Below, piece by piece: positions 1 to 64,000 of a stretch of 64,000 bases of DNA. Made by a program: the position numbers and the translations under genes. The notes beneath the pieces were generated by a model, which searched no databases, had not been told where the DNA came from, and worked only from the letters and a program-made list of their open reading frames with translations. How positions within the stretch are numbered: position 1 is the stretch's first letter; each line of letters begins with the position of its first letter. Origin of the DNA: Macrostomum lignano (taxonomy: Eukaryota); NCBI GenBank assembly GCA_002269645.1, contig NIVC01001408.1, positions 113,448 to 177,447 on the forward strand, in the 5' to 3' direction.

Positions 1-1871
1 TGTACATGCCTACTTTTTATACATGCACAACTTCAAAATTGAGTTAGCCATGTGACTTAGTTTTAACAAAAAATAATGCAATTTACATGTAAAAGTAACC
101 CTAAAGCAAAATTAATGCAATTTTGGCTAAATGGTAGGAGTAACTATGACTGTCTTAATAAGGTGAAATGTCTTGTTATCTACTTAGTACTACTTGGGTA
201 TTTATTTGGGTGGGAATTTTTGTGACTTATCTTGCTTGGCCACCAAATTGGTTGGCCAGATTGGCCAACTCAGCCAACTGTTGTACATGTATGCTACTTT
301 TGACATGCAAGGTCAATGCACGCCCAAATTTTTGGGTGTATACTACATGATCCAGAGTGTGGGTACTAAGTAGCATAAAACTACCTTGGTTTTTTGGCAC
401 ACAGTGCAGATAGATTTTTTAGTATTTTTTAAGTGCAAGCTTTGCTACCTTCCTGATTATAGTCTAGACTAAAAGCTCTAGGCCCGTAGTAGGCCCTAGT
501 CTATAGAAAAAACCTTTGATGTAAATAAAAAACAATGGAGCTCAAAACAATATTTAATAGATTGAAATCAAGACTATTTCATTTAGTCTATTTGTATCAC
601 TATATAATTTATAAATAAGGTTTAAAAATATTTTGCTTTAAAAGACTGCCTAGTATTTTAATAGTCTTGTTTAGTCCAAAAATATCTATATAAATAAAAT
701 TGTATACAAATAGGTATACATTATAGATAGCAAAAGTCTAGTGGAAGTTTTTTAGTAAATAGTAATATATATTGTAGTAGAAGCTCATTAAAAATATTAG
801 CATATAATAGTATACTTAAAATATAAATCTATATATAACATATAGAATATGCAATTGGATTTTTATATATATTATTCAAAATTTAGAATTCCAATATGCC
901 TTAATCAATAATAAAAAACAAATAAAAGTCTTCAAATTTGCATTTTCTAGAAAGTTTGAAGTGATTCTAATTTGACAATATTGAATATGATTTAGAATGA
1001 ATCAATAAGTTTTAAATTATAAATGTATATAAAAGCTGTAGCCTGTAAGTGTTTATCTATTTTAAGTTTATTTTATTAAATGTTTATCCTTTTTTAGTCC
1101 TATAATAAACTTGTAATTGCCAATAAACATATTATACACTAAAATTTATTAAAAATTTTTGAAACATTTAAATATATTCAATCTATCTGTATGACATCTC
1201 AATGTTGTATATAGATTATCCCTAAAATTAAATCAAGTTATAACTTAGTTTTGACTGAAATATGATTTAGTTTGTATCTTATACAAAAGTAAAAAAGCTT
1301 TAACTTTTGTCAAAATGCTAAACGTCTAAAAATACATAAAATTTAAAACTTAGTCATGGTTAGCCACAATTTATACTAGCCAGTTTAGTTGGCAATAGTA
1401 GCATATTTATGATATAGCCTTTTGTTTATAGAGTTTTTTGTATTTTTAATATGCATTAATGAAGACAAGGCAAATTCAATATGATTCCTATTATATAAAA
1501 TTATTAATGTACAAATGCATGCTTATAACAAGAATATATTTGAAATACTATTGCAAAAATTTTGTAATATGATCTCTTAAAACTAAGTATAATAACATGA
1601 TATTAAAATATACTGAATGAAATTTTCAAAAAAATATGAGAGGCAAAAGTTCTATATCAAAAGCTTTAAAGTTTGATTCAATTGTATAATTAATAATTTA
1701 GTTTTATATCTTTGTTTGCCTTTCAAATTTTATAGTATGTTTTGTACTGCTCAGTGATTTCAATTATTTTAGCAATTTCCCATAAGTCTAGGCAACCTTA
1801 GCGACTTCCTCCATGTGTCATCAATAATCTGAGAAGATCCCTTCTATGAATTATTCACAATCTGAGCGATT

Positions 1872-2420
1872 CCCCTGAGTCCTTGACAATATGAGCAATT
1901 CCCCTATGAGTCCTTGACAATATGAGCAATTCCCATATGAGTCCTTGACAATATGAGCAATTCCCCTATGAGTCCTTGACAATATGAGCAATTCCCCTAT
2001 GAGTCCTTGACAATATGAGCAATTCCCATATGAGTCCTTGACAATATGAGCAATTCCCCTATGAGTCCTGGACAATATGAGCAATTCTCCTATGAGTCCT
2101 TGACAATATGAGCAATTCCCATATGAGTCCTTGACAACATGAGCAATTCCCCTATGAGTCCTTGACAATATTGAGCGATTCCCCTATGAGTCCTGGACAA
2201 TATGAGCAATTCCCCTATGAGTCCTTGACAATATGAGCAATTCCCATATGAGTCCTTGACAACATGAGCAATTCCCATATGAGTCCTTGACAATATTGAG
2301 CAATTCCCCTATGAGTCCTGGACAATATGAGTAATTCCCCTATGAGTCCTGGACAATATGAGCAATTCCCATATGAGTCCTTGACAATACGAGAAATTCT
2401 CCTATGAGTCATTAACAATA
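1872..2420. repeat. 31-bp minisatellite
   Basis: Unit gagtccttgacaatatgagcaattcccctat. Confidence 0.92.
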
Positions 2421-3437
2421 TGAGCGATTGAGTTCTTTGAGTTCTTTGCAAATAGTGTGATTCAAATTTATACTTTAAGCAATCATTGTCTTTCGTAACG
2501 TAACCATGGAATCTTGATCGGGAATTTTTAATTATTTAGTTCCCAGTGTACTTATGAGCCTATTGCGTTGCTACTAGCTAACAGTTTGTCCTCATTAAAG
2601 TCTCAACTAACTAATCCCACAGCACGTGAAGCTTTTCTCTGTTTACTAGTGCAATTCTCCATATGTTGTGGTAGGCAAGTTAATCTCTGCCATGGTTGAA
2701 TGAAAGCTTTCTGGCTTAAGCGCGCCACTTCCCAACTCGCTGCTTCTTGGCCTATTTGTACTTTTAAATCAATCACTAGCATAGCTATAGGTGGGTGCAG
2801 AATAGTGGGGGCCGACTGGCTGACTGAACATACTTCGGCTGATTTCCACACCAGCCCGGCAACCACTGGCTTGGCTTTATTGCACCCGTGTCAGTGTGTG
2901 TGCTTGTATGCGCGGTACCCGCCTTTCTCTTCCCCTTCGGTGGGGAGGGGGAGGGAATTGACTAATTTTTCTGCACCTCTTCTGTTGCGCAGTAATCTCG
3001 ACGGGATGTTTAGTAGAATAGAGAAAAAACTGGGGGAGGGTGGGGATAAAGTAGATGAGAAAGTATTCTGACTGTTTATATGCTCCCAGATAGGATAGAA
3101 TAGGATTTAGATTTTTGTATTGTGCGCTGCTTGCGCGTACGTCTGCTGCGCTTTAGCGGCGATTTTTTTTCAAACCTCCGCTTAAACCCAACCAAACTAA
3201 ACTGGACTGGGCCTGCCGGGCCCCGCGTAATGTATTGCAGCCAGCTGCCACATGCTCTGGGTGTAAGCTATGCAAATGCTAAATATAAGAAAGGTGTACA
3301 GCTTACACGGTGCATCTAATACAGTCTGTTCATAGCTATCATTTTACGATTCGAAACAGAAATGCTATTATTTATAAAATATATTTATTTGTTGCACCCC
3401 AGCAGCTATATTGTCTTACGAATGACCCCAACTGTAG

Positions 3438-4018
3438 ACTGTGTCCACTGAATGACAGGTTCTCTATAATGTGTCCACTGAATGACTAGATCTATAGAAT
3501 GTGTCCACTGAATGACTAGATCTATAGAATGTGTCCACTGAATGACTAGATCTATAGAATGTGTCCACTGAATGACTAGATCTGTAGAATGTGTCCACTG
3601 AATGACTAGATCTATAGAATGTGTCCACTAAATGACTAGATCTATAGAATGTGTCCACTGAATGATCGGATTTGTAGAATGTGTCTACTGAATCACTATA
3701 TTTGTAGAATGTGTCCACTGAATGACTAGATCTATAGAATGTGTCCACTGAATTTTCGGATTTGTAGAATGTGTCTACTGAATCACTATATTTGTAGAAT
3801 GTTTCCACTGAATGACTAGATCTTTAGAATGTCTCCACTGAATGACTAGATCTATAGAATGTGTCCACTGAATAACTAGATCTATATATAGAATGTGTCC
3901 ACTGAATAACTAGATCTATAGAATGTGTCCACTGAATAACTAGATCTATAGAATGTGTCCACTGAATAACTAGATCTATAGAATGTGTCCACTGAATGAT
4001 CGGATTTGTAGAATGTGT
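3438..4018. repeat. 30-bp minisatellite
   Basis: Unit gtgtccactgaatgactagatctatagaat. Confidence 0.92.
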
Positions 4019-4356
4019 TTTTGTCATTTCGATTCACATATCTGTAGTTTAGTAATAAAATTTGGAGAGTTAAAAAGCTATTAAAACGTTTACTTAAACT
4101 AAGGTCTATCGATTACGATTACAATTATGATGCAGTTATTCTACAATGCAATTTTAGTTTGGAATATTTAATTTTTGCTGACCAATTTTCAATCACGGGC
4201 TACCCAAGGGTAGACGAACCTCGTCGCCCCCCACGCACACACCGATCCTGCACTGTCCAGCTGCTTGCGGTGTGTGTGTGAGTGAGTGCGTTTGGACATT
4301 ATCTGGCTCACAATCAGCCAGCCTTATTTGGTCCGATCAATCAATAGTCATTAATC

Positions 4357-7300
4357 ATGACTTCGGACATTGCTAAACGGCAGCGGACTGTGCCGTCGGC
4401 AAAGGCGTACGATTTCAACTGGCGCATGCCTGTGGCAGCTCACTTGATGAAGGGCGCTGTGTTCGATCGGTACGATGAGGTGAGCTTCTTTCTGAGCAAT
4501 GTACCATCTCATTTCATATTTATACCTAGGATTTTTTCCGCTTTTTATTTTATCTCAATTCTTGGATCCCAGATCCTACAATTCTTAGATCCCAAATCCC
4601 AGGGTTTTTGAGAATTGAGAATCGAGATCCCTCGATTCTTGGATCCCAAAAATCCTTCCATTCTTAGATCCCAAATCCCTGGGTTCTTGGATCCCAAATC
4701 CCTCGATTCTTGGATCCCAAATCCCTCGATTCTTAGATCCCAAATCCCTCGATTTTTAGATCCCAAAAATCCCTCGATTCTTGAATCCCAAATCCCTCGA
4801 TTCTTGGATCCCAAATCCCTCGATTCTTAGATCCCAAATCCCTCGATTCTTGGATCCCAAAAATCCTTCGATCCTTAGATCCCAAATCCCTGGGTTCTTG
4901 GATCCCAAATCCCTCGATTCTTGGATCCCAAGCTCTTAGTTCGTAGATCCCAAGTCCCTCGATTCTTCGATCCCAAATTCCTGGGTTCTTGGATCCCAAA
5001 TCCCTCGATTCTTGGATCCCAAATCCCTCGATTCTTGGATCCCAAATCCCTCGATTCTTGGATCCCAAGCTCTTAGTTCGTAGATCCCAAGTCCCTCGAT
5101 TCTTCGATCCCAAATTCCTGGGTTCTTGGATCCCAAATCCCTCGATTCTTTGATCCCAATCCCTCGATTCTTGGATCCCAAATCCCTTGATTCTTGGATC
5201 CCAAATCCATCGATTCTTAGATCCCAAATCCCTCGATTCTTGAATCCCAAATCCCTCGATTCTTGGATCCCAAATCCCTCGATTCTTCGATCCCAAATTC
5301 CTGGGTTCTTGGATCCCAAATCCATCGATTCTTCGATCCCAAATTCCTGGGTTCTTGGATCCCAAATCCCTCGATTCTTTGATCCCAAATCCCTCGATTC
5401 TTGGATCCCAAAAATCCCTCGATTCTTGGATCCCAAATCCCTCGATTCTTGGATCCCAAATCCCTCGATTCTTGGATCCCAAATCCCTCGATTCTTGGAT
5501 CCCAAATCCCTCGATTCTTGGATCCCAAATCCATCGATTCTTAGATCCCAAATCCCTCTATTCTTGGATCCCAAAAATCCTTCGATTCTTAGATCCCAAA
5601 AATCCCTCGAATCTTGGATCCCAAGTCCCTCGATTCTTGGATCCCAAATCCCTCGATTCTTAGATCCCAAATCCCTCGATTCTTAGATCCCAAATCCCTC
5701 GATTCTTAGATCCCAAATCCCTCGATTCTTAGATCCCAAATCCCTGGGTTCTTGGATCCCAAGCCCTCGGTTCTTAGACCCCAAAATCCCTCGATTCTTG
5801 GATCCTAAGTCCCTCGATTCTTGGATCCCAAAAATCCCTCGATTCTTGGACCCTAAAACCCTTGATTCTTGGATCCCAAAAATCATTCGATTCTTAGATC
5901 CCAAATCCCTGGGTTCTTGGATCCCAAATCTCTCGATTCTAAGATCCCAAATCCCTGGATTCTTGTATCCCAAACCCCTCAATTCTTGACTCCCAAATCG
6001 CCGAATTCTTCTATGAAAGAAATCCCCCAATTCGGAAATGTTTCCCAAATCCCTAGAGTTTTTTGTGCAAATTCCTAAACTGCATGCTGCCCCAATAATT
6101 TTGCAAAATTCTTTAGATATTGACAATTAATGTATATTTTTTTTTCTTATAAAAGTTTCCATTCTGGCTCTAAGCATCGAGTTCATATAAGCGTAAGCAT
6201 TTACTGCATCTTTGGAGCTACGGATGGTGGAAACTTAACGAAGAGCTCACTTCCTTGATTTTAGTGCATTGTTATTGCCAATTGCTGTAGCTCATAATTA
6301 TAAAAAAATATTTTGCCAAGTACGCTCGTACAAGTCTGATCTAAGAAATGTATACTCTTTACAGTTAGTAGACAAGACAGGTGGCCACACATGTACCTAG
6401 GTAGACAGACACTAAGACAGACAGACAAACAAACATGAAGACAGACAGGCAGGCAGTCACAGACACAGAGAGCCAGACAGACAGACAGGCAGGCAGCCAT
6501 AGACACAGAGAGCCAGACAGACAGGCAGGCAGGCAGACACAGACAGGCAGGCAGGCACAGACACAGACAAGCAGGCAGGCAGACACAGACAGGCAGACAC
6601 AGGCAGTCACAGACACAGACGGGCAGGCAGGCAGTCACAGACGGGCAGGCAGGCAGCCACAGACACAGGCAGGCAAGCAGCCACAGACACAGATAGACAG
6701 ACAGGCACGCAGACACAGGCAGGCAGCCACAGACAGGCAGGCAGCCACAGACAGGCAGGCAGGCAGGCAGTCACAGACAGGCAGTCACAGACACAGACGG
6801 GCAGGCAGGCAGTCACAGCCACAGACAGGCAGGCAGGCAGGCAGCCACAGACACAGAGAGGCAGGCAGGCACAGACACAGACAAGCAGGCAGGCAGGCAG
6901 ACACAGACAGGCTAGCAGCTACAGACACAGATAGACAGGCAGACAGACACAGACAGGCAGGCAGGCAGCCACAGACACTGGCAGGCAGGCAGGCAGGCAG
7001 TCACAGACAGACAGGCAGGCAGGCAGCCACAGACACAGGCAGGCAGGCAGCCACAGACAGACAGACAGACAGGCAGCCACAGACACAGGCAGGCAGGCAG
7101 CCACAGGCACACACAGGGCCAGTCGCCTTACACTAGGCTGGTAAGGCTGGCGGACTCCTTAAATTTTAAACTCTCTTCTCTCTCTGCCTAGAAACTTTTC
7201 GCTTGATTTCTTTTGGGTAATTTTTTTCCTCTTGATCAGTCTTCCCAAGGCCAGGAAAAATCCGCATCTCTAGGTCGCTAGCTAGTATGGGGGGAACGCA

Positions 7301-10300
7301 GCTAGCACAGCGGGTAGCTTGGCAACGCCGAGAGGGTTATTAGATCGTATCTGGCGCTCTTTCATATGCGTTCTTATCGCCCCCGCCTTGAATCCTGGCC
7401 GTTGCTTTCTTATTAGGTTTTCTAAATAATTGCATTTTATTACATTATATATATATTAGTAATAATATGGATATAATTATTAATAAATTGCATCATTTTA
7501 TGACTATTTCGGCTCCTTTCCCGCAGTACAACGGCTCCCTTGAGCAGGGCTGCGAAGTGAAAGTCGATGAGTTCGGATTTTTTATCTATTGGAAAAGCGA
7601 AAATGGGGTAAGCCCGATGCTTGCTGGAACTTCAAGTTTTCTAATTAGTTTTTTGCATAATAAATCATAAATTCTAACGCGTAATTAATCACGATTTTTC
7701 CCCTTTGCAGGAGGGTCAAGTGCTGGAGCTTTCGCAAGTTAGCGATGTTAGAACTGGTTCAAAACCGAAGGTAAGCTGTGCTGTTAGTTGTTCAAGTTTA
7801 TTTTTGGTTGGATTTGCTTCTGTCGTTGTGGACTGCCGGTTATTTGCTTTGATTGTTGTGCTGTGTTTTAAAATTGCCTTCTATTCAAGCTATTGTAAAG
7901 GCTCTAACGTATTGTCAGCGACTCTACGATATCTTCATTTGCTAGGCCAGCCTCCCAGATCCTCAGTTGCTGGGCCAGCCTCCCAGATCCTCAGTTGCTG
8001 GGCCAGCCTCCCAGATCCTCAGTTGCTGGGCCAGCCTCCCAGTTCCTCAGGTTGCTGGGCCAGCCTCCCCAGATCCTCAGGTTGCTGGGCCAGCCTCCCA
8101 GATCCTCAGGTTGCTGGGCCAGCCTCCCAGAGTGTAAGTTGCTGGGCCAGCCTCCCAGATCCTCAGGTTGCTGGGCCAGCCTCCCAGATCCTCAGTTGCT
8201 GGGCCAGCCTCCCAGATCCTCAGTTGCTGGGCCAGCCTCCCAGATCCTCAGTTGCTGGGCCAGCCTCCCAGAAGTTGCACTCCCTGATCAGCCTGAGCAG
8301 CTGCGCTCCCAGATCCTCAGCCTGAGCAGCTGCACTCCCAGATCCTCAGCCTGAGCACTCTCTGATATTTCCTAAATTCAGCAGTTCAGCTTTTTACATA
8401 GAAAATGTATTGCACCTCGCTCCTCTCTTACTTACTGTATTCAATTTCCCTATCCATCCTCTATCAGTTCTGTCTGTCTCCAACATCATTTCCGCTTACA
8501 CGCAGCTTCCCTATTAAATTGTAAGTCTGTGTGACTTGCCCCTAATGAGGCCTGGTGGAACTATAAGAATTTCACCTGTCTTTTTTGCACTGCACACAGA
8601 TTAGTACAGCAGTCTTGCGTTTTAATTCTGAACTGCCTGAGAACCCGACTTCTTGCATGCTCACGTGTCCTCTATGTATCCCGTTCCCGATTCCGTCTGC
8701 AGCTGCTAGCGGTGTTGTTGAATAATTAAATGGCAGAATATTTTAGCGTCTCCTCTGTCTCTATCTATTTCTGTGTCAGTTTTTTCTTCAGCTGTCTGCT
8801 TTTCCATATTTTTATCCAAGATTTTATAAAATAATGTATGCTCGATAAATTATGTTTGCTGGTTCTTTTAAAGATTTTTCATTCATCTATGGAATTTAAG
8901 TCACGCCTTTTGTCCGCATTTAAACTGTGCGTGCGGTTGAGTTCGATTGTTGTTACATTCAACATGTTATATGGTAATGTGTTGTGTGATGTATATCGTA
9001 AGAACTTTTAGACCCCATCAGAAATTTCACATCTAAAAACCGTCTTATTCAGATACGAATCCCAGATACCCCATCCTAAATTCCCCATCCCAGACACCCA
9101 TCTTAAATTCCCCATCTCAGATACCCCACCCTAAATTCCCCATCCCAGATACCTCATCCTAAATTCCCAATCCCAGATACCCCATCCCAGCTACCCCATT
9201 TCAGCTACCTCATCCCAGCTACCCCATTTCAGCTACCTCATCCAGCTACCCCATGCCAACTACCCCGTACCAGCTACCCCACACCAGCTAACCCACACCA
9301 GCTACCCCACACCAGCTACCCCACACCAGCTACCCCATACCAGCTACCCCACACCAGCTACCCCACACCAGCTACCCCACACCAGCTACCCCATACCAGC
9401 TACCCCACACCAGCTACCCCATACCAGCTACCCCACACCAGCTACCCCACACCAGCTACCCCACACCAGCTACCCCACACCAGCTACCCCATACCAGCTA
9501 CCCCATACCAGCTACCCCACACCAGCTACCCCACACCAGCTACCCCACACCAGCTACCCCACACCAGCTACCCCACACCAGCTACCCCATACCAGCTACC
9601 CCATACCAGCTACCCCATGCCAGCTACCCCATACCAGCTGCCCCATACCAGCCGGCCACACCAGCAGCCGCATGCAGTAAAAAGCGCATTAAACAATCGC
9701 CACTCGAAGCGCAGGCAAGGCCGACCTCTGTGACACGTAAAATTTCATCGACATTTTTACCAAACACTGTGCCAGCAGTTGGCAGCGGTGTGGTTAGCCT
9801 GACTAGCCTGAGTGTAAGTGTACAGCCAACTTAGCTTAAGACTGGCAATAACTTAAATTTTAAAGAAACCAGTATCTATTTTGTTAATATAAATTAAGAT
9901 TTTATTGATTCGATCAACAATTTTTGTTAAAAAAACTCGCGATTTTGTTTCAATGGATTACATCCTATTGATTTGAAAATTTCAAACTGATTGTCAATAA
10001 TTAGCTTTAGTATATATGCGTATAGATCTTAACGCCACTTGAAGGTAATTTGATCGCTAAATGAAACAGACGTCAACTAAAAGCAGTTTCAATTAAGCAA
10101 GGAATTCGCACGCTGTCTCCGTCGGGGCTTTTATGGATTCAATTTCAAGAAGTTTAGGATGCTTTAGATTTCAAATCTAAAAATAAAGGAAGGCAGCATA
10201 CAAGCTACTGCACTAACTTGTAGCTGGGTACGCCAAATAAGACTCAGCTTGTGTTTGATTGTCATCGGTTCTATGCAAAACAACCGAGGTCGAATCCCCC

Positions 10301-13300
10301 AAGGCACAGTGAAGTGTACATGCCAAACGATAAATAAAGTTAGGGCCGCTGTACACTCCTGTGTGAGTGTGTGCCTGTACGTATGACTGCGTACGTATCC
10401 GCGCGCTTGTGTGCCTGCTTAGGGGAGCCGGCGGAATGGATGGGCAGTAATGCCTCTCACCAGTACTTAAAGTAACTAAAACTTCAAGTACGGCAGAATA
10501 ATACACAAATTTAGTTAATTGTACAGCATTTTTCCCGTGGCGTGATAGCTTGCCTTTTGGAGTTAAAATCGTGTCAAATCTGCTTTTAAAGTTGAATAAA
10601 ATTGTTTGAAGAAAAGCACACAGCTGAGTGATTTAAAAAATTCGAATGGTAAACATTTGAAGGTTTCTCTAGAATTTAAAGCTTCATATAAGGCTATTAA
10701 GGAAGCTCTTTAAGGATCTAACGAAAGAAGGATTATTACATTACATGCTAGTATATAGAGATTAGCTGAGCTAGTGTGCTAAGAGGCAGGAAGGGGTATT
10801 AGTCAGCAGGAGGAAAAAGCTAGTGTAGGAAAGCAATTCTTGAGAACTTATTTGACTAATCCTATTAGCTAGCGGTCTTTTGATTACCCACCCACTCCTT
10901 TAGTCTGCTCACGGTGCTCAACTGGTGTCCTTGATGATATATTTTTCTCTATGCTAACTCTATAATAAGAGAGTACTATATAGTGTAACGCATACTGAGT
11001 GTATATCTTTCTAATGTATATAAGTTATTTCTCCGTTTTCTCTTTCTTCTTTGTGAAACATAGGCATCAATCAAGTTCATTTGGTTTGCTTTGCTGAGGA
11101 GGGCGAGGGGATGAAGTAGAAGGGAAATCGGGGTTGGATTTCTCCGCTTCTAGTTTTACTTCTAGCTGAGTTAAGGTCGCGCTAGCCCTACTGGGCGCTG
11201 CCGCAAATCACAAGGCGACAGTTGATCTGCAACGGCGGGCAGCAACCCTGAGCAAGCACTGACACACGCTCACACAGGGTACACCGGCCCTGACTATCTC
11301 ATTGTCAGCCAGTGACGAAACACACTGCGACTTGTAGATTGGGCTCTCAAGTAAGATAATGATACGACACCGAGGAGTTAATTGTCAGCCCTAATTTTCT
11401 GATTTGGCGCCACCTCCGACTGTATAATTTGGCGCCATCTCCGATAATCTAATTTGGCGCCACCTCCGATAATCTAATTTGGCGCCACCCCCGACTGTAT
11501 AATTTGGCGCCATCTCCGATAATCTAATTTGGCGCCACCTATAATCTAACTTGGCGCCACCTCCGATAATCTAATTTGGCGCCACCTCCGATAATCTAAT
11601 TTTGCGCCACCTCCACTTGTCTAATTTGCACCACCTCTAATAATATAATTTGGCGCCACCTCCGATAATCTAACTAACCTCGACAATACGATAATCTAAC
11701 CTCCGATAATCTAATTTTGCGCCATCTCCACTTGTCTAATTTGCGCCACCTCTAATAATATAATTTGGCGCCACCTCCGATGATCTAATTTGGCGCCACC
11801 TCCGATTGTCTAATGTGGCGCCACCTCCGATTGTCTAATGTGGCGCCACCTCCGATTTTCTAATGTGGCGCCACCTCCGATAATCTAATTTGGCGCTACC
11901 TCCGATTGTATAATTTAGCACAACCTCCGACTGTATAATTTGGCGCCACCTCCAACTGTATAACTTGGCGCCACCTCCGATAATCTAATTTGGCGCCACC
12001 TCCGATAATCTAACTTGGCGCCCCCTCCGATAATCTAACTTGGCGCCACCTCCGACTGTATAATTTGGCACCACCTCCGACTGTATAATTTGGCACCACC
12101 TCCGACTGTATAATTTGGCGCCACCTCCGACTGTATAATTTGGCGCCACCTCCGACTGTATAATTTGGCGCCACCTCCGACTGTATAATTTGGCGCCATC
12201 TCCGATAATCTAATTTGGCGCCACCTCCGATAATCTAATTTGGCGCCACCTCCGATAATATAATTTGGCGCCACCTTTGATAATCTAATTTTGCGCCACC
12301 TCCACTTGTCTAATTTGCGCCACCTCTGATAATCTAATTTGGCGCCACCTCCGACTGTATAATTTGGAGCCACCTCCACTTGACTTGTCTAATTTGCGCC
12401 ACCTCCAATAATCTAATTTAGCGCCATCTATGATAGTCTAACTATCTACTATCTTCAGAGCTACCTTCCATTGTCTAATGTGGTGCCACCTCCGATGATC
12501 TAATTTTGTCGCCACCTCTGATAATCTAATTTGGCGCCACCTCCAATAATCTAATTTTGGCGCCACCTCTGAAAATTTATTTTGGCGCCACGTCTGATTG
12601 TCGAATTCAACACCACAGTGTGAAGTTTGTACCTTATTTTTGAAATTTGCCGATATGTAGCGTAAACAACTATGCTACAACAATGCTAATAAAAACGTTC
12701 GAACAGATTTTTAACTAGCATAGACTTAAGCAGGGCAGCGAATATGCATTCTGCCTAGCTGCCTGCATGCATGTACAGGCCTAAGAGCTAAAAGCTTTCG
12801 AATCCGCTTAGCTATCCATTAACCGGGCCCAAATGAATGAGAATAGTTCGCTTATTCTGCCGCTTATTCTGCCTGTGTCTCTGGCTCCCTGTCAACTTTT
12901 CTTGACTATCAATGAATAACTAAGTAGTTGTATAGTGTTATAAAAAATTTCTAGCTTTCAATAGTTTCCTATGTGTGGTGTGTGTATAGTTAAGACTGCT
13001 ACGCATCCTACCCAGATGGATAGGGAGAGAGAGTAGGGTTAATGCAGCGGACGTATTGAGCAATAAGGTGCTCAATCCTCGGATCTGTGAGCACGCGCAG
13101 TCATTGGTGGGCAGAGCGGGCCAGCAGGCGCCTGCACTCTTGGGAATTCCTTCAGAGAGAGAGAGAGTGCCAGTAGCCCTTGCCAGGCGACCTGGAACAT
13201 AAAATTTAGTTGAAATAAAAGTAAATCATTATAATTTCGGGTACTAAGAATTGACAAAAAAACATTGAGTCCTTAGGATGCGGACTGGCGCTCTGATGTG

Positions 13301-16069
13301 TCAGCGGCCCAGGCTCGATTCCAAGCGCAGTCACATTAATTTCGGACTAAATTGAAATCTCGGCTTGGCTCTGCTCGTGCAATTAACGCCCTTGAGGGAG
13401 GGCCAACCCCCAAGGCACAGTGAAGTGTACATGCCAAAAGATAAATAAAGTTAGGGCCGCTTTACACGCCTGTGTTAGTGTGTGCCTGTACGTATGACTG
13501 CGTATGTATCTGCTGCTCAGGGGAGTCGGCGGAATGGGCAGTAATGCCTCTCGCCGGTTGTGTGACATTGTCGCTTAATTACCCTTTATATTATTCACGG
13601 AAGTTGCACAGGAGTCTGCAGACTCCATGATTACAGATAACTTAAATTTGACAATTGATTGAAGTCTTGAGATCCCAATAATCCTAATCTTTAAAAAAAA
13701 TTGTTAATAATAATTTAAATAAAATATGAATTGCCGAAAATACGGAATTTACATTGAAATTTAGCACCCAGCGTGAATGAAATTTATGGTGTCATGTCTA
13801 TACCAGTAAACACGAAACAAAAAATACACAAACAAGACCTCGCAATTGCTTTCGCAAAGCAGAAATCTGCAGAATTCTTGTTCCAAGTGTCCTCCTTGGT
13901 TCAATCCATTCCCTTGCTTCTTGACCCATTCGAATGATGTCTGTCTCCGTGTCTCTCGGTTCTCTCGACTAGCCCACCACTCACCCCAAACACAACCACC
14001 GGGAATCGCAGCACCAGAGACAGAGAGGGGTTGACCCTCCTCTTCCTCTCTCTCAGTTTCTTTCAACTCTTTCAAGATACACTTGTAGATATGTGTGTAT
14101 GCAGCTTCTAATGTATAGCAATATTGACTCAGTGCAATCAATGAAACACACGTTAAGGCTATAGCGGTACTGTTGTGTCCGAGTGTCTGTACGAGTACAA
14201 ATATTCCCGAGACTTGGTTGGTAATTTAGTAGCTTTAATAAAGGTCTGTATCTCTCTCTCTCTAACCCGTTCTCTTATTTGTCTACTGCAGCAATATTAT
14301 ATTCCGTCTGTGTCAAAGCGCTTAGCACTTGTCTGCTGACTTGGTGCTGTACTGTTGAGAGAAGCGGAGCTTTCGAAGCTGAATATTAGTGGAAATAATA
14401 GAGTTAAATTATGCGATCGGAGATAGCGCCAAATTAGACAATCAAAGGTAGCGCCAAATTAGACAATCAGTGGTGGCGCCAAATTAGAAAATCGGAGGTG
14501 GCGCCAAATTAGAATATCAGAGGTGGCGCCAAATTAAACAATCAAAGGTGGCGCCAAATTAGAATATCAGAGCCTCAGAGGTAGCGCCGAATTAGATTAT
14601 CGGAGGTGGCGCCAAATTAGATTATCAGAGGTGGCGCCAAATTAGATTATCAGAGGTGGCGCCAAATTAGATTATCAGAGGTGGCGCCAAAATTAGATTA
14701 TCAGAGGTGGCGCCAAATTAGATTATTGGATGGAGGTGGCGCCAAATTAGATTATTGGATGGAGGTGGCGCCAAATTAGATTATTAGATGGAGGTGGCGC
14801 CAAATTAGATTATTAGAGGTGGCGCCAAAGTAATCCATCGGAGGTGGCGCCAAATTAGATTATTGGATGGAGGTGGCGCCAAATTAGATTATTAGAGGTG
14901 GCGCCAAAGTAATCCATCGGAGGTGGCGCCAAATTAGATTATTGGATGGAGGTGGCGCCAAATTAGATTATTAGAGGTGGCGCCAAAGTAATCCATCGGA
15001 GGTGGCGCCAAATTAGATTCTTGGATGGAGGTGGCGCCAAATTAAATTATTGGATGGAGGTGGCGCCAAATTAGATTATCAGAGGTGGCGCCAAATTAGA
15101 TTATTGGAGGTGGCGCCAAAGTAATCCATCGGTTGGTGGCGCCAAATTAGATTTTTGGATGGAGGTGGCGCCAAATTAGATTATTGGATGGAGGTGGCGC
15201 CAAATTAGATTATTGGATGGAGGTGGCGCCAAATTAGATTATCAGAGGTTCTGAAGCAGCGTCCAACTGTTCGCAAGGGTTTCTGGGAATTGATTTGAAA
15301 TCCCAACAACCCCGATTAGTCTTGACTGAGCAGCTCTGCTCAGGCGTTGTTTTCACAAGCAAGAAAGAAAAAGAACTCAGTAGCGAGCCCGCTCGTACAA
15401 TTGCTGCACCTCCTTCCTTTTTTCCTGTCTCCAAGAGGGGGGGGGTTTCTCGTTCATCCATTGATTTCGAGATTTCAGCTCGGTGCGGCGCCCGGCCTCC
15501 CCAATTTCCCTCAGCTTTTCTAGCCTTGCAGATTAATCCAATCCATAAATCTCATTTTCTCACCAGACGGCCCAGTTCAGTCTTCTCAAGAATTTTTTGT
15601 CTTTGCTAGGGGGATTAAGAAACGACCCCTTGAAAATCCGTTCGGCCTAGCTAATCTCGTATCGCTTTCGAATTATTTTCTATGAAACTGGCTGATATTT
15701 CTAAGAAATAATATAATTTTCTGGATACACGCTTGTACTGTTTCTGCGCCAGCATTGCTGTGTTACTTGATTTATCTTATTGCTTCATGTGCGTTTTCTC
15801 CTAAATCATTATTTCTACAGGAAGACAAGATTGTTAACAATTTGTCTGAGCGAGGCACCGGCGCCCTTGACAACCGGGTAGTAACCATCTGCTCTGGCAC
15901 CGATTTGGTTAATATTGTCTACACGCACATGGTGGCCCAGGATGAGAAAACTGCCATGGTGAGTTTCAGTGATTGATTGGCTCTTGACTTGACAGACAGA
16001 CAGACAGACAGACAGACTGACAGACAGGCAGACAGGCAGACAGACAGACAGACAGACAGACAGACAGGC

Positions 16070-16106
<37 letters not shown>

Positions 16107-19100
16107 GGCAGACAGACAGACAGAGACGCAAAGACAAGCGTAAGGGCAGATAGGTTTTTAATTTAAATGATAAATTGATATATTTACCTGCATGTAATCT
16201 ATTTATTTCTAACGCAGCCACAGCTAGTTATTTTGGGTTCCCCCAGCTGTAGACAATAATTTTTGGGTCTGCAATAAAGTGCAAGAGCATTCTTTTACCA
16301 TTTCTGTTATCTGCTGCTATGCCGTGCGCTTGATACAGGCTGACAATTGACTGAGATATCACAGTTTTTTAGCTGTACTGGACAAGCCCTCTAATTCACA
16401 AGTAGGTTGGAAATATTCAGCTGCTATCTTTGACATACAAGTTAGTTCGTCCGTTTGCCAATAGATTTACAACTGTTTGTGGCTATACAACCTGTCTGCG
16501 CCTGTCAGATCTTACAGGTGTCGGCGTATGTTGATTTCACACCAACTTTTCTTAGTTTAAACTCTCAAATCATTCAGATGGGGTTACTTCAAGTGTATGA
16601 AATTTCCCCAAGGGACTATTTTAAAGCTATAACTCTTGTATTATTCATTGTTTTGTCACATTCATTCTGTGGTTCATGCTTTTAAATAATTTCTGCTGTC
16701 TAACACCCTCTATCTAACACCGTCTATCTAACACCCTCTATCTAACACCCTCTATGTAACACCCTCTATCTAGCACACTTAATCTATTACCCTCTATCTA
16801 ACACACTTTATCTATTGTATTTCCTTCTATCTATCACACGATATATTACCCTCTATTTAGCACTCTCTATCCAACACCCTCTATCTAACACGCTCTATCT
16901 GTCTACCTACCCTCTATCTTCCAACCCTCTGTCTACCGACCCTCTATCTGCCAACCCTCAATTTACGTACCCTCTATCTTCCAACCCTCTGTCTACCGAC
17001 CCTCTATCTGCCAAACCTCAATTTACGTACCCTCTATCTGCCAACCCTCTGTCTACCTACCCTCTATCTGCCAACCCTCTATCTACGTACCCTCTATCTG
17101 CCAACCGTCTGTCTACCTACCCTCTATCTTCCAACCCTCTGTCTACCTACCCTCTATCTTCCAACCCTCTGTCTACCTACCCTCTATCTGCCAACCCTCT
17201 GTCTACCTACCCTCTATCTGCCAACCCTCTATCTACGTACCCTCTATCTGCCAACCGTCTGTCTACCTACCCTCTATCTTCCAACCCTCTGTCTACCTAC
17301 CCTCTATCTTCCAACCCTCTGTCTACCTACCCTCTATCTGCCAACCCTCTGTCTACCTACCCTCTATCTTCCAACCCTCTGTCTACCTACCCTCTATCTG
17401 CCAACCGTCTGTCTACCTACCCTCTATCTGCCGACCCTGTCTACCTACCCTCTATCTGCCAACCGTCTGTCTACCTACCCTCTATCTGCCAACCCTCTAT
17501 CTACCTACCCTCTATCTACCTACCCTCTATCTGCCAACCCTCTGTCTACCTACCCTCTATCTACCTACCCTCAATTTACCTACCCTCTATCTGCCAACCC
17601 TCCGTCTACCTACCCTCAATTTACCTACCCTCTATCTGCCAACCCTCCGTCTACCTACCCTCTATCTACCTACCCTCTATCTACGTACCCTCTATCTGCC
17701 AACCGTCTGTCTACCTACCCTCTATCTTCCAACCCTCTGTCTACCTACCCTCTATCTTCCAACCCTCTGTCTACCTACCCTCTATCTGCCAACCCTCTGT
17801 CTACCGACCCTCTATCTGCCAACCCTCAATTTACGTACCCTCTATCTTCCAACCCTCTGTCTACCGACCCTCTATCTGCCAACCCTCAATTTACGTACCC
17901 TCTATCTGCCAACCCTCTGTCTACCTACCCTCTATCTGCCAACCCTCTATCTACGTACCCTCTATCTGCCAACCGTCTGTCTACCTACCCTCTATCTTCC
18001 AACCCTCTGTCTACCTACCCTCTATCTGCCAACCCTCTGTCTACCTACCCTCTATCTTCCAACCCTCTGTCTACCTACCCTCTATCTGCCAACCGTCTGT
18101 CTACCTACCCTCTATCTGCCGACCCTGTCTACCTACCCTCTATCTGCCAACCGTCTGTCTACCTACCCTCTATCTGCCAACCCTCTATCTACCTACCCTC
18201 TATCTACCTACCCTCTATCTGCCAACCCTCTGTCTACCTACCCTCTATCTACCTACCCTCAATTTACCTACCCTCTATCTGCCAACCCTCCGTCTACCTA
18301 CCCTCTATCTACCTACCCTCTATCTACCTACCCTCTATCTACCTACCCTCTATCTGCCAACCGTCTGTCTACCTACCCTCTATCTACCTACCCTCAATTT
18401 ACCTACCCTCTATCTGCCAACCCTCCGTCTACCTACCCTCTATCTACCTACCCTCTATCTATCTACCATCTATCTTCCAACCCTCTGTCTACCTACCCTC
18501 TATCTGCCAACCATCTGTCTACCTACCATCTATCTTCCAACCCTCTGTCTACCTACCCTCTATCTGCCAACCATCTGTCTACCTACCCTCTATCTTCCAA
18601 CCCTCTGTCTACCTACCCTCTATCTTCCAACCCTCTGTCTACCTACCCTCTATCTTCCAACCCTCTGTCTACCTACCCTCTATCTGCCAGCCGTCTGTCT
18701 ACCTACCATCTATCTGCCAACCGTCTGTCTACCTACCCTCTATCTGCCGACCCTGTATACCTACCCTCTATCTGCCAACCGTCTGTCTACCTACCCTCTA
18801 TCTGCCAACCCTCTATCTACCTACCCTCTGTCTACCTACCCTCTATCTACCTACCGTCTATCTACCTACCCTCTATCTGCCAACCCTCTATCTACCTACC
18901 CTCTATCTACCTACCCTCTATCTACCTACCCTCTATCTGCCAACCCTCTGTTTTCCTATCTCTATTTAGCGTCATATATACAAACAATACGCATAGTACA
19001 TATAGATGGGTTTAATGCGACAGTGGTTGAGCATGTAATACATGCGGTAGCGCAGGCGCATTCCAGGGGCCGTCATGCAACGAGTTTCAGTTCCTTTCGG

Positions 19101-19222
19101 TTGCTAGCTAAGCGTGAAATAAGAAGAGCTCGCTCGGTCTTCGGCTAACCCCCCCCCCTTCTCCTCTCCAATCCTCCACTCCAACTGATGGCGAGTGGGA
19201 GGCTGAACCCTGGCCGAAACGA

Positions 19223-19318
<96 letters not shown>

Positions 19319-22300
19319 TAATCTATTTATAGTTGGCGCCCCGTCACCGCTGCCTCTGCTGCTGCCCTCTTTTATTTTTCTGCGGCTAGCTAACCGGTCT
19401 TGGTTAACTGAACTCAATTCTTTCCTTCCTCTCTTTCTCTCTCTCAGATCGTCAGTTCCCTAGAAGTGCCGATTTGAGGCGGCAGGGGGTTGGGGGGGCT
19501 ACTAACGCATACCAATTCGATTTGATCTGCTCTTCTTCGCTTCATTTTGGCCTTCCCGCCTCGACCTCGAGGATTCAGTGCGGGCCTCTCGCTGATCTTG
19601 TTGCTTTTTTAATGCGCTCTCCCTGACTTTTATCCAGTTTCATTGCCAGCTTGCCTGCGTGTCTTCTGTGCGTGCCTGTATTTTATGACATCTCCTCTTC
19701 AGTCTCCTGTCCTCTGTCTACGTAGTCTAGGTTGTCAGAAAAGTTCTGTGTATATTGTAATAACTTGAGAACGATAAACAGTAGAAACATGAAAAGTTAC
19801 AAATGTCTTCCTTAACATCTATTCACTCAAAGTATGAGCCCTCAGCTTCAATGCACTTCTCCCAACGCCGCACCAGCCCGTCAATGCCTGCAGTCATGCC
19901 ATTGTTCGTCACGGCGGCAATGCCAGCCTTGTAGGCCCGATTCACGTCTTCCTCTGCGCTGAAACGCTGGGCCCGCATCGACTCCTTGATGCGAGGGAAG
20001 AGGAAAAAGTCGCATGGACTCAAATCCGGGGAATAAGGCGGATGTGGAAGAATTTCCCATCCCCACGACTCTTTCGTAGCCAGCACGCTTTGCTTTCGGT
20101 GCGGGGCTGCGTTGTCGTGAAGCAGAATCGGCCCAGCCGCGTGAAGCGCAGGCCTTTTGTCCCGAATGGCACGCTGAACTTTCACCAGAACCGACAGGTA
20201 GAAATCACCATTGACCGTCTGCCCCACTGGCACAGGCTGATCGAACAACAGACCCTCCCGGTCGAAGAAAGTCACGTGGATGACCTTTAACTGACCGATG
20301 CTCCGGATGGCTTTTTGAGGTCGCGGAGAATCTGGTCTGCACCATTTGGCACTCTGCCGCTTCAACTCCGCCTCCCAAGAATGCGCCCAGGTTTCGTCGC
20401 AGGCAACGATCCTTTGCAGGAACGCCATGCCCTCCCGCCGACACCGCTGCAGGTTGGATGCGCACATGGCGACCCGCCGAGCCCGCTGATCGTCAGTGAG
20501 CAGATGCGGCACCCACTTGGCACAGACCTTGCGCATCCCGAGGTCCTCGGTCAGGATCTTGTGGACTGAGTCGTGGGACACCCCTATGGCATCAGCCAGC
20601 TGCCTGGTGGTCAGTCTCCGGTCCTGCAGCACGGCTGCCTCCACCTGACTCACCAGGCTGTCAGTCCGAGCACTCGTTGGTCGTCCACTGCGTGGCTTGT
20701 CGTCGAGGTCTTCTTTGCCGTTGCAAATGGCAATAGCCCAGCGGCGAATCGTCTCATAAGATGGGCAAAATTCTCCTATGGTCTGCCGCATTTCTTCAAA
20801 AATCTCGGTTGCTGAACGCCCCTGAAGGACATGAAACTTGATGATCGCTGGATTTTCGCGTTTAGAAAAACTCTCCCGCGGGACGGAATTTTTTATATAT
20901 GTATATATCTATGGCTAAAACCCCACCTCTTCAGCTATTCATAGAGCTGAGCTATTCTCTAATACACAGAACTTTTCTGACAACCCTCATACTCTCTCTT
21001 CATCCGCTATCTACCCTCCACCATCCTGTGTCTACTCTCTCCATTCACTGTCTACCCTCCACCATCCTGTGTCTACTCTCTCCATCCACTGTCTACCCTC
21101 CACCATCCTGTGTCTACTCTCTCCATCTACTGTCTACCCTCCACCATCCTGTGTCTACTCTCTCCATTCACTGTCTACCCTCCACCATCCTGTGTCTACT
21201 CTCTCCATTCACTGTCTACCCTCCACCATCCTGTGTCTACTCTCTCCATCCACTGTCTACCCTCCACCATCCTGTGTCTACTCTCTCCATCCACTGTCTA
21301 CCCTCCACCATCCTGTGTCTACTCTCTCCATCCACTGTCTACCCTCCACCATCCTGTGTCTACTCTCTCCATTCACTGTCTACCCTCCACCATCCTGTGT
21401 CTACTCTCTCCATCCACTGTCTACCCTCCACCATCCTGTGTCTACTCTCTCCATCTACTGTCTACCCTCCACCATCCTGTGTCTACTCTCTCCATTCACT
21501 GTCTACCCTCCACCATCCTGTGTCTACTCTCTCCATTCACTGTCTACCCTCCACCATCCTGTGTCTACTCTCTCCATCCACTGTCTACCCTCCACCATCC
21601 TGTGTCTACTCTCTCCATCTACTGTCTACCCTCCACCATCCTGTGTCTACTCTCTCCTTTCACTGTCTACCCTCCACCATCCTGTGTCTACTCTCTCCAT
21701 CCACTGTCTACCCTCCACCATCCTGTGTCTACTCTCTCCATCTACTGTCTACCCTCCACCATCCTGTGTCTACTCTCTCCATTCACTGTCTACCCTCCAC
21801 CATCCTGTGTCTACTCTCTCCATTCACTGTCTACCCTCCACCATCCTGTGTCTACTCTCTCCATCCACTGTCTACCCTCCACCATCCTGTGTCTACTCTC
21901 TCCATCTACTGTCTACCCTCCACCATCCTGTGTCTACTCTCTCCATTCACTGTCTACCCTCCACCATCCTGTGTCTACTCTCTCCATCCACTGTCTACCC
22001 TCCACCATCCTGTGTCTACTCTCTCCATCCACTGTCTACCCTCCACCATCCTGTGTCTACTCTCTCCATTCACTGTCTACCCTCCACCATCCTGTGTCTA
22101 CTCTCTCCATTCACTGTCTACCCTCCACCATCCTGTGTCTACTCTCTCCATCCACTGTCTACCCTCCACCATCCTGTGTCTACTCTCTCCATCTACTGTC
22201 TACCCTCCACCATCCTGTGTCTACTCTCTCCATTCACTGTCTACCCTCCACCATCCTGTGTCTACTCTCTCCATCCACTGTCTACCCTCCACCATCCTGT

Positions 22301-25300
22301 GTCTACTCTCTCCATCCACTGTCTACCCTCCACCATCCTGTGTCTACTCTCCCATTCTGTCTTCCGTCTGCTTTTCTCCACGCCTTACTATCTTTTTAAT
22401 AAATATTATTGAACATAGTTATTAATTGTTTATATTTTTTTTTATTTTCCGCAGGCCTGGATTCAAGATCTGAGGCCGTTAACTCACAATACCAAGGCTA
22501 GCAATGTTTGTCCGATGACACAGCTAAGAAAACAGTAAGATATTACTAACTATAATTATCATAATACATTATAATTTATTAAATAATAATCGTCATATTT
22601 CTTCAGCTGGATGAAACTGTGCTTCTCAGTTAACGCCAACAACTGCATCCCAGTTCGCGTGATCAGCAAGACCTTCGCTTCCGGAAAAACTGAAAAAATC
22701 ATCTTTCAAACTTTGAAAGATCTCGGATTGCCTTCTGGAAAGGTAATTAGTCAGGCACAAAATTAGGCAATCAATGAGTCGCAAAATTAGTGAGGTAGGG
22801 AGGTAAAAATTAGGCAATTATTGAGCCGCCGAATTAGGCAATTAGTGAAACGCCAAATTAGGCAATTAGGGAAGTGTTAAATTAGGCCAATTAATGAGTC
22901 GCCGAATTAGGCAATTAGTGAGTCGCCAAATTAGGCAATTAGTGAGACGCTAAATTAGTCAATTCGTAAAGCGCAAAATTAAAGCATCGAAAGAAACTCT
23001 TCAAAGAAAGTTTAAAAAATAATAAAAAGCCGTTTTTTATATATATCCTCATCGTTGCAATTGCAGAATGACGAGATAATTCCGGCCACTTTCACATTCG
23101 ACAAGTTCTACGAATTGTACCATCGAATCTGTCCCAGGCAGGACATCGAAGACCTGTTCAATGAATTGTGCACCGACAACTCTAGCGTGATCACTCAGGA
23201 CAAGATGGTCGAATTTCTCAACGTTACTCAGCGCGATCCGAGGCTTAACGAAATTCTTTATCCTTTTGCTAATAAATTAACGATTGAGAATATACTCAAG
23301 CAGTACGAGCCTAGCGAAGAGAATAGAGAGAATCGTGAGTGATCGGGTGCTTTGTGTCTCTCTGGACTGCTGAATGTGTCTCTATGGTGCTAAATGTGTC
23401 TATATGGACCTAAATGTGTCTATATGGACTTAAATGTGTCTATATGGACTTAAATGTGTCTATATGGACTTAAATGTGTCTCTATGGACTTAAATGTGTC
23501 TCTATGGACCTAAATGTGTCTCTATGGACCTAAATGTGTCTATATGGACCTAAATGTGTCTCTATGGACCTAAATGTATCTATATGAACCTAAATGTATC
23601 TATATGAACCTAAATGTATCTATATGAACCTAAATGTATCTATATGAACCTAAATGTATCTATATGAGCCTAAATGTGTCTCTGTGGATCTAAATGTATC
23701 TATATGAACCTAAATTTGTCTATATGGACCTAAATGTGTCTCTATGGATCTAAATGTATCTATATGGACCTAAATGTGTCTCTATAGATCTAAATGTATC
23801 TATATGGACCTAAATGTGTCTCTATAGATCTAAATGTATCTATATGGACCTAAATGTGTCTCTATAGATCTAAATGCATCTATATGGACCTAAATGTGGC
23901 TCGATTGTTTTAAATTTTTCTATTGCTCCAAATGTGTCTCTATGGCAGGAATTGTGTCTCTATGAAGCGAAATGTGTATGTATGGTGCTAAACGTGTCTC
24001 TAGGCAACAATAAGTTTCTCCGATTCGTAAAATGTGTCCTCAGAGCAGCAATTGTCTCTAGCTAGAGCACTAAATGTGTCCGTATATGCTAAGACGCCTC
24101 CCAACCCCTACTCGCATGCAGGCCAAATTAGCATAGCGGGTTTCTATCGCTATCTGATGTCGGACGACAATGCTCCTGTATTCCTGGACAAACTGGAGAT
24201 TCATCACGACATGGACCAGCCACTATCGCACTACTACATTAATAGTTCGCACAATACCTATCTGATTGGTAGACAGTTTGGCGGTAAAAGCTCGGTAGAA
24301 ATGTACCGGCAAGTTCTATTAGCCGGCTGTCGTTGCATTGAATTGGATTGCTGGGACGGCAAAGATCCCGATCAGGAGCCAATTATCACTCACGGCAAAG
24401 CCATGTGCACCGACATCTTATTTAAGGTGATTATTTTCTGTCATTTCTACTTGTGAGTAGTGTACTAAGAATTTTAGAGTGCTTTCTACTGAAATATAAC
24501 ATTTTTAGTTAAATTCTCAGTTCTACTTATTTAGTAGTGTGTAATGAAATATTCAGCAATTATCTTACATTTTTCGTCATTTTCACTTATTGGTAGTGCT
24601 CTCAGAATTTAAAGTAATTTTTGCTAAAATATTATTTTTAATAAAATTCTCAGCTCTACTTATTTTGTAGTAGCTTTACTAAAAGTTTAGTCATTTTCTT
24701 ACATTTTTCTGCCATTTTTACTTATTAGTAGTGTACTAAGATTTTAAAAGTATTTTCTACCTTTCAAATTAAAAAAAATATTTTTTTCTTGTTTTTTGCT
24801 ATCATTTCGACTTCAGTAGTGTAGTGCAAATTTTATGCATTTTTTCAAATTTTTATTTCAGGATGTGATCTACGCTATTCGAGACACAGCATTTGTTACA
24901 TCCGCTTGGCCCGTCATTTTATCATTCGAGAATCATTGCTCGTAAGATGACGATTAATTAATATGAAACAATCTTAATAGGGATTGTCCGTTTCTTTTAA
25001 TTATCTTCTTCAATTTTTTACAGCAAAGCTCAGCAATACAAGCTGGCCAAGTATTGCGAAGACATCCTTGGAGACTTCTTGTTGAGTAAACCGCTGGAGA
25101 AATACCCTGTAAGTAGAGATTAATAGAAATTATTTGCACTGTTATATAGTTAACTATTTATTGAAAGAATAATATAACAAAAATTGAATTCCATTTTTAG
25201 CTTGAGCCTGGAATGCCGCTGCCGCCGCCCGAGAAGCTAAAGTGCAAAATTCTGATTAAAAATAAGCGGCTCAAGTCGGATGTGGAAAAACGTGAGATAC

Positions 25301-28300
25301 TAAAATCTTTTTCACCATTCCTGATGAGAATTCTCAATTCTAATAAAATCCCCAATTCTAATAAAAATCCCTATTCCTAATAGAAATCCCCATTCCTAAT
25401 AGAAATCCCCATTCCTAATAGAAATCCCCAATTCCTAATAGAAATCCCAAATTCCTAATAGAAATCCCATTCCTAATAGAAATCCCCAATTCCTAATAGA
25501 AATCCCAAATTCCTAATAGAAATCCCATTCCTAATAGAAATCCCCAATTCCTAATAGAAATCCCCAATTCCTAATAGAAATCCCCAATTCCTAATAGAAA
25601 TCCCATTCCTAATAGAAATCCCCAATTCCTAATAGAAATCCCAAATTCCTAATAGAAATCCCTAATTCTAATAGAAATCCCCATTCCTAATAGAAATCCC
25701 TAATTCTAATAGAAATCCCCAATTCCTAATAGAAATCCCTAATTCTAATAGAAATCCCTAATTCTAATAGAAATCCCCATTCCTAATAGAAATCCCCATT
25801 CCTAATAGAAATCCCCATTCCTAATAGAAATCCCCAATTCTAATAAAAATCCCCATTCCTAATAGAAATCCCCAATTCTAATAAAAATCCCTATTCCTAA
25901 TAGAAATCCCCAATTCTAATAAAAATCCCTATTCCTAATAGAAATCCCCAATTCCTAATAGAAATCCCCAATTCCTAATAGAAATCCCTAATTCTAATAG
26001 AAATCCCCATTCCTAATAGAAATCCCCAATTCTAATAAAAATCCCTATTCCTAATAGAAATCCCCAATTCCTAATAGAAATCCCCAATTCCTAATAGAAA
26101 TCCCATTCCTAATAGAAATCCCCAATTCCTAATAGAAATCCCCAATTCCTAATAGAAATCCCTAATTCTAATAGAAATCCCCAATTCCTAATAGAATTCC
26201 CTTATTCTAATAGAAATCCCTAATTCTAATAGAAATCCCCATTCCTAATAGAAATCCCCATTCCTAATAGAAATCCCCATTCCTAATAGAAATTCTAATT
26301 ACTAATAGAAATCCGCATTTCTAGTAGAAATTCCCATTCCTAAAAAAATCCCCACTCCTAATAAAACCCCCTTTTGTAAAGAATCCCATATTTTAAAAAA
26401 ATCCCTTTCCTAATCCGCAGACCAGCTCGAGCTGTTCCTCAAAGGCCAAGCCGTCATAGACGAAGTCGAAGTACCCGAAGATCCCCAAGTCATTGTGGAC
26501 GGCGAGGCCGGCCCCCTCAGCGACCTGGAGCCGACGCCACTCACCGGTCAGGTGGACACCGATCCCCATCCGGAGGGTGGCGCCCCTGCCGCCGCCCAGC
26601 CGAGCAAGCCCGCACTGGCGGCCACAGTTTCCCAGGGCTCCGCAGCGTCCGTGACGGCCAATTCGCCGACTTCCCCAACCGACGCCGCCGCTGTACCTGC
26701 GAGTTCTCTAACTAATTTGACCGCGGCAACTTCGACGGCTGTGGCTACTGCTAATAATGGCAGCGCCGTGCCCACCGATGTTGGCATCGACGAGGTGCCG
26801 CATGCTAAACCGAAGGTTTGTCTTGATTTGGCTTCTAGCTCTTTGGCCAGATTCTCAACTGTTTCATGAATTTAGTTAACATTCTCAACTCAATGGGGAT
26901 TTCATCATGCCATCTGCACTGCTACCTGTTCTCCGATTCTACTGCTGTCCTCTATCCTCCTCCCCCACACCTCATCCTCCCCCACCCCCTCATATACCCT
27001 ACCCCCTCATCCTCCCCCACCCCTCATCCTCCCCCACATCTCATCATCCCCCACACCTCATCCTCCCCACCCCTCATCCTCCCCCACATCTCATCCTCCC
27101 CACACCTCATCCTCCCCCACCCCTCATCCTCCCCCACCCCTCATCCTCACCCACCCCTCATCCTCCCCGACCCTCATCCTCCCCATACCTCATCCTCCCC
27201 TACCCCTCATCCTCCCGACCCCTCATCCTCCCCCACACCTCATCCTCCCCCACACCTCATCCTCACCCACCCTCATCCTCCCCACACCTTATCCTCCCCT
27301 ACCCCTCATCCTCCCCGACCCCTCATCCTCCCCACACCTCATCCTCACCCACATCTCATCCTCCCCCACACCTCATCCTCCCCCACCCTCATCCTCCCCA
27401 CCCCTCATCCTCACCCACCCCTCATCCTCCCCACACCTCATCCTCCCCTACCCCTCATCCTCCCCGACCCTCATCCTCCCCGACCCCTCATCCTCCCCAC
27501 CCCTCATACTCTCCCACATCCCATCCTCCCCACACCTCATCCTCCCCCACATCTCATCCTCCCCCACACCTCATCCTCCCCCACACCTCATCCTCCCCAC
27601 ACCTCATCCTCCCCCACACCTCATCATTTAATTTAAATCCTGGCCTCGCATTGCAGGGCACCCTAAGCGCAGAGGAAGAGCAGGGCCTACTAGCCCAGTA
27701 CCATTACACCGGAGCGACCACTAATATTCATCCGGTGCTGTCGGCCATGGTTAATTATGCTCAACCTGTCAAATTTCAAGGCTTTGATATCGCCGAAGGT
27801 GAGCTCAAACTTACAATAGCATAGATCTAAGTCGTTAATTGGTTGTTCTTTTTTTAAATTAATTTTTGTTATACCGTAGTTTTAAAATGAGATTTACTAA
27901 TTAGAGTTATACGAGACAATGCACATTCTTAAAAGTATTTGTCAGAAAACGGACTGATAAACACTAAGCCTTATTCATTTCTCCAAGACGTCACGACTCA
28001 CAATTGTCTACATCTGAAGAATCGCAAAAATTATGCATTGAAAATCAGTCACATTGAGAATGGCCTCAAACCAGTCATTGTGAATGGCCTCAAACCAGTC
28101 ATTGTGAATGGCCTCAAACCAGTCATTGAGAATGGCCTCAAATCAGTCATTGAGAATGGCCTCAAACCAGTCATTGAGAATGGCCTCAAATCAGTCATTG
28201 AGAATGGCCTCAAATCAGTCATTGAGAATGGCCTCAAATCAGTCATTGAGAATGGCCTCAAATCAGTCATTGAGAATGGCCTCAAACCAGTCATTGAGAA

Positions 28301-31300
28301 TGGCCTCAAATCAGTCATTGAGAATGGCCTCAAATCAGTCATTTAGAATAGCCTCAAATCAGTCATTGAGAATGGCCTCAAATCAGTCATTGAGAATGGC
28401 CTCAAATCAGTCATTGAGAATGGCCTCAAATCAGTCATTGAGAATGGCCTCAAATCAGTCATTGAGAATGGCCTCAAATCAGTCATTGAGAAGGGCCTCA
28501 AATCAGTCATTGAGAATGGCCTCAAACCAGTCATTGAAAATTGCCTTAAATTAGCCATTAAGAATGACCTCAAATCAGTCATTGAGAGTGGCCTCAAACC
28601 AGTCATTGAGAATGGCCTCAAATCAGTCATTGAGAATGGCCTCAAATCAGTCATGGAGAATGGCCTCAAATTAACCTTGAGAATGGCCTCAAATCAGTCA
28701 TTGAGAATGGCCTCAAACCAGTCATTGAGAATGGCCTCAAATCAGTCATTGAAAATGGCCTCAAATCAGTCATTGAGAATGGCCTCAAATCAGTCATTGA
28801 GAATGGCCTCAAATCAGTCATGGAGAATGGCCTCAAATTAACCTTGAGAATGGCCTCAAATCAGTCATTGAGAATGGCCTCAAACCAGTCATTGAGAATG
28901 GCCTCAAATCAGTCATTGAGAATGGCCTCAAATCAGTCATTGAGAATGGCCTCAAATCAGTCATTGAGAATGGCCTCAAATCAGTCATTGAGAATGGCCT
29001 CAAATCAGTCATTGAGAATGGCCTCAAATCAGTCATGGAGAATGGCCTCAAATTAACCTTGAGAATGGCCTCAAATCAGTCATTGAGAATGGCCTCAAAT
29101 CAGTCATTGAGAATGGCCTCAAATCAGTCATGGAGAATGGCCTCAAATTAACCTTGAGAATGGCCTCAAATCAGTCATTGAGAATGGCCTCAAACCAGTC
29201 ATTGAGAATGGCCTCAAATCAGTCATTGAGAATGGCCTCAAATCAGTCATTTAGAATAGCCTCAAATCAGTCATTGAGAATGGCCTCAAATTAGCCTTGA
29301 GAATGGCCTCAAATTAGCCTTGAGAATGGCCTCAAATTAGCCTTGAGAATGGCCTCAAATTAGCCTTGAGAATGGCCTCAAATTAGCCTTGAGAATGGCC
29401 TCAAATTAGCCATTGAGAATGGCCTCAAATTAGCCATTGAGAATGACCTCAAATTAGCCATTGAGAATGACCTCAAATAGCCCATATTGCTGTTTAACAC
29501 TACTGCTTCATTCTGAGCGAGTAGCGCACTGCAATGAGCATTCCTAACAAACAATTTCAGAGGAAAACATTCATTACCACATGTCCTCATATTCCGAGAC
29601 TGTTGGTCTTGGCTACCTCAGAAATGAGGCTATTGAGTTTGTCAAGTATCCTTTATAAGATTCCAGTCTATTTTAATTGAACCAAAAGGTTTATAAACGC
29701 AGTTTATCTTTCGGCTTCAGTATTGGTGTTGTTGCTATGTAGCTCCTATTTAATAATAGTTCCTCATTTCCTCGACTTGCATATGTGGTATTTACGTACG
29801 AATTGCAATTAGCATGAATGCATATAATATAGAAAATATTTGGTTTGAAGTTTGCTATTATTGCTTCTATAAAATTGTTAAGCATGAATTTCTTAATAAG
29901 TCTTAATTGAAAGGCAAAGTAGGTCAGGCTATAAAATATTGGTGAATTTTTTTTTACTTTGCACGAGTGTTTTGTTTTAATGTTTTGCCTTGTCACCTTT
30001 GTTGAATATTTTTCCTATTCTCAGCTGTGTTGTGAATCTAGAATTTAGAAATCTTTATTTGAATATATATTTGAGTTGCACCACTGTTCAGACCCCCCTG
30101 TCTCCACTATGCTAATGGGCTTTTCCGCCCCTGTCTCCACTATGCTAATGGGCTTTTCCGCCCCTGTCTCCACTATGCTAATGGGGTTTTCCGCCCCTGT
30201 CTCCACTATGCTAATGGGCTTTTCTGCCCCTGTCTCCACTATGCTAATGCGGTTTTCCGCCCCTGTCTCCACTATGCTAATGGGGTTTTCCGCCCCTGTC
30301 TCCACTATGCTAATGGGGTTTTCCGCCCCTGTCTCCACTATGCTAATGCGGTTTTCCGCCCCTGTCTCCATTATGCTAATAAGGGTTATCCGGCCCCCTA
30401 TCACCACTATTTCATTTGGGTTTTCCGCCCCTGTCTCTCCACTATGTTAATGGGGTTATCCGCCCCCCTATCACCACTATTTCATTTGGGTTTTCCGCCC
30501 CTGTCTCCACTATGTTAATGGGGTTATCCGGCCCCTATCACCACTATTTAATTTGGGTTTTCCGCCCCTGTCTCCACTATGTTAATGGGGTTATCCGCCC
30601 CCTATCACCACTATTTCATTTGGGTTTTCCGCCCCTGTCTCTCCACTATGTTAATGGGGTTATCCGGCCCCTATCACCACTATTTAATTTGGGTTTTCCG
30701 CCCCTGTCTCTCCACTATGTTAATGGGGTTATCCGGCCCCTATCACCACTATTCTATCTGGGATTTTCTGCCCCTCAAGCCCGTGAGCCATTATCTTCTT
30801 GTAAATTATATCGGCTTTCCCTTTCGGTATTGGTGCTATTCAAGCATTAATGTTGTCAGTAAAAGCATCGAAACCTGCTTTCCTTTATCCTCATTTATAA
30901 CCTGCACGTTCCTCCAATATAATAATTTATTCTATTTTAGAAGTGAACAAGCACTTTCACATGTCCTCATTCAACGAGGGCGTTGCGCTTGGCTACATCA
31001 AAAAATCTGTAACAGATTTCGTTGCGTATCCTTTTATTTTATAGTGTGCTTGCTTGCTGTGCTAGTATCTACTAGTAGTGTAGTTTGCGTGTTTTGATTA
31101 ACCTTCCTTATTTACTGCATTTAGAATTGTGTTGTAAAATCATTAGTTCAAAAATTCTGCTAATTTAGCTACTGCAAGTAGCAAGCATTGGTTTTTATTT
31201 TCCTTAACCAAACAATCAATGAAACTCTGTAAACTATAATAAAGCTACAACAAGCGCCAGATGAGTCGAATCTATCCCAGAGGCAATCGAGTGGATTCCA

Positions 31301-34300
31301 GCAATTTTATGCCGCAAATTTTCTGGAACGCCGGCTGCCAAATGGTTGCGTTAAATTTTCAAACGCCCGATTTAGCTATGCAGCTGAATCAGGGCAAATT
31401 TGAGTATAACGGCAATTGCGGGTGAGTTTTAACAATGCTGCTTTTGCTATTAGTAGCGGTAGTAGTACTACTAGTAGTAGCAGTAGTTTGTAGTAGTAGT
31501 AGTAGCAGTAGTTTTAGTACTAGTAGTAGCAGTAGTAGTTTTAGTAGTAGTAGTAAAAGAAGTAGTAAATATTAGAAGTAGAAATAGTAGTAGTAAGTAG
31601 TATCAGTAGTAGTAGTTGGTAGCAGTAGTTTGTAGTAGCAGGGGTTATAGCCTACTAGTAAGGGGTTGTAGCCTAGTGGTTAAAGCGTCGGACTCACGAC
31701 TTGAAGGTCGGAGGTTCGATTCTCGATCCCACTGAAACAGTTTCTGTCCTTGAGCAAGACACTTAACTCTACATTGCTTCAGTTCACCCAGCTGTAAAAT
31801 GGGTGCCAGCATTAGCTGGGGTAATTGAGGGTGTGTGTGTGGCGACCCTTGGACTGAACAGCCGTACGCAGCTTTCAGATGCGCCGCGCAATAGCTGCGG
31901 CTGAGCTGTCGCTTGCACATCTGGCCATTAGGGCAGGTGTAATCAATTACTGGGTGATTGGTAAAAATCTGGACATTTTTATTTGTTTTAGCAAGACAAC
32001 AATAAACAAATTGAACACATGTCTTTTAACTTGGATTAAGTTCAATATATAAGGGATTGTCTGGCTCATTGCCAAACGGCTCCGACACCATTAGCCCGAG
32101 CTCGGCGAATCCCGGACTTGACATTGGTCATCATCTCCTGTACACAGTGCAGATCCACCTGGCGGAGGCAGTAGCGAATGCGATTTTCCAGCTGTTCCAG
32201 ACTGTCCGTCGTCCAATTGTGATGGTAAACCTTTTGCTTCAACATCCCCCAGAAGTTCTCAATTGGTCGCAGCTGTGGTACATTGGGAGGATTGAGCTCC
32301 TTGCTGACAAAATTGACACCTTCCTCTTCAAATGTGTCAATGACGTCACGAGCATAGTGACAGCTCGCCAGGTCAGGCCAGAACAGGTAGTTGCCGTCAG
32401 CATGCTGTTCCTTAATAAATGGCAATAGACGCTTGTGAATGCACTCTCTTATGTAGATCTCTTTGTTCATTGAGCTGCCGTGGCAGAAGAAGACCTTGGA
32501 CATGCCCTTCTTGCTGATGGCCAGCCAGACCAAGACTTTGGCCTCAAATTTCTTGCTGGGTGAACACCTAACCTCATCAGGTGCATCACCTCGAGCTGTT
32601 GCATAATAGAACCTGTTACCAGGGATGACATTGGATGACAGAGAGAAGTACGATTCATCGTCCATGACAATGTCCAGTCCGCCGTCATCTCCTGCCAGCA
32701 CAGCACGGTAGAGCCTGTCAATCCTCACACGCTGGCGCTCTTTCTGCTCAAACGACACAAATGGCACTTTTTCTTTCTTGTATGCACTTAGTCCCTGCTT
32801 CTTGAGAATCTCGTTGACGTACGGCTGGCTGATGTCATATTTGCGTGCAATTTCGCGCTGGGACAGACCCGTCCTGGCATCATTTGACATCTTCTCCATC
32901 AAAGTGGCAGTGACCTTGGTAGCTGGTCGTCCTGACCCCTCCTTCCGTAGCACAGAATCTTCTCCAGTTGCTGAGTAGCGATCCAGAATTCCATAAATGG
33001 TTGATCTTGGGACACCAAGCTCAGCAAAATATTTTGCGATTGCATTGTTGCTCAGCCCAGGGTGCTCAATTTTATATTGTACAACCAGTTTACGCCGCTG
33101 CTCTTCATTTAGAGACTGCATCTCAGACGTGACGGGGCAAACAAGTGAAAAAAACAACTTAAGTTGTGAGGAAGACCCCCAGTATTGCTCAAAAGCATCA
33201 GCTCAATAAATTTGCCTCGTTAAATTTTGTCTATGGCAAAAACTAACCATGTCCAGATTTTTACCAATCACCCAGTATCAATTATTCAAAATTATTGTAG
33301 TAGTAGTAGTAGTAGTAGTAGCAGTAGTAGCAGTAGTAGTAGCAGTAGTAGTAGCAGTAGTAGTAGCAGTAGTAGTAGTAGTAGTAGCAGTAGTAGTAGT
33401 AGTAGTAGCAGTAGTAGCAGTAGTAGTAGCAGTAGTAGTAGTAGCAGTAGTAGTAGTAGTAGTAGCAGTAGCAGTAGTAGTAGCAGTAGTAGTAGCAGTA
33501 GCAGTAGTAGTAGCAGTAGTAGTAGTAGAAGCAGTAGTAGTAGTAGAAGCAGTAGTAGTAGTAGAAGCAGTAGTAGTAGCAGTAGCAGTAGTAGTAGTAG
33601 CACACGAATAAAATTTCATCCATCCATCCCGTTCCAACTGTACAATAAAGCTACCTACTCAAGCCGGACTTTATGCGCCGAGCTGACCGTCATTTCGACC
33701 CGTTCTCGGAGAGTCCAGTCGATGGCGTGATCGCCGCCAGCTGCTCGGTCCAGATCCTGTCCGGCCAGTTCTTGTCGGATCGGAAGATCGGCACCTACGT
33801 CGAGGTGGACATGTACGGCCTACCCACCGACACTATCAGGCGAGAATTTCGAACTCGAATAGTGCCCGGCAACGGGCTTAATCCGGTCTACAACGAAGAG
33901 CCATTCGTGTTTCGTAAAATCGTGCTACCGGATTTGGCTGTTATTCGTATCGGAGTTTACGAGGAGACTGGCAAACTGATTGGTCAGAGGATTCTGCCGC
34001 TTGACGGCCTGTGCGCCGGCTACCGCCACATCAGCCTGCGCACTGAGGGCAACTTCCCACTGTCTTTACCCACTATTTTCTGTCGAATCGATTTGAAAAC
34101 CTACGTGCCCGAAGGCTTGGCCGCTTTTGTGGACGCCCTGAGCGATCCCAGAGCCTTCCTGTCCAAGGCCGAGAAGAGAGAGCGACAGATGAAGGATATG
34201 GGCATTGGTGAGGGAATGGCTCTCCTTGAGGATCTCCTCCCTTAACCCTTGAGAATATCCCCCCCCACAAACCATTGAGAATCCCCCCTAAACCCTTGAG

Positions 34301-37300
34301 AATCTCCCCCTAAACCTTTGAGAATCTCCTCCTAAACCCTTGAGAATCTCCTCCTAAACCCTTGAGAATCCTCCCTAAACCCTTGAGAATCTCCCCCTAA
34401 ACCCTTGAGAATCTCCTCCTAAACCCTTGAGAATATCCTCCCCCGCAAACCCTTGAGAATCCCCCCTAAACCCTTGAAAATCTCCTCCTAAACCCTTGAG
34501 AATCCTCCCTAAACCTCTGAGAATCTCCTCCTAAACCCTTGAGAATCTCCTCCTAAACCCTTGAGAATCTCCTCCTAAACCCTTGAGAATATCCCCCACA
34601 AACCATTGAGAATCCCCCCTAAACCCTTGAAAATTTCCTCCTAAACCCTTGAGAATCCTCCCTAAACCTCTGAGAATCTCCTCCTAAACCCTTGAGAATC
34701 TCCTCCTAAACACTTGAGAATCTCCTCCTAAACCCTTGAGAATCCTCCCTAAACCCTTGAGAATCTCCTCCTAAACCCTTGAGAATCCTCCCTAAACCCT
34801 TGAGAATCTCCTCCTAAACCCTTGAGAATCCTCCCTAAACCCTTGAGAATCTCCTCCTAAACCCTTGAGAATCCTCCCTAAACCTCTGAGAATCTCCTCC
34901 TAAACCCTTGAGAATCTCCTCCTAAACCCTTGAGAATCCTCCCTAAACCTCTGAGAATCTCCTCCTAAACCCTTTGAGAATCTCCTCCTAAACCTCTGAG
35001 AATCTCCTCCTAAACCCTTGAGAATCCTCCCTAAACCCTTGAGAATCTCTCCCTAAACCCTTGAGAATCTCCCCCTAAACCCTTGAGAATCTCCTCCTAA
35101 ACCCTTGAGAATCTCCTCCTAAACCCTTGAGAATCTCCTCCTAAACCCTTGAGAATCTCCTCCTAAACCCTTGAAAATATCCTCCCCCGCAAACCCTTGA
35201 GAATCCCCCCTAAACCCTTGAGAATCTCCTCCTAAACCCTTGAGAATATCCCCCCACAAACCATTGAGAATCCCCCCTAAACCCTTGAGAATCTCCTCCT
35301 AAACCCTTGAGAATCTCCTCCTAAACCCTTGAGAATCTCCTCCTAAACCCTTGAGAATCTCCTCCTAAACCCTTGAAAATATCCTCCCCCGCAAACCCTT
35401 GAGAATCCCCCTAAACCCTTGAGAATCTCCTCCTAAACCCTTGAGAATATCCCCCCACAAACCATTGAGAATCCCCCCTAAACCCTTGAGAATCTCCTCC
35501 TAAACCCTTGAGAATCTCCTCCTAAACCGTTGAGAATCTCCTCCTAAACCCTTGAGAATCCTCCCTAAACCCTTGTTAATCTCCTCCTAAACCCTTGAGA
35601 ATCTCCTCCTAAACCCTTGAGAATCTCATAAACCCTTTGCAACAACAAAAAATGACAACAAATGACAACAAACTACAACAACAAACAACCAACAATGCAG
35701 AGACCTCTGAAATAGCCGACGTGCCGACCACTGCCGGCCGAAAGAAGACCAGCAAAGCCCATTCAGGAGGCGGCGGCGGCGGCGGCTCATCAACTGGCGG
35801 CGTCGATAGTAGCGGCGGAGGCGGCGGTGGAGGCGGTTCCACGTCGAACAGGCCGAACTCGATGCCTCCGGGCTCAAGCAGTGGAGTCGGCGGCGGCGGA
35901 GGCGGTGGCAGCGGCGTTGGCGGTGGCGCCAACCGCGAAGACTCCTGGCTGGAGCCCATCACACTAGACGCTATACGTCAGGACAAGCAGTTTCAAAAGC
36001 TGATTAAAAAGCAAACTAAAGAATTAGATCTGGTGCTCAAGCGGCAAGAGAAAGAGCTGCAAGTTATGCTGAAAGCTCACACTGCCGAGAGCGAACGGTT
36101 GGCTAATCAGCACACTAAGGCTCTGGCCAACCTGTCTAAAAAGAGCAGCAAAGGACGATCGTGAGTCTCTTATTTGCTTTTTATAGTACTCATTCTAGTA
36201 GTATTGTTATTCCTAGCTAAATCGCTCGTTTAGTATGAGTCACTCTCACCTGGGCTGTGTTTATCTGGTTTAGTATGACTCACTCTCACCTGGGCTGTGT
36301 TTATCTGGTTTAGTATGAGTCACTCTCACCTGGGCTGTGTTTATCTGGTTTAGTATGAGTCACTCTCACCTGGGCTGTGTTTATCTGGTTTAGTATGAGT
36401 CACTCTCACCTGGGCTGTGTTTATCTAGTTTAGTATGAGTCACTCTCACCTGGGCTGTGTTTATCTGGTTTAGTATGAGTCACTCTCACCTGGGCTGTGT
36501 TTATCTAGTTTAGTATGACTCACTCTCACCTGGGCTGTGTTTATCTAGTTTAGTATGAGTCACTCTCACCTGGGCTGTGTTTATCTAGTTTAGTATGACT
36601 CACTCTCACCTGGGCTGTGTTTATCTAGTTTAGTATGAGTCACTCTCACCTGGGCTGTGTTTATCTAGTTTAGTATGACTCACTCTCACCTGGGCTGTGT
36701 TTATCTAGTTTAGTATGACTCACTCTCACCTGGGCTGTGTTTATCTAGTTTAGTATGACTCACTCTCACCTGGGCTGTGTTTATCTAGTTTAGTATGAGT
36801 CACTCTCACCTGGGCTGTGTTAATCTGGTTTAGTATGAGTCACTCTCACCTGGGCTGTGTTTATCTGGTTTAGTATGAGTCACTCTCACCTGGGCTGTGT
36901 TTATCTAGTTTAGTATGATTGTATTTTTATAGTGCCTCTCTTGACCGGTAAATGTCAAAATAAACTATAGCAGTATTTTAATCATGTGTTGTCATTTGCC
37001 TATTTTATATTATCCAATGGAACACAAGTTTAATTTTAAATCTCAAATAAATTTCTTTTTGTTTCCGAGTGTATGACAACATCAGTATTAATTTTATTAT
37101 TTTCTATATACGTTCGTTTAAAACACCTGAGACTGCATGCTTTTAATGAGGCAGATTTTATGTATGTGTGTGCATTATTAGTCGTTGTTAAGTTTTGCAT
37201 CATTTTGGTTTCCTGTAGGTATTTATTTTTTTATTTTCCTTATCGATTTACGACATTAACAAACACAATAACTAATAATAATATTCAATATATATATTGT

Positions 37301-40300
37301 AATCATATAATTTTGCAGCAACTCTGTAGCATCGATGTCAGAGGATGCAGTTGGTTGCACCAATTGGTTTGGCTGCATCGCTGCTAGCAATACAACGCGT
37401 AGGCCAAACACAGCTGATGATGCTGCAGCAGAAGCAGAAGCAACACCGTCTGCAACTTTGAGTCCGAATGCTTCTGTTCGGTCCGATCTTGAATAGTTTC
37501 TTTTCATTCATAATTGTTCTCTTATTGCCTGGTTTTCTATTGAAGTTAATAGTCACGCAAATTAGGCCTTATACACTTAGTTGGGGCCATCCATTAGTTA
37601 ATGATGCTACTTTGATCTGGACGTCTGTTTTAGAGTTTTTTCTGTATAAATTTGGGATTTGCAACATTTGGCTGCCACATTGTCTGCTGATCCTAACCCT
37701 AACCTCAACCTTAGCCACAACCCTAGACATAGCCCTAGACATTGCCCTAACCCTAGACATAACCCTAGACATAGCCCTAACCCTAGCCCTAACCCTAGAC
37801 ATAACCCTAGACATTGCCCTAACCCTAGACATAACCCTAGACATAGCCCTAACCCTAGACATAACCCTAGACATAGCCCTAACCCTAGACATAGCCCTAA
37901 CCCTAGACATAGCCCTAACCCTAGACATAACCCTAGACATAGCCCTAACCCTAGACATAGCCCTAACCCTAGACATAACCCTAGCCATGACCATGGGGAT
38001 CCCCTAGATTGCAAATTGTGGTCTATCTGCTGTGTTTCTCAAAATCTGTGAACAAGCCTCATAAGTAGACAGAATATAGCAAAATTGAAGTGAATAATTC
38101 ACCGCCAGTGGCTGCTTAAATTGCTAAATCTAACTGTGCTGATTTTGAATAACTCTCTCTTCTTGTACTTGCTTGCCGCTTGCTTCACTTTAATTGCCTT
38201 CTCATCATTAGTATTCTATTATTAATTTTATAAGTCACCTTATTGAGTCACTTTGGGCAATAAGAACCATAGCTTAGTGGCCACAGTGGAGGGGCAAATT
38301 TCTAGCAATATTAAAACCCTTTTAAACCAGTTATGAGAGAGATTGACATTTACAATGAAACAAAGCCAATAAATATCTCTGATTGCAATTATTCCTACCA
38401 TTCTTTATTCTTGAAATACTGTCCTGAATCTGTCGATAATTTTACATAATTTAACTAGGCTAAAAATTTGCTTGCTCAATGTGTGAATCTTTTAGTCTTT
38501 ATTTTATTAATTTGACAAATTATCCTTACAAGCTCGTAAATAGTTACTATATCGCTTAATTAATATTCACAGTGCACTTAATTGCTTATTATAGTTGTTT
38601 GTTTGTTTGTGTTTCTCTTTTATTTTCTCGTTAACTCTGTATTCTAACGTGCATATTAATAATGCAACTAATAGTGAATATGGGTACTTATTAACCCTTC
38701 TTTATTCCTTCAGGGAAAATGGCAATTCCGATGGACCAGTTAAGGAGATGCGCGATGCACAGAATGAAGAGGTTAGCGACGATTTTTTCACCGTGTTGTT
38801 TTAAAAATTAATGATTTAGCACCCACAAATTGCCACAATAGCGTGCAAAATTTCAGACAAACTCCTCTCAGGTCTCTTCTCAGCTCTCTTCTGAGCTCTG
38901 TCCTCTCCCCTCTTCCTGTCTAATCTCTCCTCTCGTGTCATCTTCTCTCTCTAATCTATTCCCTCTCCTTTCCTCTCTCAACTAGCCCGCAGCAAATTAG
39001 AGTTATTATTATGCATTATCTGGAATATTTTGATTGGAATCTGGTTTAAACATTTAGACGTAGGTCTCAGATAGCTGAATCAGTGAATACATTCCGGTCA
39101 CCCACGCGCAGATGTGCTCACTGGTTGCTCAGCACACCGACCAGTGGACCGCACTCACCCAGCAGCACGCGCGCGAAGCTCACGAACTTCGCCGTACTCA
39201 ACTAGAAGCTCACCGAGAACTGGCTAGCCGTGTCATTCTGGAATTGCAAGCCGCCCAGCGCAAGGACATGACCGCTCAGCACGAGCGCGAGAACAAAGAC
39301 CTGCGTGCTCAACAGACTAAGCATAGCATGGAATCTAGTCGGGCCGTGCTCAACGACAAGACGATACGAAACAAAGCCGAACGAGATCGTCGAGTCCGGG
39401 AAGTGAACGAGAACAATACTAAGAAATTTATTGAGGAACGCAAACGACTGGTTAATCGACAGAGCAACGCACGAGAAGCTTTGGAACGTGAGCATGCTGA
39501 GCAGGTTGGTCGAGTTACTCGAGCGCTGGACGAGGTAAGTTTGAGATTGTCAGTGAAAGTTTTAAAGAAATAATTTATTGCTTGATAATAAATATCCTAC
39601 CCTGATTTTGGTGGCTGTGTTTATCTTTGGCATTATGTTTTGTATGTGTTAATTTTTATTTTTGACGTAGTGTTTACCTGTATGATTATTGTCGCTTTAC
39701 CCATTTATTAATTTAGCTTGCTTTAATTGCTGTGCTTGGTTTATTTATCCAATCAATTTATCTACTATTGTAAACATAAAGTTCCCATGCCATTTACATT
39801 CCTCTGCTCGTCCTACTAAAAATTAATCATATTAACAGTAGGACACTTCTAGATGTTAGCTAGAATTATCGTTTTATTTGGTATATGAAAAATAAACAAG
39901 TAAAAATTGTTGCTTTCAGGAACTTTCTTTTAACGATAGTAAACATACTACAATGGCTTAATAAGGACGATGCCTCTCCAGGGAAGCAATCCTAGAAATA
40001 AAAAATAGGGCTGATAAAAACAAATGGGGCACATATGCACTATTAATGATTCAAATTGAATTAAGATAAATTCTCTGCAAGTTAATAAGCATTTCGCGTC
40101 TTTTCCTTAAAACTGTAGTGCACACTTAAGTGTTTAATTGCTCCACTCCCCTCCCCTCCCTACCCCTTCCCCGCGCTCCTCTCGGATCGTCGTCAATTTT
40201 CTTTCTCCCAGTGTCCCGGGGCAGTGTACAGTCTTGCCTGTGTACGTGCTTAATGTACATTCATTCCCCCTCACCCCCTCCCTGACTAGCGTACATTTGT

Positions 40301-42032
40301 GGCCTTTATCTTATCGCTGACGTTAAGAGAATCGTCTTATTTGCTTATTTCAGTCAGTGGCCCATATAAAATGATAGAATTTGTTCGTGTAATTTCGCTA
40401 GAATAGTTCTCTCTCAGTTAAAGTTAAAAGTACAAGTGTACAATATTCCAAAAAGTTTCTCACTTAATAATGACCCTAAATCTTCAACTACCTATTTCAT
40501 TTTCAATATTCTACTGTTAGTAGAGTTTGGTATAGTAGAGTGTTATTTTTGGTTTATCAACAACGCGGCATGACTGAAACCTGGTGTATGTTAAGAATCG
40601 GAAATACCACCCAATTTTTTATTTCATAGAACAAATTTCAAGTGAGCATGGGCATGCATCCATATACTAAAAATGAAAATCTTGTATGTTTGTTTGTTTG
40701 GACGAAATTTTGAACTAAGATCGTGTACAGTACCGATTATCTGCATTTTAGCACTTAAAATTCAATCGGCGTTTAAAATAGCCGTACATAATTTAGTTTT
40801 TATACTATTTTTTACCAATTTTACCCTGAATTATTTATTACTATGCTTTATTCTTTTTATAGCAAAAAACAAGTGTTTAGCAGTTGTAGCTAGCAAAATA
40901 CTCACTAGAACTTTATTATCTTCCTGCTACTAACAGTGTTCATTTATTCTAATTGCATGCGGTAAATTTCCTTATTTTTATCATTTTATGCAGCAAATTG
41001 CTGAAGAGTTGGCAATCCCTATCGAGGACTTGGCGCATTATAAGTCCTTTCTAGAAGCTTTGCGCAGCATTGGCGAATCGCAGGCAACTTTGCCAGATGA
41101 ATCCATCGGTTTGTACTCTTCAGACGACTACATGTAGATGTGGTTACTGCAGAATCACACTTGAACATGCCGGCCGGCTGCGCCGTGTAAATTTTGGCAG
41201 GCGACTTATCGTTTTTTAAAGCTAATAAATACAATGTTGCTAAAAATTAAAACAGTCATAAATTGAACTGGCGCACAGTTTTGTTGATGTTTATTTTTAA
41301 CCAGTAGCTGTGCTGGCTGTGCACACTGGAAGTATATTTTTCTGCCATCGCAATTAAATAATTTTACATAACGGACCGCATAAAATAACCTAATTAAAGA
41401 ATTAACCGACTTCAAATCTAAAAAATGCAATAAAAAAGCTGTTAACACTACTTGAATAATTATCTTAACTTAACTTACCTAACTTATCTTCTAATCTTAT
41501 TTAGCACACTCGATGTAAACGCATCGCAATAATTCAATTTTTCTAACCAAAGGTTAATTTTGATTTTCAGACTAATTTTGCACAATTATTCATTAATTAT
41601 AAATACTAATTATGAAAACAAAAAGTCGGGCTTCTTTGTATGATCAGTTTAGTTAGAAACTTTGATGCTGTGCAATGGCTAGATTTAAATTGCGGAAAAA
41701 TTGTTCGTTGTTTTCGTAAGAGATTGTTTCGATCATTTTGGTTACTAAGTTTCTTTAATAGAAACTCTACAAACTCTATAGCAAATCTGGATCTTCTTGT
41801 TACTTCCGAGTAGCTGTTGTTACTTAAGATTTAGTTATCTTTATACTACTCGAATTGAAATTCAATATAATCGTTGATTTGTTTAACTTTTAAAATTTAA
41901 TTTGAAAATGGAATAAATATTTCATTTTAAGTAACGTCTGTTCGTTGCTTTCACTTGTTGCAGGAAATTGCTCTGCTGGATCTCAACTTTTTGGAGAGCC
42001 AATTGGCTGCCAAGCCGGCAACTGTGGTTTAA
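4357..42032 (+). CDS. PLCB4: Phosphoinositide phospholipase C beta (PLC-beta4/norpA type), 20 coding exons, about 1270 aa
   Basis: Hand-spliced GT-AG exons with consistent phases: 4357-4479, 7527-7607, 7711-7770, 15821-15958, 22455-22534, 22607-22742, 23067-23334, 24122-24426, 24862-24941, 25024-25108, 25201-25291, 26421-26815, 27657-27798, 29561-29645 (or 30941-31025), 31245-31421, 33651-34207, 35701-36160, 38714-38771, 39112-39534, 41964-42032. Total 3813 nt = 1270 aa + stop. Motifs: N-terminal [15 protein letters not shown]; X box [28 protein letters not shown]; Y box [26 protein letters not shown]; C2 [14 protein letters not shown]; coiled-coil CTD; C-terminal PATVV as in PLC-beta4. Confidence 0.97.
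4558..5990. repeat. 23-bp minisatellite (PLC intron 1)
   Basis: Unit ggatcccaaatccctcgattctt. Confidence 0.93.
6370..7115. repeat. Compound CAGA/CAGG microsatellite
   Basis: cagacaggcaggcagccacagaca mosaics. Confidence 0.9.
7940..8355 (+). repeat. 28-bp minisatellite, family shared with 55285-55538
   Basis: Unit gggccagcctcccagatcctcagttgct. Confidence 0.92.
9060..9660. repeat. 14-bp minisatellite
   Basis: Unit accagctaccccac. Confidence 0.9.
10296..10458 (+). repeat. Second copy of the dispersed about 150-bp repeat body
   Basis: ccccaaggcacagtgaagtgtacatgcc..gataaataaagttagggccgct..gcagtaatgcctctc shared with 13407-13552. Confidence 0.8.
11392..12600 (+). repeat. 25-bp minisatellite, left arm of a large inverted pair
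   Basis: Unit tttggcgccacctccgataatctaa. Confidence 0.93.
13268..13552 (+). mobile_element. Probable SINE-like dispersed repeat; body shared with 10296-10458
   Basis: B-box-like ggctcgattcc (13312-13322). Segment 13407-13552 is a near copy of 10296-10458. Confidence 0.5.
14418..15248 (-). repeat. 25-bp minisatellite, right (inverted) arm
   Basis: Unit ttagattatcggaggtggcgccaaa, reverse complement of the 11392-12600 unit. Confidence 0.93.
15990..16125. repeat. (CAGA)n microsatellite
   Basis: Direct reading. Confidence 0.9.
16700..18950. repeat. 15/30-bp pyrimidine-rich minisatellite
   Basis: Subunits accctctatctacct and accctctatctgcca. Confidence 0.92.
19227..19315. repeat. (CT)n microsatellite
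   Basis: Direct reading. Confidence 0.95.
19730..20991 (-). mobile_element. mariner (DD34D) DNA transposon in PLC intron 4, antisense
   Basis: 24-bp inverted repeat ggttgtcagaaaagttctgtgtat at 19730-19753 and 20962-20985, TA at 20990-20991. The left outer end is altered. About 1.26 kb. Confidence 0.93.
19823..20791 (-). CDS. mariner transposase (N-terminal start codon apparently lost)
   Basis: WVPHLL and YSPDLSPCD motifs, triad ACDETW / HDNAAPH / PCD with 34 residues between D2 and D3. Homology ([23 protein letters not shown]) extends about 25 codons upstream of the called Met without an in-frame ATG. Confidence 0.9.
   Translation of the reverse strand: MRQTIGEFCPSYETIRRWAIAICNGKEDLDDKPRSGRPTSARTDSLVSQVEAAVLQDRRLTTRQLADAIGVSHDSVHKILTEDLGMRKVCAKWVPHLLTDDQRARRVAMCASNLQRCRREGMAFLQRIVACDETWAHSWEAELKRQSAKWCRPDSPRPQKAIRSIGQLKVIHVTFFDREGLLFDQPVPVGQTVNGDFYLSVLVKVQRAIRDKRPALHAAGPILLHDNAAPHRKQSVLATKESWGWEILPHPPYSPDLSPCDFFLFPRIKESMRAQRFSAEEDVNRAYKAGIAAVTNNGMTAGIDGLVRRWEKCIEAEGSYFE
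21005..22350. repeat. 41-bp minisatellite
   Basis: Unit ccctccaccatcctgtgtctactctctccatccactgtcta. Confidence 0.94.
22760..22985. repeat. Degenerate about 24-bp repeat related to the 25-bp family
   Basis: cgccaaattaggcaattagtgagt versus ggcgccaaattagacaatcagtgg at about 14450. Confidence 0.7.
23355..23900. repeat. 20-bp minisatellite
   Basis: Unit taaatgtgtctatatggacc. Confidence 0.9.
25340..26360. repeat. 19-21-bp minisatellite
   Basis: Unit cctaatagaaatccccatt with length variants. Confidence 0.9.
26955..27625. repeat. About 18-bp C-rich minisatellite
   Basis: Unit cctcatcctcccccacac. Confidence 0.88.
28045..29480. repeat. 24-bp minisatellite
   Basis: Unit gagaatggcctcaaatcagtcatt. Confidence 0.93.
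29561..29645 (+). CDS. PLCB4: PLC exon 14a (Y box, (E)[27 protein letters not shown](N)), U12-type donor
   Basis: Acceptor ttcctaacaaacaatttcag, 85 nt, phase 1 to 2, donor GTATCCTTT at 29646-29654. Confidence 0.93.
30095..30770. repeat. 33-bp minisatellite between exons 14a and 14b
   Basis: Unit ttttccgcccctgtctccactatgctaatgggg, later merged into a longer composite unit. Confidence 0.9.
30941..31025 (+). CDS. PLCB4: PLC exon 14b, duplicated alternative Y-box exon ((E)[27 protein letters not shown](A)), U12-type donor
   Basis: Acceptor ttattctattttag, 85 nt, same phases as 14a, 13 of 27 whole codons encode identical residues, donor GTATCCTTT at 31026-31034. Confidence 0.9.
31200..31208 (+). 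other. U12-type (minor spliceosome) branch point upstream of PLC exon 15
   Basis: TTCCTTAAC matches the U12 branch consensus. No polypyrimidine tract follows, and the first downstream AG (31243-31244) is the frame-correct acceptor. Confidence 0.85.
31452..31640. repeat. (TAG/CAG)n, left part
   Basis: Direct reading. Confidence 0.85.
31662..31947 (+). mobile_element. tRNA-derived SINE with CORE-like central domain
   Basis: A box tagcctagtgg, B box ggttcgattc (31713-31722), then ctgtccttgagcaagacacttaac..cagctgtaaaatggg resembling the CORE (MIR-type) domain. Confidence 0.75.
31950..33275 (-). mobile_element. IS630-Tc1-mariner DD37E transposon, full length, in PLC intron 15
   Basis: Perfect 27-bp TIRs ctgggtgattggtaaaaatctggacat (31950-31976; reverse complement 33249-33275), TA duplication at 31948-31949 and 33276-33277, 1326 bp. 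Confidence 0.96.
32066..33157 (-). CDS. DD37E transposase, uninterrupted ORF
   Basis: Paired-like HTH N-terminus ([19 protein letters not shown]), [30 protein letters not shown], 37 residues between D2 and E. Confidence 0.93.
   Translation of the reverse strand: MFFSLVCPVTSEMQSLNEEQRRKLVVQYKIEHPGLSNNAIAKYFAELGVPRSTIYGILDRYSATGEDSVLRKEGSGRPATKVTATLMEKMSNDARTGLSQREIARKYDISQPYVNEILKKQGLSAYKKEKVPFVSFEQKERQRVRIDRLYRAVLAGDDGGLDIVMDDESYFSLSSNVIPGNRFYYATARGDAPDEVRCSPSKKFEAKVLVWLAISKKGMSKVFFCHGSSMNKEIYIRECIHKRLLPFIKEQHADGNYLFWPDLASCHYARDVIDTFEEEGVNFVSKELNPPNVPQLRPIENFWGMLKQKVYHHNWTTDSLEQLENRIRYCLRQVDLHCVQEMMTNVKSGIRRARANGVGAVWQ
33297..33600. repeat. (TAG/CAG)n, right part
   Basis: Direct reading. 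Confidence 0.93.
34235..35625. repeat. 22-bp minisatellite
   Basis: Unit cttgagaatctcctcctaaacc. Confidence 0.92.
36228..36918. repeat. 40-bp minisatellite
   Basis: Unit tttagtatgagtcactctcacctgggctgtgtttatctgg, no spacers. Confidence 0.94.
37319..37480 (+). CDS. Candidate frame-preserving cassette exon of PLC (CTD linker)
   Basis: ttttgcag acceptor, 162 nt, phase 2-2, open in the frame set by exon 17, GC-richer than the intron. The donor (CG|gtccga) is weak. Confidence 0.4.
37692..37985. repeat. Telomere-like (CCCTAA-containing) interstitial repeat
   Basis: ccctaaccctagacatag and aaccctagacat variants. Confidence 0.75.
40994..41137 (+). CDS. Candidate alternative terminal exon of PLC ([47 protein letters not shown])
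   Basis: cattttatgcag acceptor, phase 0 matching exon 19, 47 open codons then TAG, aataaa hexamers downstream (about 41224 and 41429). Confidence 0.5.
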   Translation, partial: QIAEELAIPIEDLAHYKSFLEALRSIGESQATLPDESIGLYSSDDYM

Positions 42033-44399
42033 AAACTGACGATTTCGAATGCATTGATGATCATATTGATCAATAACTTATTGCTAGTCGTCTGTAAATT
42101 TTCAGATCATAATTAAATATGCAATAAAAACTAAGTTATTCTTGTGGCTTTCTTCATATAATTATCAAGTGTTGACGGTAACTGCAGACATGCCATGCAA
42201 ATATTATATAAATAATAAGTATTGCGACTTTTTCGGCCTATATTTTCTCTATAGTTTATTAATAAGCTTCTGTCTGCCCTTCTACCTATTTTAAGTAGCT
42301 ATTTTGTTATTTCGTAGAATAATTTTGTATACTATTCGGCTTTTAGAAGTATGTATATTATTTAGTACCTCGCATGACCTAATACCTTTTATTTATACAC
42401 TTATATAATGATTTGTTATGCAGGACTCAGGAGCATGACAAACAAATTAACTTTCGAAACGTAATGCCCTTATAACAATATATGACTCAATTACTCAGTA
42501 GTCATGACAACCGATGCTTGTTATTTCTAGGTGACATTCCCTTTTTCGTATTTCAATTATTTCTAGAAATTTTGTGTAGTGCTTGCTTCCATACCAACCA
42601 TCTTCGGACTGTGGGTGATGTAGACTTTACGGGCACATGTTTCATATAGTACCGTTTTAAATATGCAACTGTTCTCTGGAAGTTAACGAGTTAACGTAGC
42701 ATTTATTAAAACAAAAGCTAAGCAGTTTCGTGTTCACGAAAAACCGTCAGATTTGATTAAGTAAATTAAAAAATGTAAGCATTTTCTAGTAATAAAAACG
42801 TATTTGTACGACATAATCAAAATTTGATTTTAATATAGCATAGTTTATTCACATTTATTTGCCCGTGTATTTATTAAGTGTCGTTTGTAACAATATTTCA
42901 GTAAAGTAAATAAAGTGGGTTTTCATAACTATAATGGCTTAAGGAGAAAATATTTATATTTTTGCCATTGTCTACTAAGTTACTTTGATATAATTAAAAA
43001 TAGGTGGGTTTAATTAATATAGCTTTCACTCAATCGAGCATCTTTCGTTGTTGCGCATTAACATAAGTAAACTCGTTCTTGTTATAATTAGCAAATTGGT
43101 AAAGCCGGCATTTTCTAGCTGACGTTGTACAATTGCATACGAAATACATTTCTAACCGCTTGCGTCCCATTCCCTGTCGCGCTTGAGGACCGCAGTTTTT
43201 CTGTTGCGTTTTATAGTTTTAATATCTGTCCCATGAAGTTACAATAATTGCAACAGTGTTATCAAAAATATATGCTATTTGATTTTTCAATAAAGTTGTT
43301 TTAATGATTTTCGACAGTCTGAACATACAAATATATGCTGTTAACTTTGTGTTTGTATAGCACCAGAAATGTGTATATCATTGTGGATACAAATCAAATT
43401 ATTTTTAGTTTATCTGCTCTCCCTATGCAATACATATGCTAATTTGTAAGTGATTTCATTTACTTTGGCTTCAAAGTTCTATGCAAGATGACTATAATTA
43501 CCTGCAAAAATGAGACACTGATTACCATTGCTTCCTTTTGCAAACCATAAATAACGCCCAATGCCGCACATGAAACTACTAACAGCGCTTCTCTCGTGCA
43601 AGTAGTATGTATCGAATGTTTATTCCTATTTTTGTCCAGTTCTATATTTATTGTCTTGTATTTATTGTTGTGCATACTTTGCGCGTTAAAGAGCGTTGAA
43701 ATATTTGCATCTGCTGATTCGATTTCAATGTATTTAATTCGTGAAATGTGCAATCTAATTAGGAGCACGTTTTATTTCCTATGCACATTATTTAGTTAGC
43801 TGAGAAAATATTTGACTGTTGCACACAATTTTCATAAATGTGCCGCGATTTGTATATAGAAGTTTTTTTGAGCAGAATGTTCATTTAAATGCTGACTATG
43901 AAAATGTATTTGTGCGGATACACATATATGTGCATATTTTTTGAGAAAGAAATGTTCTTTTAAACAGTTTGCCCATGTCACTCAGCCTGCTAAGTACGAA
44001 AGTAGGTTCGTTGCTGTTGCTTTACACAAAAATAATTTATTTTATTTATATTGAAAATGATGTGTACTTGAAAATTTAACATTGAATCGCAACAAATAAA
44101 TGCTTGTCTGTGTTAAAATTTGGGCTCCAATTGTATCACAGAAAAAAATCAATAATTAACTATATTCAAATTCAGAATCAACTTGCAATTGGTTTTTTGG
44201 AGTCTTCATATATGAGCGGTCACGGGCTTAGCACTCCAGTTAGAAACCTCGTAGATCACGGTTTGTTTCAATTGAATTGAAATGTTAATCATTAGCAGTA
44301 CAGCTACCAAGAGAGTGAATACAACACAGGCACACAAAATTCAAGAACACGTACGGACTAATTAAATTTTTGTTGCGCACCTTCTCAAACAAGAAAGAA

Positions 44400-45350
44400 T
44401 CAATTGTCGCCAGCCCACCGGACCGTCAAGATATTCGACGATTCTGCCGGAAAGTCAGATTTTTCCCATGAGCGCTAGTGTGTTTAATACACCAGGACCG
44501 CCTCAGTGCGGCCTTGCCAAGCCTCATACAGATTTCATCACCACGTCGACCACATGTGTCTGCATCAGCTCTGACTTCGTTGGTCACTGCATGGCCTTCA
44601 CCCAGGCAGAGATTCGATCCAGTTGTTGACGCTTGCCCACTGTAGAGGCTTGATCAGATACATCAGCGAAATTCGCAAAAGTGTGTCCAAAGTCACCCAT
44701 GGTGCCTCTTGTTGAAGGTCCAAGAAGTGTTGATAAATATTACACAGAACTCTACGTACAGATCTGTTCAAAATTTTTACTATTTTAAACGCTCGACAAC
44801 TCTTTGCTTGCGTTTGAGAGCAGCTAGTCGCGTATTACTGGTATCACTAGTATTACTAATATTTGTACATGTATACAAGTACAACTACACAGTAGTTTTG
44901 TCTATGGTGAAACGCTACGATGATACTTTCTTCCTGTCTTCAATACAGTATTACATGTATAATCCGTCTTATCATGGTTGGCTTTATAATCGGGCGTGGC
45001 TTCCATGAGCTCAACATTGCTGTAAGGGAGCTGGTGTACATGTAAGCTCCCTAGCTGCAGTCGCCCCTTGAGCCCCGCCCAAAATATTTCTGATCATACA
45101 TGTGCCTGTATATAGAGGCTTTGCAGTCAGTGCGCATACATGCCCAGGTGTTTGTAATAAAGGCTATTAAGCATCCCATGCGCTGCCCGAATGCTCCAAT
45201 ACATGTACGTAATGGATATCGTTGTCAGATTATCCTGGACAAAAGGCAGGTGTTTGTCACTAGTGTTTTAGCTGTATTAAAGCTATCCATTCAGGCATCC
45301 CACGCATTCTGTACCCGCCCATCCCTGCATTTACCTGTATAGATTCGGGC
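44400..45350 (-). pseudogene. Possible degenerate Ty3/Gypsy pol remnant
   Basis: Stop-interrupted minus-strand fragments DSFNTAKTLVTNTCLL (RT-RNaseH connection-like) and LDRISAWVKAM (integrase DRFTRWxEA-like) in Gypsy order. Weak. Confidence 0.3.
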
Positions 45351-45661
45351 TCGCATGTATAACTAGGTGTCCTGTGCATACTTTAGCTTTATGCAGAGTA
45401 GCTGACCACGCCCTTTACAGCCTGAGCAGTGAGCCTGGGGAGGAGGCCAATCTACAGCTCGTAGGTTGTTGGGAGCGATCACGCAGTCCCTTTGAAGACT
45501 AGACGAGGTAGAGGAAGACGAGAGGACAGATTTCGGGCGTAACGGGATGGGGAAGAGCAGACTGTTGATTAGGGCGTCTCCGAAAGCTCCAATTTCGGGG
45601 ATTAACGAACTGGCCGGGGATGGAACAAGATGAGACTCATCTGGGAAATGAAATATGTCTT

Positions 45662-46498
<837 letters not shown>

Positions 46499-47179
46499 AT
46501 ATCAATCGCTGCCCTACAGACAGTCGCACATGCATGCAGTGCAAGAGTCATTCAGTTTTGCCATGCAGCTTCGCAACCCGCTGTGCTATTCTGGCAATAG
46601 CGAGTTGAATTCCATGAAAAAAGGTGTACACTGCAGAGAGAAGGAGACAGGGCAGTCTGCAAGGCGGTTATTAAGTGTTTGCTGCAGTGTGTATAATAAA
46701 TACGTGTTTGCTGAGCAAGAAAAAAGTGAGAGTTTGATAAAAAAAGTATGCTGCGTGCGGTCGAGTTTGAGCCGTGAGTTGCAACTCATCTCCAATCCAT
46801 TGGCGCCAAAAAGCCAGCAAGCATTCATTATTTGAATAGAAACAAATTCATATTGTATTTTGGCGTGTTGAGTCTGCATAGACGAAAGCTAAAATGGGTT
46901 AACACAATGTCTATTATATTATTGTGTGCGTGTATGGGTGACTATTGCTGTCGCTCAGCACCTGGTGTGTCAAATTAATGCATCTTATGCAGCTGCATAA
47001 AGGTGCGGCCTTGTAATTACCACAAGACAACTGCCTGAATGTGAAGAATGCATGCATGCTATGCACTGTGTTTTAGAGATTTGTACGAATTTGCGTCAGT
47101 TTTATTTTGTAATGCAGATTTAGACTTGTGTTTATGAGGCGCTTTGCTTTCAAATCGCCGCCATAAAAAGTTAGAGAGA

Positions 47180-47975
47180 GGCGCCCACCATGAGACAGGG
47201 GGCGCCCACCAAGAGACAGGAGCGCCCACCAAGAGACAGGGGCACCCCACCAAGGGACAGGAGCGCCCACCAAGGGACAGGAGCGCCCACCAAAGAACAG
47301 GAGCGCCCACCAAGGGACAGGAGCGCCCACCAAGGACAGGAGCGCCCTCCAAGGGACAGGAGCGCCCACCAAGGGACAGGAGCGCCCTCCAAGGGACAGG
47401 AGCGCCCACCAAGGGACAGGAGCGCCCTCCAAGGGACAGGAGCGCCCTCCAAGGGACAGGAGCGCCCACCAAGGGACAGGAGCGCCCACCAAGGGACAGG
47501 AGCGCCCACCAAGGGACAGGAGCGCCCACCAAGGACAGGAGCGCCCTCCAAGGGACAGGAGCGCCCACCAAGGGACAGGAGCGCCCACCAAGGGACAGGA
47601 GCGCCCACCAAGGGACAGGAGCGCCCACCAAGGGACAGGAGCGCCCTCCAAGGGACAGGAGCGCCCACCAAGGGACAGGAGCGCCCTCCAAGGGACAGGA
47701 GCGCCCACCAAGGGACAGGAGCGCCCACCAAGGGACAGGAGCGCCCACCAAGGGACAGGAGCGCCCACCAAGGACAGGAGCGCCCTCCAAGGGACAGGAG
47801 CGCCCACCAAGGACAGGAGCGCCCTCCAAGGGACAGGAGCGCCCACCAAGGGACAGGAGCGCCCTCCAAGGGACAGGAGCGCCCTCCAAGGGACAGGAGC
47901 GCCCACCAAGGGACAGGAGCGCCCACCAAGGACAGGAGCGCCCTCCAAGGGACAGGAGCGCCCACCAAGAGAGAC
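47180..47975. repeat. 20-bp GC-rich minisatellite
   Basis: Unit aagggacaggagcgcccacc. Confidence 0.93.
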
Positions 47976-49384
47976 AAATATTGGTTCCCCTAAAGGTTGC
48001 GGCCGCTCTTGTCAGCTGTCCGTGGCAGTCGATTTGGCATTTTTGTCAAATAATGTGCATTAAATTACATAAATTTGAAATCCCATCAAACGATAAGAGA
48101 GCTGGTAGTTGGGTCAGTTGGATAAATTGAAACTTATCAGCCGGTTGAATAATTGTAACAAACGATAAAAAAACTTTCTAATTATTAGAGAAATCTGATC
48201 CTGATTAAAGATTCTTAATTATATTCATCAAATTCAAGCTTCAGGTGCTCAGGTGGGATTAACCATTTTTTGATAGAAATTATTTGGTTTTTTAATCTTG
48301 CATACACAACATGGGCAGTCCGCCCTAAAGAAGTCGGAATTAAACTTAAAAAATCATTTTCAACTCTCTCTGAACCAAAGTACATTCATACAGTTACTAG
48401 ACACGAACAGGAATTAGCAATCAGTTTAATTAACTTCAATCAAAGCTCAAACGCGCTGAACCCGAGCCACTCCACTCACTGTATGCAGCATTGCTCTCGA
48501 TGGGATGTTTTTCTGCAAATGAAATGAAATCTGCCTTCCCAATTCTTCCCGCACCTGCAAACGCGCGCGAATCCATGCAGCCTCCTCCTCTCATCATCAT
48601 CAACGGATTGCATGGCAGTTCCGCTCGCTCAGTCAGCCTCTTTTTGTAAAACCGAGAGAGACGAGAGAGAGAGAGAAGAGAGGCAGGTACTGGGGATGCG
48701 CAATCGAATGTAGCCAGTGTACTCGAGGACTGGACCAAGGAGCCCCAAAATCAAAACCTGGAGTGATTCATTTCTAGACACTTCAGTCAGCCGCTAGTTG
48801 TCTAAAAAACAGGCTCTGTCCGAGCTCCAGGTTTTAGGTCCGGGCCTCCTTGGACGCTGAGGGCAGCAACACAGCAGCCAGTCAACCCCACCTCAGAGAG
48901 TGATGAGGCAGGTGGGGAAAGAGGTTTGCTCTCAGTATAAATTCAGTTCCAGCTTACATCCGATCTCGGCGACAGAGGAAATTGTTAATAGTTGTTGGAA
49001 CAATCGAAATATATATATGTAGAGTTGTAAAATTTCAAAGGTAAGCTGTAATTTTACTGTTGTGTGTTTGCACTTCTAACAATCGAAATTGCACAGACCG
49101 TTGGTGTTTCAACTGTTGGATAGAGCGTTGGTTGAAATTATTAATAATATTTTAATCAGCAGTTGAACCACTGACGCGTCTGAATTCGATAATCTGCGAG
49201 TTTTTTTGGTACAAACTGTTCTTTATATACTCGAGTTGGAAATTTTCCCTGATTGCAGTGTTGAAAAAATTTAGCTTAAATTTAATCACCTTTCAATTAT
49301 AGACTGAGGGGTGATCTTCTGAAAAACAATGCTCTATTATATATATTCCTTCGAAGTATATAGTATACGGTTGAGTAGAAAAGG

Positions 49385-50460
49385 TAGACGGTAGACAGGG
49401 TAGAATGTAGATAGGGTAGACAGTAGACAGGGTTGAATGTAGATAGGGTAGAGAGTAGACAGGGTAGAATGTAGATAGGGTAGACAGTAGACAGGGTAGA
49501 ATGTAGATAGGGTAGACAGTAGACAGGGTTGAATGTAGATAGGTTAGAGAGTAGACAGGGTAGAATGTAGATAGGGTAGACAGTAGACAGGGTAGAATGT
49601 AGATAGGGTAGACAGTAGACAGGGTAGAATGTAGATAGGGTAGACAGTAGACAGGGTAGAATGTAGATAGGTTAGAGAGTAGACAGGGTAGAATGTAGAT
49701 AGGGTAGACAGTAGACAGGGTTGAATGTAGATAGGGTAGACAGTAGACAGGGTTGAATGTAGATAGGGTAGACAGTAGACAGGGTAGAATGTAGATAGGT
49801 TAGAGAGTAGACAGGGTAGAATGTAGATAGGTTAGAGAGTAGACAGGGTAGAATGTAGATAGGGTAGACAGTAGACAGGGTTGAATGTAGATAGGGTAGA
49901 CAGTAGACAGGGTTGAATGTAGATAGGGTAGACAGTAGACAGGGTTGAATGTAGATAGGGTAGACAGTAGACAGGGTAGAATGTAGATAGGGTAGACAGT
50001 AGACAGGGTTGAATGTAGATAGGGTAGACAGTAGACAGGGTTGAATGTAGATAGGGTAGACAGTAGACAGGGTAGAATGTAGATAGGGTAGAGAGTAGAC
50101 AGGGTAGAATGTAGATAGGTTAGAGAGTAGACAGGGTAGAATGTAAGGGTAGACAGTAGACAGTGTAGAATGTAGATAGGGTAGAGAGTAGACAGGGTGG
50201 AGTGCAGATAGGTAGGGTAGATAGGGTAGATAGTGTAGTGTAGAGTGTAGATAAGGCAGAGAGTAGATAGGGTAGAGTGTAGATAGGGTGTAGCGTAGAT
50301 AGGGTAGAGAGTGGATAGGGTAGAGTGTAGATAGGGTGTAGCGTAGATAGGGTAGAGAGTGGATAGACCAGGTAGAATGCAGATATTGTACGAGTAGAGT
50401 AGATGGTGTCGAGAGTAGATAAGGCTGAGAGTAGATACGGCTGAGAGTAGATAAGTAGAG
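49385..50460. repeat. 32-bp purine-rich minisatellite
   Basis: Unit gtagatagggtagacagtagacagggtagaat. Confidence 0.92.
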
Positions 50461-50974
50461 GGCAGTAGGTGTAGAAGGTCAGAAGCAGTTACCAGTTACC
50501 CATTAAAGACCCCACATGCAGTTAAACCCTAAACAGAAAAAACTCAGTCAAAAGCAGTCATAAAATCAGTTTTATATCAATAAAAAACCTTTGTTCACAA
50601 AATAAGAAAATTAAATTAGCGGTGCTCATCATTATCCGTTAGCAACAATATTTATTAAATAGGTTAACAGTAGTTCAATAAGAAACAAGAGCTGCTTACT
50701 GCATTAACACTGACATTAGCATCTTTCCACGAAAAAACCACACTCATCCTATTGTACTCACTAGCGCAAATTGCTACTAACTAAGTAGCACAAATAGGAA
50801 ATAGGTGCTTGTACGCCGCGTCAATCAGATAAATGTGCAGTTGAAATTTCTGTTATACATACAAATGTAATATTACCGTTTTCATTCCTACACTTTGCTA
50901 ATACGGCACAAAATCAATTGTGTTCAGCATTGCGATGAAGAGGGGCGACAAGAGGTGGATAAGGTGGAAAAGAG

Positions 50975-51365
50975 ATCGGGATGAGGTGGGGAAGAAATAG
51001 GGAGGATGTAGGGATGAGATGGGGAAGAGATGTGATGAGATAAGGATGAGATGAGGAAGAAATTTGATGAGATAGGACTGAGATTGGGAAGAGATGGGGA
51101 TAATATGGGAAAAGATGGGGATAAGATAGGAAGAGATGGGAAGAGATGGGATAAGATAGGAAGAGATGGGGAAGAGATGTGATAAGATAAGGATGAGATG
51201 GGGAAGAAATGTGATGAGATAGGGGTGAGATGGGAAGAGATGGGGATAAGATGGGAAGAGATGGGAAGAGATGGGGAAGAGATGGGAAGAGATGGGGATA
51301 AGATGGGAAGAGATGGGAAGAGATGGGAAGAGATGGGGATAAGATGGGGAAGAGATTGGGATGAG
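50975..51365. repeat. Purine-rich low-complexity repeat
   Basis: gggaagagatg and gggataagat mosaics. Confidence 0.85.
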
Positions 51366-51807
51366 GTGGGGCTGAGGAGTGGCCATGGCCATCGCTCAGG
51401 AATGATAGCAAAGTATTTGACAATACCAGTTAAATGAAGTTAGTATACAATAGTACGGGAAAAGTACACAGCGGCTAGCAACAGCAATAATTAAAAGTAC
51501 AAACAAGCAGATAAAACAGGTTTAAGCAGAGACGGGCAGCACCAAACCAGCAGGCACGATGAGGGCACAGAGGAGGAAGAAACACAGTTGTAATAAATTC
51601 TAAAATAAACAAATTGAAAAATGCTACAAGTATGAAAGCAAGACACTAAGCATTCGGCCGCAAGTACCTTTTGATAAAAATTGCTTTGGAATATTCTCGC
51701 TTTAGGTATTGGGAATGGATTAATTAGGTGACACCAGACAACCTAATTGCCTCTAGGAGCAGATGACTATCTGAAATGTTTTATTATTACTAAGATAGAT
51801 GCTTCAT

Positions 51808-52795
51808 AAATCTCAGGATCGGGTTTGATAATCTTATGAACGAGTTTGATAATCTCAGGATCGGGTTTGATAATCTTATGAACGAGTTTGATAATCTCAG
51901 GATCGGGTTTGATAATCTTATGAACGAGTTTGATAATCTCAGGATCGGGTTTGATAATCTTATGAACGAGTTTGATAATCTCAGGATCGGGTTTGATAAT
52001 CTTATGAACGAGTTTGATAATCTCAGGATCGGGTTTGATAATCTTATGAACGAGTTTGATAATCTCAGGATCGGGTTTGATAATCTTATGAACGAGTTTG
52101 ATAATCTCAGGATCGGGTTTGATAATCTTATGAACGAGTTTGATAATCTCAGGATCGGGTTTGATAATCTTATGAACGAGTTTGATAATCTCAGGATCGG
52201 GTTTGATAATCTTATGAACGAGTTTGATAATCTCAGGATCGGGTTTGATAATCTTATGAACGAGTTTGATAATCTCAGGATCGGGTTTATTGATAATCTT
52301 ATGAAGAGTCTGATAATCTCAGGATCGGGTTTGATAATCTTACGATCGGGATTGGTAACCTTATGAACAGATTTGATAATCTCACGATCGGGTTAGATAA
52401 TCTTACGATCAGATGGGATTATCTCATGATCCATGTTGAATAATCTCATGATTGAGTTTGATAATCTCATTATCAGGTTGAATAGTCTCACGATTGGGTT
52501 TGATAATCACATGATCGGGTTGGATAATCTCATGATTAGATTGGATAATCTCGGGTTAGGTAATCTCACGATCAGATTGTATAATCTCATGATTAGATTG
52601 GATAATCTCGGGTTAAGTAATCTCACGAACAGATTGTATAATCTCATGATCAGATTGTATAATCTTATGATCAGATTGGATAATCTTACGATCAGATTGG
52701 ATAATCTTATGATCAGATTGGATAACTTTACGATCAGATTAGATAATCTCACGATCGGGTTTGATAATCTCATGATCAGATTAGATAATCTCGCT
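51808..52795. repeat. 21/42-bp minisatellite
   Basis: Dimer gataatcttatgaacgagtttgataatctcaggatcgggttt, degenerating to 21-bp variants. Confidence 0.92.
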
Positions 52796-53298
52796 TAGGT
52801 TAAATATCTCACAGCTTTTGATTCTGTTAAGCTTGCGCCCGTTTCCGGTTAGCAACCAGGTTGTCACGGCAACCGATAAACAAAAAGTGTCTTAACAAGT
52901 TTTTGTATGAAAATTTCAAAAATTAAAATGAAATTTAAATTAAATAATTTACATACAATACGATAATGAAAGGTATGGATTCACAGTCCCACTAAGTAAA
53001 CATACAGATAATATACAATAACTAAATAAATACAAAATAATGTACCGCTACTACTATTACTACTACTATGTAATGAGAACTGTGAGTAGCATCATTCGCG
53101 CTTATGATAGATTTAATAAAAAATGATACATGTTCTCATAAAAATGAGTAGGCGCAGTGACTGATTTTTGTTATTTATCATCATTACAAAAAGACAACAA
53201 ATTAAAATAAATTCGCTAAATCTTAAGTTGGGCTGTATTTTTTAAACAAATCACCTAAATAAAAAGTTGATAAATGTTAATCGCTTTGGCTACGTAGA

Positions 53299-56200
53299 TT
53301 AAAACGACAGAACTCTGCGTTCGATATCGTCTTCGTTGTAGTCAGTCAGAGCGTTGGACACGTCCTGCAGTGGAGACAGCGGCTGCTGGTGCTGCAGTCC
53401 AACAGGTGCATTGCCGAATGCCATGCTGCCTGGTCGGCTGCTCAGGGTTTCCATACTGGCTCTGGGTGCGACACCGATTCCATGGGGCACTGCCTGTGCA
53501 TTAATAACTGGCGCCCCCCTAGCGCTGTTGCTATGCGGATAATGAGTCAGGCGTCGAATTGGCTGAGGCACAGAATGAGGAGGCAGCATTGAATGCCTCA
53601 GAGTTGGCTGCGGCTGTGGAGTCTGAGTGCTGTTGAAGGCGAAAGGCTCGTTAGGGCTGGGCACCTGCTGCTGCTGCTGTTGTTGGTCTCGGCGAAGATA
53701 GTGAACTGTTGGCTGAGTCTGCGGTGGCGGAGGCAGCAGGGGCTCCATCTGGCCTGCTGGACCTCCGATAACTGCCTGTAAACAGAGAGCGTACATTGGG
53801 GTGGTGGGGCAGGGTTAGGAAACAGAGAGCGTACACTGGGGTGGTGGGGCTGGGTTAGGAAACAGAGAGCGTACATTGGGGTGGTGGGGCAGGGTTAGGA
53901 AACAGAGAGCGTACATTGGGGTGGTGGGGCAGGGTTAGGAAACAGAGAGCGTACACTGGGGTGGTGGGCTGGGTTAGGAAACAGAGAGCGTACATTGGGG
54001 TGGTGGGGCAGGGTTAGGAAACAGAGAGCGTACATTGGGGTGGTGGGGCAGGGTTAGGAAACAGAGAGCGTACACTGGGGTGGTGGGGCTGGGTTAGGAA
54101 ACGGAGAGCGTACATTGGGGTGGTGGGGCAGGGTTAGGAAACAGAGAGCGTACATTGGGGTGGTGGGGCAGGGTTAGGAAACAGAGAGCGTACATTGGGG
54201 TGGTGGGGCAGGGTTAGGAAACAGAGAGCGTACACTGGGGTGGTGGGGCTGGGTTAGGAAACGGAGAGCGTAAATTGGGGTGGTGGGGCTGGGTTAGGAA
54301 ACGGAGAGCGTAAATTGGGGTGGTGGGCTGGGTTAGGAAACGGAGAGCGTAAATTGGGGTGGTGAGGCTGGTTTAGGAAACAGAAAGCGTACATTGGGGT
54401 GGTGAGGCTGGTTTAGGAAACAGAGAGCGTACATTGGGGTGGTGAGGCTGGTTTAGGAAACAGAAAGCGTACATAAATGCTGGGTTAGGAAACAGTGTAC
54501 ATTGGGGTGGAGGGGCATGGGAGTTGCATTCTAATTTAGTAATTTCGTTTTATGTAAGAAAAAAAATAAAAAGCAGTATTAACGCGGCACCTCATTTGAA
54601 ACACTAGCTCCAATTCATAGATTACATAGTAAACAACGTTCTTTAATACCATATAGATAAGAGATAAACTACTACAAATACTAGTCTAAACTGAATCTAC
54701 AATTCAGACGCAACAGAAAGTTCTCTCTATTTCTTGGCTTTTGCAAATAGATTTACACAGTCAGGCTCTATCTAACAAGCTCTGCTCAGACCCCCGCTAC
54801 ACTGAGAATGGGTAACGACATTGGAGTACTTTGATTGCTAAATAGCTCACACTGACGGGTCTCGGTCTGGGCGATGCATAAGCTCCATTTGTAGGCACAG
54901 GCGGTCTGGCACTTGCATAGGCAAATCTTTTTGTTGATTATCATCTTTAGCACTAGAATTGGCGCCAACTGTGGTCGCGGGTTCGTACGCCGTTTCGTAA
55001 GCGATCTTATCGCCCTCGGCGTCAACTTGATAGTGCAGCAGGCTTGCGCGGTTCTCTGGCAGCTTCTTAGCTGCGGAAGTGCCGGACGCCACTGAGGTTG
55101 GTCGCTTCTTGAACGGTCGAACCGGGTAGGGGAACTGGGAGCCGCACAGGGTCTGCAGACAGTTTTTGCTGCAGCCCTCATCGAACGGATTCTCTACGTC
55201 GTATTTGTGAGTGACCTGTCATGCGTGGGAGGGTTTGGCTTGCTGGCTCTGCGAGGATTAAGGCTTGAGCTAATTAGGGATCCGAAAGGCTGGCCCAGCA
55301 ACTGAGGATCTGGGAGGCTGGCCTAGCAACTGAGGATCTGGGAAGCTGGCCCTGCAACTGAGGATCTGGGAGGCTGGCCTAGCAACTGAGGATCTGGGAG
55401 GCTGGCCTAGCAACTGAGGATCTGGGAGGCTGGCCCAGCAACTGAGGATCTGGGAGGCTGGCCCAGCAGCTGAGGATCTGGGAGGCTGGTCTAGCAACTC
55501 AGGATCTGGGAGGCTGGAGGCCCAGCAACTGAGGATCTTTTGAAATCGAAAAAACACTCACCTGCTCATTAGTAGTAACGCCCTTGCTAATCAGGTAGAT
55601 GTGGAAGCCGGTAAGGCCAGCAATGGGAAAGACCAGCAGCCCGGCAACGCACACAATCACTATGGCAACGATGGGACCAACTTGACGCAAATTTTCCCTA
55701 TGCTGCACAACAAAGTAGATGCTAGCAGCCAGCACAGAGATTGTGTGGGCGGTCAGAGATGACAGGAAGAAGAAGAATGCTCTGTAGTTGCGGCGGCCAA
55801 TGCAGTTGTTCACCCACGGGCAGTGATGGTCAAAAGTGTCAATGCAACGATCGCATGAGGAGCAGTGGGAGCACCTGGGGGACGTTGGGACTGTCTTTCT
55901 TATTTATTATTGCAAATGACAATCATCTAACATTTTTGACACATCTATATCCAATTGCATTCACTTTAATTTCTATCTCTAAAAATTGTCTTTTTAATTT
56001 ATTTTAAATTTTAAATACTGGCATTTCTCGTCTTTGACAAGACAGACGAGATTTCAAAATCTCATCGTTGAGAATGGGGTCTTAAAATCGCATCCTTGAG
56101 AATGGGATTTCAAAATCTCATTTTTGAGAATGGGATTTCAAAATCTCATTTTTGAGAATGGGATTTCAAAATCTCATCTTTGAGAATGGGATTTCAAAAT

Positions 56201-57057
56201 CTCATATTTAAGAATGGGATTTCAAAATCTCATATTTGAGAATGGGATTTCAAAATCTCATATTTAAGAATGGGATTTCAAAATCTCATATTTGAGAATG
56301 GGATTTCAAAATTTCATCTTTAAGAATGGGATTTCAAAATCTCATATTTAAGAATGGGATTTCAAAATCTCATATTTGAGAATGGGATTTCAAAATCTCA
56401 TCTTTAAGAATGGGATTTCAAAATCTCATCTTTAAGAATGGGATTTCAAAATCTCATCTTTAAGAATGGGATTTCAAAATCTCATATTTGAGAATGGGAT
56501 TTCAAAATCTCATCTTTAAGAATGGGATTCCAAAATCTCATTTTCAAGAATGGGACTTCAAAATCTTATCTTTGAGAATGGGACTTTAAGATCTCATCTT
56601 TAAGAATGGGATTTCAAAATCTCATCTTTGAGAATGGGACTTTAAGATCTCATCTTTAAGAATGGGATTTCAAAATCTCATCTTTAAAAGCGGTATCTGA
56701 AAATCTCATCTTTGAGACTCGGGGACTCAAGCTCCCAATTAAATTAACGAATAAAATATTTGCTTACCTTGGCGGCCGGTAAAACCTGCAGGTGGAGCAC
56801 CATTTAATTTTGGACTGACAGCCGCGAATTTCAACACTTTTAAACAGAGTGCCCCGGCTATCGTCATCGTCTGATTCGTTGCGCACGCACTGAGGATAGG
56901 TGCCAGGATCCAGGAATGTTGCCCGGGCAAAATTGGCCACTACGAAGAATGTTATGAAAGCCTGCAGCACTGGGATAGCAACTGTAACCTTATAGGCCAC
57001 ATAGGGTGACCTGTTGGGAAGGGATAAGTTCTGTGCCATTAAATTGTACCATAGCAG
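53299..57057 (-). CDS. ZDHHC8: DHHC palmitoyltransferase, ZDHHC5/8 subfamily (first coding exon not found in window)
   Basis: Exons on - strand: 57057-56768 ([28 protein letters not shown]), 55874-55562 ([42 protein letters not shown]), 55215-about 54853 ([15 protein letters not shown]), and a probable last exon 53775-53299 (Pro/Gln-rich). The DHHC-CRD and TTxE motifs are intact. The 3' splicing pattern is uncertain. Confidence 0.92.
53780..54520. repeat. 40-bp G-rich minisatellite in the last ZDHHC intron
   Basis: Unit aaacagagagcgtacattggggtggtggggcagggttagg. Confidence 0.93.
55285..55538 (-). repeat. 28-bp minisatellite (same family as 7940-8355) in ZDHHC intron
   Basis: + strand agcaactgaggatctgggaggctggccc. 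Confidence 0.9.
56050..56715. repeat. 28-bp AT-rich minisatellite
   Basis: Unit tttcaaaatctcatctttgagaatggga. Confidence 0.92.
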
Positions 57058-60000
57058 CTAGCAATTATGAGGTAAACAAACTAATTAACTTTTATTATGG
57101 TGTGCATCATCACAGACCCAGTTTATTATAGCATCTCAGTTGTGTTTTCTTTTCAATGTTTTTTCTAAGCTGAATATCTTTTAGTTTTAGTACCATACTT
57201 TCTATAATTCAGAAGATTTAGATTGATGTCAGTTGGCCTCTTGGTGCCAGTGGCAGTGTGTTTCTGACAAAAAACAAAGAGCATTAATTGTGACCCATGG
57301 TCCCATTATTGAAATCAATAGAAATTAATTAATGCCTGAGATTTATCATTATAACTAAATTAAAACAAAAATTAAAATTAAAATTCAATAAAGTTTATAA
57401 ACTTATTTTAGGTCATGAATAACCTTTCATACTAATACAATTTATGCACATGGTGTCTCAAAATAAAATGCAGAGACCTTAGCTTCAATTCTGTGCATAG
57501 TGCAAAGAGAATTGTGGATTACAAACTTGTAGATAGAGTCAAGTGCAGTGTGAACCATCATCCCTTCTCAATTTTGGAAGACAATCATTTCAATATTACT
57601 AGTTTATATATACAAGCATATACAAATGCTTTTTAACGTAATGCTTACTTTTGTGAAATATTCAGTAGGTTCCCAATGTAGTAGTAGTACCCAATGATAC
57701 CTATTAGATAAAGCTTTGAATTTTTAAAAGTTCCTTCCTGAATTCAAATCTGCTTTTCATGCGTAGCATTCCATGAAAAATATCTTACTTTTTCTTGTGT
57801 TTTGGAACACAGAACACAATCATTCCTTTTTAAAAGTTACATAAAAATAATCATCTTTCAAAGCTGTTTATAAATAGGCTAATTGTTTAATGACTATTTA
57901 ACTTTAACTGATAACAAATATTTTAGTTCTTCTATTTAAACAGAAAACAAAGACTAATCTCAATGGTGATTGTCTACTAAAACTAGTAAGTTAAACAGTG
58001 ATTGTTGTCTAAAAATTTGTTATCTATTGTAATATATTATATTGAATAAGGGGTTCTGATAAAAATCAAAAAAGATTAAATGAAATTGCTATCCTTTAAT
58101 ACTTTAAGGATCTTTTATAATAAGTAATAAGGACTACTAGGCTAGTATATACTAATGCCAAAAGCATATATGGCTATTATATATTGCAATATTACAAACG
58201 AAGTTAAAAATAAAAGTAAAAAGTATGTTATACTAATTTTTCTTTTGGAATCAATTTTAATAAAAAAATATATATTTATAATAGCTGAAAATAATTTTGT
58301 CCTCTACCAATTTATCTAAAAAATATAGTACTAGTCATTTTGCTTACTAAAAAACAGCAAAGACAATGTGAAAAATGATACTAATGATAGATTTAAACTT
58401 GGTTTTGATTTGATATTCCAAACTTTGAACCTAATTTTGCATTGAAAAATTTAGATTGTCAATTTAAATTTAAATTTTGATTCTAAACTAAAGACTGAAT
58501 CAAAGATATTGACTCAACTAAAAAAATTGATTTAGAACTAAAATATTAATTTTACTTTAAATATAAAAATAACTTTAATCTACCACAATTTATATGATGA
58601 TACATTTAGATGAGAAATAAGATAGTAAAATAATTAATATTATAATAGAATAGGGCAAAATGCAAAAATATGGGATAAAACAGTAAAACACATCTGCGGA
58701 CATTCAATAGAAGGTACTTTATCTAAAAAAGCTTTTTGAAAGACAGAAAAGTCTTTAAAATAGTTCTGGATAAAATTTATTGTTTTCATGCTTTACATTG
58801 TTGAATAAATGAGTAAAAAACCACAAAAAGCATTTTAAAAGTCCAAATAGACCAATTCACAATTTTTGTTTGACATTTTTCATTGAAATTAAAATTTTAA
58901 TGGTACCACAAAATGTGAACCTGGAATCCAAATCAAATGCTTCCTATAGGCTTATGAGACGACAAAGAACAATGAAATTGCACTAAAATATGTAGCATTG
59001 TGGCATGTATGCAAGAGAAAAAGAATTTTCCAAATCACTTTAATAGAAGCTGAGTAAAATGCAATTTTCTGATCCTTATGGGAATTTCAATGTGTTACCT
59101 AGCTTCCAAATCAGATGCTTACTTACTGTATGCTTATTAAGTGACAAAGAACAATGAAATTACACATAAATAGGTATCATAGCAGCGTGTATGCACGAAG
59201 AAGAGAATTTTTTATAGTAGAAACTGAGTAAAATGCAATTTTCCTATTTTTACAGGAATTTGTATGCTTAAATACTTACGTATGAATACAGTATTTATTG
59301 CAAACAAACTCTACAAAATACACATTGTCAATAGTAACAAAAGTGATAAACAAATAAACCCTTAAAAATGGTAAATATGTTGTAGCACCATAGTCACGAT
59401 CATGTCATGGTATATACCAGAATAAAAAGTCCCCTAAAAATCTATGCCACTTCATACTGAAAGGTACACCAAGGTCCTAGGAACTTACGCCAGGTTTTCT
59501 AGGCTTTGCGACAATAAATGACCTTTTTTGCGTGTTACACCTTTTTGCCTACTTTATAAACACCCCTACTCTACCCACTTCACTCACCAAATACAACGCA
59601 CTAGTTAACATCATATTGTACATTTTTACACTTCTAATTTTTTGATTAAGTTTTTTTTAGAAAATTACACGATTAGTTTGCATGGAATTTTAAATTTTTA
59701 TAAATCACGAATAGTTATGAACTTTCATCTTACAAGTTTTATGGTTTTTATGATTTTATAATAAGATTCTGAGGTTACAGCGTTATGCCAACAATTGTTA
59801 ATATTAACTTTGGCATGGAGGTTGGAGTTGGTATACGATGCTTGGCATATTTACGCCATGGCATCACGCAAAAAGGTACACCAAATATATTTTGCCTCAT
59901 TTTTTACGCCAATTGTATACAAAAAAAAAGTTAAATTTTCAATTGTATGCCAGAAATTTCTAGCATAATGTACATCATCCTGACTATGGTTGTAGAATGT

Positions 60001-62299
60001 AATATTATAATATACTTAAAGTAAATAAATACATTATTACTGGGTTTATTTTTTGTGCACAGTGTGCATATGCACCCTAAATTTTAAAATCACACCCTGA
60101 AATTAAAAAGTGGGTGCAGTTTAGATGCAGTCTCATAACTTATTTTTTGTTTAAACCTCATTTGCACTGCCTTGAGAAAAAAAAACTACACTCTATAAGC
60201 CTTAAAATCGCATCCTAAAAATTAGCATAAGGTGCAATTTTGCACGTTGTCTCTGGCAAAAAATAAAACCCTGCATAATTAGAGCTTTTCTATCATTTTT
60301 ATTGGAGTCATTTTATTTTCAAAAATTCATTTACTGTTTTAACAAATCATTTTATTAAAAATAAGGCTATATGTAAATAATTTGTGCTTTTATAGATGTT
60401 TCAAACTTTGAAAAACTGAAGAAAATTTATTTTATAGCTTTATTGCATGTATTGGTTTCCCGATAGACATTCAGACAGACATTCAGAAATTGTTTAGTAA
60501 ATGTTTAACAAAATTGTCTATTTATTACGCAAGATACTGTGTATTTATAGAAACTTTTACGCTTGTCTCTGCTTTAAAAAGACACCTCAGATACACACAA
60601 AGACACTTCACAAGCTGAGATATTCCCTAGCAAATGTTGTTACAACGTTTCCCAATATACCAAATACTGTATATAGTAGTTTTTTGAGAAGCCGCTACAT
60701 CATCCCACTTTGGTCTTTCTGCATGAAATTTGCACAGCTGTTTTATGCATGTCTCTGCTTTAAAAAGACACTTTAGACACACATAAGATGCTTCACAAGC
60801 TGAGATATTCCCTAGCAACAGTTGCCTGAAGGCATGCTCATATCTAACTTGGACACTGGCATGGAAAGTACGTTATACTTGTATTTGCCTTCTACCGATC
60901 TGAAGCACTTTACTTTAGGCAGATCTATCAGCAATATTAACACTATACAGGAGGCAGTTTTTCTTTATGTACATTTGTTGTCATTTTGCTATGTACATTA
61001 CGCAAGAGGCCTAACACAGAATATGCCTGCACCCTGTTTTGGTATATAATCTTTCTCACTAACAAGCTCATTTTGATAATATAGATGAATTGTCTCTGCT
61101 GACTACAATATCTCTACATCTCTACTTGTATCTTATATTGGCAAGAGTACAATAAGCACTCTAGCATGTTTTGGTACTTAATTCATCTGACAGTTTTTTT
61201 TTGGCATGAGGTTGTCAATATGCATTTTGGCTTTGTTCCTGGTCACCATCTCAACGAGTTTCCCTACCAAGGAAGTAAGCATTTATTTTTTTTGGTTTGT
61301 GAGAGACTGACGTCTACGTATGGCTATATAGGCAAGGACCACTGTAGTGTGAGAAGAAGGACTTGGCATTCCCGAACTACAGAAAAATTTTTGAAGGCTG
61401 ATTTTCCACAGGCTTTGTGTCTAACTACCAGTGTGCATTTGTGTGCAATCACATAAATTTGTGCTTTATTCATGCTTATTGCTTTGCTCATTTTTGATGC
61501 ATGTTGTACATGTAATTACATGCATAGATGTAATTTTTCTATTAACTTTTTTTCAATAAATGGCTACAAGCACCAGATATTCAAGATTTTCAAGTACAAC
61601 ACCTTGTGCAATATGCCATAATTGTGTTAAAATTTGCCTATAAACCTTTACTTAATGATTTTTCTACATTTTACCACGTGCGTGTCCATATCATCTGTAT
61701 AGGCAGTATGTGCAGATACAGACTGTGTTATGGGGCTATCATACCTGCTGTTTTGGTCTATTTAATCGCCTACTGAGAACCTCTCATCACAATGTATCAG
61801 CAGAAGAAATCAGCCAGCAGAAGTGAGCTGTAGAGATGCAAACTCATACAATATACAAAAGCATTAGCTGTATCACTGCATATCAGAGGAAAGTACAAAA
61901 ATCTTTGTAAGTGGCAAGCATCACTAAACTGGGTGTAACGTCAGCCAATGGCCAATGTTCTTAAAAATTCAGCTGCTAATGTAGTTAAAAAATCTTCATA
62001 ATGTCTGTATCTGAAGAGGCAGCATCAAACTGAAAATCAGCCTTCAAAAATTTTTACATGGTTTGTGAGTGTTGAGTCCTTTTTTTACAGTGGTCCTTGT
62101 ATGTACATGTAGGTTTTGCAATGTAATTTGGAGTGCTAAATTATGGCTTACTACTGTTGACTTACTTCCCAGATTGACGATGCCATCTCTCGGGCAAGGA
62201 AGGTGCACTCCATTCCTAAAGATTACCGAAATCGAGATCCAATTTTTTGTTTTTATGCTCGTGACTGGGAATGAGAAATAACTTAAGAAATCATATGAC

Positions 62300-63660
62300 T
62301 ATGTGGAATTGGCTTTGGAAAAGCCACATCTACATGTAGAACCCGATGTTCGCCTAGGAAACCTCCTCATGAAGATGAGTCTTGTTTCCAACAGAACAGC
62401 AATTCTTTTAGACCTCATAGCTCCACTGAATATCAGCCAACCAGTGGCCATGCTGAAGCCCAGCCAGCAGCTGGCTAGGCAACCAACAATGAAAGAGCTG
62501 GAAGTCCTGAAGGGACTCCTGAAGGGACTCCTGAAGGGACTCTTGAAGGGACTCCTGAAGGGCAACTTGTTATGGACTGCTCCTCAAGGAATGAAGTGAC
62601 AGCAACAGTGACAATATCAATTAACACTATAAGAAAGATTAATTTACGAATCAATACATGTAATTCCAAGTATGTTTTTTCGAAGCCAGCACTAAATGAA
62701 GCTCTCTGCAAATCATTGAGATCTGTATCGTCTTGTTGCCTGCGCATGAGAGGTTACTGTCATATTAGTGCGGTGAATCTAGAAAAAAATTTACAAATTT
62801 CTGGACAGTAAGGGCTGCGTGCAAGATGCAGGGATGCAAGAGAGAGCTTACTTTTGTAATGAAGGAAGAACCCCAATTGCAAGAATGCTAGGAGTGGCAC
62901 GTTATTGGACGAGGTCTCTTTGACCACTCAAAAAGCCGAATCATCAACTTTTAGAAGAATAACAAAGGATGAGGAAAAAATTTCACAAAACTTGTTGCAG
63001 AGCATGGGTGTCTAGAGCACTTCGAAAGCTGCAATGAAGATCAGCACATGCGTCACAACTTGAGCAGAAACTTTGACTCATGCAAATTGAAATTTGTAAT
63101 GAAAGAATAGCCAAAAAGGTAAATGAGGTGAAATTACTACATAAGGACATTAATATGGAATTACTCATTATGCAGACTGCTCTACAAGAAGAATACCCAC
63201 ACGAGTACTTGCCGGGAATAGTTAGAGAGCGCTACATTGATCCCCTGCATGTCGTTTTGTACTCTAGTACCAACTGCAATATTTAATCGACCTAATATAG
63301 AAAATGTGCTTAATGTTCTTCATATTAATGCCACTGGATCGATAATTAAAAAAGTGGATATACCAGACGCGTATTCCTGTACTCTATTGTAACAACAGCT
63401 ACCGACCGCGTGAAATCTGTCTCAATAGCAGACTGCATTACAAAAGACATTCTGTCGCATCAATAGCACATTTCTTGCATGTTCTGCCGCCATCATATCG
63501 TCAACATGATGTCACGCGTTTAGGCAAGCCTACGTACCAATCCTATTGGGTGACAGACTTTTCCTGGCGGCACTGATACATAGCTGCTTTGAATTCACCA
63601 ATGCGATTTAGAAACGTATTTAAATATGCAATATCACTATTTCCAAAAATAGCCAACACT
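62300..63660 (+). pseudogene. Decayed MULE-type (NOF/Foldback-like) transposase remnant
   Basis: Frameshifted fragments YIDPLHVVLYS, VLHINATGSIIKK (63315-63353), RVFLYSIV, SVSIADCIT, HSVASIAHFL, WVTDFSW (63547-63567), LIHSC, DLETYLN resemble MULE DDE motifs LHxDATG and VTDFSWAL. Recognised from memory, no search run. Confidence 0.55.
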
Positions 63661-64000
63661 TCTGTCACAGTTACGGGGTAATGCTCTGTACAAATCATAT
63701 CTAATGCATTTACACCATTTTACCTTTGCTTTTGAACAAATTCCGTTTCACTTTAGACAGTCGGAACTTCAGTTTAGACCACTTTAGACTGGAGCCCCGA
63801 ATCTACATTCACTATCGACAAACTCCGTTTCAATATCGATAGCTAAGCGTTTGTAGTGCCTACACTTCTATCTATTTACATAGGCAAGTAAGGAAATGCA
63901 CATCCAGATCTAGGCGAAACTCCCTTTCACTTTCGACAAACGCCACTTCTCCTTAAACAGTCTATGCGTCTAAGCTGCTGAAACTCCGTTTCCCTTTAGT

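Follow-up and report, generated by a model that had tools for sequence, protein, structure and literature searches.

The gene examined here lies on the forward strand of a window of 64 kb of Macrostomum lignano DNA, the whole stretch that was analysed, and corresponds to the PLC-beta4-like gene Mlig023445g1. An annotated protein of 1295 amino acids mapped onto the window in 20 coding exons; the window is the locus of protein P0241, and the model spliced from the window sequence is identical to P0241. The exon numbering and all the coordinates given by an earlier sequence-only reading of this DNA proved right, the former by the protein mapping and the latter by direct reading of the sequence. 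PH, EF-hand, X box, Y box and PLC-beta C-terminal domains are all present, as expected of a PI-PLC beta of the PLCB4/NorpA type. The precomputed Pfam assignments for P0121 and the locus genes comprised PF17787, PF22631, PF09279, PF00388, PF00387 and PF08703, while PF00168 (C2), listed for close homologs, was absent from the M. lignano models. The top named matches of the M. lignano protein were PLC beta-4, and PLC-beta3 structures were matched with an E value of about 1e-51. An open frame of 728 amino acids runs from exon 7 to exon 16 in both splice variants, that is, with either 14a or 14b.

The two alternative exons belong to the Y box. Coding exon 13 (27657–27798, phase 0 to 1) carries the X-Y linker's end together with the start of the Y box, matches P0241 exactly and is followed by the U2-type donor GTGAGCTCA (27799–27807), read as G|GTGAGC. 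The subsequent U2-type intron 13-14a (27799–29560, 1762 nt) is filled for the most part by a 24-nt satellite (28042–29478) and ends in an acceptor with a CTAAC branch-like motif and tttcag; it forms a portion of the 3142-nt intron excised if 14b is chosen. Exon 14a (29561–29645), the canonical or type A copy, spans 85 nt in phase 1 to 2 between the acceptor ...caatttcag and the donor GTATCCTTTA, and encodes (E), 27 residues and (N). Its U12-type donor GTATCCTTT (29646–29654), recognized by sequence reading and motif scan, opens a hybrid intron 14a-14b of 1295 nt (29646–30940) whose 5' splice site is of U12 type and whose 3' end is of U2 type, inside which a 33-nt satellite is found (30095–30775). 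Exon 14b (30941–31025), the fast-evolving or type B copy, is likewise of 85 nt and phase 1 to 2, lies between the acceptor ...ctattttag and the donor GTATCCTTTT, and encodes (E), 27 residues and (A). Sequence reading, motif scan and protein mapping agree on its U12-type donor GTATCCTTT (31026–31034). The U12-type intron 14b-15 (31026–31244, 219 nt) was placed by annotated-protein mapping and by orthologous U12 introns in other animals, whereas the U12 intron would extend over 29646–31244 (1599 nt) if 14a were chosen. Exon 15 (31245–31421, phase 2 to 2) continues the Y box up to the U2 donor GG|GTGAGT. The two copies share 53 of 85 nucleotides and 14 of 28 amino acids (tblastn E = 2e-7 within the window), and their equal length, common phase and homology bear out the tandem duplication of a Y-box exon claimed in the sequence-only reading.

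The splice signals around these exons divide into two classes. Both 14a and 14b end in the U12-type motif GTATCCTTT, and the remaining donors of the gene (18/18) are U2-type, with GTGAGC, GTAAGC, GTAAGT, GTGAGT and similar sequences, both facts being as previously read. Across the 64 kb and on both strands, GTATCCTTT appears only twice, precisely at the ends of 14a and 14b. Since that count by itself is not significant (0.8 expected, and 2 reached in 21 of 100 shuffles), the evidence lies in the exact placement at the exon ends, and motif counts alone were rejected as insufficient. The branch motif TTCCTTAAC also has two copies in the window, at 19808 and 31200, only the latter falling within the 27–32 kb region. 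Ahead of 14a or 14b no U12 branch motif was found at a usable distance, the best TTCCTTAAC-like 9-mers showing three mismatches, and the copy at 31200–31208 is the sole branch motif for both U12 donors. The single U12 branch site proposed before exon 15 stands, with the correction that it is unusually remote from the 3' splice site, at 37 nt compared to 8–14 nt in five other species. No AG interrupts this stretch, the first downstream AG being the annotated 3' splice site. The spacing usually held optimal for U12 introns is roughly 10–20 nt, as Dietrich and colleagues are said to have described in 2001. Set against the consensus of GT-AG U12 introns (/RTATCCTT, TCCTTRAY), both donor and branch motif are perfect, and the spacing of 37 nt falls outside 10–20 nt. 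An Rfam scan of the 64-kb window found no minor-spliceosome snRNA, yielding one weak tRNA-like match only, and nothing relevant was found in the literature on Macrostomum and the minor spliceosome; minor introns have been reported in Schistosoma (PMC10639083).

Concerning the use of the two exons, each of the four M. lignano models across this region (P0121, P0241, P0242 and P0243) contains 14b and not 14a, a correction to the sequence-only reading; in this species 14b seems to be the default. Both exons are present with identical sequence at three M. lignano loci, and several phyla share the pair, reasons for which an assembly or haplotype duplication was rejected, as had been anticipated. 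We consider it very unlikely that 14a is a disused relic, with 14b constitutive and a pair that no longer switches in this species. Such a reading would fit the four 14b-only models, as well as the lack of any 14a-containing M. lignano fragment in the protein collection, where a query with the 14b isoform would match such a fragment at about 90% identity and retrieved nothing above 75% at full coverage. However, one isoform per gene is usual in gene models, 14a has kept its length and open frame, its acceptor and a perfect GTATCCTTT donor, and its sequence is identical at three paralogous loci. Furthermore, 14a retains 79% amino acid identity to the type A exon of the cestode Echinococcus despite saturation at synonymous sites (pN 0.15, pS 0.91), a time span over which decay of a dead exon would be expected. 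The preserved state of 14a therefore suggests that this exon is used in M. lignano as well. The gene models of M. lignano give only one of the two isoforms, and the same happens in several parasites, with sister species annotated with different copies.

The exon pair was also sought beyond M. lignano, as envisaged in the sequence-only reading, and the same wiring was encountered in four other genomes belonging to three phyla, those of Echinococcus granulosus, Elysia marginata, Biomphalaria and Owenia fusiformis. In all of them type A precedes type B, U12 donors follow both copies and one U12 branch site serves the pair; exon 13 has a U2 donor, the exons are of 85 nt, the donors are GTATCC, except for GTATCT at the Echinococcus B exon, and one (T)CCTTAAC lies 8–13 nt before exon 15. 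Including M. lignano, five genomes of three phyla combine U12-type donors on both copies with acceptors devoid of a U12 branch motif. Same-species isoforms with A or B, and none with both, are annotated in Lineus, Haliotis, Biomphalaria, Pomacea, Octopus, Owenia, Babylonia, scallops and Schistosoma haematobium, an exclusivity that in these nine spiralian taxa holds at the level of annotation, not of reads. The pair is conserved in at least three animal phyla and probably in four, the nemertean evidence (Tubulanus, Lineus) consisting of protein isoforms only. Purifying selection acts on both exon types. The type B exons of M. lignano and Echinococcus differ with pN 0.35 and pS 0.72, and between Elysia and Biomphalaria the values are pN 0.05 and pS 0.88 for A, and pN 0.13 and pS 0.73 for B; type A evolves slowly and type B fast in all taxa compared. 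The switch is not peculiar to flatworms, and is already contained, undescribed, in the RefSeq/GenBank isoform annotations of many spiralians.

The U12-type character of the intron reaches further than the exon pair. In each of the six other animals read across (Echinococcus, Elysia, Biomphalaria, Owenia, Apostichopus and Neotoma) the orthologous intron is U12-type. The same intron follows the Y-box exon in PLCB4 of the sea cucumber Apostichopus, with GTATCCTTA and ACCTTAAC, and in PLCB1 of the rodent Neotoma, with GTATCCTTG and ACTTAAC; in a carp PLCB4 gene call, the read-through FVKYP shows only the GTATCC donor. Throughout the deuterostomes compared the exon is single, and the duplication was seen only in Spiralia. 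Judging from these orthologous signals, the intron was ancestrally of U12 type here and is older than the exon pair; the PLC family has been described as rich in minor introns (PMC6865273). The switch itself would be much older than flatworms, with its origin most likely in the spiralian ancestor. It seems improbable that flatworms, molluscs, annelids and nemerteans owe their A/B pairs to independent duplications rather than to one ancestral event. Identity statistics over 29 residues, by which the question of origin was addressed, give a B-B identity (48%) about equal to the B-A identity (45%), as separate duplications might leave, but such a similarity of values indicates that 29 residues are too few to resolve single from multiple origins in a tree. 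Against repeated duplication, five genomes share the order of the copies (A upstream, B downstream), the 85-nt length, the phase and the layout of splice signals; a start motif (A/E) plus 12 residues occurs in type B exons of both Macrostomum and scallop as well as in B-like exons from Tubulanus and Chaetopterus, and the pattern of slow A and fast B holds everywhere.

These data make it highly probable, in our opinion, that the locus harbours a mutually exclusive exon pair in a PLC-beta4/NorpA-type gene, arisen by tandem duplication and endowed with U2/U12 wiring. An exon preceded by a U2-type intron and followed by an ancient U12-type one would have been duplicated in tandem, each copy inheriting its acceptor of U2 type and its donor of U12 type, with a single U12 branch site and acceptor before exon 15. 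This layout of signals would leave two productive routes, 13-(U2)-14a-(U12)-15 and 13-(U2)-14b-(U12)-15. Joining of 14a to 14b would be disfavoured as a combination of U12 donor and U2 acceptor, and skipping of both exons as a combination of U2 donor and U12 acceptor. Double inclusion, as already pointed out in the sequence-only reading, or skipping would also shift the frame, 85 not being divisible by three, and the aberrant transcripts should consequently go to nonsense-mediated decay. The choice between copies would probably take place at exon definition, with two U2 acceptors and two U12 donors in competition.

The closest known counterpart is the pair of exons 6a/6b of vertebrate JNK/MAPK8-10, which flank a U2-U12 hybrid intron (Letunic et al. 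2002; Chang et al. 2007, PMC1874599). In JNK2 the introns follow the order U2, hybrid (U12 5' splice site, U2 3' splice site) and U12, and duplication of an exon flanked by one U2 and one U12 intron has been proposed as their origin (PMC1874599), so that the analogy drawn beforehand turns out to be exact in intron order and in proposed origin. The PLC-beta locus likewise displays equal-length homologous tandem exons, U2-type upstream donor and acceptors, U12 donors and a single U12 branch site, and JNK includes exactly one of its two exons. The two cases differ in gene family (here PI-PLC beta, with the catalytic Y box) and in clade, the PLC-beta pair is probably much older (spiralian-wide versus vertebrate), and its splicing is known solely through sequence and annotation. 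Moreover, the branch motif of M. lignano PLC-beta is unusually distant, and Nova and the polypyrimidine tract have been implicated as regulators in JNK2.

From the arrangement of the splice signals we infer that spliceosome incompatibility would be the operative lock. The previous claim that incompatibility enforces the use of exactly one exon gains support from the wiring in four other genomes and from the A-or-B annotated isoforms, the lock itself being deduced from the signals. There is a modest chance that exclusivity is achieved mainly by frameshift plus nonsense-mediated decay, by exon-definition competition or by RNA structure, the U2/U12 mix being a passive inheritance. The 85-nt length alone would eliminate the products of double inclusion and skipping via frameshift, duplication automatically leaves each copy with a U12 donor, and in neodermatans the donor of the B exon has drifted to GTATCT. 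In addition, single-exon lineages keep the U12 intron with no need of a switch, hence conservation of the signals is by itself no proof of enforced exclusivity. On the other hand, both donors are still U12-type and both acceptors still lack a U12 branch motif across the five genomes and three phyla, and the equivalent hybrid intron of JNK2 is considered impossible to splice and thought to drive exclusivity (PMC1874599). A search of the introns for docking/selector RNA pairings found nothing convincing, the only candidates being two weak inverted repeats (13–15 nt, 80–85% complementary) that were judged to be due to chance.

As regards the protein, the (H/N)MSS(F/Y)xE motif, which includes the equivalent of Ser522 of PLC-delta1, is kept in both 14a and 14b, and the differences between the two exons concentrate mainly in the roughly 18 residues that follow this active-site motif. 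The swapped residues presumably form a surface helix in the Y half of the TIM barrel, a placement drawn from alignment with solved PLC-beta structures and from the general architecture of PLC enzymes. The statement that the switch swaps part of the active-site barrel is overstated, as both copies retain the motif and mainly the residues after it change. With the active-site motif shared, the isoforms should have the same chemistry, and the divergence of the following segment suggests that they may differ in regulation or partner binding.

Other mutually exclusive exons around minor introns are those of mouse Mapk9 (exons 7/7a) and Tmem87b (exons 11/11a), with tissue-specific use (Olthof et al. 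2019, PMC6717393). Exon 11a of Tmem87b is a cryptic exon within the minor intron, whereas 14a and 14b of PLC-beta are both ancient conserved paralogues. The sequence-only reading was aware of no previous description for PLC-beta, and our search of the literature on PLC-beta with mutually exclusive exons or U12 introns found none of this pair. Drosophila norpA, a PLC-beta4/NorpA orthologue, is said to produce isoforms by exclusive choice of its exon 4, reportedly described by Kim and colleagues in 1995, although that exon is N-terminal, not part of the Y box, and is not known to involve a U12 intron. The wiring is thus already known from JNK, and the PLC-beta instance is an ancient one for which no description was found.

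Only tentatively can these observations be extended to a single pan-spiralian switch, Cambrian or older and U12-dependent, in the PLC-beta4/NorpA orthologue. By exchanging a Y-domain segment that aligns with a region of PLC-beta2 once mapped as a G-beta-gamma contact, it might provide cell-type-specific G-protein regulation, for instance in rhabdomeric photoreceptors versus other cells. If true, this would be the oldest known U2/U12 hybrid-intron lock, and its role in the switch would help explain the resistance of the minor intron to U2-type conversion. Documented exclusive pairs arranged about a minor intron are few, those found being JNK/MAPK8-10 and Tmem87b, all of them in vertebrates, and the PLC-beta pair concerns a different, central signalling enzyme with selection on both copies. 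It offers an independent and very old test case for the cooperation of two spliceosomes through exon definition, for the question of whether minor introns are retained for regulatory jobs, and for the contribution of the Y-domain segment after the active-site serine to the regulation of PLC-beta.

The spliced 728-aa model was identical at 728/728 residues to P0241, the annotated 1295-aa M. lignano protein BOX15_Mlig023445g1, and the window is therefore the P0241 locus. As protein query, the same model retrieved M. lignano BOX15_Mlig025183g1 as top match (99% identity), followed by flatworm and mollusc 'PLC beta-4' proteins (64–69%); the M. lignano cluster comprises three GenBank models and several UniProt entries. 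P0241 mapped onto the window in 20 coding exons (4357–41134), which confirmed the exon numbering of the sequence-only reading, as well as its claim that all other PLC introns have U2-type GT donors: apart from the donor after exon 14b, those of P0241 were all U2-type (GTGAGC, GTAAGC twice, GTGAGT, GTAAGA, GTAATT, GTGATT, GTAAGT, GTGAGA, GTTTGT, GTGAGG, GTTAGC and others).

Two tandem copies of coding exon 14 (Y box), 14a and 14b, lie on the forward strand between exon 13 (27657–27798, 3′ boundary GCCGAAG/GTGAGC) and exon 15 (31245–31421, acceptor ataataaag, donor GG/GTGAGT). Exon 14a (29561–29645) has the acceptor caatttcag and the donor boundary TTTGTCAA/GTATCCTTTA, and exon 14b (30941–31025) the acceptor ctattttag and the donor boundary TTCGTTGC/GTATCCTTTT. 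Both measure 85 nt, run from phase 1 to phase 2 and share 53/85 nt and 14/28 residues (tblastn E = 2e-7 within the window); joined via either copy, exons 13 to 15 maintain an open 728-aa frame from exon 7 to exon 16. The U12 branch motif TTCCTTAAC (31200–31208, forward) is found within the 219-nt intron 14b–15. Direct reading of these exons and signals thus bore out the coordinates, lengths and phases first proposed. The donor motif GTATCCTTT occurs twice in the 64 kb (both strands), only at the 3′ boundaries of 14a and 14b, and TTCCTTAAC also occurs twice in the window, once in the exon 13–15 region. Such counts are not significant by themselves (about 0.8 expected; about 20% of shuffles give two), so the weight rests on placement, with the donor motifs exactly at homologous exon boundaries and the branch motif inside the following 219-nt intron. 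This motif lies 37 nt from the exon 15 3′ splice site, versus 8–14 nt in other species; between the two there is no AG, and no better motif was found closer to the splice site.

The exon 15 acceptor (31225–31248, ctgtaaactataataaag/CTAC) resembles that of exon 16 (33635–33654, ctgtacaataaag/CTAC), both lacking a proximal polypyrimidine tract, although the donor of intron 15 is plain U2. Both introns flanking 14a are largely satellite, with a 24-nt unit at 28042–29478 (about 60 repeats, 93% matches) and a 33-nt unit at 30095–30775 (about 20 repeats), and parts of intron 15 consist of (TAG)n/(GTA)n arrays (31451–31638, 33297–33600). The same intron holds a forward-strand match to the Rfam tRNA model (31662–31731; 33.6 bits, threshold 29), possibly a tRNA-derived repeat or pseudogene; over the whole window, ARAGORN gave no tRNA call. 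Long tandem arrays, within the gene and around it, are extraordinarily abundant in the window (4600–6000, 6400–7130, 9100–9830, 16750–19150, 20870–22420, 26880–27630, 45600–46600, 47140–48130, 51790–52800 and 53780–54360) and give long but spurious ORFs in each of the three frames.

An assembly artefact as the source of the pair was rejected, since both exons are present, 100% identical, at two additional loci elsewhere in the M. lignano assembly, on separate contigs (L005, 22883–27723; L006, 25957–30463). The sequence flanking them, in which both GTATCCTTT donors and TTCCTTAAC lie, is 96.7–100% identical over the aligned segments, and 98.3–100% near exons 14a, 14b and 15. The whole locus exists in three near-identical copies on separate contigs (Mlig023445g1 in the window, Mlig025183g1 and Mlig025183g2), whose proteins differ by 3–7 residues over the compared stretches and which may represent either recent duplication or haplotype divergence.

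The pair and its wiring were recovered in other spiralians, namely the cestode Echinococcus granulosus (A-type exon 15646–15730, B-type 15854–15938 of locus L007), the gastropods Elysia marginata and Biomphalaria, and the early-branching annelid Owenia fusiformis. These four loci share a U2 donor on exon 13, an 85-nt A exon followed by an 85-nt B exon, GTATCC donors on both (GTATCT in Echinococcus B), no U12 branch motif at the A or B acceptors, and one (T)CCTTAAC 8–13 nt upstream of exon 15. At the protein level, annotated same-species isoforms carry A or B, never both, and are otherwise equal in length (Lineus longissimus, Haliotis, Biomphalaria glabrata, Pomacea canaliculata, Octopus, Owenia, Babylonia, scallops and Schistosoma haematobium), and the sister trematodes Opisthorchis viverrini and O. 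felineus are annotated with A and B, respectively. Scallop B exons (proteins P0301, P0304, P0306 and P0308) are five codons longer, but at 100 nt (1 mod 3) they keep the phase. Exon 15 is unsplit in M. lignano and the sea cucumber Apostichopus; an extra intron after MPQ splits it in Elysia, Biomphalaria, Owenia, Echinococcus and Paragonimus. In the draft Paragonimus kellicotti locus (L001, 6362–10051) only a B-type exon, with donor GTATCT, lies between exons 13 and 15; the 3.4-kb intron is free of assembly gaps and yielded neither an A-type exon nor a GTATC[CT]T motif, and no U12 branch motif was found within three mismatches. The switch may have been lost in this lineage, with the intron undergoing conversion, or the assembly may be at fault. 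Overall, the PLC-beta pair is real, and the comparative evidence supports it well.

All four M. lignano models spanning the region contain 14b and none contains 14a. The doubt initially cast on the use of 14b hence falls on the other copy: 14b is the annotated one, whereas 14a, though more canonical-looking, has no transcript model. Exon 14a falls among the type A exons of flatworms (79% to Echinococcus A), and for 14b the best matches are the Tubulanus (66%) and Chaetopterus (62%) B-like exons. Type A evolves slowly (mean between-species identity 73%) and type B fast (48%, near the 45% between B and A exons). Between M. lignano and Echinococcus, pN and pS were 0.15 and 0.91 for A and 0.35 and 0.72 for B; between Elysia and Biomphalaria, 0.05 and 0.88 for A and 0.13 and 0.73 for B. 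Judged by these values both exon types are under constraint, a strong argument that 14a functions as an exon in the Macrostomum lineage despite its absence from the gene models. VALG(L/Y)IKK is common to M. lignano 14b and Schistosoma B (ALGLIK in Echinococcus B), and a start motif beginning (A/E) to Macrostomum and scallop B exons and the B-like exons of Tubulanus and Chaetopterus. Since order, length, phase and signal layout are constant and the B start motif is shared, a single duplication in the spiralian ancestor appears the most economical reading, 29 residues falling short of proof.

The U12 intron itself is, by comparison with other PLC genes, older than the duplication. Apostichopus has a single exon with donor GTATCCTTA and ACCTTAAC 14 nt upstream of the next exon; in a carp PLCB4 gene call the translation runs on through the donor as FVKYP, implying GTATCC; and rodent PLCB1 has, at identical position and phase, a GTATCCTTG donor together with ACTTAAC 13 nt upstream of the 3′ splice site. 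These occurrences agree with the abundance of minor introns in the PLC family (PMC6865273).

Vertebrate JNK exons 6a/6b have the same architecture, as the sequence-only reading had proposed, and the intron order matches the description by Chang et al. (2007; PMC1874599): a U2 intron, a hybrid intron (U12 5′ splice site, U2 3′ end) that 'cannot be properly spliced', and a U12 intron, an arrangement suggested to derive from a duplicated exon with parts of its flanking introns. Mapk9 and Tmem87b offer further examples of such pairs (PMC6717393). From the sequence and by analogy with JNK we infer two productive routes: 13–14a–15 would remove a 1762-nt U2 intron and a 1599-nt U12 intron containing 14b, and 13–14b–15 a 3142-nt U2 intron containing 14a and the 219-nt U12 intron. 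A 14a–14b junction, or a 13–15 junction lacking both copies, would require mixed splice sites and would also shift the frame, which for double inclusion had been pointed out from the 85-nt exon length. Because splicing 13–14a together with 14b–15 in one transcript would trap the hybrid intron, the choice would have to be made jointly at both ends of each exon, presumably through exon definition coupling the U2 3′ site to the U12 5′ site.

Aligned to solved structures, exon 14 corresponds to about residues 611–639 of PLC-beta3 and 562–590 of PLC-beta2. The motif (H/N)MSS(F/Y)xE is kept in every A and B exon examined, while A/B differences fall mostly in the following 18 or so residues, which we take to form a surface helix. 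The second serine of the motif we take to be the equivalent of Ser522 of PLC-delta1 (Essen et al. 1996). Chain offsets in the structure alignment agree with that equivalence. With the active-site motif retained in A and B, the proposed swap of part of the active-site barrel was overstated; given where the differences lie, both isoforms should share catalysis. In PLC-beta2, the peptides that define a G-beta-gamma contact in the Y subdomain presumably span about residues 564–593, coinciding with exon 14, and the role of this site has been disputed by later cryo-EM work. Peptide mapping had assigned the contact to a helix of the PLC-beta2 Y subdomain (Sankaran 1998; Bonacci 2005; both cited in PMC13626650), and we hypothesize that the swap could touch a contact of this kind.

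A search of the open literature returned no description of such a pair, nor of a U12-based switch in any PLC, in agreement with the earlier impression of novelty for PLC-beta; A and B isoforms already stand in RefSeq and GenBank annotations without comment. As JNK-type wiring is known, the kind of mechanism is not new, and the PLC-beta pair is a new and unusually old case in a known, rare class.
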